Below, piece after piece: positions 1-64,000 of a DNA stretch of 64,000 nucleotides. The first letter of the stretch is position 1; each line of letters opens with the position of its first letter. This DNA is from Auanema rhodensis (lineage: Eukaryota > Animalia > Nematoda), in contig OZ059894.1 in assembly GCA_964057225.1 (NCBI GenBank), forward strand, positions 12,276,001 to 12,340,000, in the 5' to 3' direction. The notes beneath the pieces were generated by a model. It had not been told where the DNA came from, ran no database searches, and saw nothing but the letters and a program-made list of their open reading frames with translations. A program made the position numbers and the translations under genes.

Positions 1-360
1 ATGTCCCGTATTCGGGACCCTAATGTAACTTTTGATTCCCTATATTTTTTTTCATGAAATTTACAATCTACTGTAGAAAGAAGAATTATTTTTATAAAAA
101 CTGTAAATTTTTGAAAAATGAAAACAAAACGAAAACAAAAACAACTTTTTTTTGAACATTTTCTCACACAAGGGTCCCCCCTTACCTACTTTTTTTCTCA
201 TTACTCGTTTCAACCTCATCCGATCACTCTGCAAACATGTTTAATCGTTCTAACTTGTTGAAATACGTCTTAAAAGTCTAAACAACATGCATATGCATAA
301 TAGAAACCACCCGAATAGGCCCCCACGCACTAAACGAGATATATACATTACCAGTATAGT

Positions 361-400
361 AATAGAACACATATTGAAGATTAATTCGATAAGAACAATT
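361..400 (-). pseudogene. Decayed 40-nt internal U2 fragment (stem IIa region), present in every unit
   Basis: 36/40 identity to 824-863 of the U2 gene. Confidence 0.85.
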
Positions 401-716
401 TATTGACGTAGAGAATGTTTGTTCCGAAAAACTACAATATTAAACTATAAAAGTAACAAAAGCGTAGAGGCAGCAAAGACATGAATAAACATAAATGTAA
501 ATACAGAATTACCAGGTAGTACATAAGTATGACAAAAAATTATAAGAAAGCCATGAAAATAGAAGGTTTGTGAACAAATGAGAGGTACATCTTTGATCGT
601 ATAGTCATTTCTAAACCGTTCGTATGCTGCAGCATCGTCATAAGCGTCACTCAAGTTGAATTTCCATGTGTACTACACGATTTTCATTCTTATTGTTACA
701 TTCTTTCCCTGAGGGA

Positions 717-901
717 ATGGGCCGTTCCCGCCAGCAGTGCAAGAGCGGGTCGACCCGTGAGGTGGAGCTAGCAAGCCAGCATCTACCTCAAGTCTCAAAA
801 ATCGGTTAACCTTATTGTGAACCAATGGAACACATATCGAAGGTTAATTCGATAAGAACGATTACTACACTTTGATCTTAGCCAAAAGGCCGAGAAGCGA
901 T
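717..901 (-). ncRNA. U2: U2 spliceosomal snRNA (variant), copy 1
   Basis: Minus strand reads ATCGCTTCTCGGCCTTTTGGCTAAGATCAAAGTGTAGTA...; stem IIa TATCGAA/TTCGATA, IIc pairing TTAACCTT/AAGGTTAA, Sm site ATTTTTG, stem III TGAGGT/ACCTCA, stem IV GGGTCG/CGGCCC with TTGCAC loop. 3' end approximate. Confidence 0.96.
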
Positions 902-1333
902 ACAGCATAGCCATGAGTATCAAAGACATCAAGCAAATGTATCGTACTTGTTACGAGTGCACTCTCTCATTTGAATATAAAAGTGTGGTTTGACAATCTT
1001 GACTGTACAGGTCATAAATGGCTCATATAAACTGTGGATTTACTCAACTTTTGGACTTATTTTTTTCTTATTCGAAGCGCTGCACTTTTTTCTATTCTTT
1101 TTATTCAAATACTTGTATATAGTTTTATATGTACGGTTGCAAAGTTTCCGAATATTTTATATATTTTTATACAATAATTAGGAGAAGGTTAATACAATGA
1201 AATCTCCCAACTTTACAGTGTTTGTATTGCTTACAGTATCTAGAACAACCACTCTTGTAATATTAGAGCACATATCAATCAACAACTTTTTCTAGTTATC
1301 AAAGCTTTTTTATTTCTTCAAGATATTTCAAAT

Positions 1334-1344
1334 AAAATATAAAA
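1334..1344 (-). terminator. Pol III oligo-T terminator of 5S (TTTT-ATA-TTTT), repeated after every 5S copy
   Basis: T4 run at the 5S 3' end plus a second T4 three bases later. Confidence 0.75.
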
Positions 1345-1462
1345 GCTTACGACACCCGGGATTCCCAAGCCGTCTCCGATCCAAGTACTAACCGGGCCCA
1401 ACGTTGCTTGACTTGCCAGATCGGACGGGATGGCGTACTTTCAACGTGGTATGGTCGTAAGC
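1344..1462 (-). rRNA. 5S: 5S rRNA, unit 1 copy a
   Basis: 119 nt GCTTACGACCATACCACGTTGAAAG...AGTACTTGGATCGGAGACGGC...GTCGTAAGCT; terminal helix I, box C-like internal promoter, followed by a T run. Confidence 0.98.
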
Positions 1463-1485
1463 AATGTTATATTCTTCATTATCAG

Positions 1486-1490
1486 TTATA
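1486..1490 (-). promoter_or_regulatory. TATA-like element at -28..-24 of 5S (both copies, all units)
   Basis: TATAA on the minus strand at the position typical of 5S upstream elements; the AT-rich context lowers significance. Confidence 0.45.
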
Positions 1491-1703
1491 TCACTCTAAA
1501 TCTTGTTGTTAATAGTTAGGACCACAAAGAAAACAACAGGAACAGTAACAAATGAAATGCCCAAACTTTACAGTGTTCGAGTTATTTACAGTATCTAAGA
1601 CTACCTCTGTCGTGTTATTAGAGCAAACATTCGATTAACAACAACTTTTTTTTAGTTATCAAAGCTTTTTTATTTCTTCAAAAAATTTCAAATAAAATAT
1701 AAA

Positions 1704-1822
1704 AGCTTACGACACCCGGGATTCCCAAGCCGTCTCCGATCCAAGTACTAACCGGGCCCAACGTTGCTTGACTTGCCAGATCGGACGGGATGGCGTACTT
1801 TCAACGTGGTATGGTCGTAAGC
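1704..1822 (-). rRNA. 5S: 5S rRNA, unit 1 copy b
   Basis: Identical to 1344-1462, 360 bp away. Confidence 0.98.
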
Positions 1823-1964
1823 AATGTCATATTCTTCATTATCAGTTATATCACTCTAAATCTTGTTGTTAATAGATACGACCACAAAGAAAACAACAGG
1901 AACAGTAACAATAACAAAAAAAATTTTTTTTTCACCTATGTGTCTAAAGGTTAGCCATGTATCC

Positions 1965-1967
<3 letters not shown>

Positions 1968-2011
<44 letters not shown>
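1968..2011. repeat. (TA)n microsatellite, one per unit; (TA)22 here, about 14-36 across units
   Basis: Directly visible. Confidence 0.98.
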
Positions 2012-2014
<3 letters not shown>

Positions 2015-3195
2015 ACAGTAAAAAGTCCAATCAAGAGAGAAATTTTTTCAACACATAGTTGTTTTTTTTTTAAATATCATTGTTTTTCCTCATAACTCGG
2101 TTTAAACTCGTTCTAACCCGTTGAAATACGTCTAGAAAGTCTTTATAACATGCATATGTATGATAGAACTTCATATTTATTGTAATAGAAAATTTTATTT
2201 TCAGACGTCTTGGTTAACAATGATATGTTTTACCCCCTTATAATTTTTATCATAATGTTCCTTATACGGAACGCTCAATGAAACTTGCTTCCAGAAAAAT
2301 TTCTTTCTATTTTTTCTTCATATGTACGTAGATACTATAGAGAACTATGATAGAAAACTTTAACATTCACGAAATCATCATTTCTCATTACGCTACGGAG
2401 GTTTAAAAAGCTGTGTTTTACCTTATAATAGACCGGAAAACCCTTGTGTTAAAACTGGACCGTTTTTACACATATAAAAATGTCCCGTATTCGGGACCCT
2501 AATGTAACTTTTGATTCCCTATATTTTTTTTCATGAAATTTACAATCTACTGTAGAAAGAAGAATTATTTTTATAAAAACTGTAAATTTTTGAAAAATGA
2601 AAACAAAACGAAAACAAAAACAACTTTTTTTTGAACATTTTCTCACACAAGGGTCCCCCCTTACCTACTTTTTTTCTCATTACTCGTTTCAACCTCATCC
2701 GATCACTCTGCAAACATGTTTAATCGTTCTAACTTGTTGAAATACGTCTTAAAAGTCTAAACAACATGCATATGCATAATAGAAACCACCCGAATAGGCC
2801 CCCACGCACTAAACGAGATATATACATTACCAGTATAGTAATAGAACACATATTGAAGATTAATTCGATAAGAACAATTTATTGACGTAGAGAATGTTTG
2901 TTCCGAAAAACTACAATATTAAACTATAAAAGTAACAAAAGCGTAGAGGCAGCAAAGACATGAATAAACATAAATGTAAATACAGAATTACCAGGTAGTA
3001 CATAAGTATGACAAAAAATTATAAGAAAGCCATGAAAATAGAAGGTTTGTGAACAAATGAGAGGTACATCTTTGATCGTATAGTCATTTCTAAACCGTTC
3101 GTATGCTGCAGCATCGTCATAAGCGTCACTCAAGTTGAATTTCCATGTGTACTACACGATTTTCATTCTTATTGTTACATTCTTTCCCTGAGGGA

Positions 3196-3380
3196 ATGGG
3201 CCGTTCCCGCCAGCAGTGCAAGAGCGGGTCGACCCGTGAGGTGGAGCTAGCAAGCCAGCATCTACCTCAAGTCTCAAAAATCGGTTAACCTTATTGTGAA
3301 CCAATGGAACACATATCGAAGGTTAATTCGATAAGAACGATTACTACACTTTGATCTTAGCCAAAAGGCCGAGAAGCGAT
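3196..3380 (-). ncRNA. U2: U2 snRNA copy 2
   Basis: Same as 717-901. Confidence 0.95.
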
Positions 3381-3822
3381 ACAGCATAGCCATGAGTATC
3401 AAAGACATCAAGCAAATGTATCGTACTTGTTACGAGTGCACTCTCTCATTTGAATATAAAAGTGTGGTTTGACAATCTTGACTGTACAGGTCATAAATGG
3501 CTCATATAAACTGTGGATTTACTCAACTTTTGGACTTATTTTTTTCTTATTCGAAGCGCTGCACTTTTTTCTATTCTTTTTATTCAAATACTTGTATATA
3601 GTTTTATATGTACGGTTGCAAAGTTTCCGAATATTTTATATATTTTTATACAATAATTAGGAGAAGGTTAATACAATGAAATCTCCCAACTTTACAGTGT
3701 TTGTATTGCTTACAGTATCTAGAACAACCACTCTTGTAATATTAGAGCACATATCAATCAACAACTTTTTCTAGTTATCAAAGCTTTTTTATTTCTTCAA
3801 GATATTTCAAATAAAATATAAA

Positions 3823-3941
3823 AGCTTACGACACCCGGGATTCCCAAGCCGTCTCCGATCCAAGTACTAACCGGGCCCAACGTTGCTTGACTTGCCAGAT
3901 CGGACGGGATGGCGTACTTTCAACGTGGTATGGTCGTAAGC
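3823..3941 (-). rRNA. 5S: 5S rRNA 2a
   Basis: Same as 1344-1462. Confidence 0.97.
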
Positions 3942-4182
3942 AATGTTATATTCTTCATTATCAGTTATATCACTCTAAATCTTGTTGTTAATAGTTAGGA
4001 CCACAAAGAAAACAACAGGAACAGTAACAAATGAAATGCCCAAACTTTACAGTGTTCGAGTTATTTACAGTATCTAAGACTACCTCTGTCGTGTTATTAG
4101 AGCAAACATTCGATTAACAACAACTTTTTTTTAGTTATCAAAGCTTTTTTATTTCTTCAAAAAATTTCAAATAAAATATAAA

Positions 4183-4301
4183 AGCTTACGACACCCGGGA
4201 TTCCCAAGCCGTCTCCGATCCAAGTACTAACCGGGCCCAACGTTGCTTGACTTGCCAGATCGGACGGGATGGCGTACTTTCAACGTGGTATGGTCGTAAG
4301 C
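4183..4301 (-). rRNA. 5S: 5S rRNA 2b
   Basis: Same as 1344-1462. Confidence 0.97.
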
Positions 4302-4443
4302 AATGTCATATTCTTCATTATCAGTTATATCACTCTAAATCTTGTTGTTAATAGATACGACCACAAAGAAAACAACAGGAACAGTAACAATAACAAAAAA
4401 AATTTTTTTTTCACCTATGTGTCTAAAGGTTAGCCATGTATCC

Positions 4444-4491
<48 letters not shown>

Positions 4492-5672
4492 ACAGTAAAA
4501 AGTCCAATCAAGAGAGAAATTTTTTCAACACATAGTTGTTTTTTTTTTAAATATCATTGTTTTTCCTCATAACTCGGTTTAAACTCGTTCTAACCCGTTG
4601 AAATACGTCTAGAAAGTCTTTATAACATGCATATGTATGATAGAACTTCATATTTATTGTAATAGAAAATTTTATTTTCAGACGTCTTGGTTAACAATGA
4701 TATGTTTTACCCCCTTATAATTTTTATCATAATGTTCCTTATACGGAACGCTCAATGAAACTTGCTTCCAGAAAAATTTCTTTCTATTTTTTCTTCATAT
4801 GTACGTAGATACTATAGAGAACTATGATAGAAAACTTTAACATTCACGAAATCATCATTTCTCATTACGCTACGGAGGTTTAAAAAGCTGTGTTTTACCT
4901 TATAATAGACCGGAAAACCCTTGTGTTAAAACTGGACCGTTTTTACACATATAAAAATGTCCCGTATTCGGGACCCTAATGTAACTTTTGATTCCCTATA
5001 TTTTTTTTCATGAAATTTACAATCTACTGTAGAAAGAAGAATTATTTTTATAAAAACTGTAAATTTTTGAAAAATGAAAACAAAACGAAAACAAAAACAA
5101 CTTTTTTTTGAACATTTTCTCACACAAGGGTCCCCCCTTACCTACTTTTTTTCTCATTACTCGTTTCAACCTCATCCGATCACTCTGCAAACATGTTTAA
5201 TCGTTCTAACTTGTTGAAATACGTCTTAAAAGTCTAAACAACATGCATATGCATAATAGAAACCACCCGAATAGGCCCCCACGCACTAAACGAGATATAT
5301 ACATTACCAGTATAGTAATAGAACACATATTGAAGATTAATTCGATAAGAACAATTTATTGACGTAGAGAATGTTTGTTCCGAAAAACTACAATATTAAA
5401 CTATAAAAGTAACAAAAGCGTAGAGGCAGCAAAGACATGAATAAACATAAATGTAAATACAGAATTACCAGGTAGTACATAAGTATGACAAAAAATTATA
5501 AGAAAGCCATGAAAATAGAAGGTTTGTGAACAAATGAGAGGTACATCTTTGATCGTATAGTCATTTCTAAACCGTTCGTATGCTGCAGCATCGTCATAAG
5601 CGTCACTCAAGTTGAATTTCCATGTGTACTACACGATTTTCATTCTTATTGTTACATTCTTTCCCTGAGGGA

Positions 5673-5857
5673 ATGGGCCGTTCCCGCCAGCAGTGCAAGA
5701 GCGGGTCGACCCGTGAGGTGGAGCTAGCAAGCCAGCATCTACCTCAAGTCTCAAAAATCGGTTAACCTTATTGTGAACCAATGGAACACATATCGAAGGT
5801 TAATTCGATAAGAACGATTACTACACTTTGATCTTAGCCAAAAGGCCGAGAAGCGAT
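5673..5857 (-). ncRNA. U2: U2 snRNA copy 3
   Basis: Same as 717-901. Confidence 0.95.
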
Positions 5858-6299
5858 ACAGCATAGCCATGAGTATCAAAGACATCAAGCAAATGTATCG
5901 TACTTGTTACGAGTGCACTCTCTCATTTGAATATAAAAGTGTGGTTTGACAATCTTGACTGTACAGGTCATAAATGGCTCATATAAACTGTGGATTTACT
6001 CAACTTTTGGACTTATTTTTTTCTTATTCGAAGCGCTGCACTTTTTTCTATTCTTTTTATTCAAATACTTGTATATAGTTTTATATGTACGGTTGCAAAG
6101 TTTCCGAATATTTTATATATTTTTATACAATAATTAGGAGAAGGTTAATACAATGAAATCTCCCAACTTTACAGTGTTTGTATTGCTTACAGTATCTAGA
6201 ACAACCACTCTTGTAATATTAGAGCACATATCAATCAACAACTTTTTCTAGTTATCAAAGCTTTTTTATTTCTTCAAGATATTTCAAATAAAATATAAA

Positions 6300-6418
6300 A
6301 GCTTACGACACCCGGGATTCCCAAGCCGTCTCCGATCCAAGTACTAACCGGGCCCAACGTTGCTTGACTTGCCAGATCGGACGGGATGGCGTACTTTCAA
6401 CGTGGTATGGTCGTAAGC
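6300..6418 (-). rRNA. 5S: 5S rRNA 3a
   Basis: Same as 1344-1462. Confidence 0.97.
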
Positions 6419-6659
6419 AATGTTATATTCTTCATTATCAGTTATATCACTCTAAATCTTGTTGTTAATAGTTAGGACCACAAAGAAAACAACAGGAACA
6501 GTAACAAATGAAATGCCCAAACTTTACAGTGTTCGAGTTATTTACAGTATCTAAGACTACCTCTGTCGTGTTATTAGAGCAAACATTCGATTAACAACAA
6601 CTTTTTTTTAGTTATCAAAGCTTTTTTATTTCTTCAAAAAATTTCAAATAAAATATAAA

Positions 6660-6778
6660 AGCTTACGACACCCGGGATTCCCAAGCCGTCTCCGATCCAA
6701 GTACTAACCGGGCCCAACGTTGCTTGACTTGCCAGATCGGACGGGATGGCGTACTTTCAACGTGGTATGGTCGTAAGC
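6660..6778 (-). rRNA. 5S: 5S rRNA 3b
   Basis: Same as 1344-1462. Confidence 0.97.
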
Positions 6779-6920
6779 AATGTCATATTCTTCATTATCA
6801 GTTATATCACTCTAAATCTTGTTGTTAATAGATACGACCACAAAGAAAACAACAGGAACAGTAACAATAACAAAAAAAATTTTTTTTTCACCTATGTGTC
6901 TAAAGGTTAGCCATGTATCC

Positions 6921-6968
<48 letters not shown>

Positions 6969-8149
6969 ACAGTAAAAAGTCCAATCAAGAGAGAAATTTT
7001 TTCAACACATAGTTGTTTTTTTTTTAAATATCATTGTTTTTCCTCATAACTCGGTTTAAACTCGTTCTAACCCGTTGAAATACGTCTAGAAAGTCTTTAT
7101 AACATGCATATGTATGATAGAACTTCATATTTATTGTAATAGAAAATTTTATTTTCAGACGTCTTGGTTAACAATGATATGTTTTACCCCCTTATAATTT
7201 TTATCATAATGTTCCTTATACGGAACGCTCAATGAAACTTGCTTCCAGAAAAATTTCTTTCTATTTTTTCTTCATATGTACGTAGATACTATAGAGAACT
7301 ATGATAGAAAACTTTAACATTCACGAAATCATCATTTCTCATTACGCTACGGAGGTTTAAAAAGCTGTGTTTTACCTTATAATAGACCGGAAAACCCTTG
7401 TGTTAAAACTGGACCGTTTTTACACATATAAAAATGTCCCGTATTCGGGACCCTAATGTAACTTTTGATTCCCTATATTTTTTTTCATGAAATTTACAAT
7501 CTACTGTAGAAAGAAGAATTATTTTTATAAAAACTGTAAATTTTTGAAAAATGAAAACAAAACGAAAACAAAAACAACTTTTTTTTGAACATTTTCTCAC
7601 ACAAGGGTCCCCCCTTACCTACTTTTTTTCTCATTACTCGTTTCAACCTCATCCGATCACTCTGCAAACATGTTTAATCGTTCTAACTTGTTGAAATACG
7701 TCTTAAAAGTCTAAACAACATGCATATGCATAATAGAAACCACCCGAATAGGCCCCCACGCACTAAACGAGATATATACATTACCAGTATAGTAATAGAA
7801 CACATATTGAAGATTAATTCGATAAGAACAATTTATTGACGTAGAGAATGTTTGTTCCGAAAAACTACAATATTAAACTATAAAAGTAACAAAAGCGTAG
7901 AGGCAGCAAAGACATGAATAAACATAAATGTAAATACAGAATTACCAGGTAGTACATAAGTATGACAAAAAATTATAAGAAAGCCATGAAAATAGAAGGT
8001 TTGTGAACAAATGAGAGGTACATCTTTGATCGTATAGTCATTTCTAAACCGTTCGTATGCTGCAGCATCGTCATAAGCGTCACTCAAGTTGAATTTCCAT
8101 GTGTACTACACGATTTTCATTCTTATTGTTACATTCTTTCCCTGAGGGA

Positions 8150-8334
8150 ATGGGCCGTTCCCGCCAGCAGTGCAAGAGCGGGTCGACCCGTGAGGTGGAG
8201 CTAGCAAGCCAGCATCTACCTCAAGTCTCAAAAATCGGTTAACCTTATTGTGAACCAATGGAACACATATCGAAGGTTAATTCGATAAGAACGATTACTA
8301 CACTTTGATCTTAGCCAAAAGGCCGAGAAGCGAT
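8150..8334 (-). ncRNA. U2: U2 snRNA copy 4
   Basis: Same as 717-901. Confidence 0.95.
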
Positions 8335-8776
8335 ACAGCATAGCCATGAGTATCAAAGACATCAAGCAAATGTATCGTACTTGTTACGAGTGCACTCTCT
8401 CATTTGAATATAAAAGTGTGGTTTGACAATCTTGACTGTACAGGTCATAAATGGCTCATATAAACTGTGGATTTACTCAACTTTTGGACTTATTTTTTTC
8501 TTATTCGAAGCGCTGCACTTTTTTCTATTCTTTTTATTCAAATACTTGTATATAGTTTTATATGTACGGTTGCAAAGTTTCCGAATATTTTATATATTTT
8601 TATACAATAATTAGGAGAAGGTTAATACAATGAAATCTCCCAACTTTACAGTGTTTGTATTGCTTACAGTATCTAGAACAACCACTCTTGTAATATTAGA
8701 GCACATATCAATCAACAACTTTTTCTAGTTATCAAAGCTTTTTTATTTCTTCAAGATATTTCAAATAAAATATAAA

Positions 8777-8895
8777 AGCTTACGACACCCGGGATTCCCA
8801 AGCCGTCTCCGATCCAAGTACTAACCGGGCCCAACGTTGCTTGACTTGCCAGATCGGACGGGATGGCGTACTTTCAACGTGGTATGGTCGTAAGC
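8777..8895 (-). rRNA. 5S: 5S rRNA 4a
   Basis: Same as 1344-1462. Confidence 0.97.
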
Positions 8896-9136
8896 AATGT
8901 TATATTCTTCATTATCAGTTATATCACTCTAAATCTTGTTGTTAATAGTTAGGACCACAAAGAAAACAACAGGAACAGTAACAAATGAAATGCCCAAACT
9001 TTACAGTGTTCGAGTTATTTACAGTATCTAAGACTACCTCTGTCGTGTTATTAGAGCAAACATTCGATTAACAACAACTTTTTTTTAGTTATCAAAGCTT
9101 TTTTATTTCTTCAAAAAATTTCAAATAAAATATAAA

Positions 9137-9255
9137 AGCTTACGACACCCGGGATTCCCAAGCCGTCTCCGATCCAAGTACTAACCGGGCCCAACGTTGC
9201 TTGACTTGCCAGATCGGACGGGATGGCGTACTTTCAACGTGGTATGGTCGTAAGC
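9137..9255 (-). rRNA. 5S: 5S rRNA 4b
   Basis: Same as 1344-1462. Confidence 0.97.
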
Positions 9256-9397
9256 AATGTCATATTCTTCATTATCAGTTATATCACTCTAAATCTTGTT
9301 GTTAATAGATACGACCACAAAGAAAACAACAGGAACAGTAACAATAACAAAAAAAATTTTTTTTTCACCTATGTGTCTAAAGGTTAGCCATGTATCC

Positions 9398-9449
<52 letters not shown>

Positions 9450-10629
9450 ACAGTAAAAAGTCCAATCAAGAGAGAAATTTTTTCAACACATAGTTGTTTT
9501 TTTTTTAAATATCATTGTTTTTCCTCATAACTCGGTTTAAACTCGTTCTAACCCGTTGAAATACGTCTAGAAAGTCTTTATAACATGCATATGTATGATA
9601 GAACTTCATATTTATTGTAATAGAAAATTTTATTTTCAGACGTCTTGGTTAACAATGATATGTTTTACCCCCTTATAATTTTTATCATAATGTTCCTTAT
9701 ACGGAACGCTCAATGAAACTTGCTTCCAGAAAAATTTCTTTCTATTTTTTCTTCATATGTACGTAGATACTATAGAGAACTATGATAGAAAACTTTAACA
9801 TTCACGAAATCATCATTTCTCATTACGCTACGGAGGTTTAAAAAGCTGTGTTTTACCTTATAATAGACCGGAAAACCCTTGTGTTAAAACTGGACCGTTT
9901 TTACACATATAAAAATGTCCCGTATTCGGGACCCTAATGTAACTTTTGATTCCCTATATTTTTTTTCATGAAATTTACAATCTACTGTAGAAAGAAGAAT
10001 TATTTTTATAAAAACTGTAAATTTTTGAAAAATGAAAACAAAACGAAAACAAAAACAACTTTTTTTTGAACATTTTCTCACACAAGGGTCCCCCCTTACC
10101 TACTTTTTTTCTCATTACTCGTTTCAACCTCATCCGATCACTCTGCAAACATGTTTAATCGTTCTAACTTGTTGAAATACGTCTTAAAAGTCTAAACAAC
10201 ATGCATATGCATAATAGAAACCACCCGAATAGGCCCCCACGCACTAAACGAGATATATACATTACCAGTATAGTAATAGAACACATATTGAAGATTAATT
10301 CGATAAGAACAATTTATTGACGTAGAGAATGTTTGTTCCGAAAAACTACAATATTAAACTATAAAAGTAACAAAAGCGTAGAGGCAGCAAAGACATGAAT
10401 AAACATAAATGTAAATACAGAATTACCAGGTAGTACATAAGTATGACAAAAAATTATAAGAAAGCATGAAAATAGAAGGTTTGTGAACAAATGAGAGGTA
10501 CATCTTTGATCGTATAGTCATTTCTAAACCGTTCGTATGCTGCAGCATCGTCATAAGCGTCACTCAAGTTGAATTTCCATGTGTACTACACGATTTTCAT
10601 TCTTATTGTTACATTCTTTCCCTGAGGGA

Positions 10630-10814
10630 ATGGGCCGTTCCCGCCAGCAGTGCAAGAGCGGGTCGACCCGTGAGGTGGAGCTAGCAAGCCAGCATCTACC
10701 TCAAGTCTCAAAAATCGGTTAACCTTATTGTGAACCAATGGAACACATATCGAAGGTTAATTCGATAAGAACGATTACTACACTTTGATCTTAGCCAAAA
10801 GGCCGAGAAGCGAT
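10630..10814 (-). ncRNA. U2: U2 snRNA copy 5
   Basis: Same as 717-901. Confidence 0.95.
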
Positions 10815-11256
10815 ACAGCATAGCCATGAGTATCAAAGACATCAAGCAAATGTATCGTACTTGTTACGAGTGCACTCTCTCATTTGAATATAAAAGTGTG
10901 GTTTGACAATCTTGACTGTACAGGTCATAAATGGCTCATATAAACTGTGGATTTACTCAACTTTTGGACTTATTTTTTTCTTATTCGAAGCGCTGCACTT
11001 TTTTCTATTCTTTTTATTCAAATACTTGTATATAGTTTTATATGTACGGTTGCAAAGTTTCCGAATATTTTATATATTTTTATACAATAATTAGGAGAAG
11101 GTTAATACAATGAAATCTCCCAACTTTACAGTGTTTGTATTGCTTACAGTATCTAGAACAACCACTCTTGTAATATTAGAGCACATATCAATCAACAACT
11201 TTTTCTAGTTATCAAAGCTTTTTTATTTCTTCAAGATATTTCAAATAAAATATAAA

Positions 11257-11375
11257 AGCTTACGACACCCGGGATTCCCAAGCCGTCTCCGATCCAAGTA
11301 CTAACCGGGCCCAACGTTGCTTGACTTGCCAGATCGGACGGGATGGCGTACTTTCAACGTGGTATGGTCGTAAGC
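11257..11375 (-). rRNA. 5S: 5S rRNA 5a
   Basis: Same as 1344-1462. Confidence 0.97.
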
Positions 11376-11616
11376 AATGTTATATTCTTCATTATCAGTT
11401 ATATCACTCTAAATCTTGTTGTTAATAGTTAGGACCACAAAGAAAACAACAGGAACAGTAACAAATGAAATGCCCAAACTTTACAGTGTTCGAGTTATTT
11501 ACAGTATCTAAGACTACCTCTGTCGTGTTATTAGAGCAAACATTCGATTAACAACAACTTTTTTTTAGTTATCAAAGCTTTTTTATTTCTTCAAAAAATT
11601 TCAAATAAAATATAAA

Positions 11617-11735
11617 AGCTTACGACACCCGGGATTCCCAAGCCGTCTCCGATCCAAGTACTAACCGGGCCCAACGTTGCTTGACTTGCCAGATCGGACG
11701 GGATGGCGTACTTTCAACGTGGTATGGTCGTAAGC
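11617..11735 (-). rRNA. 5S: 5S rRNA 5b
   Basis: Same as 1344-1462. Confidence 0.97.
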
Positions 11736-11878
11736 AATGTCATATTCTTCATTATCAGTTATATCACTCTAAATCTTGTTGTTAATAGATACGACCACAA
11801 AGAAAACAACAGGAACAGTAACAATAACAAAAAAAATTTTTTTTTCACCTATGTGTCTAAAGGTTAGCCATGTATCCG

Positions 11879-11926
<48 letters not shown>

Positions 11927-13107
11927 ACAGTAAAAAGTCCAATCAAGAGAGAAATTTTTTCAACACATAGTTGTTTTTTTTTTAAATATCATTGTTTTTC
12001 CTCATAACTCGGTTTAAACTCGTTCTAACCCGTTGAAATACGTCTAGAAAGTCTTTATAACATGCATATGTATGATAGAACTTCATATTTATTGTAATAG
12101 AAAATTTTATTTTCAGACGTCTTGGTTAACAATGATATGTTTTACCCCCTTATAATTTTTATCATAATGTTCCTTATACGGAACGCTCAATGAAACTTGC
12201 TTCCAGAAAAATTTCTTTCTATTTTTTCTTCATATGTACGTAGATACTATAGAGAACTATGATAGAAAACTTTAACATTCACGAAATCATCATTTCTCAT
12301 TACGCTACGGAGGTTTAAAAAGCTGTGTTTTACCTTATAATAGACCGGAAAACCCTTGTGTTAAAACTGGACCGTTTTTACACATATAAAAATGTCCCGT
12401 ATTCGGGACCCTAATGTAACTTTTGATTCCCTATATTTTTTTTCATGAAATTTACAATCTACTGTAGAAAGAAGAATTATTTTTATAAAAACTGTAAATT
12501 TTTGAAAAATGAAAACAAAACGAAAACAAAAACAACTTTTTTTTGAACATTTTCTCACACAAGGGTCCCCCCTTACCTACTTTTTTTCTCATTACTCGTT
12601 TCAACCTCATCCGATCACTCTGCAAACATGTTTAATCGTTCTAACTTGTTGAAATACGTCTTAAAAGTCTAAACAACATGCATATGCATAATAGAAACCA
12701 CCCGAATAGGCCCCCACGCACTAAACGAGATATATACATTACCAGTATAGTAATAGAACACATATTGAAGATTAATTCGATAAGAACAATTTATTGACGT
12801 AGAGAATGTTTGTTCCGAAAAACTACAATATTAAACTATAAAAGTAACAAAAGCGTAGAGGCAGCAAAGACATGAATAAACATAAATGTAAATACAGAAT
12901 TACCAGGTAGTACATAAGTATGACAAAAAATTATAAGAAAGCCATGAAAATAGAAGGTTTGTGAACAAATGAGAGGTACATCTTTGATCGTATAGTCATT
13001 TCTAAACCGTTCGTATGCTGCAGCATCGTCATAAGCGTCACTCAAGTTGAATTTCCATGTGTACTACACGATTTTCATTCTTATTGTTACATTCTTTCCC
13101 TGAGGGA

Positions 13108-13292
13108 ATGGGCCGTTCCCGCCAGCAGTGCAAGAGCGGGTCGACCCGTGAGGTGGAGCTAGCAAGCCAGCATCTACCTCAAGTCTCAAAAATCGGTTAA
13201 CCTTATTGTGAACCAATGGAACACATATCGAAGGTTAATTCGATAAGAACGATTACTACACTTTGATCTTAGCCAAAAGGCCGAGAAGCGAT
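13108..13292 (-). ncRNA. U2: U2 snRNA copy 6
   Basis: Same as 717-901. Confidence 0.95.
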
Positions 13293-13734
13293 ACAGCATA
13301 GCCATGAGTATCAAAGACATCAAGCAAATGTATCGTACTTGTTACGAGTGCACTCTCTCATTTGAATATAAAAGTGTGGTTTGACAATCTTGACTGTACA
13401 GGTCATAAATGGCTCATATAAACTGTGGATTTACTCAACTTTTGGACTTATTTTTTTCTTATTCGAAGCGCTGCACTTTTTTCTATTCTTTTTATTCAAA
13501 TACTTGTATATAGTTTTATATGTACGGTTGCAAAGTTTCCGAATATTTTATATATTTTTATACAATAATTAGGAGAAGGTTAATACAATGAAATCTCCCA
13601 ACTTTACAGTGTTTGTATTGCTTACAGTATCTAGAACAACCACTCTTGTAATATTAGAGCACATATCAATCAACAACTTTTTCTAGTTATCAAAGCTTTT
13701 TTATTTCTTCAAGATATTTCAAATAAAATATAAA

Positions 13735-13853
13735 AGCTTACGACACCCGGGATTCCCAAGCCGTCTCCGATCCAAGTACTAACCGGGCCCAACGTTGCTT
13801 GACTTGCCAGATCGGACGGGATGGCGTACTTTCAACGTGGTATGGTCGTAAGC
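13735..13853 (-). rRNA. 5S: 5S rRNA 6a
   Basis: Same as 1344-1462. Confidence 0.97.
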
Positions 13854-14094
13854 AATGTTATATTCTTCATTATCAGTTATATCACTCTAAATCTTGTTGT
13901 TAATAGTTAGGACCACAAAGAAAACAACAGGAACAGTAACAAATGAAATGCCCAAACTTTACAGTGTTCGAGTTATTTACAGTATCTAAGACTACCTCTG
14001 TCGTGTTATTAGAGCAAACATTCGATTAACAACAACTTTTTTTTAGTTATCAAAGCTTTTTTATTTCTTCAAAAAATTTCAAATAAAATATAAA

Positions 14095-14213
14095 AGCTTA
14101 CGACACCCGGGATTCCCAAGCCGTCTCCGATCCAAGTACTAACCGGGCCCAACGTTGCTTGACTTGCCAGATCGGACGGGATGGCGTACTTTCAACGTGG
14201 TATGGTCGTAAGC
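14095..14213 (-). rRNA. 5S: 5S rRNA 6b
   Basis: Same as 1344-1462. Confidence 0.97.
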
Positions 14214-14355
14214 AATGTCATATTCTTCATTATCAGTTATATCACTCTAAATCTTGTTGTTAATAGATACGACCACAAAGAAAACAACAGGAACAGTAAC
14301 AATAACAAAAAAAATTTTTTTTTCACCTATGTGTCTAAAGGTTAGCCATGTATCC

Positions 14356-14399
<44 letters not shown>

Positions 14400-15579
14400 A
14401 CAGTAAAAAGTCCAATCAAGAGAGAAATTTTTTCAACACATAGTTGTTTTTTTTTTAAATATCATTGTTTTTCCTCATAACTCGGTTTAAACTCGTTCTA
14501 ACCCGTTGAAATACGTCTAGAAAGTCTTTATAACATGCATATGTATGATAGAACTTCATATTTATTGTAATAGAAAATTTTATTTTCAGACGTCTTGGTT
14601 AACAATGATATGTTTTACCCCCTTATAATTTTTATCATAATGTTCCTTATACGGAACGCTCAATGAAACTTGCTTCCAGAAAAATTTCTTTCTATTTTTT
14701 CTTCATATGTACGTAGATACTATAGAGAACTATGATAGAAAACTTTAACATTCACGAAATCATCATTTCTCATTACGCTACGGAGGTTTAAAAAGCTGTG
14801 TTTTACCTTATAATAGACCGGAAAACCCTTGTGTTAAAACTGGACCGTTTTTACACATATAAAAATGTCCCGTATTCGGGACCCTAATGTAACTTTTGAT
14901 TCCCTATATTTTTTTTCATGAAATTTACAATCTACTGTAGAAAGAAGAATTATTTTTATAAAAACTGTAAATTTTTGAAAAATGAAAACAAAACGAAAAC
15001 AAAAACAACTTTTTTTTGAACATTTTCTCACACAAGGGTCCCCCCTTACCTACTTTTTTTCTCATTACTCGTTTCAACCTCATCCGATCACTCTGCAAAC
15101 ATGTTTAATCGTTCTAACTTGTTGAAATACGTCTTAAAAGTCTAAACAACATGCATATGCATAATAGAAACCACCCGAATAGGCCCCCACGCACTAAACG
15201 AGATATATACATTACCAGTATAGTAATAGAACACATATTGAAGATTAATTCGATAAGAACAATTTATTGACGTAGAGAATGTTTGTTCCGAAAAACTACA
15301 ATATTAAACTATAAAAGTAACAAAAGCGTAGAGGCAGCAAAGACATGAATAAACATAAATGTAAATACAGAATTACCAGGTAGTACATAAGTATGACAAA
15401 AAATTATAAGAAAGCCATGAAAAAGAAGGTTTGTGAACAAATGAGAGGTACATCTTTGATCGTATAGTCATTTCTAAACCGTTCGTATGCTGCAGCATCG
15501 TCATAAGCGTCACTCAAGTTGAATTTCCATGTGTACTACACGATTTTCATTCTTATTGTTACATTCTTTCCCTGAGGGA

Positions 15580-15764
15580 ATGGGCCGTTCCCGCCAGCAG
15601 TGCAAGAGCGGGTCGACCCGTGAGGTGGAGCTAGCAAGCCAGCATCTACCTCAAGTCTCAAAAATCGGTTAACCTTATTGTGAACCAATGGAACACATAT
15701 CGAAGGTTAATTCGATAAGAACGATTACTACACTTTGATCTTAGCCAAAAGGCCGAGAAGCGAT
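15580..15764 (-). ncRNA. U2: U2 snRNA copy 7
   Basis: Same as 717-901. Confidence 0.95.
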
Positions 15765-16206
15765 ACAGCATAGCCATGAGTATCAAAGACATCAAGCAAA
15801 TGTATCGTACTTGTTACGAGTGCACTCTCTCATTTGAATATAAAAGTGTGGTTTGACAATCTTGACTGTACAGGTCATAAATGGCTCATATAAACTGTGG
15901 ATTTACTCAACTTTTGGACTTATTTTTTTCTTATTCGAAGCGCTGCACTTTTTTCTATTCTTTTTATTCAAATACTTGTATATAGTTTTATATGTACGGT
16001 TGCAAAGTTTCCGAATATTTTATATATTTTTATACAATAATTAGGAGAAGGTTAATACAATGAAATCTCCCAACTTTACAGTGTTTGTATTGCTTACAGT
16101 ATCTAGAACAACCACTCTTGTAATATTAGAGCACATATCAATCAACAACTTTTTCTAGTTATCAAAGCTTTTTTATTTCTTCAAGATATTTCAAATAAAA
16201 TATAAA

Positions 16207-16325
16207 AGCTTACGACACCCGGGATTCCCAAGCCGTCTCCGATCCAAGTACTAACCGGGCCCAACGTTGCTTGACTTGCCAGATCGGACGGGATGGCGTA
16301 CTTTCAACGTGGTATGGTCGTAAGC
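16207..16325 (-). rRNA. 5S: 5S rRNA 7a
   Basis: Same as 1344-1462. Confidence 0.97.
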
Positions 16326-16566
16326 AATGTTATATTCTTCATTATCAGTTATATCACTCTAAATCTTGTTGTTAATAGTTAGGACCACAAAGAAAACAAC
16401 AGGAACAGTAACAAATGAAATGCCCAAACTTTACAGTGTTCGAGTTATTTACAGTATCTAAGACTACCTCTGTCGTGTTATTAGAGCAAACATTCGATTA
16501 ACAACAACTTTTTTTTAGTTATCAAAGCTTTTTTATTTCTTCAAAAAATTTCAAATAAAATATAAA

Positions 16567-16685
16567 AGCTTACGACACCCGGGATTCCCAAGCCGTCTCC
16601 GATCCAAGTACTAACCGGGCCCAACGTTGCTTGACTTGCCAGATCGGACGGGATGGCGTACTTTCAACGTGGTATGGTCGTAAGC
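16567..16685 (-). rRNA. 5S: 5S rRNA 7b
   Basis: Same as 1344-1462. Confidence 0.97.
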
Positions 16686-16827
16686 AATGTCATATTCTTC
16701 ATTATCAGTTATATCACTCTAAATCTTGTTGTTAATAGATACGACCACAAAGAAAACAACAGGAACAGTAACAATAACAAAAAAAATTTTTTTTTCACCT
16801 ATGTGTCTAAAGGTTAGCCATGTATCC

Positions 16828-16877
<50 letters not shown>

Positions 16878-18058
16878 ACAGTAAAAAGTCCAATCAAGAG
16901 AGAAATTTTTTCAACACATAGTTGTTTTTTTTTTAAATATCATTGTTTTTCCTCATAACTCGGTTTAAACTCGTTCTAACCCGTTGAAATACGTCTAGAA
17001 AGTCTTTATAACATGCATATGTATGATAGAACTTCATATTTATTGTAATAGAAAATTTTATTTTCAGACGTCTTGGTTAACAATGATATGTTTTACCCCC
17101 TTATAATTTTTATCATAATGTTCCTTATACGGAACGCTCAATGAAACTTGCTTCCAGAAAAATTTCTTTCTATTTTTTCTTCATATGTACGTAGATACTA
17201 TAGAGAACTATGATAGAAAACTTTAACATTCACGAAATCATCATTTCTCATTACGCTACGGAGGTTTAAAAAGCTGTGTTTTACCTTATAATAGACCGGA
17301 AAACCCTTGTGTTAAAACTGGACCGTTTTTACACATATAAAAATGTCCCGTATTCGGGACCCTAATGTAACTTTTGATTCCCTATATTTTTTTTCATGAA
17401 ATTTACAATCTACTGTAGAAAGAAGAATTATTTTTATAAAAACTGTAAATTTTTGAAAAATGAAAACAAAACGAAAACAAAAACAACTTTTTTTTGAACA
17501 TTTTCTCACACAAGGGTCCCCCCTTACCTACTTTTTTTCTCATTACTCGTTTCAACCTCATCCGATCACTCTGCAAACATGTTTAATCGTTCTAACTTGT
17601 TGAAATACGTCTTAAAAGTCTAAACAACATGCATATGCATAATAGAAACCACCCGAATAGGCCCCCACGCACTAAACGAGATATATACATTACCAGTATA
17701 GTAATAGAACACATATTGAAGATTAATTCGATAAGAACAATTTATTGACGTAGAGAATGTTTGTTCCGAAAAACTACAATATTAAACTATAAAAGTAACA
17801 AAAGCGTAGAGGCAGCAAAGACATGAATAAACATAAATGTAAATACAGAATTACCAGGTAGTACATAAGTATGACAAAAAATTATAAGAAAGCCATGAAA
17901 ATAGAAGGTTTGTGAACAAATGAGAGGTACATCTTTGATCGTATAGTCATTTCTAAACCGTTCGTATGCTGCAGCATCGTCATAAGCGTCACTCAAGTTG
18001 AATTTCCATGTGTACTACACGATTTTCATTCTTATTGTTACATTCTTTCCCTGAGGGA

Positions 18059-18243
18059 ATGGGCCGTTCCCGCCAGCAGTGCAAGAGCGGGTCGACCCGT
18101 GAGGTGGAGCTAGCAAGCCAGCATCTACCTCAAGTCTCAAAAATCGGTTAACCTTATTGTGAACCAATGGAACACATATCGAAGGTTAATTCGATAAGAA
18201 CGATTACTACACTTTGATCTTAGCCAAAAGGCCGAGAAGCGAT
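18059..18243 (-). ncRNA. U2: U2 snRNA copy 8
   Basis: Same as 717-901. Confidence 0.95.
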
Positions 18244-18685
18244 ACAGCATAGCCATGAGTATCAAAGACATCAAGCAAATGTATCGTACTTGTTACGAGT
18301 GCACTCTCTCATTTGAATATAAAAGTGTGGTTTGACAATCTTGACTGTACAGGTCATAAATGGCTCATATAAACTGTGGATTTACTCAACTTTTGGACTT
18401 ATTTTTTTCTTATTCGAAGCGCTGCACTTTTTTCTATTCTTTTTATTCAAATACTTGTATATAGTTTTATATGTACGGTTGCAAAGTTTCCGAATATTTT
18501 ATATATTTTTATACAATAATTAGGAGAAGGTTAATACAATGAAATCTCCCAACTTTACAGTGTTTGTATTGCTTACAGTATCTAGAACAACCACTCTTGT
18601 AATATTAGAGCACATATCAATCAACAACTTTTTCTAGTTATCAAAGCTTTTTTATTTCTTCAAGATATTTCAAATAAAATATAAA

Positions 18686-18804
18686 AGCTTACGACACCCG
18701 GGATTCCCAAGCCGTCTCCGATCCAAGTACTAACCGGGCCCAACGTTGCTTGACTTGCCAGATCGGACGGGATGGCGTACTTTCAACGTGGTATGGTCGT
18801 AAGC
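18686..18804 (-). rRNA. 5S: 5S rRNA 8a
   Basis: Same as 1344-1462. Confidence 0.97.
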
Positions 18805-19045
18805 AATGTTATATTCTTCATTATCAGTTATATCACTCTAAATCTTGTTGTTAATAGTTAGGACCACAAAGAAAACAACAGGAACAGTAACAAATGAAAT
18901 GCCCAAACTTTACAGTGTTCGAGTTATTTACAGTATCTAAGACTACCTCTGTCGTGTTATTAGAGCAAACATTCGATTAACAACAACTTTTTTTTAGTTA
19001 TCAAAGCTTTTTTATTTCTTCAAAAAATTTCAAATAAAATATAAA

Positions 19046-19164
19046 AGCTTACGACACCCGGGATTCCCAAGCCGTCTCCGATCCAAGTACTAACCGGGCC
19101 CAACGTTGCTTGACTTGCCAGATCGGACGGGATGGCGTACTTTCAACGTGGTATGGTCGTAAGC
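19046..19164 (-). rRNA. 5S: 5S rRNA 8b
   Basis: Same as 1344-1462. Confidence 0.97.
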
Positions 19165-19307
19165 AATGTCATATTCTTCATTATCAGTTATATCACTCTA
19201 AATCTTGTTGTTAATAGATACGACCACAAAGAAAACAACAGGAACAGTAACAATAACAAAAAAAATTTTTTTTTCACCTATGTGTCTAAAGGTTAGCCAT
19301 GTATCCG

Positions 19308-19355
<48 letters not shown>

Positions 19356-20536
19356 ACAGTAAAAAGTCCAATCAAGAGAGAAATTTTTTCAACACATAGT
19401 TGTTTTTTTTTTAAATATCATTGTTTTTCCTCATAACTCGGTTTAAACTCGTTCTAACCCGTTGAAATACGTCTAGAAAGTCTTTATAACATGCATATGT
19501 ATGATAGAACTTCATATTTATTGTAATAGAAAATTTTATTTTCAGACGTCTTGGTTAACAATGATATGTTTTACCCCCTTATAATTTTTATCATAATGTT
19601 CCTTATACGGAACGCTCAATGAAACTTGCTTCCAGAAAAATTTCTTTCTATTTTTTCTTCATATGTACGTAGATACTATAGAGAACTATGATAGAAAACT
19701 TTAACATTCACGAAATCATCATTTCTCATTACGCTACGGAGGTTTAAAAAGCTGTGTTTTACCTTATAATAGACCGGAAAACCCTTGTGTTAAAACTGGA
19801 CCGTTTTTACACATATAAAAATGTCCCGTATTCGGGACCCTAATGTAACTTTTGATTCCCTATATTTTTTTTCATGAAATTTACAATCTACTGTAGAAAG
19901 AAGAATTATTTTTATAAAAACTGTAAATTTTTGAAAAATGAAAACAAAACGAAAACAAAAACAACTTTTTTTTGAACATTTTCTCACACAAGGGTCCCCC
20001 CTTACCTACTTTTTTTCTCATTACTCGTTTCAACCTCATCCGATCACTCTGCAAACATGTTTAATCGTTCTAACTTGTTGAAATACGTCTTAAAAGTCTA
20101 AACAACATGCATATGCATAATAGAAACCACCCGAATAGGCCCCCACGCACTAAACGAGATATATACATTACCAGTATAGTAATAGAACACATATTGAAGA
20201 TTAATTCGATAAGAACAATTTATTGACGTAGAGAATGTTTGTTCCGAAAAACTACAATATTAAACTATAAAAGTAACAAAAGCGTAGAGGCAGCAAAGAC
20301 ATGAATAAACATAAATGTAAATACAGAATTACCAGGTAGTACATAAGTATGACAAAAAATTATAAGAAAGCCATGAAAATAGAAGGTTTGTGAACAAATG
20401 AGAGGTACATCTTTGATCGTATAGTCATTTCTAAACCGTTCGTATGCTGCAGCATCGTCATAAGCGTCACTCAAGTTGAATTTCCATGTGTACTACACGA
20501 TTTTCATTCTTATTGTTACATTCTTTCCCTGAGGGA

Positions 20537-20721
20537 ATGGGCCGTTCCCGCCAGCAGTGCAAGAGCGGGTCGACCCGTGAGGTGGAGCTAGCAAGCCAGC
20601 ATCTACCTCAAGTCTCAAAAATCGGTTAACCTTATTGTGAACCAATGGAACACATATCGAAGGTTAATTCGATAAGAACGATTACTACACTTTGATCTTA
20701 GCCAAAAGGCCGAGAAGCGAT
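20537..20721 (-). ncRNA. U2: U2 snRNA copy 9
   Basis: Same as 717-901. Confidence 0.95.
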
Positions 20722-21163
20722 ACAGCATAGCCATGAGTATCAAAGACATCAAGCAAATGTATCGTACTTGTTACGAGTGCACTCTCTCATTTGAATATAA
20801 AAGTGTGGTTTGACAATCTTGACTGTACAGGTCATAAATGGCTCATATAAACTGTGGATTTACTCAACTTTTGGACTTATTTTTTTCTTATTCGAAGCGC
20901 TGCACTTTTTTCTATTCTTTTTATTCAAATACTTGTATATAGTTTTATATGTACGGTTGCAAAGTTTCCGAATATTTTATATATTTTTATACAATAATTA
21001 GGAGAAGGTTAATACAATGAAATCTCCCAACTTTACAGTGTTTGTATTGCTTACAGTATCTAGAACAACCACTCTTGTAATATTAGAGCACATATCAATC
21101 AACAACTTTTTCTAGTTATCAAAGCTTTTTTATTTCTTCAAGATATTTCAAATAAAATATAAA

Positions 21164-21282
21164 AGCTTACGACACCCGGGATTCCCAAGCCGTCTCCGAT
21201 CCAAGTACTAACCGGGCCCAACGTTGCTTGACTTGCCAGATCGGACGGGATGGCGTACTTTCAACGTGGTATGGTCGTAAGC
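21164..21282 (-). rRNA. 5S: 5S rRNA 9a
   Basis: Same as 1344-1462. Confidence 0.97.
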
Positions 21283-21523
21283 AATGTTATATTCTTCATT
21301 ATCAGTTATATCACTCTAAATCTTGTTGTTAATAGTTAGGACCACAAAGAAAACAACAGGAACAGTAACAAATGAAATGCCCAAACTTTACAGTGTTCGA
21401 GTTATTTACAGTATCTAAGACTACCTCTGTCGTGTTATTAGAGCAAACATTCGATTAACAACAACTTTTTTTTAGTTATCAAAGCTTTTTTATTTCTTCA
21501 AAAAATTTCAAATAAAATATAAA

Positions 21524-21642
21524 AGCTTACGACACCCGGGATTCCCAAGCCGTCTCCGATCCAAGTACTAACCGGGCCCAACGTTGCTTGACTTGCCAGA
21601 TCGGACGGGATGGCGTACTTTCAACGTGGTATGGTCGTAAGC
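21524..21642 (-). rRNA. 5S: 5S rRNA 9b
   Basis: Same as 1344-1462. Confidence 0.97.
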
Positions 21643-21784
21643 AATGTCATATTCTTCATTATCAGTTATATCACTCTAAATCTTGTTGTTAATAGATACG
21701 ACCACAAAGAAAACAACAGGAACAGTAACAATAACAAAAAAAATTTTTTTTTCACCTATGTGTCTAAAGGTTAGCCATGTATCC

Positions 21785-21820
<36 letters not shown>

Positions 21821-23000
21821 ACAGTAAAAAGTCCAATCAAGAGAGAAATTTTTTCAACACATAGTTGTTTTTTTTTTAAATATCATTGTTTTTCCTCATA
21901 ACTCGGTTTAAACTCGTTCTAACCCGTTGAAATACGTCTAGAAAGTCTTTATAACATGCATATGTATGATAGAACTTCATATTTATTGTAATAGAAAATT
22001 TTATTTTCAGACGTCTTGGTTAACAATGATATGTTTTACCCCCTTATAATTTTTATCATAATGTTCCTTATACGGAACGCTCAATGAAACTTGCTTCCAG
22101 AAAAATTTCTTTCTATTTTTTCTTCATATGTACGTAGATACTATAGAGAACTATGATAGAAAACTTTAACATTCACGAAATCATCATTTCTCATTACGCT
22201 ACGGAGGTTTAAAAAGCTGTGTTTTACCTTATAATAGACCGGAAAACCCTTGTGTTAAAACTGGACCGTTTTTACACATATAAAAATGTCCCGTATTCGG
22301 GACCCTAATGTAACTTTTGATTCCCTATATTTTTTTTCATGAAATTTACAATCTACTGTAGAAAGAAGAATTATTTTTATAAAAACTGTAAATTTTTGAA
22401 AAATGAAAACAAAACGAAAACAAAAACAACTTTTTTTTAACATTTTCTCACACAAGGGTCCCCCCTTACCTACTTTTTTTCTCATTACTCGTTTCAACCT
22501 CATCCGATCACTCTGCAAACATGTTTAATCGTTCTAACTTGTTGAAATACGTCTTAAAAGTCTAAACAACATGCATATGCATAATAGAAACCACCCGAAT
22601 AGGCCCCCACGCACTAAACGAGATATATACATTACCAGTATAGTAATAGAACACATATTGAAGATTAATTCGATAAGAACAATTTATTGACGTAGAGAAT
22701 GTTTGTTCCGAAAAACTACAATATTAAACTATAAAAGTAACAAAAGCGTAGAGGCAGCAAAGACATGAATAAACATAAATGTAAATACAGAATTACCAGG
22801 TAGTACATAAGTATGACAAAAAATTATAAGAAAGCCATGAAAATAGAAGGTTTGTGAACAAATGAGAGGTACATCTTTGATCGTATAGTCATTTCTAAAC
22901 CGTTCGTATGCTGCAGCATCGTCATAAGCGTCACTCAAGTTGAATTTCCATGTGTACTACACGATTTTCATTCTTATTGTTACATTCTTTCCCTGAGGGA

Positions 23001-23185
23001 ATGGGCCGTTCCCGCCAGCAGTGCAAGAGCGGGTCGACCCGTGAGGTGGAGCTAGCAAGCCAGCATCTACCTCAAGTCTCAAAAATCGGTTAACCTTATT
23101 GTGAACCAATGGAACACATATCGAAGGTTAATTCGATAAGAACGATTACTACACTTTGATCTTAGCCAAAAGGCCGAGAAGCGAT
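23001..23185 (-). ncRNA. U2: U2 snRNA copy 10
   Basis: Same as 717-901. Confidence 0.95.
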
Positions 23186-23627
23186 ACAGCATAGCCATGA
23201 GTATCAAAGACATCAAGCAAATGTATCGTACTTGTTACGAGTGCACTCTCTCATTTGAATATAAAAGTGTGGTTTGACAATCTTGACTGTACAGGTCATA
23301 AATGGCTCATATAAACTGTGGATTTACTCAACTTTTGGACTTATTTTTTTCTTATTCGAAGCGCTGCACTTTTTTCTATTCTTTTTATTCAAATACTTGT
23401 ATATAGTTTTATATGTACGGTTGCAAAGTTTCCGAATATTTTATATATTTTTATACAATAATTAGGAGAAGGTTAATACAATGAAATCTCCCAACTTTAC
23501 AGTGTTTGTATTGCTTACAGTATCTAGAACAACCACTCTTGTAATATTAGAGCACATATCAATCAACAACTTTTTCTAGTTATCAAAGCTTTTTTATTTC
23601 TTCAAGATATTTCAAATAAAATATAAA

Positions 23628-23746
23628 AGCTTACGACACCCGGGATTCCCAAGCCGTCTCCGATCCAAGTACTAACCGGGCCCAACGTTGCTTGACTTGC
23701 CAGATCGGACGGGATGGCGTACTTTCAACGTGGTATGGTCGTAAGC
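23628..23746 (-). rRNA. 5S: 5S rRNA 10a
   Basis: Same as 1344-1462. Confidence 0.97.
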
Positions 23747-23987
23747 AATGTTATATTCTTCATTATCAGTTATATCACTCTAAATCTTGTTGTTAATAGT
23801 TAGGACCACAAAGAAAACAACAGGAACAGTAACAAATGAAATGCCCAAACTTTACAGTGTTCGAGTTATTTACAGTATCTAAGACTACCTCTGTCGTGTT
23901 ATTAGAGCAAACATTCGATTAACAACAACTTTTTTTTAGTTATCAAAGCTTTTTTATTTCTTCAAAAAATTTCAAATAAAATATAAA

Positions 23988-24106
23988 AGCTTACGACACC
24001 CGGGATTCCCAAGCCGTCTCCGATCCAAGTACTAACCGGGCCCAACGTTGCTTGACTTGCCAGATCGGACGGGATGGCGTACTTTCAACGTGGTATGGTC
24101 GTAAGC
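23988..24106 (-). rRNA. 5S: 5S rRNA 10b
   Basis: Same as 1344-1462. Confidence 0.97.
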
Positions 24107-24248
24107 AATGTCATATTCTTCATTATCAGTTATATCACTCTAAATCTTGTTGTTAATAGATACGACCACAAAGAAAACAACAGGAACAGTAACAATAACA
24201 AAAAAAATTTTTTTTTCACCTATGTGTCTAAAGGTTAGCCATGTATCC

Positions 24249-24326
<78 letters not shown>

Positions 24327-25507
24327 ACAGTAAAAAGTCCAATCAAGAGAGAAATTTTTTCAACACATAGTTGTTTTTTTTTTAAATATCATTGTTTTTC
24401 CTCATAACTCGGTTTAAACTCGTTCTAACCCGTTGAAATACGTCTAGAAAGTCTTTATAACATGCATATGTATGATAGAACTTCATATTTATTGTAATAG
24501 AAAATTTTATTTTCAGACGTCTTGGTTAACAATGATATGTTTTACCCCCTTATAATTTTTATCATAATGTTCCTTATACGGAACGCTCAATGAAACTTGC
24601 TTCCAGAAAAATTTCTTTCTATTTTTTCTTCATATGTACGTAGATACTATAGAGAACTATGATAGAAAACTTTAACATTCACGAAATCATCATTTCTCAT
24701 TACGCTACGGAGGTTTAAAAAGCTGTGTTTTACCTTATAATAGACCGGAAAACCCTTGTGTTAAAACTGGACCGTTTTTACACATATAAAAATGTCCCGT
24801 ATTCGGGACCCTAATGTAACTTTTGATTCCCTATATTTTTTTTCATGAAATTTACAATCTACTGTAGAAAGAAGAATTATTTTTATAAAAACTGTAAATT
24901 TTTGAAAAATGAAAACAAAACGAAAACAAAAACAACTTTTTTTTGAACATTTTCTCACACAAGGGTCCCCCCTTACCTACTTTTTTTCTCATTACTCGTT
25001 TCAACCTCATCCGATCACTCTGCAAACATGTTTAATCGTTCTAACTTGTTGAAATACGTCTTAAAAGTCTAAACAACATGCATATGCATAATAGAAACCA
25101 CCCGAATAGGCCCCCACGCACTAAACGAGATATATACATTACCAGTATAGTAATAGAACACATATTGAAGATTAATTCGATAAGAACAATTTATTGACGT
25201 AGAGAATGTTTGTTCCGAAAAACTACAATATTAAACTATAAAAGTAACAAAAGCGTAGAGGCAGCAAAGACATGAATAAACATAAATGTAAATACAGAAT
25301 TACCAGGTAGTACATAAGTATGACAAAAAATTATAAGAAAGCCATGAAAATAGAAGGTTTGTGAACAAATGAGAGGTACATCTTTGATCGTATAGTCATT
25401 TCTAAACCGTTCGTATGCTGCAGCATCGTCATAAGCGTCACTCAAGTTGAATTTCCATGTGTACTACACGATTTTCATTCTTATTGTTACATTCTTTCCC
25501 TGAGGGA

Positions 25508-25692
25508 ATGGGCCGTTCCCGCCAGCAGTGCAAGAGCGGGTCGACCCGTGAGGTGGAGCTAGCAAGCCAGCATCTACCTCAAGTCTCAAAAATCGGTTAA
25601 CCTTATTGTGAACCAATGGAACACATATCGAAGGTTAATTCGATAAGAACGATTACTACACTTTGATCTTAGCCAAAAGGCCGAGAAGCGAT
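25508..25692 (-). ncRNA. U2: U2 snRNA copy 11
   Basis: Same as 717-901; substitution at -2 in the flank (25694). Confidence 0.95.
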
Positions 25693-26134
25693 ATAGCATA
25701 GCCATGAGTATCAAAGACATCAAGCAAATGTATCGTACTTGTTACGAGTGCACTCTCTCATTTGAATATAAAAGTGTGGTTTGACAATCTTGACTGTACA
25801 GGTCATAAATGGCTCATATAAACTGTGGATTTACTCAACTTTTGGACTTATTTTTTTCTTATTCGAAGCGCTGCACTTTTTTCTATTCTTTTTATTCAAA
25901 TACTTGTATATAGTTTTATATGTACGGTTGCAAAGTTTCCGAATATTTTATATATTTTTATACAATAATTAGGAGAAGGTTAATACAATGAAATCTCCCA
26001 ACTTTACAGTGTTTGTATTGCTTACAGTATCTAGAACAACCACTCTTGTAATATTAGAGCACATATCAATCAACAACTTTTTCTAGTTATCAAAGCTTTT
26101 TTATTTCTTCAAGATATTTCAAATAAAATATAAA

Positions 26135-26253
26135 AGCTTACGACACCCGGGATTCCCAAGCCGTCTCCGATCCAAGTACTAACCGGGCCCAACGTTGCTT
26201 GACTTGCCAGATCGGACGGGATGGTGTACTTTCAACGTGGTATGGTCGTAAGC
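26135..26253 (-). rRNA. 5S: 5S rRNA 11a (one substitution at 26225)
   Basis: As 1344-1462 with C>T (plus strand) at 26225. Confidence 0.96.
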
Positions 26254-26494
26254 AATGTTATATTCTTCATTATCAGTTATATCACTCTAAATCTTGTTGT
26301 TAATAGTTAGGACCACAAAGAAAACAACAGGAACAGTAACAAATGAAATGCCCAAACTTTACAGTGTTCGAGTTATTTACAGTATCTAAGACTACCTCTG
26401 TCGTGTTATTAGAGCAAACATTCGATTAACAACAACTTTTTTTTAGTTATCAAAGCTTTTTTATTTCTTCAAAAAATTTCAAATAAAATATAAA

Positions 26495-26613
26495 AGCTTA
26501 CGACACCCGGGATTCCCAAGCCGTCTCCGATCCAAGTACTAACCGGGCCCAACGTTGCTTGACTTGCCAGATCGGACGGGATGGCGTACTTTCAACGTGG
26601 TATGGTCGTAAGC
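26495..26613 (-). rRNA. 5S: 5S rRNA 11b
   Basis: Same as 1344-1462. Confidence 0.97.
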
Positions 26614-26755
26614 AATGTCATATTCTTCATTATCAGTTATATCACTCTAAATCTTGTTGTTAATAGATACGACCACAAAGAAAACAACAGGAACAGTAAC
26701 AATAACAAAAAAAATTTTTTTTTCACCTATGTGTCTAAAGGTTAGCCATGTATCC

Positions 26756-26789
<34 letters not shown>

Positions 26790-27970
26790 ACAGTAAAAAG
26801 TCCAATCAAGAGAGAAATTTTTTCAACACATAGTTGTTTTTTTTTTAAATATCATTGTTTTTCCTCATAACTCGGTTTAAACTCGTTCTAACCCGTTGAA
26901 ATACGTCTAGAAAGTCTTTATAACATGCATATGTATGATAGAACTTCATATTTATTGTAATAGAAAATTTTATTTTCAGACGTCTTGGTTAACAATGATA
27001 TGTTTTACCCCCTTATAATTTTTATCATAATGTTCCTTATACGGAACGCTCAATGAAACTTGCTTCCAGAAAAATTTCTTTCTATTTTTTCTTCATATGT
27101 ACGTAGATACTATAGAGAACTATGATAGAAAACTTTAACATTCACGAAATCATCATTTCTCATTACGCTACGGAGGTTTAAAAAGCTGTGTTTTACCTTA
27201 TAATAGACCGGAAAACCCTTGTGTTAAAACTGGACCGTTTTTACACATATAAAAATGTCCCGTATTCGGGACCCTAATGTAACTTTTGATTCCCTATATT
27301 TTTTTTCATGAAATTTACAATCTACTGTAGAAAGAAGAATTATTTTTATAAAAACTGTAAATTTTTGAAAAATGAAAACAAAACGAAAACAAAAACAACT
27401 TTTTTTTGAACATTTTCTCACACAAGGGTCCCCCCTTACCTACTTTTTTTCTCATTACTCGTTTCAACCTCATCCGATCACTCTGCAAACATGTTTAATC
27501 GTTCTAACTTGTTGAAATACGTCTTAAAAGTCTAAACAACATGCATATGCATAATAGAAACCACCCGAATAGGCCCCCACGCACTAAACGAGATATATAC
27601 ATTACCAGTATAGTAATAGAACACATATTGAAGATTAATTCGATAAGAACAATTTATTGACGTAGAGAATGTTTGTTCCGAAAAACTACAATATTAAACT
27701 ATAAAAGTAACAAAAGCGTAGAGGCAGCAAAGACATGAATAAACATAAATGTAAATACAGAATTACCAGGTAGTACATAAGTATGACAAAAAATTATAAG
27801 AAAGCCATGAAAATAGAAGGTTTGTGAACAAATGAGAGGTACATCTTTGATCGTATAGTCATTTCTAAACCGTTCGTATGCTGCAGCATCGTCATAAGCG
27901 TCACTCAAGTTGAATTTCCATGTGTACTACACGATTTTCATTCTTATTGTTACATTCTTTCCCTGAGGGA

Positions 27971-28155
27971 ATGGGCCGTTCCCGCCAGCAGTGCAAGAGC
28001 GGGTCGACCCGTGAGGTGGAGCTAGCAAGCCAGCATCTACCTCAAGTCTCAAAAATCGGTTAACCTTATTGTGAACCAATGGAACACATATCGAAGGTTA
28101 ATTCGATAAGAACGATTACTACACTTTGATCTTAGCCAAAAGGCCGAGAAGCGAT
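27971..28155 (-). ncRNA. U2: U2 snRNA copy 12
   Basis: Same as 717-901. Confidence 0.95.
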
Positions 28156-28597
28156 ACAGCATAGCCATGAGTATCAAAGACATCAAGCAAATGTATCGTA
28201 CTTGTTACGAGTGCACTCTCTCATTTGAATATAAAAGTGTGGTTTGACAATCTTGACTGTACAGGTCATAAATGGCTCATATAAACTGTGGATTTACTCA
28301 ACTTTTGGACTTATTTTTTTCTTATTCGAAGCGCTGCACTTTTTTCTATTCTTTTTATTCAAATACTTGTATATAGTTTTATATGTACGGTTGCAAAGTT
28401 TCCGAATATTTTATATATTTTTATACAATAATTAGGAGAAGGTTAATACAATGAAATCTCCCAACTTTACAGTGTTTGTATTGCTTACAGTATCTAGAAC
28501 AACCACTCTTGTAATATTAGAGCACATATCAATCAACAACTTTTTCTAGTTATCAAAGCTTTTTTATTTCTTCAAGATATTTCAAATAAAATATAAA

Positions 28598-28716
28598 AGC
28601 TTACGACACCCGGGATTCCCAAGCCGTCTCCGATCCAAGTACTAACCGGGCCCAACGTTGCTTGACTTGCCAGATCGGACGGGATGGCGTACTTTCAACG
28701 TGGTATGGTCGTAAGC
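28598..28716 (-). rRNA. 5S: 5S rRNA 12a
   Basis: Same as 1344-1462. Confidence 0.97.
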
Positions 28717-28957
28717 AATGTTATATTCTTCATTATCAGTTATATCACTCTAAATCTTGTTGTTAATAGTTAGGACCACAAAGAAAACAACAGGAACAGT
28801 AACAAATGAAATGCCCAAACTTTACAGTGTTCGAGTTATTTACAGTATCTAAGACTACCTCTGTCGTGTTATTAGAGCAAACATTCGATTAACAACAACT
28901 TTTTTTTAGTTATCAAAGCTTTTTTATTTCTTCAAAAAATTTCAAATAAAATATAAA

Positions 28958-29076
28958 AGCTTACGACACCCGGGATTCCCAAGCCGTCTCCGATCCAAGT
29001 ACTAACCGGGCCCAACGTTGCTTGACTTGCCAGATCGGACGGGATGGCGTACTTTCAACGTGGTATGGTCGTAAGC
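28958..29076 (-). rRNA. 5S: 5S rRNA 12b
   Basis: Same as 1344-1462. Confidence 0.97.
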
Positions 29077-29218
29077 AATGTCATATTCTTCATTATCAGT
29101 TATATCACTCTAAATCTTGTTGTTAATAGATACGACCACAAAGAAAACAACAGGAACAGTAACAATAACAAAAAAAATTTTTTTTTCACCTATGTGTCTA
29201 AAGGTTAGCCATGTATCC

Positions 29219-29254
<36 letters not shown>

Positions 29255-30435
29255 ACAGTAAAAAGTCCAATCAAGAGAGAAATTTTTTCAACACATAGTT
29301 GTTTTTTTTTTAAATATCATTGTTTTTCCTCATAACTCGGTTTAAACTCGTTCTAACCCGTTGAAATACGTCTAGAAAGTCTTTATAACATGCATATGTA
29401 TGATAGAACTTCATATTTATTGTAATAGAAAATTTTATTTTCAGACGTCTTGGTTAACAATGATATGTTTTACCCCCTTATAATTTTTATCATAATGTTC
29501 CTTATACGGAACGCTCAATGAAACTTGCTTCCAGAAAAATTTCTTTCTATTTTTTCTTCATATGTACGTAGATACTATAGAGAACTATGATAGAAAACTT
29601 TAACATTCACGAAATCATCATTTCTCATTACGCTACGGAGGTTTAAAAAGCTGTGTTTTACCTTATAATAGACCGGAAAACCCTTGTGTTAAAACTGGAC
29701 CGTTTTTACACATATAAAAATGTCCCGTATTCGGGACCCTAATGTAACTTTTGATTCCCTATATTTTTTTTCATGAAATTTACAATCTACTGTAGAAAGA
29801 AGAATTATTTTTATAAAAACTGTAAATTTTTGAAAAATGAAAACAAAACGAAAACAAAAACAACTTTTTTTTGAACATTTTCTCACACAAGGGTCCCCCC
29901 TTACCTACTTTTTTTCTCATTACTCGTTTCAACCTCATCCGATCACTCTGCAAACATGTTTAATCGTTCTAACTTGTTGAAATACGTCTTAAAAGTCTAA
30001 ACAACATGCATATGCATAATAGAAACCACCCGAATAGGCCCCCACGCACTAAACGAGATATATACATTACCAGTATAGTAATAGAACACATATTGAAGAT
30101 TAATTCGATAAGAACAATTTATTGACGTAGAGAATGTTTGTTCCGAAAAACTACAATATTAAACTATAAAAGTAACAAAAGCGTAGAGGCAGCAAAGACA
30201 TGAATAAACATAAATGTAAATACAGAATTACCAGGTAGTACATAAGTATGACAAAAAATTATAAGAAAGCCATGAAAATAGAAGGTTTGTGAACAAATGA
30301 GAGGTACATCTTTGATCGTATAGTCATTTCTAAACCGTTCGTATGCTGCAGCATCGTCATAAGCGTCACTCAAGTTGAATTTCCATGTGTACTACACAAT
30401 TTTCATTCTTATTGTTACATTCTTTCCCTGAGGGA

Positions 30436-30620
30436 ATGGGCCGTTCCCGCCAGCAGTGCAAGAGCGGGTCGACCCGTGAGGTGGAGCTAGCAAGCCAGCA
30501 TCTACCTCAAGTCTCAAAAATCGGTTAACCTTATTGTGAACCAATGGAACACATATCGAAGGTTAATTCGATAAGAACGATTACTACACTTTGATCTTAG
30601 CCAAAAGGCCGAGAAGCGAT
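30436..30620 (-). ncRNA. U2: U2 snRNA copy 13
   Basis: Same as 717-901. Confidence 0.95.
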
Positions 30621-31062
30621 ACAGCATAGCCATGAGTATCAAAGACATCAAGCAAATGTATCGTACTTGTTACGAGTGCACTCTCTCATTTGAATATAAA
30701 AGTGTGGTTTGACAATCTTGACTGTACAGGTCATAAATGGCTCATATAAACTGTGGATTTACTCAACTTTTGGACTTATTTTTTTCTTATTCGAAGCGCT
30801 GCACTTTTTTCTATTCTTTTTATTCAAATACTTGTATATAGTTTTATATGTACGGTTGCAAAGTTTCCGAATATTTTATATATTTTTATACAATAATTAG
30901 GAGAAGGTTAATACAATGAAATCTCCCAACTTTACAGTGTTTGTATTGCTTACAGTATCTAGAACAACCACTCTTGTAATATTAGAGCACATATCAATCA
31001 ACAACTTTTTCTAGTTATCAAAGCTTTTTTATTTCTTCAAGATATTTCAAATAAAATATAAA

Positions 31063-31181
31063 AGCTTACGACACCCGGGATTCCCAAGCCGTCTCCGATC
31101 CAAGTACTAACCGGGCCCAACGTTGCTTGACTTGCCAGATCGGACGGGATGGCGTACTTTCAACGTGGTATGGTCGTAAGC
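31063..31181 (-). rRNA. 5S: 5S rRNA 13a
   Basis: Same as 1344-1462. Confidence 0.97.
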
Positions 31182-31422
31182 AATGTTATATTCTTCATTA
31201 TCAGTTATATCACTCTAAATCTTGTTGTTAATAGTTAGGACCACAAAGAAAACAACAGGAACAGTAACAAATGAAATGCCCAAACTTTACAGTGTTCGAG
31301 TTATTTACAGTATCTAAGACTACCTCTGTCGTGTTATTAGAGCAAACATTCGATTAACAACAACTTTTTTTTAGTTATCAAAGCTTTTTTATTTCTTCAA
31401 AAAATTTCAAATAAAATATAAA

Positions 31423-31541
31423 AGCTTACGACACCCGGGATTCCCAAGCCGTCTCCGATCCAAGTACTAACCGGGCCCAACGTTGCTTGACTTGCCAGAT
31501 CGGACGGGATGGCGTACTTTCAACGTGGTATGGTCGTAAGC
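31423..31541 (-). rRNA. 5S: 5S rRNA 13b
   Basis: Same as 1344-1462. Confidence 0.97.
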
Positions 31542-31683
31542 AATGTCATATTCTTCATTATCAGTTATATCACTCTAAATCTTGTTGTTAATAGATACGA
31601 CCACAAAGAAAACAACAGGAACAGTAACAATAACAAAAAAAATTTTTTTTTCACCTATGTGTCTAAAGGTTAGCCATGTATCC

Positions 31684-31737
<54 letters not shown>

Positions 31738-32918
31738 ACAGTAAAAAGTCCAATCAAGAGAGAAATTTTTTCAACACATAGTTGTTTTTTTTTTAAATAT
31801 CATTGTTTTTCCTCATAACTCGGTTTAAACTCGTTCTAACCCGTTGAAATACGTCTAGAAAGTCTTTATAACATGCATATGTATGATAGAACTTCATATT
31901 TATTGTAATAGAAAATTTTATTTTCAGACGTCTTGGTTAACAATGATATGTTTTACCCCCTTATAATTTTTATCATAATGTTCCTTATACGGAACGCTCA
32001 ATGAAACTTGCTTCCAGAAAAATTTCTTTCTATTTTTTCTTCATATGTACGTAGATACTATAGAGAACTATGATAGAAAACTTTAACATTCACGAAATCA
32101 TCATTTCTCATTACGCTACGGAGGTTTAAAAAGCTGTGTTTTACCTTATAATAGACCGGAAAACCCTTGTGTTAAAACTGGACCGTTTTTACACATATAA
32201 AAATGTCCCGTATTCGGGACCCTAATGTAACTTTTGATTCCCTATATTTTTTTTCATGAAATTTACAATCTACTGTAGAAAGAAGAATTATTTTTATAAA
32301 AACTGTAAATTTTTGAAAAATGAAAACAAAACGAAAACAAAAACAACTTTTTTTTGAACATTTTCTCACACAAGGGTCCCCCCTTACCTACTTTTTTTCT
32401 CATTACTCGTTTCAACCTCATCCGATCACTCTGCAAACATGTTTAATCGTTCTAACTTGTTGAAATACGTCTTAAAAGTCTAAACAACATGCATATGCAT
32501 AATAGAAACCACCCGAATAGGCCCCCACGCACTAAACGAGATATATACATTACCAGTATAGTAATAGAACACATATTGAAGATTAATTCGATAAGAACAA
32601 TTTATTGACGTAGAGAATGTTTGTTCCGAAAAACTACAATATTAAACTATAAAAGTAACAAAAGCGTAGAGGCAGCAAAGACATGAATAAACATAAATGT
32701 AAATACAGAATTACCAGGTAGTACATAAGTATGACAAAAAATTATAAGAAAGCCATGAAAATAGAAGGTTTGTGAACAAATGAGAGGTACATCTTTGATC
32801 GTATAGTCATTTCTAAACCGTTCGTATGCTGCAGCATCGTCATAAGCGTCACTCAAGTTGAATTTCCATGTGTACTACACGATTTTCATTCTTATTGTTA
32901 CATTCTTTCCCTGAGGGA

Positions 32919-33103
32919 ATGGGCCGTTCCCGCCAGCAGTGCAAGAGCGGGTCGACCCGTGAGGTGGAGCTAGCAAGCCAGCATCTACCTCAAGTCTCAA
33001 AAATCGGTTAACCTTATTGTGAACCAATGGAACACATATCGAAGGTTAATTCGATAAGAACGATTACTACACTTTGATCTTAGCCAAAAGGCCGAGAAGC
33101 GAT
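32919..33103 (-). ncRNA. U2: U2 snRNA copy 14
   Basis: Same as 717-901. Confidence 0.95.
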
Positions 33104-33545
33104 ACAGCATAGCCATGAGTATCAAAGACATCAAGCAAATGTATCGTACTTGTTACGAGTGCACTCTCTCATTTGAATATAAAAGTGTGGTTTGACAATC
33201 TTGACTGTACAGGTCATAAATGGCTCATATAAACTGTGGATTTACTCAACTTTTGGACTTATTTTTTTCTTATTCGAAGCGCTGCACTTTTTTCTATTCT
33301 TTTTATTCAAATACTTGTATATAGTTTTATATGTACGGTTGCAAAGTTTCCGAATATTTTATATATTTTTATACAATAATTAGGAGAAGGTTAATACAAT
33401 GAAATCTCCCAACTTTACAGTGTTTGTATTGCTTACAGTATCTAGAACAACCACTCTTGTAATATTAGAGCACATATCAATCAACAACTTTTTCTAGTTA
33501 TCAAAGCTTTTTTATTTCTTCAAGATATTTCAAATAAAATATAAA

Positions 33546-33664
33546 AGCTTACGACACCCGGGATTCCCAAGCCGTCTCCGATCCAAGTACTAACCGGGCC
33601 CAACGTTGCTTGACTTGCCAGATCGGACGGGATGGCGTACTTTCAACGTGGTATGGTCGTAAGC
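33546..33664 (-). rRNA. 5S: 5S rRNA 14a
   Basis: Same as 1344-1462. Confidence 0.97.
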
Positions 33665-33905
33665 AATGTTATATTCTTCATTATCAGTTATATCACTCTA
33701 AATCTTGTTGTTAATAGTTAGGACCACAAAGAAAACAACAGGAACAGTAACAAATGAAATGCCCAAACTTTACAGTGTTCGAGTTATTTACAGTATCTAA
33801 GACTACCTCTGTCGTGTTATTAGAGCAAACATTCGATTAACAACAACTTTTTTTTAGTTATCAAAGCTTTTTTATTTCTTCAAAAAATTTCAAATAAAAT
33901 ATAAA

Positions 33906-34024
33906 AGCTTACGACACCCGGGATTCCCAAGCCGTCTCCGATCCAAGTACTAACCGGGCCCAACGTTGCTTGACTTGCCAGATCGGACGGGATGGCGTAC
34001 TTTCAACGTGGTATGGTCGTAAGC
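33906..34024 (-). rRNA. 5S: 5S rRNA 14b
   Basis: Same as 1344-1462. Confidence 0.97.
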
Positions 34025-34166
34025 AATGTCATATTCTTCATTATCAGTTATATCACTCTAAATCTTGTTGTTAATAGATACGACCACAAAGAAAACAACA
34101 GGAACAGTAACAATAACAAAAAAAATTTTTTTTTCACCTATGTGTCTAAAGGTTAGCCATGTATCC

Positions 34167-34218
<52 letters not shown>

Positions 34219-35399
34219 ACAGTAAAAAGTCCAATCAAGAGAGAAATTTTTTCAACACATAGTTGTTTTTTTTTAAAATATCATTGTTTTTCCTCATAAC
34301 TCGGTTTAAACTCGTTCTAACCCGTTGAAATACGTCTAGAAAGTCTTTATAACATGCATATGTATGATAGAACTTCATATTTATTGTAATAGAAAATTTT
34401 ATTTTCAGACGTCTTGGTTAACAATGATATGTTTTACCCCCTTATAATTTTTATCATAATGTTCCTTATACGGAACGCTCAATGAAACTTGCTTCCAGAA
34501 AAATTTCTTTCTATTTTTTCTTCATATGTACGTAGATACTATAGAGAACTATGATAGAAAACTTTAACATTCACGAAATCATCATTTCTCATTACGCTAC
34601 GGAGGTTTAAAAAGCTGTGTTTTACCTTATAATAGACCGGAAAACCCTTGTGTTAAAACTGGACCGTTTTTACACATATAAAAATGTCCCGTATTCGGGA
34701 CCCTAATGTAACTTTTGATTCCCTATATTTTTTTTCATGAAATTTACAATCTACTGTAGAAAGAAGAATTATTTTTATAAAAACTGTAAATTTTTGAAAA
34801 ATGAAAACAAAACGAAAACAAAAACAACTTTTTTTTGAACATTTTCTCACACAAGGGTCCCCCCTTACCTACTTTTTTTCTCATTACTCGTTTCAACCTC
34901 ATCCGATCACTCTGCAAACATGTTTAATCGTTCTAACTTGTTGAAATACGTCTTAAAAGTCTAAACAACATGCATATGCATAATAGAAACCACCCGAATA
35001 GGCCCCCACGCACTAAACGAGATATATACATTACCAGTATAGTAATAGAACACATATTGAAGATTAATTCGATAAGAACAATTTATTGACGTAGAGAATG
35101 TTTGTTCCGAAAAACTACAATATTAAACTATAAAAGTAACAAAAGCGTAGAGGCAGCAAAGACATGAATAAACATAAATGTAAATACAGAATTACCAGGT
35201 AGTACATAAGTATGACAAAAAATTATAAGAAAGCCATGAAAATAGAAGGTTTGTGAACAAATGAGAGGTACATCTTTGATCGTATAGTCATTTCTAAACC
35301 GTTCGTATGCTGCAGCATCGTCATAAGCGTCACTCAAGTTGAATTTCCATGTGTACTACACGATTTTCATTCTTATTGTTACATTCTTTCCCTGAGGGA

Positions 35400-35584
35400 A
35401 TGGGCCGTTCCCGCCAGCAGTGCAAGAGCGGGTCGACCCGTGAGGTGGAGCTAGCAAGCCAGCATCTACCTCAAGTCTCAAAAATCGGTTAACCTTATTG
35501 TGAACCAATGGAACACATATCGAAGGTTAATTCGATAAGAACGATTACTACACTTTGATCTTAGCCAAAAGGCCGAGAAGCGAT
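35400..35584 (-). ncRNA. U2: U2 snRNA copy 15
   Basis: Same as 717-901. Confidence 0.95.
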
Positions 35585-36026
35585 ACAGCATAGCCATGAG
35601 TATCAAAGACATCAAGCAAATGTATCGTACTTGTTACGAGTGCACTCTCTCATTTGAATATAAAAGTGTGGTTTGACAATCTTGACTGTACAGGTCATAA
35701 ATGGCTCATATAAACTGTGGATTTACTCAACTTTTGGACTTATTTTTTTCTTATTCGAAGCGCTGCACTTTTTTCTATTCTTTTTATTCAAATACTTGTA
35801 TATAGTTTTATATGTACGGTTGCAAAGTTTCCGAATATTTTATATATTTTTATACAATAATTAGGAGAAGGTTAATACAATGAAATCTCCCAACTTTACA
35901 GTGTTTGTATTGCTTACAGTATCTAGAACAACCACTCTTGTAATATTAGAGCACATATCAATCAACAACTTTTTCTAGTTATCAAAGCTTTTTTATTTCT
36001 TCAAGATATTTCAAATAAAATATAAA

Positions 36027-36145
36027 AGCTTACGACACCCGGGATTCCCAAGCCGTCTCCGATCCAAGTACTAACCGGGCCCAACGTTGCTTGACTTGCC
36101 AGATCGGACGGGATGGCGTACTTTCAACGTGGTATGGTCGTAAGC
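36027..36145 (-). rRNA. 5S: 5S rRNA 15a
   Basis: Same as 1344-1462. Confidence 0.97.
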
Positions 36146-36386
36146 AATGTTATATTCTTCATTATCAGTTATATCACTCTAAATCTTGTTGTTAATAGTT
36201 AGGACCACAAAGAAAACAACAGGAACAGTAACAAATGAAATGCCCAAACTTTACAGTGTTCGAGTTATTTACAGTATCTAAGACTACCTCTGTCGTGTTA
36301 TTAGAGCAAACATTCGATTAACAACAACTTTTTTTTAGTTATCAAAGCTTTTTTATTTCTTCAAAAAATTTCAAATAAAATATAAA

Positions 36387-36505
36387 AGCTTACGACACCC
36401 GGGATTCCCAAGCCGTCTCCGATCCAAGTACTAACCGGGCCCAACGTTGCTTGACTTGCCAGATCGGACGGGATGGCGTACTTTCAACGTGGTATGGTCG
36501 TAAGC
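36387..36505 (-). rRNA. 5S: 5S rRNA 15b
   Basis: Same as 1344-1462. Confidence 0.97.
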
Positions 36506-36647
36506 AATGTCATATTCTTCATTATCAGTTATATCACTCTAAATCTTGTTGTTAATAGATACGACCACAAAGAAAACAACAGGAACAGTAACAATAACAA
36601 AAAAAATTTTTTTTTCACCTATGTGTCTAAAGGTTAGCCATGTATCC

Positions 36648-36697
<50 letters not shown>

Positions 36698-37878
36698 ACA
36701 GTAAAAAGTCCAATCAAGAGAGAAATTTTTTCAACACATAGTTGTTTTTTTTTTAAATATCATTGTTTTTCCTCATAACTCGGTTTAAACTCGTTCTAAC
36801 CCGTTGAAATACGTCTAGAAAGTCTTTATAACATGCATATGTATGATAGAACTTCATATTTATTGTAATAGAAAATTTTATTTTCAGACGTCTTGGTTAA
36901 CAATGATATGTTTTACCCCCTTATAATTTTTATCATAATGTTCCTTATACGGAACGCTCAATGAAACTTGCTTCCAGAAAAATTTCTTTCTATTTTTTCT
37001 TCATATGTACGTAGATACTATAGAGAACTATGATAGAAAACTTTAACATTCACGAAATCATCATTTCTCATTACGCTACGGAGGTTTAAAAAGCTGTGTT
37101 TTACCTTATAATAGACCGGAAAACCCTTGTGTTAAAACTGGACCGTTTTTACACATATAAAAATGTCCCGTATTCGGGACCCTAATGTAACTTTTGATTC
37201 CCTATATTTTTTTTCATGAAATTTACAATCTACTGTAGAAAGAAGAATTATTTTTATAAAAACTGTAAATTTTTGAAAAATGAAAACAAAACGAAAACAA
37301 AAACAACTTTTTTTTGAACATTTTCTCACACAAGGGTCCCCCCTTACCTACTTTTTTTCTCATTACTCGTTTCAACCTCATCCGATCACTCTGCAAACAT
37401 GTTTAATCGTTCTAACTTGTTGAAATACGTCTTAAAAGTCTAAACAACATGCATATGCATAATAGAAACCACCCGAATAGGCCCCCACGCACTAAACGAG
37501 ATATATACATTACCAGTATAGTAATAGAACACATATTGAAGATTAATTCGATAAGAACAATTTATTGACGTAGAGAATGTTTGTTCCGAAAAACTACAAT
37601 ATTAAACTATAAAAGTAACAAAAGCGTAGAGGCAGCAAAGACATGAATAAACATAAATGTAAATACAGAATTACCAGGTAGTACATAAGTATGACAAAAA
37701 ATTATAAGAAAGCCATGAAAATAGAAGGTTTGTGAACAAATGAGAGGTACATCTTTGATCGTATAGTCATTTCTAAACCGTTCGTATGCTGCAGCATCGT
37801 CATAAGCGTCACTCAAGTTGAATTTCCATGTGTACTACACGATTTTCATTCTTATTGTTACATTCTTTCCCTGAGGGA

Positions 37879-38063
37879 ATGGGCCGTTCCCGCCAGCAGT
37901 GCAAGAGCGGGTCGACCCGTGAGGTGGAGCTAGCAAGCCAGCATCTACCTCAAGTCTCAAAAATCGGTTAACCTTATTGTGAACCAATGGAACACATATC
38001 GAAGGTTAATTCGATAAGAACGATTACTACACTTTGATCTTAGCCAAAAGGCCGAGAAGCGAT
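37879..38063 (-). ncRNA. U2: U2 snRNA copy 16
   Basis: Same as 717-901. Confidence 0.95.
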
Positions 38064-38505
38064 ACAGCATAGCCATGAGTATCAAAGACATCAAGCAAAT
38101 GTATCGTACTTGTTACGAGTGCACTCTCTCATTTGAATATAAAAGTGTGGTTTGACAATCTTGACTGTACAGGTCATAAATGGCTCATATAAACTGTGGA
38201 TTTACTCAACTTTTGGACTTATTTTTTTCTTATTCGAAGCGCTGCACTTTTTTCTATTCTTTTTATTCAAATACTTGTATATAGTTTTATATGTACGGTT
38301 GCAAAGTTTCCGAATATTTTATATATTTTTATACAATAATTAGGAGAAGGTTAATACAATGAAATCTCCCAACTTTACAGTGTTTGTATTGCTTACAGTA
38401 TCTAGAACAACCACTCTTGTAATATTAGAGCACATATCAATCAACAACTTTTTCTAGTTATCAAAGCTTTTTTATTTCTTCAAGATATTTCAAATAAAAT
38501 ATAAA

Positions 38506-38624
38506 AGCTTACGACACCCGGGATTCCCAAGCCGTCTCCGATCCAAGTACTAACCGGGCCCAACGTTGCTTGACTTGCCAGATCGGACGGGATGGCGTAC
38601 TTTCAACGTGGTATGGTCGTAAGC
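38506..38624 (-). rRNA. 5S: 5S rRNA 16a
   Basis: Same as 1344-1462. Confidence 0.97.
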
Positions 38625-38865
38625 AATGTTATATTCTTCATTATCAGTTATATCACTCTAAATCTTGTTGTTAATAGTTAGGACCACAAAGAAAACAACA
38701 GGAACAGTAACAAATGAAATGCCCAAACTTTACAGTGTTCGAGTTATTTACAGTATCTAAGACTACCTCTGTCGTGTTATTAGAGCAAACATTCGATTAA
38801 CAACAACTTTTTTTTAGTTATCAAAGCTTTTTTATTTCTTCAAAAAATTTCAAATAAAATATAAA

Positions 38866-38984
38866 AGCTTACGACACCCGGGATTCCCAAGCCGTCTCCG
38901 ATCCAAGTACTAACCGGGCCCAACGTTGCTTGACTTGCCAGATCGGACGGGATGGCGTACTTTCAACGTGGTATGGTCGTAAGC
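38866..38984 (-). rRNA. 5S: 5S rRNA 16b
   Basis: Same as 1344-1462. Confidence 0.97.
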
Positions 38985-39126
38985 AATGTCATATTCTTCA
39001 TTATCAGTTATATCACTCTAAATCTTGTTGTTAATAGATACGACCACAAAGAAAACAACAGGAACAGTAACAATAACAAAAAAAATTTTTTTTTCACCTA
39101 TGTGTCTAAAGGTTAGCCATGTATCC

Positions 39127-39178
<52 letters not shown>

Positions 39179-40359
39179 ACAGTAAAAAGTCCAATCAAGA
39201 GAGAAATTTTTTCAACACATAGTTGTTTTTTTTTTAAATATCATTGTTTTTCCTCATAACTCGGTTTAAACTCGTTCTAACCCGTTGAAATACGTCTAGA
39301 AAGTCTTTATAACATGCATATGTATGATAGAACTTCATATTTATTGTAATAGAAAATTTTATTTTCAGACGTCTTGGTTAACAATGATATGTTTTACCCC
39401 CTTATAATTTTTATCATAATGTTCCTTATACGGAACGCTCAATGAAACTTGCTTCCAGAAAAATTTCTTTCTATTTTTTCTTCATATGTACGTAGATACT
39501 ATAGAGAACTATGATAGAAAACTTTAACATTCACGAAATCATCATTTCTCATTACGCTACGGAGGTTTAAAAAGCTGTGTTTTACCTTATAATAGACCGG
39601 AAAACCCTTGTGTTAAAACTGGACCGTTTTTACACATATAAAAATGTCCCGTATTCGGGACCCTAATGTAACTTTTGATTCCCTATATTTTTTTTCATGA
39701 AATTTACAATCTACTGTAGAAAGAAGAATTATTTTTATAAAAACTGTAAATTTTTGAAAAATGAAAACAAAACGAAAACAAAAACAACTTTTTTTTGAAC
39801 ATTTTCTCACACAAGGGTCCCCCCTTACCTACTTTTTTTCTCATTACTCGTTTCAACCTCATCCGATCACTCTGCAAACATGTTTAATCGTTCTAACTTG
39901 TTGAAATACGTCTTAAAAGTCTAAACAACATGCATATGCATAATAGAAACCACCCGAATAGGCCCCCACGCACTAAACGAGATATATACATTACCAGTAT
40001 AGTAATAGAACACATATTGAAGATTAATTCGATAAGAACAATTTATTGACGTAGAGAATGTTTGTTCCGAAAAACTACAATATTAAACTATAAAAGTAAC
40101 AAAAGCGTAGAGGCAGCAAAGACATGAATAAACATAAATGTAAATACAGAATTACCAGGTAGTACATAAGTATGACAAAAAATTATAAGAAAGCCATGAA
40201 AATAGAAGGTTTGTGAACAAATGAGAGGTACATCTTTGATCGTATAGTCATTTCTAAACCGTTCGTATGCTGCAGCATCGTCATAAGCGTCACTCAAGTT
40301 GAATTTCCATGTGTACTACACGATTTTCATTCTTATTGTTACATTCTTTCCCTGAGGGA

Positions 40360-40544
40360 ATGGGCCGTTCCCGCCAGCAGTGCAAGAGCGGGTCGACCCG
40401 TGAGGTGGAGCTAGCAAGCCAGCATCTACCTCAAGTCTCAAAAATCGGTTAACCTTATTGTGAACCAATGGAACACATATCGAAGGTTAATTCGATAAGA
40501 ACGATTACTACACTTTGATCTTAGCCAAAAGGCCGAGAAGCGAT
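40360..40544 (-). ncRNA. U2: U2 snRNA copy 17
   Basis: Same as 717-901. Confidence 0.95.
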
Positions 40545-40986
40545 ACAGCATAGCCATGAGTATCAAAGACATCAAGCAAATGTATCGTACTTGTTACGAG
40601 TGCACTCTCTCATTTGAATATAAAAGTGTGGTTTGACAATCTTGACTGTACAGGTCATAAATGGCTCATATAAACTGTGGATTTACTCAACTTTTGGACT
40701 TATTTTTTTCTTATTCGAAGCGCTGCACTTTTTTCTATTCTTTTTATTCAAATACTTGTATATAGTTTTATATGTACGGTTGCAAAGTTTCCGAATATTT
40801 TATATATTTTTATACAATAATTAGGAGAAGGTTAATACAATGAAATCTCCCAACTTTACAGTGTTTGTATTGCTTACAGTATCTAGAACAACCACTCTTG
40901 TAATATTAGAGCACATATCAATCAACAACTTTTTCTAGTTATCAAAGCTTTTTTATTTCTTCAAGATATTTCAAATAAAATATAAA

Positions 40987-41105
40987 AGCTTACGACACCC
41001 GGGATTCCCAAGCCGTCTCCGATCCAAGTACTAACCGGGCCCAACGTTGCTTGACTTGCCAGATCGGACGGGATGGCGTACTTTCAACGTGGTATGGTCG
41101 TAAGC
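40987..41105 (-). rRNA. 5S: 5S rRNA 17a
   Basis: Same as 1344-1462. Confidence 0.97.
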
Positions 41106-41346
41106 AATGTTATATTCTTCATTATCAGTTATATCACTCTAAATCTTGTTGTTAATAGTTAGGACCACAAAGAAAACAACAGGAACAGTAACAAATGAAA
41201 TGCCCAAACTTTACAGTGTTCGAGTTATTTACAGTATCTAAGACTACCTCTGTCGTGTTATTAGAGCAAACATTCGATTAACAACAACTTTTTTTTAGTT
41301 ATCAAAGCTTTTTTATTTCTTCAAAAAATTTCAAATAAAATATAAA

Positions 41347-41465
41347 AGCTTACGACACCCGGGATTCCCAAGCCGTCTCCGATCCAAGTACTAACCGGGC
41401 CCAACGTTGCTTGACTTGCCAGATCGGACGGGATGGCGTACTTTCAACGTGGTATGGTCGTAAGC
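41347..41465 (-). rRNA. 5S: 5S rRNA 17b
   Basis: Same as 1344-1462. Confidence 0.97.
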
Positions 41466-41607
41466 AATGTCATATTCTTCATTATCAGTTATATCACTCT
41501 AAATCTTGTTGTTAATAGATACGACCACAAAGAAAACAACAGGAACAGTAACAATAACAAAAAAAATTTTTTTTTCACCTATGTGTCTAAAGGTTAGCCA
41601 TGTATCC

Positions 41608-41655
<48 letters not shown>

Positions 41656-42836
41656 ACAGTAAAAAGTCCAATCAAGAGAGAAATTTTTTCAACACATAGT
41701 TGTTTTTTTTTTAAATATCATTGTTTTTCCTCATAACTCGGTTTAAACTCGTTCTAACCCGTTGAAATACGTCTAGAAAGTCTTTATAACATGCATATGT
41801 ATGATAGAACTTCATATTTATTGTAATAGAAAATTTTATTTTCAGACGTCTTGGTTAACAATGATATGTTTTACCCCCTTATAATTTTTATCATAATGTT
41901 CCTTATACGGAACGCTCAATGAAACTTGCTTCCAGAAAAATTTCTTTCTATTTTTTCTTCATATGTACGTAGATACTATAGAGAACTATGATAGAAAACT
42001 TTAACATTCACGAAATCATCATTTCTCATTACGCTACGGAGGTTTAAAAAGCTGTGTTTTACCTTATAATAGACCGGAAAACCCTTGTGTTAAAACTGGA
42101 CCGTTTTTACACATATAAAAATGTCCCGTATTCGGGACCCTAATGTAACTTTTGATTCCCTATATTTTTTTTCATGAAATTTACAATCTACTGTAGAAAG
42201 AAGAATTATTTTTATAAAAACTGTAAATTTTTGAAAAATGAAAACAAAACGAAAACAAAAACAACTTTTTTTTGAACATTTTCTCACACAAGGGTCCCCC
42301 CTTACCTACTTTTTTTCTCATTACTCGTTTCAACCTCATCCGATCACTCTGCAAACATGTTTAATCGTTCTAACTTGTTGAAATACGTCTTAAAAGTCTA
42401 AACAACATGCATATGCATAATAGAAACCACCCGAATAGGCCCCCACGCACTAAACGAGATATATACATTACCAGTATAGTAATAGAACACATATTGAAGA
42501 TTAATTCGATAAGAACAATTTATTGACGTAGAGAATGTTTGTTCCGAAAAACTACAATATTAAACTATAAAAGTAACAAAAGCGTAGAGGCAGCAAAGAC
42601 ATGAATAAACATAAATGTAAATACAGAATTACCAGGTAGTACATAAGTATGACAAAAAATTATAAGAAAGCCATGAAAATAGAAGGTTTGTGAACAAATG
42701 AGAGGTACATCTTTGATCGTATAGTCATTTCTAAACCGTTCGTATGCTGCAGCATCGTCATAAGCGTCACTCAAGTTGAATTTCCATGTGTACTACACGA
42801 TTTTCATTCTTATTGTTACATTCTTTCCCTGAGGGA

Positions 42837-43021
42837 ATGGGCCGTTCCCGCCAGCAGTGCAAGAGCGGGTCGACCCGTGAGGTGGAGCTAGCAAGCCAGC
42901 ATCTACCTCAAGTCTCAAAAATCGGTTAACCTTATTGTGAACCAATGGAACACATATCGAAGGTTAATTCGATAAGAACGATTACTACACTTTGATCTTA
43001 GCCAAACGGCCGAGAAGCGAT
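42837..43021 (-). ncRNA. U2: U2 snRNA copy 18 (loop I substitution at 43007)
   Basis: As 717-901 with loop I TTTT>GTTT. Confidence 0.94.
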
Positions 43022-43463
43022 ACAGCATAGCCATGAGTATCAAAGACATCAAGCAAATGTATCGTACTTGTTACGAGTGCACTCTCTCATTTGAATATAA
43101 AAGTGTGGTTTGACAATCTTGACTGTACAGGTCATAAATGGCTCATATAAACTGTGGATTTACTCAACTTTTGGACTTATTTTTTTCTTATTCGAAGCGC
43201 TGCACTTTTTTCTATTCTTTTTATTCAAATACTTGTATATAGTTTTATATGTACGGTTGCAAAGTTTCCGAATATTTTATATATTTTTATACAATAATTA
43301 GGAGAAGGTTAATACAATGAAATCTCCCAACTTTACAGTGTTTGTATTGCTTACAGTATCTAGAACAACCACTCTTGTAATATTAGAGCACATATCAATC
43401 AACAACTTTTTCTAGTTATCAAAGCTTTTTTATTTCTTCAAGATATTTCAAATAAAATATAAA

Positions 43464-43582
43464 AGCTTACGACACCCGGGATTCCCAAGCCGTCTCCGAT
43501 CCAAGTACTAACCGGGCCCAACGTTGCTTGACTTGCCAGATCGGACGGGATGGCGTACTTTCAACGTGGTATGGTCGTAAGC
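43464..43582 (-). rRNA. 5S: 5S rRNA 18a
   Basis: Same as 1344-1462. Confidence 0.97.
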
Positions 43583-43823
43583 AATGTTATATTCTTCATT
43601 ATCAGTTATATCACTCTAAATCTTGTTGTTAATAGTTAGGACCACAAAGAAAACAACAGGAACAGTAACAAATGAAATGCCCAAACTTTACAGTGTTCGA
43701 GTTATTTACAGTATCTAAGACTACCTCTGTCGTGTTATTAGAGCAAACATTCGATTAACAACAACTTTTTTTTAGTTATCAAAGCTTTTTTATTTCTTCA
43801 AAAAATTTCAAATAAAATATAAA

Positions 43824-43942
43824 AGCTTACGACACCCGGGATTCCCAAGCCGTCTCCGATCCAAGTACTAACCGGGCCCAACGTTGCTTGACTTGCCAGA
43901 TCGGACGGGATGGCGTACTTTCAACGTGGTATGGTCGTAAGC
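43824..43942 (-). rRNA. 5S: 5S rRNA 18b
   Basis: Same as 1344-1462. Confidence 0.97.
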
Positions 43943-44084
43943 AATGTCATATTCTTCATTATCAGTTATATCACTCTAAATCTTGTTGTTAATAGATACG
44001 ACCACAAAGAAAACAACAGGAACAGTAACAATAACAAAAAAAATTTTTTTTTCACCTATGTGTCTAAAGGTTAGCCATGTATCC

Positions 44085-44130
<46 letters not shown>

Positions 44131-45311
44131 ACAGTAAAAAGTCCAATCAAGAGAGAAATTTTTTCAACACATAGTTTTTTTTTTTTTAAATATCATTGTT
44201 TTTCCTCATAACTCGGTTTAAACTCGTTCTAACCCGTTGAAATACGTCTAGAAAGTCTTTATAACATGCATATGTATGATAGAACTTCATATTTATTGTA
44301 ATAGAAAATTTTATTTTCAGACGTCTTGGTTAACAATGATATGTTTTACCCCCTTATAATTTTTATCATAATGTTCCTTATACGGAACGCTCAATGAAAC
44401 TTGCTTCCAGAAAAATTTCTTTCTATTTTTTCTTCATATGTACGTAGATACTATAGAGAACTATGATAGAAAACTTTAACATTCACGAAATCATCATTTC
44501 TCATTACGCTACGGAGGTTTAAAAAGCTGTGTTTTACCTTATAATAGACCGGAAAACCCTTGTGTTAAAACTGGACCGTTTTTACACATATAAAAATGTC
44601 CCGTATTCGGGACCCTAATGTAACTTTTGATTCCCTATATTTTTTTTCATGAAATTTACAATCTACTGTAGAAAGAAGAATTATTTTTATAAAAACTGTA
44701 AATTTTTGAAAAATGAAAACAAAACGAAAACAAAAACAACTTTTTTTTGAACATTTTCTCACACAAGGGTCCCCCCTTACCTACTTTTTTTCTCATTACT
44801 CGTTTCAACCTCATCCGATCACTCTGCAAACATGTTTAATCGTTCTAACTTGTTGAAATACGTCTTAAAAGTCTAAACAACATGCATATGCATAATAGAA
44901 ACCACCCGAATAGGCCCCCACGCACTAAACGAGATATATACATTACCAGTATAGTAATAGAACACATATTGAAGATTAATTCGATAAGAACAATTTATTG
45001 ACGTAGAGAATGTTTGTTCCGAAAAACTACAATATTAAACTATAAAAGTAACAAAAGCGTAGAGGCAGCAAAGACATGAATAAACATAAATGTAAATACA
45101 GAATTACCAGGTAGTACATAAGTATGACAAAAAATTATAAGAAAGCCATGAAAATAGAAGGTTTGTGAACAAATGAGAGGTACATCTTTGATCGTATAGT
45201 CATTTCTAAACCGTTCGTATGCTGCAGCATCGTCATAAGCGTCACTCAAGTTGAATTTCCATGTGTACTACACGATTTTCATTCTTATTGTTACATTCTT
45301 TCCCTGAGGGA

Positions 45312-45496
45312 ATGGGCCGTTCCCGCCAGCAGTGCAAGAGCGGGTCGACCCGTGAGGTGGAGCTAGCAAGCCAGCATCTACCTCAAGTCTCAAAAATCGG
45401 TTAACCTTATTGTGAACCAATGGAACACATATCGAAGGTTAATTCGATAAGAACGATTACTACACTTTGATCTTAGCCAAAAGGCCGAGAAGCGAT
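45312..45496 (-). ncRNA. U2: U2 snRNA copy 19
   Basis: Same as 717-901. Confidence 0.95.
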
Positions 45497-45938
45497 ACAG
45501 CATAGCCATGAGTATCAAAGACATCAAGCAAATGTATCGTACTTGTTACGAGTGCACTCTCTCATTTGAATATAAAAGTGTGGTTTGACAATCTTGACTG
45601 TACAGGTCATAAATGGCTCATATAAACTGTGGATTTACTCAACTTTTGGACTTATTTTTTTCTTATTCGAAGCGCTGCACTTTTTTCTATTCTTTTTATT
45701 CAAATACTTGTATATAGTTTTATATGTACGGTTGCAAAGTTTCCGAATATTTTATATATTTTTATACAATAATTAGGAGAAGGTTAATACAATGAAATCT
45801 CCCAACTTTACAGTGTTTGTATTGCTTACAGTATCTAGAACAACCACTCTTGTAATATTAGAGCACATATCAATCAACAACTTTTTCTAGTTATCAAAGC
45901 TTTTTTATTTCTTCAAGATATTTCAAATAAAATATAAA

Positions 45939-46057
45939 AGCTTACGACACCCGGGATTCCCAAGCCGTCTCCGATCCAAGTACTAACCGGGCCCAACGTT
46001 GCTTGACTTGCCAGATCGGACGGGATGGCGTACTTTCAACGTGGTATGGTCGTAAGC
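45939..46057 (-). rRNA. 5S: 5S rRNA 19a
   Basis: Same as 1344-1462. Confidence 0.97.
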
Positions 46058-46298
46058 AATGTTATATTCTTCATTATCAGTTATATCACTCTAAATCTTG
46101 TTGTTAATAGTTAGGACCACAAAGAAAACAACAGGAACAGTAACAAATGAAATGCCCAAACTTTACAGTGTTCGAGTTATTTACAGTATCTAAGACTACC
46201 TCTGTCGTGTTATTAGAGCAAACATTCGATTAACAACAACTTTTTTTTAGTTATCAAAGCTTTTTTATTTCTTCAAAAAATTTCAAATAAAATATAAA

Positions 46299-46417
46299 AG
46301 CTTACGACACCCGGGATTCCCAAGCCGTCTCCGATCCAAGTACTAACCGGGCCCAACGTTGCTTGACTTGCCAGATCGGACGGGATGGCGTACTTTCAAC
46401 GTGGTATGGTCGTAAGC
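46299..46417 (-). rRNA. 5S: 5S rRNA 19b
   Basis: Same as 1344-1462. Confidence 0.97.
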
Positions 46418-46559
46418 AATGTCATATTCTTCATTATCAGTTATATCACTCTAAATCTTGTTGTTAATAGATACGACCACAAAGAAAACAACAGGAACAG
46501 TAACAATAACAAAAAAAATTTTTTTTTCACCTATGTGTCTAAAGGTTAGCCATGTATCC

Positions 46560-46609
<50 letters not shown>

Positions 46610-47790
46610 ACAGTAAAAAGTCCAATCAAGAGAGAAATTTTTTCAACACATAGTTGTTTTTTTTTTAAATATCATTGTTTTTCCTCATAACTCGGTTTAA
46701 ACTCGTTCTAACCCGTTGAAATACGTCTAGAAAGTCTTTATAACATGCATATGTATGATAGAACTTCATATTTATTGTAATAGAAAATTTTATTTTCAGA
46801 CGTCTTGGTTAACAATGATATGTTTTACCCCCTTATAATTTTTATCATAATGTTCCTTATACGGAACGCTCAATGAAACTTGCTTCCAGAAAAATTTCTT
46901 TCTATTTTTTCTTCATATGTACGTAGATACTATAGAGAACTATGATAGAAAACTTTAACATTCACGAAATCATCATTTCTCATTACGCTACGGAGGTTTA
47001 AAAAGCTGTGTTTTACCTTATAATAGACCGGAAAACCCTTGTGTTAAAACTGGACCGTTTTTACACATATAAAAATGTCCCGTATTCGGGACCCTAATGT
47101 AACTTTTGATTCCCTATATTTTTTTTCATGAAATTTACAATCTACTGTAGAAAGAAGAATTATTTTTATAAAAACTGTAAATTTTTGAAAAATGAAAACA
47201 AAACGAAAACAAAAACAACTTTTTTTTGAACATTTTCTCACACAAGGGTCCCCCCTTACCTACTTTTTTTCTCATTACTCGTTTCAACCTCATCCGATCA
47301 CTCTGCAAACATGTTTAATCGTTCTAACTTGTTGAAATACGTCTTAAAAGTCTAAACAACATGCATATGCATAAGAGAAACCACCCGAATAGGCCCCCAC
47401 GCACTAAACGAGATATATACATTACCAGTATAGTAATAGAACACATATTGAAGATTAATTCGATAAGAACAATTTATTGACGTAGAGAATGTTTGTTCCG
47501 AAAAACTACAATATTAAACTATAAAAGTAACAAAAGCGTAGAGGCAGCAAAGACATGAATAAACATAAATGTAAATACAGAATTACCAGGTAGTACATAA
47601 GTATGACAAAAAATTATAAGAAAGCCATGAAAATAGAAGGTTTGTGAACAAATGAGAGGTACATCTTTGATCGTATAGTCATTTCTAAACCGTTCGTATG
47701 CTGCAGCATCGTCATAAGCGTCACTCAAGTTGAATTTCCATGTGTACTACACGATTTTCATTCTTATTGTTACATTCTTTCCCTGAGGGA

Positions 47791-47937
47791 ATGGGCCGTT
47801 CCCGCCAGCAGTGCAAGAGCGGGTCGACCCGTGAGGTGGAGCTAGCAAGCCAGCATCTACCTCAAGTCTCAAAAATCGGTTAACCTTATTGTGAACCAAT
47901 GGAACACATATCGAAGGTTAATTCGATAAGAACGATT
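47791..47937 (-). pseudogene. 5'-truncated U2 (lacks nt 1-38) at contig end
   Basis: Matches 717-863, then diverges (tattgaag) 8 bp before the N gap. Confidence 0.7.
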
Positions 47938-47945
47938 TATTGAAG

Positions 47946-48145
47946 NNNNNNNNNNNNNNNNNNNNNNNNNNNNNNNNNNNNNNNNNNNNNNNNNNNNNNN
48001 NNNNNNNNNNNNNNNNNNNNNNNNNNNNNNNNNNNNNNNNNNNNNNNNNNNNNNNNNNNNNNNNNNNNNNNNNNNNNNNNNNNNNNNNNNNNNNNNNNNN
48101 NNNNNNNNNNNNNNNNNNNNNNNNNNNNNNNNNNNNNNNNNNNNN
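47946..48145. other. Scaffold gap (200 N)
   Basis: Run of 200 N; true size unknown, so the array copy number is a minimum. Confidence 0.99.
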
Positions 48146-48878
48146 TCATAACTCGGTTTAAACTCGTTCTAACCCGTTGAAATACGTCTAGAAAGTCTTT
48201 ATAACATGCATATGTATGATAGAACTTCATATTTATTGTAATAGAAAATTTTATTTTCAGACGTCTTGGTTAACAATGATATGTTTTACCCCCTTATAAT
48301 TTTTATCATAATGTTCCTTATACGGAACGCTCAATGAAACTTGCTTCCAGAAAAATTTCTTTCTATTTTTTCTTCATATGTACGTAGATACTATAGAGAA
48401 CTATGATAGAAAACTTTAACATTCACGAAATCATCATTTCTCATTACGCTACGGAGGTTTAAAAAGCTGTGTTTTACCTTATAATAGACCGGAAAACCCT
48501 TGTGTTAAAACTGGACCGTTTTTACACATATAAAAATGTCCCGTATTCGGGACCCTAATGTAACTTTTGATTCCCTATATTTTTTTTCATGAAATTTACA
48601 ATCTACTGTAGAAAGAAGAATTATTTTTATAAAAACTGTAAATTTTTGAAAAATGAAAACAAAACGAAAACAAAAACAACTTTTTTTTGAACATTTTCTC
48701 ACACAAGGGTCCCCCCTTACCTACTTTTTTTCTCATTACTCGTTTCAACCTCATCCGATCACTCTGCAAACATGTTTAATCGTTCTAACTTGTTGAAATA
48801 CGTCTTAAAAGTCTAAACAACATGCATATGCATAATAGAAACCACCCGAATAGGCCCCCACGCACTAAACGAGATATA
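48146..48878. repeat. Terminal partial array unit (spacer only, equivalent to ~2090-2822)
   Basis: Identical to the unit spacer up to ...cgcactaaacgagatata, then diverges. Confidence 0.95.
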
Positions 48879-49960
48879 CTCTGAGGTTTTACCCTGTATC
48901 CAAACGGATACATTTTCATTCGCGATCCACCGAACAATTTCCTTTTTTCACAGATCGATAGGCGCTCCAAATATAAGATCACCTGCAAAAAATCACACCA
49001 GATTCTTTCAAATGAGCCGAGATGTGACTCGTCAAACTTCAAAAAAATGGGCGTTTTCGGGTTTGGGAAAAACCGGCCAGGTTTTGCTGGTATCCAAATG
49101 GATACACTTTTCAACTAAAATGCTCATAACTCAGGCAGACCATTTCGGATTGAGCCCATATTCCGAAGTTAGTCATTTTTTATCATATCTAACAGTTTGC
49201 TTTTAAAATTGGCTGATTTGGAAAAACTTTTTTTTTAACCAATTTTGGTTAAAAACAAATTGTGTATCAATTTTGATACATCTCACCAGTAAAGCCCTGA
49301 ATCATGTTCAAATCACTTGTAAAGATGTATTCTTATGTTTTCATACACGCTGAACACGAATATGCTGTTTTCAGACCATTTGGAACAACTTTTTTTTTGA
49401 CTTACCCTCAGGGTAAAAATAAATTATGTGTCAATTTTGATACATCTCACCAGTAAGGTTCCGGACCATATTCCAATCATTTGTTGAGATGTTTTCTTCT
49501 CATACACGCTGAACACCAGTATAATATGTTTTGAAGATAGAGGGCTCTTCAAATAGCCTCCCAGGTTCACACTTTCTGTTCTATGCCCTGTTAACATAAA
49601 AGACAATTAGAGGAAAAAAATTCATTCAGATGCCATTCAGATATACATAATACAGAATATAAAGACTAGAAGATATATAATAAGACTAGATAAAATACAT
49701 CGAAGACTAGATATACATCACTAATGAGGCTAGACATAATTATACTAAAGGACAAGATAAAACGGTGGTTCAGACTAGATGAGGCATACGATAAAGACAG
49801 CAACGAGGAGAAAGAGAAGCGACCGTCCGCGACGGTAATATAAAACAGAGTGCCCGTAAATTTCATCTGCCAACATGATAAGATTGCATCGATTGATTGA
49901 TGAATAATCGCGTTCGCGATAATATGTTCAGACCATTTGGAACAATTTTTCTTTTTCTTT
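48879..49960. other. Junction DNA with palindromes and diverged direct repeats; possible non-autonomous DNA-transposon relic
   Basis: TGTATC-N6-GATACA-type palindromes, ~100-bp diverged duplication (49257-49360 vs 49421-49520), 19-bp direct repeat (49370, 49927). No transposase or terminal repeats identified. Confidence 0.4.
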
Positions 49961-52900
49961 CGTTTTTTTATTTAGATTACATGAAGTAGCTATACAACAC
50001 ATGTACCTTGTTGTTGAACGAGTTTACGCATCATTTAACAAAACATTTGTACACATAAATGAACACAAATTTTTTTTTTCAATTCAACAATGCAACAATA
50101 TTCGGTAATGTGACACAAATTGAAGCTTAATTCGATGAGTAGTTTGAAACGGTTGCAGTGACCCACACATAACAACACATGCCGAACCATTTTTTTATTT
50201 AGATTACATGAAGTAGCTATACAACACATGTACCTTGTTGTGGAACGATTTTACGCATCATTTAACAAAACATTTGAACACATGAATGAACACAAATCTT
50301 TTTTCATTATATCAATGCAACAATGTTTTGTAATGTGACTCAAATTGAAGTTTCAATTGATGAGAGTTCTAGAACAGTTGCACTGATTAGAACATGCAAA
50401 CTCATGCCGAACCGTTTTTTCTGTCAGAGTATAACAAGTAACTGAACAACATAGTCACCTTGTGGTCGAACAAGATCAATCATCATTTAACCAAACATTT
50501 GTACACACGAATGAACACAATTATTTTTTTTCAATTTACCAATGCAACAATGTTGGGTAATGTGATTTGATTTTAAGTTTAATTTGATGAGAGTTTGAAA
50601 ACAGTTGCACTGATTAACACATGCAAACGCATGCTGAACCGTTTTTTCTGTCACAGTATAATTTTGTAATGTGACTCAAATTGAAGTTTAATTTGATGAG
50701 AGCCTCAGAACAGTTGCACTGACCCATACATAAAAACACATGCCAAACTGTTATTTTGTCTCACAGTATAACAAGTAACCGAACAACATATGCACTTTGT
50801 GGTTAAACAAGATTACTCATCAATCAACGAAACATTTGCATATATGAATGAACTTAAAATTTGTTTCATCAAAATTCCAATGCAACAACCTTTTTTAATG
50901 TGAGACAGATTGAAGCCTAAATTTATAACAATTCCAAAATAATTGCAGTGACCCACACATAACAACACATGCCGAACCGTTTTTTTATTTAGATTACATG
51001 AAGTAGCTATACAACACATGTACCTTGTTGTTGAACGAGTTTACGCATCATTTAACAAAACATTTGTACACATAAATGAACACAAATTTTTTTTTTCAAT
51101 TCAACAATGCAACAATATTCGGTAATGTGACACAAATTGAAGCTTAATTCGATGAGTAGTTTGAAACGGTTGCAGTGACCCACACATAACAACACATGCC
51201 GAACCATTTTTTTATTTAGATTACATGAAGTAGCTATACAACACATGTACCTTGTTGTGGAACGATTTTACGCATCATTTAACAAAACATTTGAACACAT
51301 GAATGAACACAAATCTTTTTTCATTATATCAATGCAACAATGTTTTGTAATGTGACTCAAATTGAAGTTTCAATTGATGAGAGTTCTAGAACAGTTGCAC
51401 TGATTAGAACATGCAAACTCATGCCGAACCGTTTTTTCTGTCAGAGTATAACAAGTAACTGAACAACATAGTCACCTTGTGGTCGAACAAGATCAATCAT
51501 CATTTAACCAAACATTTGTACACACGAATGAACACAATTATTTTTTTTCAATTTACCAATGCAACAATGTTGGGTATTGTGATTTGATTTTAAGTTTAAT
51601 TTGATGAGAGTTTGAAAACAGTTGCACTGATTAACACATGCAAACGCATGCTGAACCGTTTTTTCTGTCACAGTATAATTTTGTAATGTGACTCAAATTG
51701 AAGTTTAATTTGATGAGAGCCTCAGAACAGTTGCACTGACCCATACATAAAAACACATGCCAAACTGTTATTTTGTCTCACAGTATAACAAGTAACCGAA
51801 CAACATATGCACTTTGTGGTTAAACAAGATTACTCATCAATCAACGAAACATTTGCATATATGAATGAACTTAAAATTTGTTTCATCAAAATTCCAATGC
51901 AACAACCTTTTTTAATGTGAGACAGATTGAAGCCTAAATTTATAACAATTCCAAAATAATTGCAGTGACCCACACATAACAACACATGCCGAACCGTTTT
52001 TCTATTTAGATTTTATGAAGTAGCTATACAACACATGTACCTTGTTGTTGAACGAGTTTACGCATCCTTTAACGAAACATTTGTACACATGAATGAACAC
52101 AAATATTTTTTTTTCAATTCACCAATGCAACAATAATCGGTAATGTGACACAAATTGAAGCTTAATTTGATGAGAAGTTTGGAACGGTTGCAGTGACCCA
52201 CACATAACAACACATTGCCGAACCGTTTTTTAATTTAGATTACATGAAGTAGCTATACAACACATGTACTTTGTTGTGGAACGATTTTACGCATCATTTA
52301 ACAGAACATTTGAACACATGAATGAACACAAATTTTTTTTTTTCATTATATCAATGCAACAATGTTTTGTAATGTGACTCAAATTGAAGTTTCAATTGAT
52401 GAGAGTTCTAGAACAGTTGCACTAATTGAAACATGCACACTCATGCCGAACCGTTTTTTCTGTCAGAGTAAAACAAGTAACTGAACAACATAGTCACCTT
52501 GTGGTCGAACAAGATCAATCATCATTTAACGAAACATTTGTACACATAAATGAACACAAATATTTTTTTTTCAATTCACCAATGCAACAATATTCGGTAA
52601 TGTGACACAAAATGAAGCTTAATTTGAAGAGAGCTTCAGAACAGTTGCACTTTTTAACACATTAAAACACATGCCAAGCTCTGTTTTTGTCTTACAGTAT
52701 AACAAGTAATTGAACAACATATGCACTTTGTGTTTAAACAAGATTACTCATCATTGAACAAAAAATTTGGTTATAAGAATGAACTTAAATATTATAATAG
52801 CATCATTTAACGAAACATTTGAACACATGAATGAACACAAATCTTTTCATTATATCAATGCAACAACCTTCCGTAATGTGAGACAGATTGAATCTTAGTT

Positions 52901-55900
52901 TCATGAGAGCTTTAGAACAGTTGCACTGATTAACACATGAAAACACTCGCCAAACTGTTTTTCTATCACAGTATAGGAAGTAACTACACAACAGATGTGT
53001 TTTGTTGTTGAACAAGATTAATCCTCATCCAACGAAAAATTTGCATATATGAATGAACACAAATCTTTTTTTTCATTATATCACTGCAACAACCTTTTGT
53101 AATGTGACACAAATTCAAGCTTAGTTTGATGAGAGTTTTAGAACAGTTGCACTGATTAACACATGCAAACGCATGCTGAACTATTGTTTCTGTCACAATA
53201 TAACAAGTAACTAATCAATATGTACACATTGTGGTTAAACAAGATTACTCATCATTCAACAAAACATTTGTATATATGAACAAACTCAAATATCATTTTA
53301 CTAATATGCCAAGGCAACAATGTTTGGTAATGTGATTCAAATTGAAGTTTAATTGGATGAGAGCGTCAGAACAGTTGCAATGACCCATACATGAAAACAC
53401 ATGCCAAGCTGTTTGTTTGTCTCACAGTATAACAAGTAACTGAACAATATATGCACATTGTGGTCGAACAAGATCACTCATCATTTAACGAAACATTAGT
53501 ATATATGAATGAACTGAAATTTTATTTTACTAATATGACAATGCAACAATGTTTGGTAATGTGACTCAAATTGAAGTTCAATTTGGTAAGAGCTTCAGAA
53601 CAGTTGCACTTACTCATACATGGAAACGCATGCTGAACCGTTTTCTCTGTCATAGTATAACAAGTAACTGAACAACATAGGCACCTTGTGGTTGCACAGG
53701 ATCAATCATCATTTAGAGAAACATTTGTACACATGAACGAACGTTAACATTTTTTCAACAAGTCAACAATGCAACAATGTTTGGTAATGTGACTCAAATT
53801 TAAGTTTAATTTGATGAGAGCTCAAAAACAGTTGCACTGATTATCACAAGCAAACGGATGCTAAACCGTTTTTTCTGTCACAGTATATTTTTGTAATGTG
53901 AGACAAATTGAAGCTTTATTTGATGAGAAGTTTAGAACGGTTGTAGTGACCCACACATAACAACACATGCTAAACCGTTTTTCTATCACAGTATAACAAG
54001 TAACTGAACAACATAAGTACCTTGTGGTCGAACAAGATTAATCATCATCCAACAAAAAATTTGCATATATGAATGAACACAAATCTTTTTTTTCATTATA
54101 TCACTGCAACAACATTTTGTAATGTGACACAAATTCAAGCTTAGTTTGATGAGAGTTTTAGAACAGTTGCACTGCTTAACACATGCAAACGCATGCTGAA
54201 CCATTGTTTCTGTCACAGTATAACAAGTAACTGAACAACATAAGTACCTTGTGGTTGAACAAGATCACTCATCATTTAACAGAACATTTGTATATATGAA
54301 CAAACTCAAATATTTTTTTACCATCATTCAACGAAACGTTTGTATATATGAATGAACTTAACTATTATCTCACCAATATGCCAATAGAACAACTTTTTTT
54401 AATGTGAGACAGATTGCAGCATAATTTGATGAAAACTTTTGAACAGTTGCAGTGACTTACACATGAAAACCCATGCCAAACAGTTTTTTCTATCTCACAG
54501 TATAACAAGTAACTGAACAACATATGCTCGTCGAGGTTAAACAAGATTGATTATCATTCAACGAAACGTTTGTATATATGAATGAACTCAACTATTATTT
54601 CACCAATAAGCCAATGCAACTATCTTTTCTCATGTGAGACAAATTGAAGCCTAATTTGATGAGAACTTTAGAACAGTTGCAGTGACTTACACATGAAAAC
54701 ACATGCCAAACAGTTTTTTCTATCTCACAGTATAACAAGTAACTGAACAACATAATCACGTCGAGGTTAAACAAGATTGATCATCATTCAACGAAACGTT
54801 TGTATATATGAATGAACTTAACTATTATCTCACCAATATTCCAATAGAACAACTTTTTTTAATGTGAGACAGATTGCAGCATAATTTGATGAGAACTTTA
54901 GAACAGTTGCAGTGACTCACACTTGAAAACACATGCCAAACCGTTTTTTTATCTCACAGTACAACAAAAAACTGAACAACATATGAACATTGTGGTTGAA
55001 CATGATAAGTCATCAATTAACGAAACGTTCGTATATATGAATGAACTTAACTATTATTTCACCAATAAGCCAATGCAACTATATTTTCTCATGTGAGACA
55101 AATTGAAGCCTAATTTGATGAGAACTTTTGAACAGTTGCAGTGACTTACACATGAAAACCCATGCCAAACAGTTTTTTCTATCTCACAGTATAACAAGTA
55201 ACTGAACAACATAATCACGTCGAGGTTAAACAAGATTGATCATCATTCTACGAAACGTTTGTATATATGAATGAACTTAACTATTATCTCACCAATATGC
55301 CAATAGAACAACTTTTTTTAATGTGAGACAGATTGCAGCATAATTTGATGAGAACTTTAGAACAGTTGCAGTGACTCACACTTGAAAACACATGCCAAAC
55401 CGTTTTTTTATCTCACAGTACAACAAAAAACTGAACAACATATGAACATTGTGGTTGAACATGATAAGTCATCAATTGACGAAACGTTCGTATATATGAA
55501 TGAACTTAACTATTATTTCACCAATAAGCCAATGCAACTATCTTTTCTCATGTGAGACAAATTGAAGCCTAATTTGATGAAAACTTTTGAACAGTTGCAG
55601 TGACTTACACATGAAAACCCATGCCAAACAATTTTTTCTATCTCACAGTATAACAAGTAACTGAACAACATATGCTCGTCGAGGTTAAACAAGATTGATT
55701 ATCATTCAACGAAACGTTTGTATATATGAATGAACTCAACTATTATTTCACCAATAAGCCAATGCAACTATCTTTTCTCATGTGAGACAAATTGAAGCCT
55801 AATTTGATGAGAACTTTAGAACAGTTGCAGTGACTTACACATGAAAACACATGCCAAACAGTTTTTTCTATCTCACAGTATAACAAGTAACTGAACAACA

Positions 55901-58900
55901 TAATCACGTCGAGGTTAAACAAGATTGATCATCATTCAACGAAACGTTTGTATATATGAATGAACTTAACTATTATCTCACCAATATGCCAATAGAACAA
56001 CTTTTTTTAATGTGAGACAGATTGCAGCATAATTTGATGAGAACTTTAGAACAGTTGCAGTGACTCACACTTGAAAACACATGCCAAAGCGTTTTTTTAT
56101 CTCACAGTACAACAAAAAACTGAACAACATATAAACATTGTGGTTGAACATGATAAGTCATCAATTAACGAAACGTTCGTATATATGAATGAACTTAACT
56201 ATTATTTCACCAATAAGCCAATGCAACTATCTTTTCTCATGTGAGACAAATTGAAGCCTAATTTGATGAAAACTTTTGAACAGTTGCAGTGACTTACACA
56301 TGAAAACCCATGCCAAACAATTTTTTCTATCTCACAGTATAACAAGTAACTGAACAACATATGCTCGTCGAGGTTAAACAAGATTGATTATCATTCAACG
56401 AAACGTTTGTATATATGAATGAACTCAACTATTATTTCACCAATAAGCCAATGCAACTATCTTTTCTCATGTGAGACAAATTGAAGCCTAATTTGATGAG
56501 AACTTTAGAACAGTTGCAGTGACTTACACATGAAAACACATGCCAAACAGTTTTTTCTATCTCACAGTATAACAAGTAACTGAACAACATAATCACGTCG
56601 AGGTTAAACAAGATTGATCATCATTCAACGAAACGTTTGTATATATGAATGAACTTAACTATTATCTCACCAATATGCCAATAGAACAACTTTTTTCAAT
56701 GTGAGACAGATTGCAGCATAATTTGATGAAAACTTTTGAACAGTTGCAGTGACTTACACATGAAAACCCATGCCAAACAGTTTTTTCTATCTCACAGTAT
56801 AACAAGTAACTGAACAACATATGAACATTGTGGTTGAACATGATAAGACATCAATTAACGAAACAATCGTATATATGAATGAACTTAACTATTATTTCAC
56901 CAATAAGCCAATGCAACTATCTTTTCTCATGTGAGACAAATTGAAGCCTAATTTGATGAGAACTCTTGAACAGTTGCAGTGACTTACACATGAAAACCCA
57001 TGCCAAACAGTTTTTTCTATCTCACAGTATAACAAGTAACTGAACAACATATGCTCGTCGAGGTTAAACAAGATTGATTATCATTCAACGAAACGTTTGT
57101 ATATATGAATGAACTCAACTATTATTTCACCAATAAGCCAATGCAACTATCTTTTCTCATGTGAGACAAATTGAAGCCTAATTTGATGAGAACTTTAGAA
57201 CAGTTGCAGTGACTTACACATGAAAACACATGCCAAACCGTTTTTTCTATCTCACATTATAACAAGTAACTGAACAACATAAGCACATCGAGGTTAAACG
57301 AGATTGATCATCATTTAACGAAACGTTTAAATATATGAATGAACTCAACAATTATTTTACCAATATGCCAATGCAACAACTTTTTCTAATGTGAGACAGA
57401 TTGCAGCATAATTTGATGAGAACTTTAGAACAGTTGCAGTGACTCACACTTGAAAACACATGCCAAAGCGTTTTTTTATCTCACAGTACAACAAAAAACT
57501 GAACAACATATGAACATTGTGGTTGAACATGATAAGTCATCAATTGACGAAACGTTCGTATATATGAATGAACTTAACTATTATTTCACCAATAAGCCAA
57601 TGCAACTATCTTTTCTCATGTGAGACAAATTGAAGCCTAATTTGATGAGAACTTTAGAACAGTTGCAGTGACTTACACATGAAAACACATGCCAAACAGT
57701 TTTTTCTATCTCACAGTATAACAAGTAACTGAACAACATAATCACGTCGAGGTTAAACAAGATTGATCATCATTCAACGAAACGTTTGTATATATGAATG
57801 AACTTAACTATTATCTCACCAATATGCCAATAGAACAACTTTTTTTAATGTGAGACAGATTGCAGCATAATTTGATGAGAACTTTAGAACAGTTGCAGTG
57901 ACTCACACTTGAAAACACATGCCAAACCGTTATTTTATCTCACAGTACAACATAAAACTGAACAACATATGAACATTGTGGTTGAACATGATAAGTCATC
58001 AATTGACGAAACGTTCGTATATATGAATGAACTTAACTATTATTTCACCAATAAGCCAATGCAACTATCTTTTCTCATGTGAGACAAATTGAAGCCTAAT
58101 TTGATGAAAACTTTTGAACAGTTGCAGTGACTTACACATGAAAACCAATGCCAAACAATTTTTTCTATCTCACAGTATAACAAGTAACTGAACAACATAT
58201 GCTCGTCGAGGTTAAACAAGATTGATTATCATTCAACGAAACGTTTGTATATATGAATGAACTCAACTATTATTTCACCAATAAGCCAATGCAACTATCT
58301 TTTCTCATGTGAGACAAATTGAAGCCTAATTTGATGAGAACTTTAGAACAGTTGCAGTGACTTACACATGAAAACACATGCCAAACAGTTTTTTCTATCT
58401 CACAGTATAACAAGTAACTGAACAACATAATCACGTCGAGGTTAAACAAGATTGATCATCATTCAACGAAACGTTTGTATATATGAATGAACTTAACTAT
58501 TATCTCACCAATATGCCAATAGAACAACTTTTTTTAATGTGAGACAGATTGCAGCATAATTTGATGAGAACTTTAGAACAGTTGCAGTGACTCACACTTG
58601 AAAACACATGCCAAACCGTTTTTTTATCTCACAGTACAACAAAAAACTGAACAACATATGAACATTGTGGTTGAACATGATAAGTCATCAATCAACGAAA
58701 CGTTCGTATATATGAATGAACTTAACTATTATTTCACCAATAAGCCAATGCAACTATCTTTTCTCATGTGAGACAAATTGAAGCCTAATTTGATGAGAAC
58801 TTTTGAACAGTTGCAGTGACTTACACATGAAAACCCATGCCAAACAGTTTTTTCTATCTCACAGTATAACAAGTAACTGAACAACATATGCTTGTCGAGG

Positions 58901-61561
58901 TTAAACAAGATTGATTATCATTCAACGAAACGTTTGTATATATGAATGAACTCAACTATTATTTCACCAATAAGCCAATGCAACTATCTTTTCTCATGTG
59001 AGACAAATTGAAGCCTAATTTGATGAGAACTTCAGAACAGTTGCAGTGACTTACACATGAAAACACATGCCAAACAGTTTTTTCTATCTCACAGTATAAC
59101 AAGTAACTGAACAACATAATCACGTCGAGGTTAAACAAGATTGATCATCATTCAACGAAACGTTTGTATATATGAATGAACTTAACTATTATCTCACCAA
59201 TATGCCAATAGAACAACTTTTTTTAATGTGAGACAGATTCCAGCATAATTTGATGAGAACTTTAGAACAGTTGCAGTGACTCACACTTGAAAACACATGC
59301 TAAACCGTTTTTTTATCTCACAGTACAACAAAAAACTGAACAACATATGACCATTGTGGTTGAACATGATAAGTCATCAATTAACGAAACGTTTGTATGA
59401 ATGAATGAACTTAACTATTATTTCACCAATAAGCTAATGCAACTATCTTTTCTCATGTGAGACAAATTGAAGCCTAATTTGATGAGAACTTTAGAACAGT
59501 TGCAGTGACTTACACATGAAAACACATGCCAAACAGTTTTTTCTATCTCACAGTATAACAAGTAACTGAACAACATAATCACGTCGAGGTTAAACAAGAT
59601 TGATCATCATTCAACGAAACGTTTGTATATATGAATGAACTTAACTATTATCTCACCAATATGCCAATAGAACAACTTTTTTTAATGTGAGACAGATTGC
59701 AGCATAATTTGATGAGAACTTTAGAACAGTTGCAGTGACTCACACTTGAAAACACATGCCAAACCGTTTTTTTATCTCACAGTACAACAAAAAACTGAAC
59801 AACATATGAACATTGTGGTTGAACATGATAAGTCATCAATTAACGAAACGTTTGTATGAATGAATGAACTTAACTATTATTTCACCAATAAGCCAATGCA
59901 ACTATCTTTTCTCATGTGAGACAAATTGAAGCCTAATTTGATGAGAACTTTAGAACAGTTGCAGTGACTTACACATGAAAACACATGCCAAACAGTTTTT
60001 TCTATCTCACAGTATAACAAGTAACTGAACAACATATGCTCGTCGAGGTTGAACAAGATCGATTATCATTCAATAAAATGTTTGTATATATGAATGAACT
60101 TAACTATTATTTCACCAATAAGCCAATACAACAACTTTTTTTAATGTGAGACAAATTGAAGCCTAAGTTGATGAGAACGTTGGAACAGTTGCAGTGACTC
60201 ACACTTGAAAACACATGTCAAACCGTTTTTTTTATCTCACAGTACAACAAAAACTGAGCAACATATGAACATTGTGGTTGAACGTGATGAGTCATCATTT
60301 ACCGAAACGTTCGTATATATTATATGAATCAACTATTATTTCACCAATAAGCCAATGCAACTATCTTTTCTCATGTGAGACAAATTGAAGCCTAATTTGA
60401 TGAGAACTTTAGAACAGTTGCAGTGACTCACACTTGAAAACACATGCCAAACCGTTTTTTTATCTCACAGTACAACAAAAAACTGAACAACATATGCTCG
60501 TCGAGGTTAAACAAGATTGATCATCAATTAACGAAACGTTTGTATGAATGAATGAACTTAACTATTATTTCACCAATAAGCCAATGCAACTATCTTTTCT
60601 CATGTGAGACAAATTGAAGCCTAATTTGATGAGAACTTTAGAACAGTTGCAGTGACTTACACATGAAAACACATGCCAAACAGTTTTTTCTATCTCACAG
60701 TATAACAAGTAACTGAACAACATAATCACGTCGAGGTTAAACAAGATTGATCATCATTCAACGAAACGTTTGTATATATGAATGAACTTAACTATTATCT
60801 CACCAATATGCCAATAGAACAACTTTTTTTAATGTGAGACAGATTGCAGCATAATTTGTCGAGAACTTTAGAACAGTTGCAGTGACTCACACTTGAAAAC
60901 ACATGCCAAACCGTTTTTTTATCTCACAGTACAACAAAAAACTGAACAACATATGAACATTGTGGTTGAACATGATAAGTCATCAATTAACGAAACGTTT
61001 GTATGAATGAATGAACTTAACTATTATTTCACCAGTAAGCCAATGCAACTATCTTTTCTCATGTGAGACAAATTGAAGCCTAATTTGATGAGAACTTTAG
61101 AACAGTTGCAGTGACTTACACATGAAAACACATGCCAAACAGTTTTTTCTATCTCACAGTATAACAAGTAACTGAACAACATATGCTCGTCGAGGTTAAA
61201 CAAGATCGATTATCATTCAATGAAACGTTTGTATATATGAATGAACTTAACTATTATTTCACCAATAATCCAATACAACAACTTTTTTTAATCTGAGACA
61301 AATTGAAGCCTAAGTTGATGAGAACGTTGGAACAGTTGCAGTGACTCACACATGAAAACACATGCCAAACCGTTTTTCCTATCTCACAGTATAACAAGTA
61401 ACTGAACAACATAAGCACGGCGAGGTTAAACGAGATTGATCATCATTAAACGAAACGTTTGTATACAGGGTGGCCCATAAGTATTGAGACAAAATTCAAA
61501 TAATTTTTTTAAAAAAAAAACTAGGTCAAAAAAACATGTTCACAAAACTTTTAGGCTCGGG

Positions 61562-61568
61562 TATATAA
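61562..61568 (+). promoter_or_regulatory. Putative TATA box of the transposase
   Basis: TATATAA about 55 bp upstream of the ATG. Confidence 0.35.
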
Positions 61569-61620
61569 GGAGACTTTTTGAGCACATTGACAGCTTTTGT
61601 GATTATATTTAGAAAAAGTT

Positions 61621-62661
61621 ATGAAGCCTTCAGTACATCGTGCCTCCATCGTTCATCTTTTCGAACAGGGACTCAAGCCGATGGAAATTGTTAGAAGTCT
61701 CCAAATACCACGAAGCTCTGTTTACAGAGTTTTAAAACAGTTTAGAGATCAAGGTCACATTGAGGTTAAATCAAAACCTGGAAGACCCAGAACAGTGAAT
61801 ACTCCGCGTACACGAAAAGCTATCAGATGCAGAATAGCTAGGAACGATAGTGTAAGCCTGAATAAAATTGCTTCACAGATGGAATTATCTCGATCAACGG
61901 TTCAGCGGATCGTAAAAAACGATTTAGGTTTTCATTCTTATCGTATTCTAAGAGGACACAGGCTGACAGAACAAATGAAGAAAAATCGACTTGAAAAATG
62001 TAATGTTTTACTTCAGAATTTAGAGGGGGCTCGCATCGATGCCGTTTTATGGACAGACGAGAAGATTTTTACTGTGGAGCCCAAGCCCAATCGACAGAAC
62101 AGCCGTCAATTGCTCCACACTGGAGAAAAGTACTCTGCTAAAAGGAGGATAGCAGAAAGAAGCCATTACCCACAGAGCATAATGGTGTGGGGAGGAATAA
62201 CATCGACAGGGAAAACACCACTCGTCTTTGTCGAAAAAGGATGCAAGATCAACGCAAAATACTATCAGGAGAAGATTCTACAAGAAGTGGTTTTACCGTG
62301 GACCCAAGAGCAACATTCAGACAGTAGCATCACCCTTCAGCAAGATTGGGCACCAGCCCATGGTGCAAAAAGCACAATTGAGCTCTGTTCGAGGATTTTA
62401 CCAGGATTCTGGGGCAAAGATATCTGGCCCAGCAATTCGCCAGATCTGAACCCTATGGATTTTTCAGTATGGAGTGTGTTGGAACACAAATTATCAGCTA
62501 AGTCCTCCCAAAATTTGGAAACTCTCAAACGTGATTTGAAGAAAGCATGGGACTCTCTAGACGAGGAATACCTGCGAGCCACGGTACACTCAGTGCGAAC
62601 AAGACTCGAAGCCTGTAAGAAAGCAAAAGGAGGACATTTTGAGCAATTTCTTGATAAATAG
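61621..62661 (+). CDS. DD37D (maT-type) transposase, 346 aa, intronless and intact
   Basis: N-terminal HTH region, GRPR linker, WTDEKIF, MVWGGI, QQDWAPAH and SPDLNPMDFSVW motifs; 37 residues between the second and third catalytic Asp. Confidence 0.96.
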   Translation: MKPSVHRASIVHLFEQGLKPMEIVRSLQIPRSSVYRVLKQFRDQGHIEVKSKPGRPRTVNTPRTRKAIRCRIARNDSVSLNKIASQMELSRSTVQRIVKNDLGFHSYRILRGHRLTEQMKKNRLEKCNVLLQNLEGARIDAVLWTDEKIFTVEPKPNRQNSRQLLHTGEKYSAKRRIAERSHYPQSIMVWGGITSTGKTPLVFVEKGCKINAKYYQEKILQEVVLPWTQEQHSDSSITLQQDWAPAHGAKSTIELCSRILPGFWGKDIWPSNSPDLNPMDFSVWSVLEHKLSAKSSQNLETLKRDLKKAWDSLDEEYLRATVHSVRTRLEACKKAKGGHFEQFLDK

Positions 62662-64000
62662 TTGAACAAATGAACAATGTACATTACTAGTAAATTATTT
62701 AGGATTTGGTTATTTTTTGTTTCATTTATGACTTTTTGAATGTGTCTCAATACTTATGGGCCACCCTGTATATGAATGAACTTAATTATTATTTCACCAA
62801 TATGCCAATACAACAACTTTTTTTAATGTGAGACAAATTGCAGCATAATTTGATGAGAACTTTAGAACAGTTACAGTGACTCACACTTGAAAACACATGT
62901 CAAACCGTTTTTTTTATTTCACAGTACAACAAAAACTGAGCAACATATGAACATTGTGGTTGAACGTGATGAGTCATCATTTACCGAAACGTTCGTATAT
63001 ATTATATGAATCAACTATTATTTAACCAATAAGCCAATGCAACTATCTTTTCTCATGTGAGACAAATTGAAGCCTAATTTGATGAGAACTTTAGAACAGT
63101 TGCAGTGACTTACACATGAAAACACATGCCAAACAGTTTTTTCTATCTCACAGTATAACAAGTAACTGAACAACATATGCTCGTCGAGGTTAAACAAGAT
63201 CGATTATCATTCAATAAAATGTTTGTATATATGAATGAACTTAACTATTATTTCACCAATAAGCCAATACAACAACTTTTTTTAATGTGAGACAAATTGC
63301 AGCATAATTTGATGAGAACTTTAGAATAGTTGCAGTGACTCACACTTGAAAACACATGCCAAACCGTTTTTTTATCTCACAGTACAACAAAAAACTGAAC
63401 AACATATGCTCGTCGAGGTTAAACAAGATTGATCATCAATTAACGAAACGTTTGTATGAATGAATGAACTTAACTATTACTTCACCAATAAGCCAATGCA
63501 ACTATCTTTTCTCATGTGAGACAAATTGAAGCCTAATTTGATGAGAACTTTAGAACAGTTGCAGTGACTTACACATGAAAACACATGCCAAACAGTTTTT
63601 TCTATCTCACAGTATAACAAGAAACTGAACAACATAATCACGTCGAGGTTAAACAAGATTGATCATCATTCAACGAAACGTTTGTATATATGAATGAACT
63701 TAACTATTATTTCACCAATAAGCCAATGCAACTATCTTTTCTCATGTGAGACAAATTGAAGCCTAATTTGATGAGAACTTTAGAACAGTTGCAGTGACTT
63801 ACACATGAAAACACATGCCAAACAGTTTTTTCTATCTCACAGTATAACAAGTAACTGAACAACATATGCTCGTCGAGGTTAAACAAGATCGATTATCATT
63901 CAATGAAACGTTTGTATATATGAATGAACTTAACTATTATTTCACCAATAAGCCAATACAACAACTTTTTTTAATCTGAGACAAATTGAAGCCTAAGTTG

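Follow-up and report, generated by a model that had tools for sequence, protein, structure and literature searches.

The window, a stretch of 64,000 nucleotides of contig OZ059894.1 of the nematode Auanema rhodensis (assembly GCA_964057225.1), is occupied from position 1 to 47945 by a tandem array on the minus strand, whose units of ~2.48 kb each carry one full-length gene for the spliceosomal U2 snRNA and two genes for 5S rRNA. An Rfam scan of the window returned 19 full U2 matches, one partial U2 match and 38 5S matches, all on the minus strand, and it is these matches, together with their spacing and the identity of the units, that define the array as a 5S-5S-U2 repeat. The window opens mid-unit, and the array runs up to a 200-N gap in the assembly (47946 to 48145). 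The 5S genes, intact and scoring 111 bits, lie on the same strand as U2 and alternate with it; in unit 1 the first of the pair occupies positions 1344 to 1462 (RF00001, 111.2 bits) and the second positions 1704 to 1822 (Rfam RF00001), and the pair is the same in all units. Both genes lie within a direct sub-repeat of 360 bp with 91% identity (1196 to 1911, at the same place in each unit), and so the unit would have arisen when a 5S tandem pair was joined to U2. A permissive Rfam scan of one spacer (906 to 3190) detected neither an SL RNA nor anything else credible.

The complete U2 copies follow each other at intervals of 2463 to 2507 bases. Copy 1, the copy under study, is 190 nt long and spans positions 712 to 901 of the minus strand; it matches the full RF00004 model (positions 1 to 192) with a score of 148.4 bits (E 1.5e-30), where the gathering score that marks membership of the U2 family is 46. 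Eighteen of the 19 complete copies are identical, as judged from Rfam and sequence, and beside copy 1 these are located, all on the minus strand, at 3191 to 3380 (copy 2), 5668 to 5857 (copy 3), 8145 to 8334 (copy 4), 10625 to 10814 (copy 5), 13103 to 13292 (copy 6), 15575 to 15764 (copy 7), 18054 to 18243 (copy 8), 20532 to 20721 (copy 9), 22996 to 23185 (copy 10), 25503 to 25692 (copy 11), 27966 to 28155 (copy 12), 30431 to 30620 (copy 13), 32914 to 33103 (copy 14), 35395 to 35584 (copy 15), 37874 to 38063 (copy 16), 40355 to 40544 (copy 17) and 45307 to 45496 (copy 19). The single exception, copy 18 (42832 to 43021, minus strand; Rfam, 145.1 bits), carries a U15G change in the loop of stem I and shares with the others the altered triplet AUC described below.

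When compared within the array, the units are 98.2 to 100% identical (mean 99.6%), with about ten variable point sites per ~2480 positions of the unit, one of them within U2, and one indel-prone tract in addition. Diversity within the array is thus too low for selection on U2 to be demonstrable, and the identity of the copies reflects homogenisation by concerted evolution. The altered sequence is unlikely to be an artefact of the assembly, as runs guessed to be DNA, from three studies and under four organism labels, contain 0.72 to 0.93 of the words sampled from U2 and its flanks.

Tandem U2 arrays and the linkage of 5S to small RNA genes are both kinds of organisation that are already known. 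5S rDNA is linked to small RNA genes in the 5S-SL1 repeat of C. elegans, and to snRNA genes in fish, molluscs and crustaceans. Multi-copy U2 genes in tandem are also found in the human RNU2 array, whereas here U2 is linked to two 5S genes per unit. The C. elegans 5S-SL1 repeat is likewise a tandem unit of 5S and a spliceosome-related small RNA gene, but in the worm studied here the partner is U2, the 5S genes are two per unit and SL RNA was not detected.

Having laid out the array, we turn to the RNA that it encodes. Nucleotides 1 to 39 of U2, comprising the bases that pair with U6 and the branch-point recognition sequence GUAGUA (nt 34-39; 863 to 868, minus strand), agree with the Rfam consensus save for an extra base, A31, and, within nt 1-30, one lower-case (variable) position. 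The Sm site AUUUUUG (nt 100-106; 796 to 802, minus strand) is present, and stems I, IIa, IIb, III and IV are all formed in the RF00004 alignment, with three non-standard pairs, of which two (U-U) fall in IIb and the third in III. The C. elegans U2 presumably carries an extra A that matches A31, as one of its two extra bases. Since this fits a C. elegans numbering that runs two positions ahead of that of vertebrates in this region (Deryusheva and Gall, PMC5733568), A31 may be a shared nematode feature and possibly not a new one. A preliminary description of this locus had held that, outside a single motif, the RNA is intact and does not look like a decaying pseudogene, and the full-length model match, the complete set of stems, the Sm site and the single mutation across 19 copies all bear this out.

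The motif in question lies directly 3' of GUAGUA. Nucleotides 32-48 read GUGUAGUA-AUC-GUUCUU, with GAUCAAA as 5' context, in all 19 complete copies, which confirms the AUC that had been placed at nt 40-42 (860 to 862, minus strand; plus-strand 862-860), where the consensus has UCU; with G43 included, the four bases are AUCG in place of UCUG. Thus, GUAGUA-AUCG-UUCUU stands in 19/19 complete copies against GUAGUA-UCUG-UUCUU in the other eukaryotes that were checked, and the conserved UCUGUUCUU that is expected directly 3' of GUAGUA is replaced in every copy by AUCGUUCUU, of which the GUUCUU part is kept. A twentieth, headless copy, described below, is identical to the others from nt 39 on. The Rfam consensus has an upper-case GUGUAGUAUCUGUUCU at the altered site, and the aligner leaves three positions unmatched there. 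The change from UCUG to AUCG is most simply read as the gain of one A after GUAGUA and the loss of one U before the G, by which 'UC' would be shifted by one place; we prefer this reading to three substitutions because it requires two events. When set against canonical U2 (RF00004; human, C. elegans), the worm RNA therefore has the same length, U6-pairing region, GUAGUA, GUUCUU, stems and Sm site, but has AUCG for UCUG and a branchpoint-interacting stem-loop (BSL) whose upper part is predicted to be weaker.

In the spacer, 34 to 41 nt 3' of the U2 end (671 to 678, minus strand) and at the same offset in every unit, stands AAAATCG-TGTAGTA-CAC, in which the 8-mer GTGTAGTA recurs, here behind ATCG, so that the halves of the altered site appear in swapped order. 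The 8-mer has a chance of ~0.08 per unit; a relic junction, a decoy site and coincidence are all conceivable explanations.

The earlier assertion that UCU is the usual motif held for C. elegans, Trichinella, the hosts surveyed in PMC4640811 and the Rfam consensus. In the supplement of that paper by Kojima and Jurka, whose hosts are oomycetes, arthropods, Trichinella, reptiles and echinoderms, the U2 flanks read TCTGTTCTT 40 times and ATCGTTCTT never, and TCTG stands in the lines for Trichinella as well as in that for the C. elegans reference (PMC4640811). The U41 and U43 of C. elegans are targets of pseudouridylation (PMC5733568), and so U-C-U is kept there. The AUCG variant itself was found nowhere else among the collections searched: a 17-mer spanning the change, when searched for exactly in 241 million metagenome records, matched 85 loci, all of them by chance and none a U2; an 18-mer starting at nt 34 gave 7 chance matches in a scan of viral contigs, again with no U2 among them; and a nematode-type pattern in which the triplet was left open had 0 matches in prokaryote genome contigs and viral contigs. 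Absence from these metagenome, viral and prokaryote collections carries only modest weight. In a literature search, no paper printed the RNA string of the variant (the matches to the DNA string were unrelated primers), described the AUCG variant or linked a change in U2 sequence to Utopia, a retrotransposon discussed below.

To place the change within the BSL, we mapped the worm RNA on the pairs of the human structure, which are G25-C45, A26-U44, U27·U43, C28-G42, A29-U41, A30·C40, G31-U39 and U32-A38 (PMC13019295). The lower pairs are kept, as G25-C46, A26-U45 and C28-G43, while the six-base 5' arm of the upper BSL now lies opposite five bases, A39 A40 U41 C42 G43, and the upper pairs are lost or shifted. 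When nt 20-49 were folded, the minimum free energy (MFE) was -0.4 kcal/mol with the lower stem alone formed, compared to -2.2 kcal/mol for a version edited to the canonical motif, in line with the previous claim that the change weakens the canonical BSL. The probability of the C28-G43 pair was 0.29, compared to 0.80 in the canonical-edited RNA, and the best pairs of the upper BSL, G32-U41 and U33-A40, reached 0.18 to 0.19. An alternative register that had been put forward together with that claim, pairing GAU (nt 25-27) with AUC (nt 40-42), is not predicted, with an energy of +1.6 kcal/mol and pair probabilities below 0.05. Since all of the energies are close to zero and proteins hold the BSL in vivo, the weaker upper BSL is to be taken as a predicted tendency and not as a verdict.

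The introns of nematodes lack a branch-site consensus, as seen in C. elegans, and for this reason, as well as from the behaviour of BSL mutants in human cells, a looser upper BSL may be tolerable in a nematode. BSL mutants of yeast and human U2 have been made experimentally, reportedly also by Perriman and Ares in 2010. In human cells, branch sites of weak complementarity are no longer at a disadvantage once loop-proximal BSL pairs are lost, highly complementary sites have less of an advantage, and the extended branch helix shows little selection for Watson-Crick pairing (PMC13019295). The worm variant resembles the engineered mutants M5-M7 in that loop-proximal BSL pairs are removed or shifted; it differs from them in being a natural variant that every copy seen carries and that is apparently fixed, whereas the mutants are a minority species, and in that the change affects the 3' arm and its length and not single bases of the 5' arm.

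The change also bears on the modification of the RNA. A conserved pseudouridine site, numbered 41 in vertebrates, 42 in yeast and 43 in C. elegans, is guided in C. elegans by C50C3.14, the SCARNA15 orthologue (PMC5733568). The worm U2 has no U equivalent to vertebrate U41, yeast U42 or C. elegans U43, and since the position lacks a counterpart, the guide RNAs must, by this reasoning, have changed or lost the pocket for it. The motif change is real, as the preliminary description said, but its wording, a 'rewiring of the U2 core', was too strong for an RNA in which nt 1-39 match the consensus bar A31 and the lower BSL is kept.

At its far end the array breaks off within a U2 gene. The headless copy (47786 to 47937, minus strand; alignment and Rfam, 83.1 bits) comprises nt 39-190, is identical to the intact copies over this length, begins at the altered bases and is joined to eight non-U2 bases, CTTCAATA (47938 to 47945, minus strand), a junction that occurs once in the window. 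The array stops at the 200-N gap, which extends to 48145, after these eight foreign bases, and the break in the assembly probably falls within a repetitive element inserted in U2.

Utopia and Keno are U2-specific non-LTR retrotransposons of the RLE and the APE type, respectively, which are unrelated and nonetheless use the same U2 site; the U2 sequence downstream of Utopia begins with the base that follows GUAGUA, which is nt 39 when numbered as in human U2 (Kojima and Jurka 2015, PMC4640811). In worm numbering this bond is A39/A40, and the altered bases directly abut it, a coincidence seen in the sequence itself and absent from the account given in the preliminary description. The headless tail begins, behind CTTCAATA, at nt 39-41 (a run of A leaves an ambiguity of up to 2 nt), which is where U2 tails start at Utopia and Keno insertions; in both cases the tail starts at the first base after GUAGUA and stands behind A-rich foreign DNA. 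The A-rich ending of CTTCAATA is shared with the 3' ends of Utopia, and A-rich element ends are joined to TCTGTTCTT in the same supplement (PMC4640811). In contrast to the tails of the hosts listed there, which start with TCTGTTCTT, the worm tail reads (A)ATCGTTCTT, and of the presumed element 8 bases are visible before the gap. Taken on these features, CTTCAATA is likely the 3' end of an inserted element that is interrupted by the gap, and it is the position of the site together with the eight bases beside the gap that suggests a link to retrotransposons.

No long ORF, such as would encode the reverse transcriptase and endonuclease of an element of this kind, was found beyond the 200-N gap. 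The ~1.8 kb between the gap and the satellite that follows (48146 to 49980) is non-coding, with several internal short repeats, for instance GTTCCAAATGGTCTGAA, and without any ORF of more than 110 aa. The satellite, which flanks the U2-5S array at 49984 to 61465 and 62769 to 64000, has a 230-bp unit and a 459-bp higher-order period, with matches of 75 to 90%. An intact ORF of 346 aa (61621 to 62661, plus strand) encodes N-terminal helix-turn-helix domains and a DDE_3 domain that scores 24.0 bits, just below the Pfam cut-off of 28.6; it resembles a transposase of the Tc1/mariner type that has inserted into the satellite, and the public gene index has no entry for this exact protein.

Do these genes encode a working U2? 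The intact anatomy, the uniformity of all 19 complete copies and the lack of decay argue that they do, as do the shares of words recovered from sequencing runs, both those from DNA and those that may be from RNA. Three runs whose library type we guess to be RNA contain 0.62 of 29 sampled words (all runs were searched as contigs), which equals the share of U2 in the 311-base query (190/311); this is as expected for mature U2 RNA without flanks, and we take it as a hint. The upstream sequence, read without a nematode consensus, yielded no recognisable snRNA promoter element (PSE). On this evidence, the AUCG genes are likely to be the ordinary working U2 of the worm, typical of its lineage, and for the fuller explanation, that AUCG is carried by the ordinary working U2 and is kept uniform in a 5S-5S-U2 array by concerted evolution, we would put the probability at about 0.65.

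Two explanations would deny these genes that role. The array might be an amplified, non-functional derivative of U2, a satellite of pseudogenes that travels with 5S genes or retrotransposons while the working U2 lies elsewhere; the change does strike a nearly invariant motif, and identity within the array speaks of homogenisation and not of selection. However, the copies are full-length, every structural element is intact, the scores are far above the RF00004 threshold, one mutation per 19 copies gives no sign of decay and the runs guessed to be RNA contain a U2-sized share, all of which makes a pseudogene array highly improbable. Hardly better are the prospects of a specialised, high-copy U2 isoform, for example a germline- or stage-specific one, that would coexist with canonical UCUG genes and alter the choice of branch sites. 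Other animals are known to have U2 variants that differ in sequence, and here the deviation affects a segment that is sensitive for function, with a predicted weakening of the BSL, yet the 19 complete copies are uniform and nothing within the window suggests regulated use. Of the two options that the preliminary description had left side by side, we accordingly favour the lineage-wide change, since nothing points to stage or germline use of an isoform.

If the AUCG genes are the ordinary working U2, the change may have come about as follows. In the lineage of this worm, the four bases 3' of GUAGUA would have become AUCG by the gain of an A and the loss of a U, through a repair scar, a retrotransposition scar or an escape of the target site at the Utopia/Keno position, after which gene conversion together with unequal crossing-over would have carried AUCG through the arrays. 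Neither the U6- and branch-site-pairing bases nor the lower BSL stem would have been altered while the upper BSL was weakened, and this could have been tolerated, as nematode branch sites have no consensus and a weaker loop-proximal BSL would lower the demand for complementarity. We suspect an origin at the insertion site because a change of 3-4 bases beside one given bond of a 190-nt RNA has a chance of only ~2-4%, by our own post hoc estimate, and because the +1/-1 pair resembles a repair or junction scar; overall, we see about even odds that AUCG arose via activity at the Utopia/Keno site and was then spread by homogenisation of the array.

The same functional, lineage-typical U2 could also have acquired a near-neutral change that concerted evolution fixed, with the position at the retrotransposon site a coincidence. 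Any change that is tolerated can become fixed throughout an array under concerted evolution, and constraint may be relaxed, considering the degenerate branch sites of nematodes and the human data on the extended branch helix (PMC13019295). Against such a course of events stand the ~2-4% chance (post hoc, as said) of a change abutting that very bond, the paired +1/-1, which has the look of a repair scar rather than of substitutions, and the retention of UCU in the nematodes C. elegans and Trichinella, and we hold it to be possible, with the odds somewhat against it. A bolder version of the origin at the insertion site is that a selfish element rewrote a spliceosomal motif: AUCG would have come from faulty repair at a Utopia nick, or from an element that carried a U2 leader and rebuilt the head of the gene, and would then have reached all arrays, possibly shielding U2 from cleavage until the elements adapted. 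This we consider unlikely as a whole; were it true, it would amount to an arms race inside the core of U2, in which the pseudouridylation guides and the BSL-binding proteins were forced to follow.

The data show directly the AUCG sequence and its uniformity, an otherwise intact gene, the overlap with the insertion site and the lack of the variant in the searched collections; the function, tolerance and origin of AUCG are what we infer. The overlap with the target site of U2-specific retrotransposons raises a question that we found no paper to address, that is, whether target-specific mobile elements can alter the sequence of essential multicopy genes of their host. The finding would be of interest to spliceosome specialists if expression is confirmed, and more so if the link to retrotransposons holds. 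Few eukaryotic RNA sequences are as well conserved as the U2 segment beside the bases that bind the branch site. This segment provides the BSL with its 3' arm, and conserved pseudouridines lie within it. An animal with the segment altered in every U2 copy would amount to an experiment of nature on the extent to which the spliceosome depends on this motif, and it would come with a testable prediction, namely that the guide RNAs and the BSL-binding proteins have changed along with AUCG.
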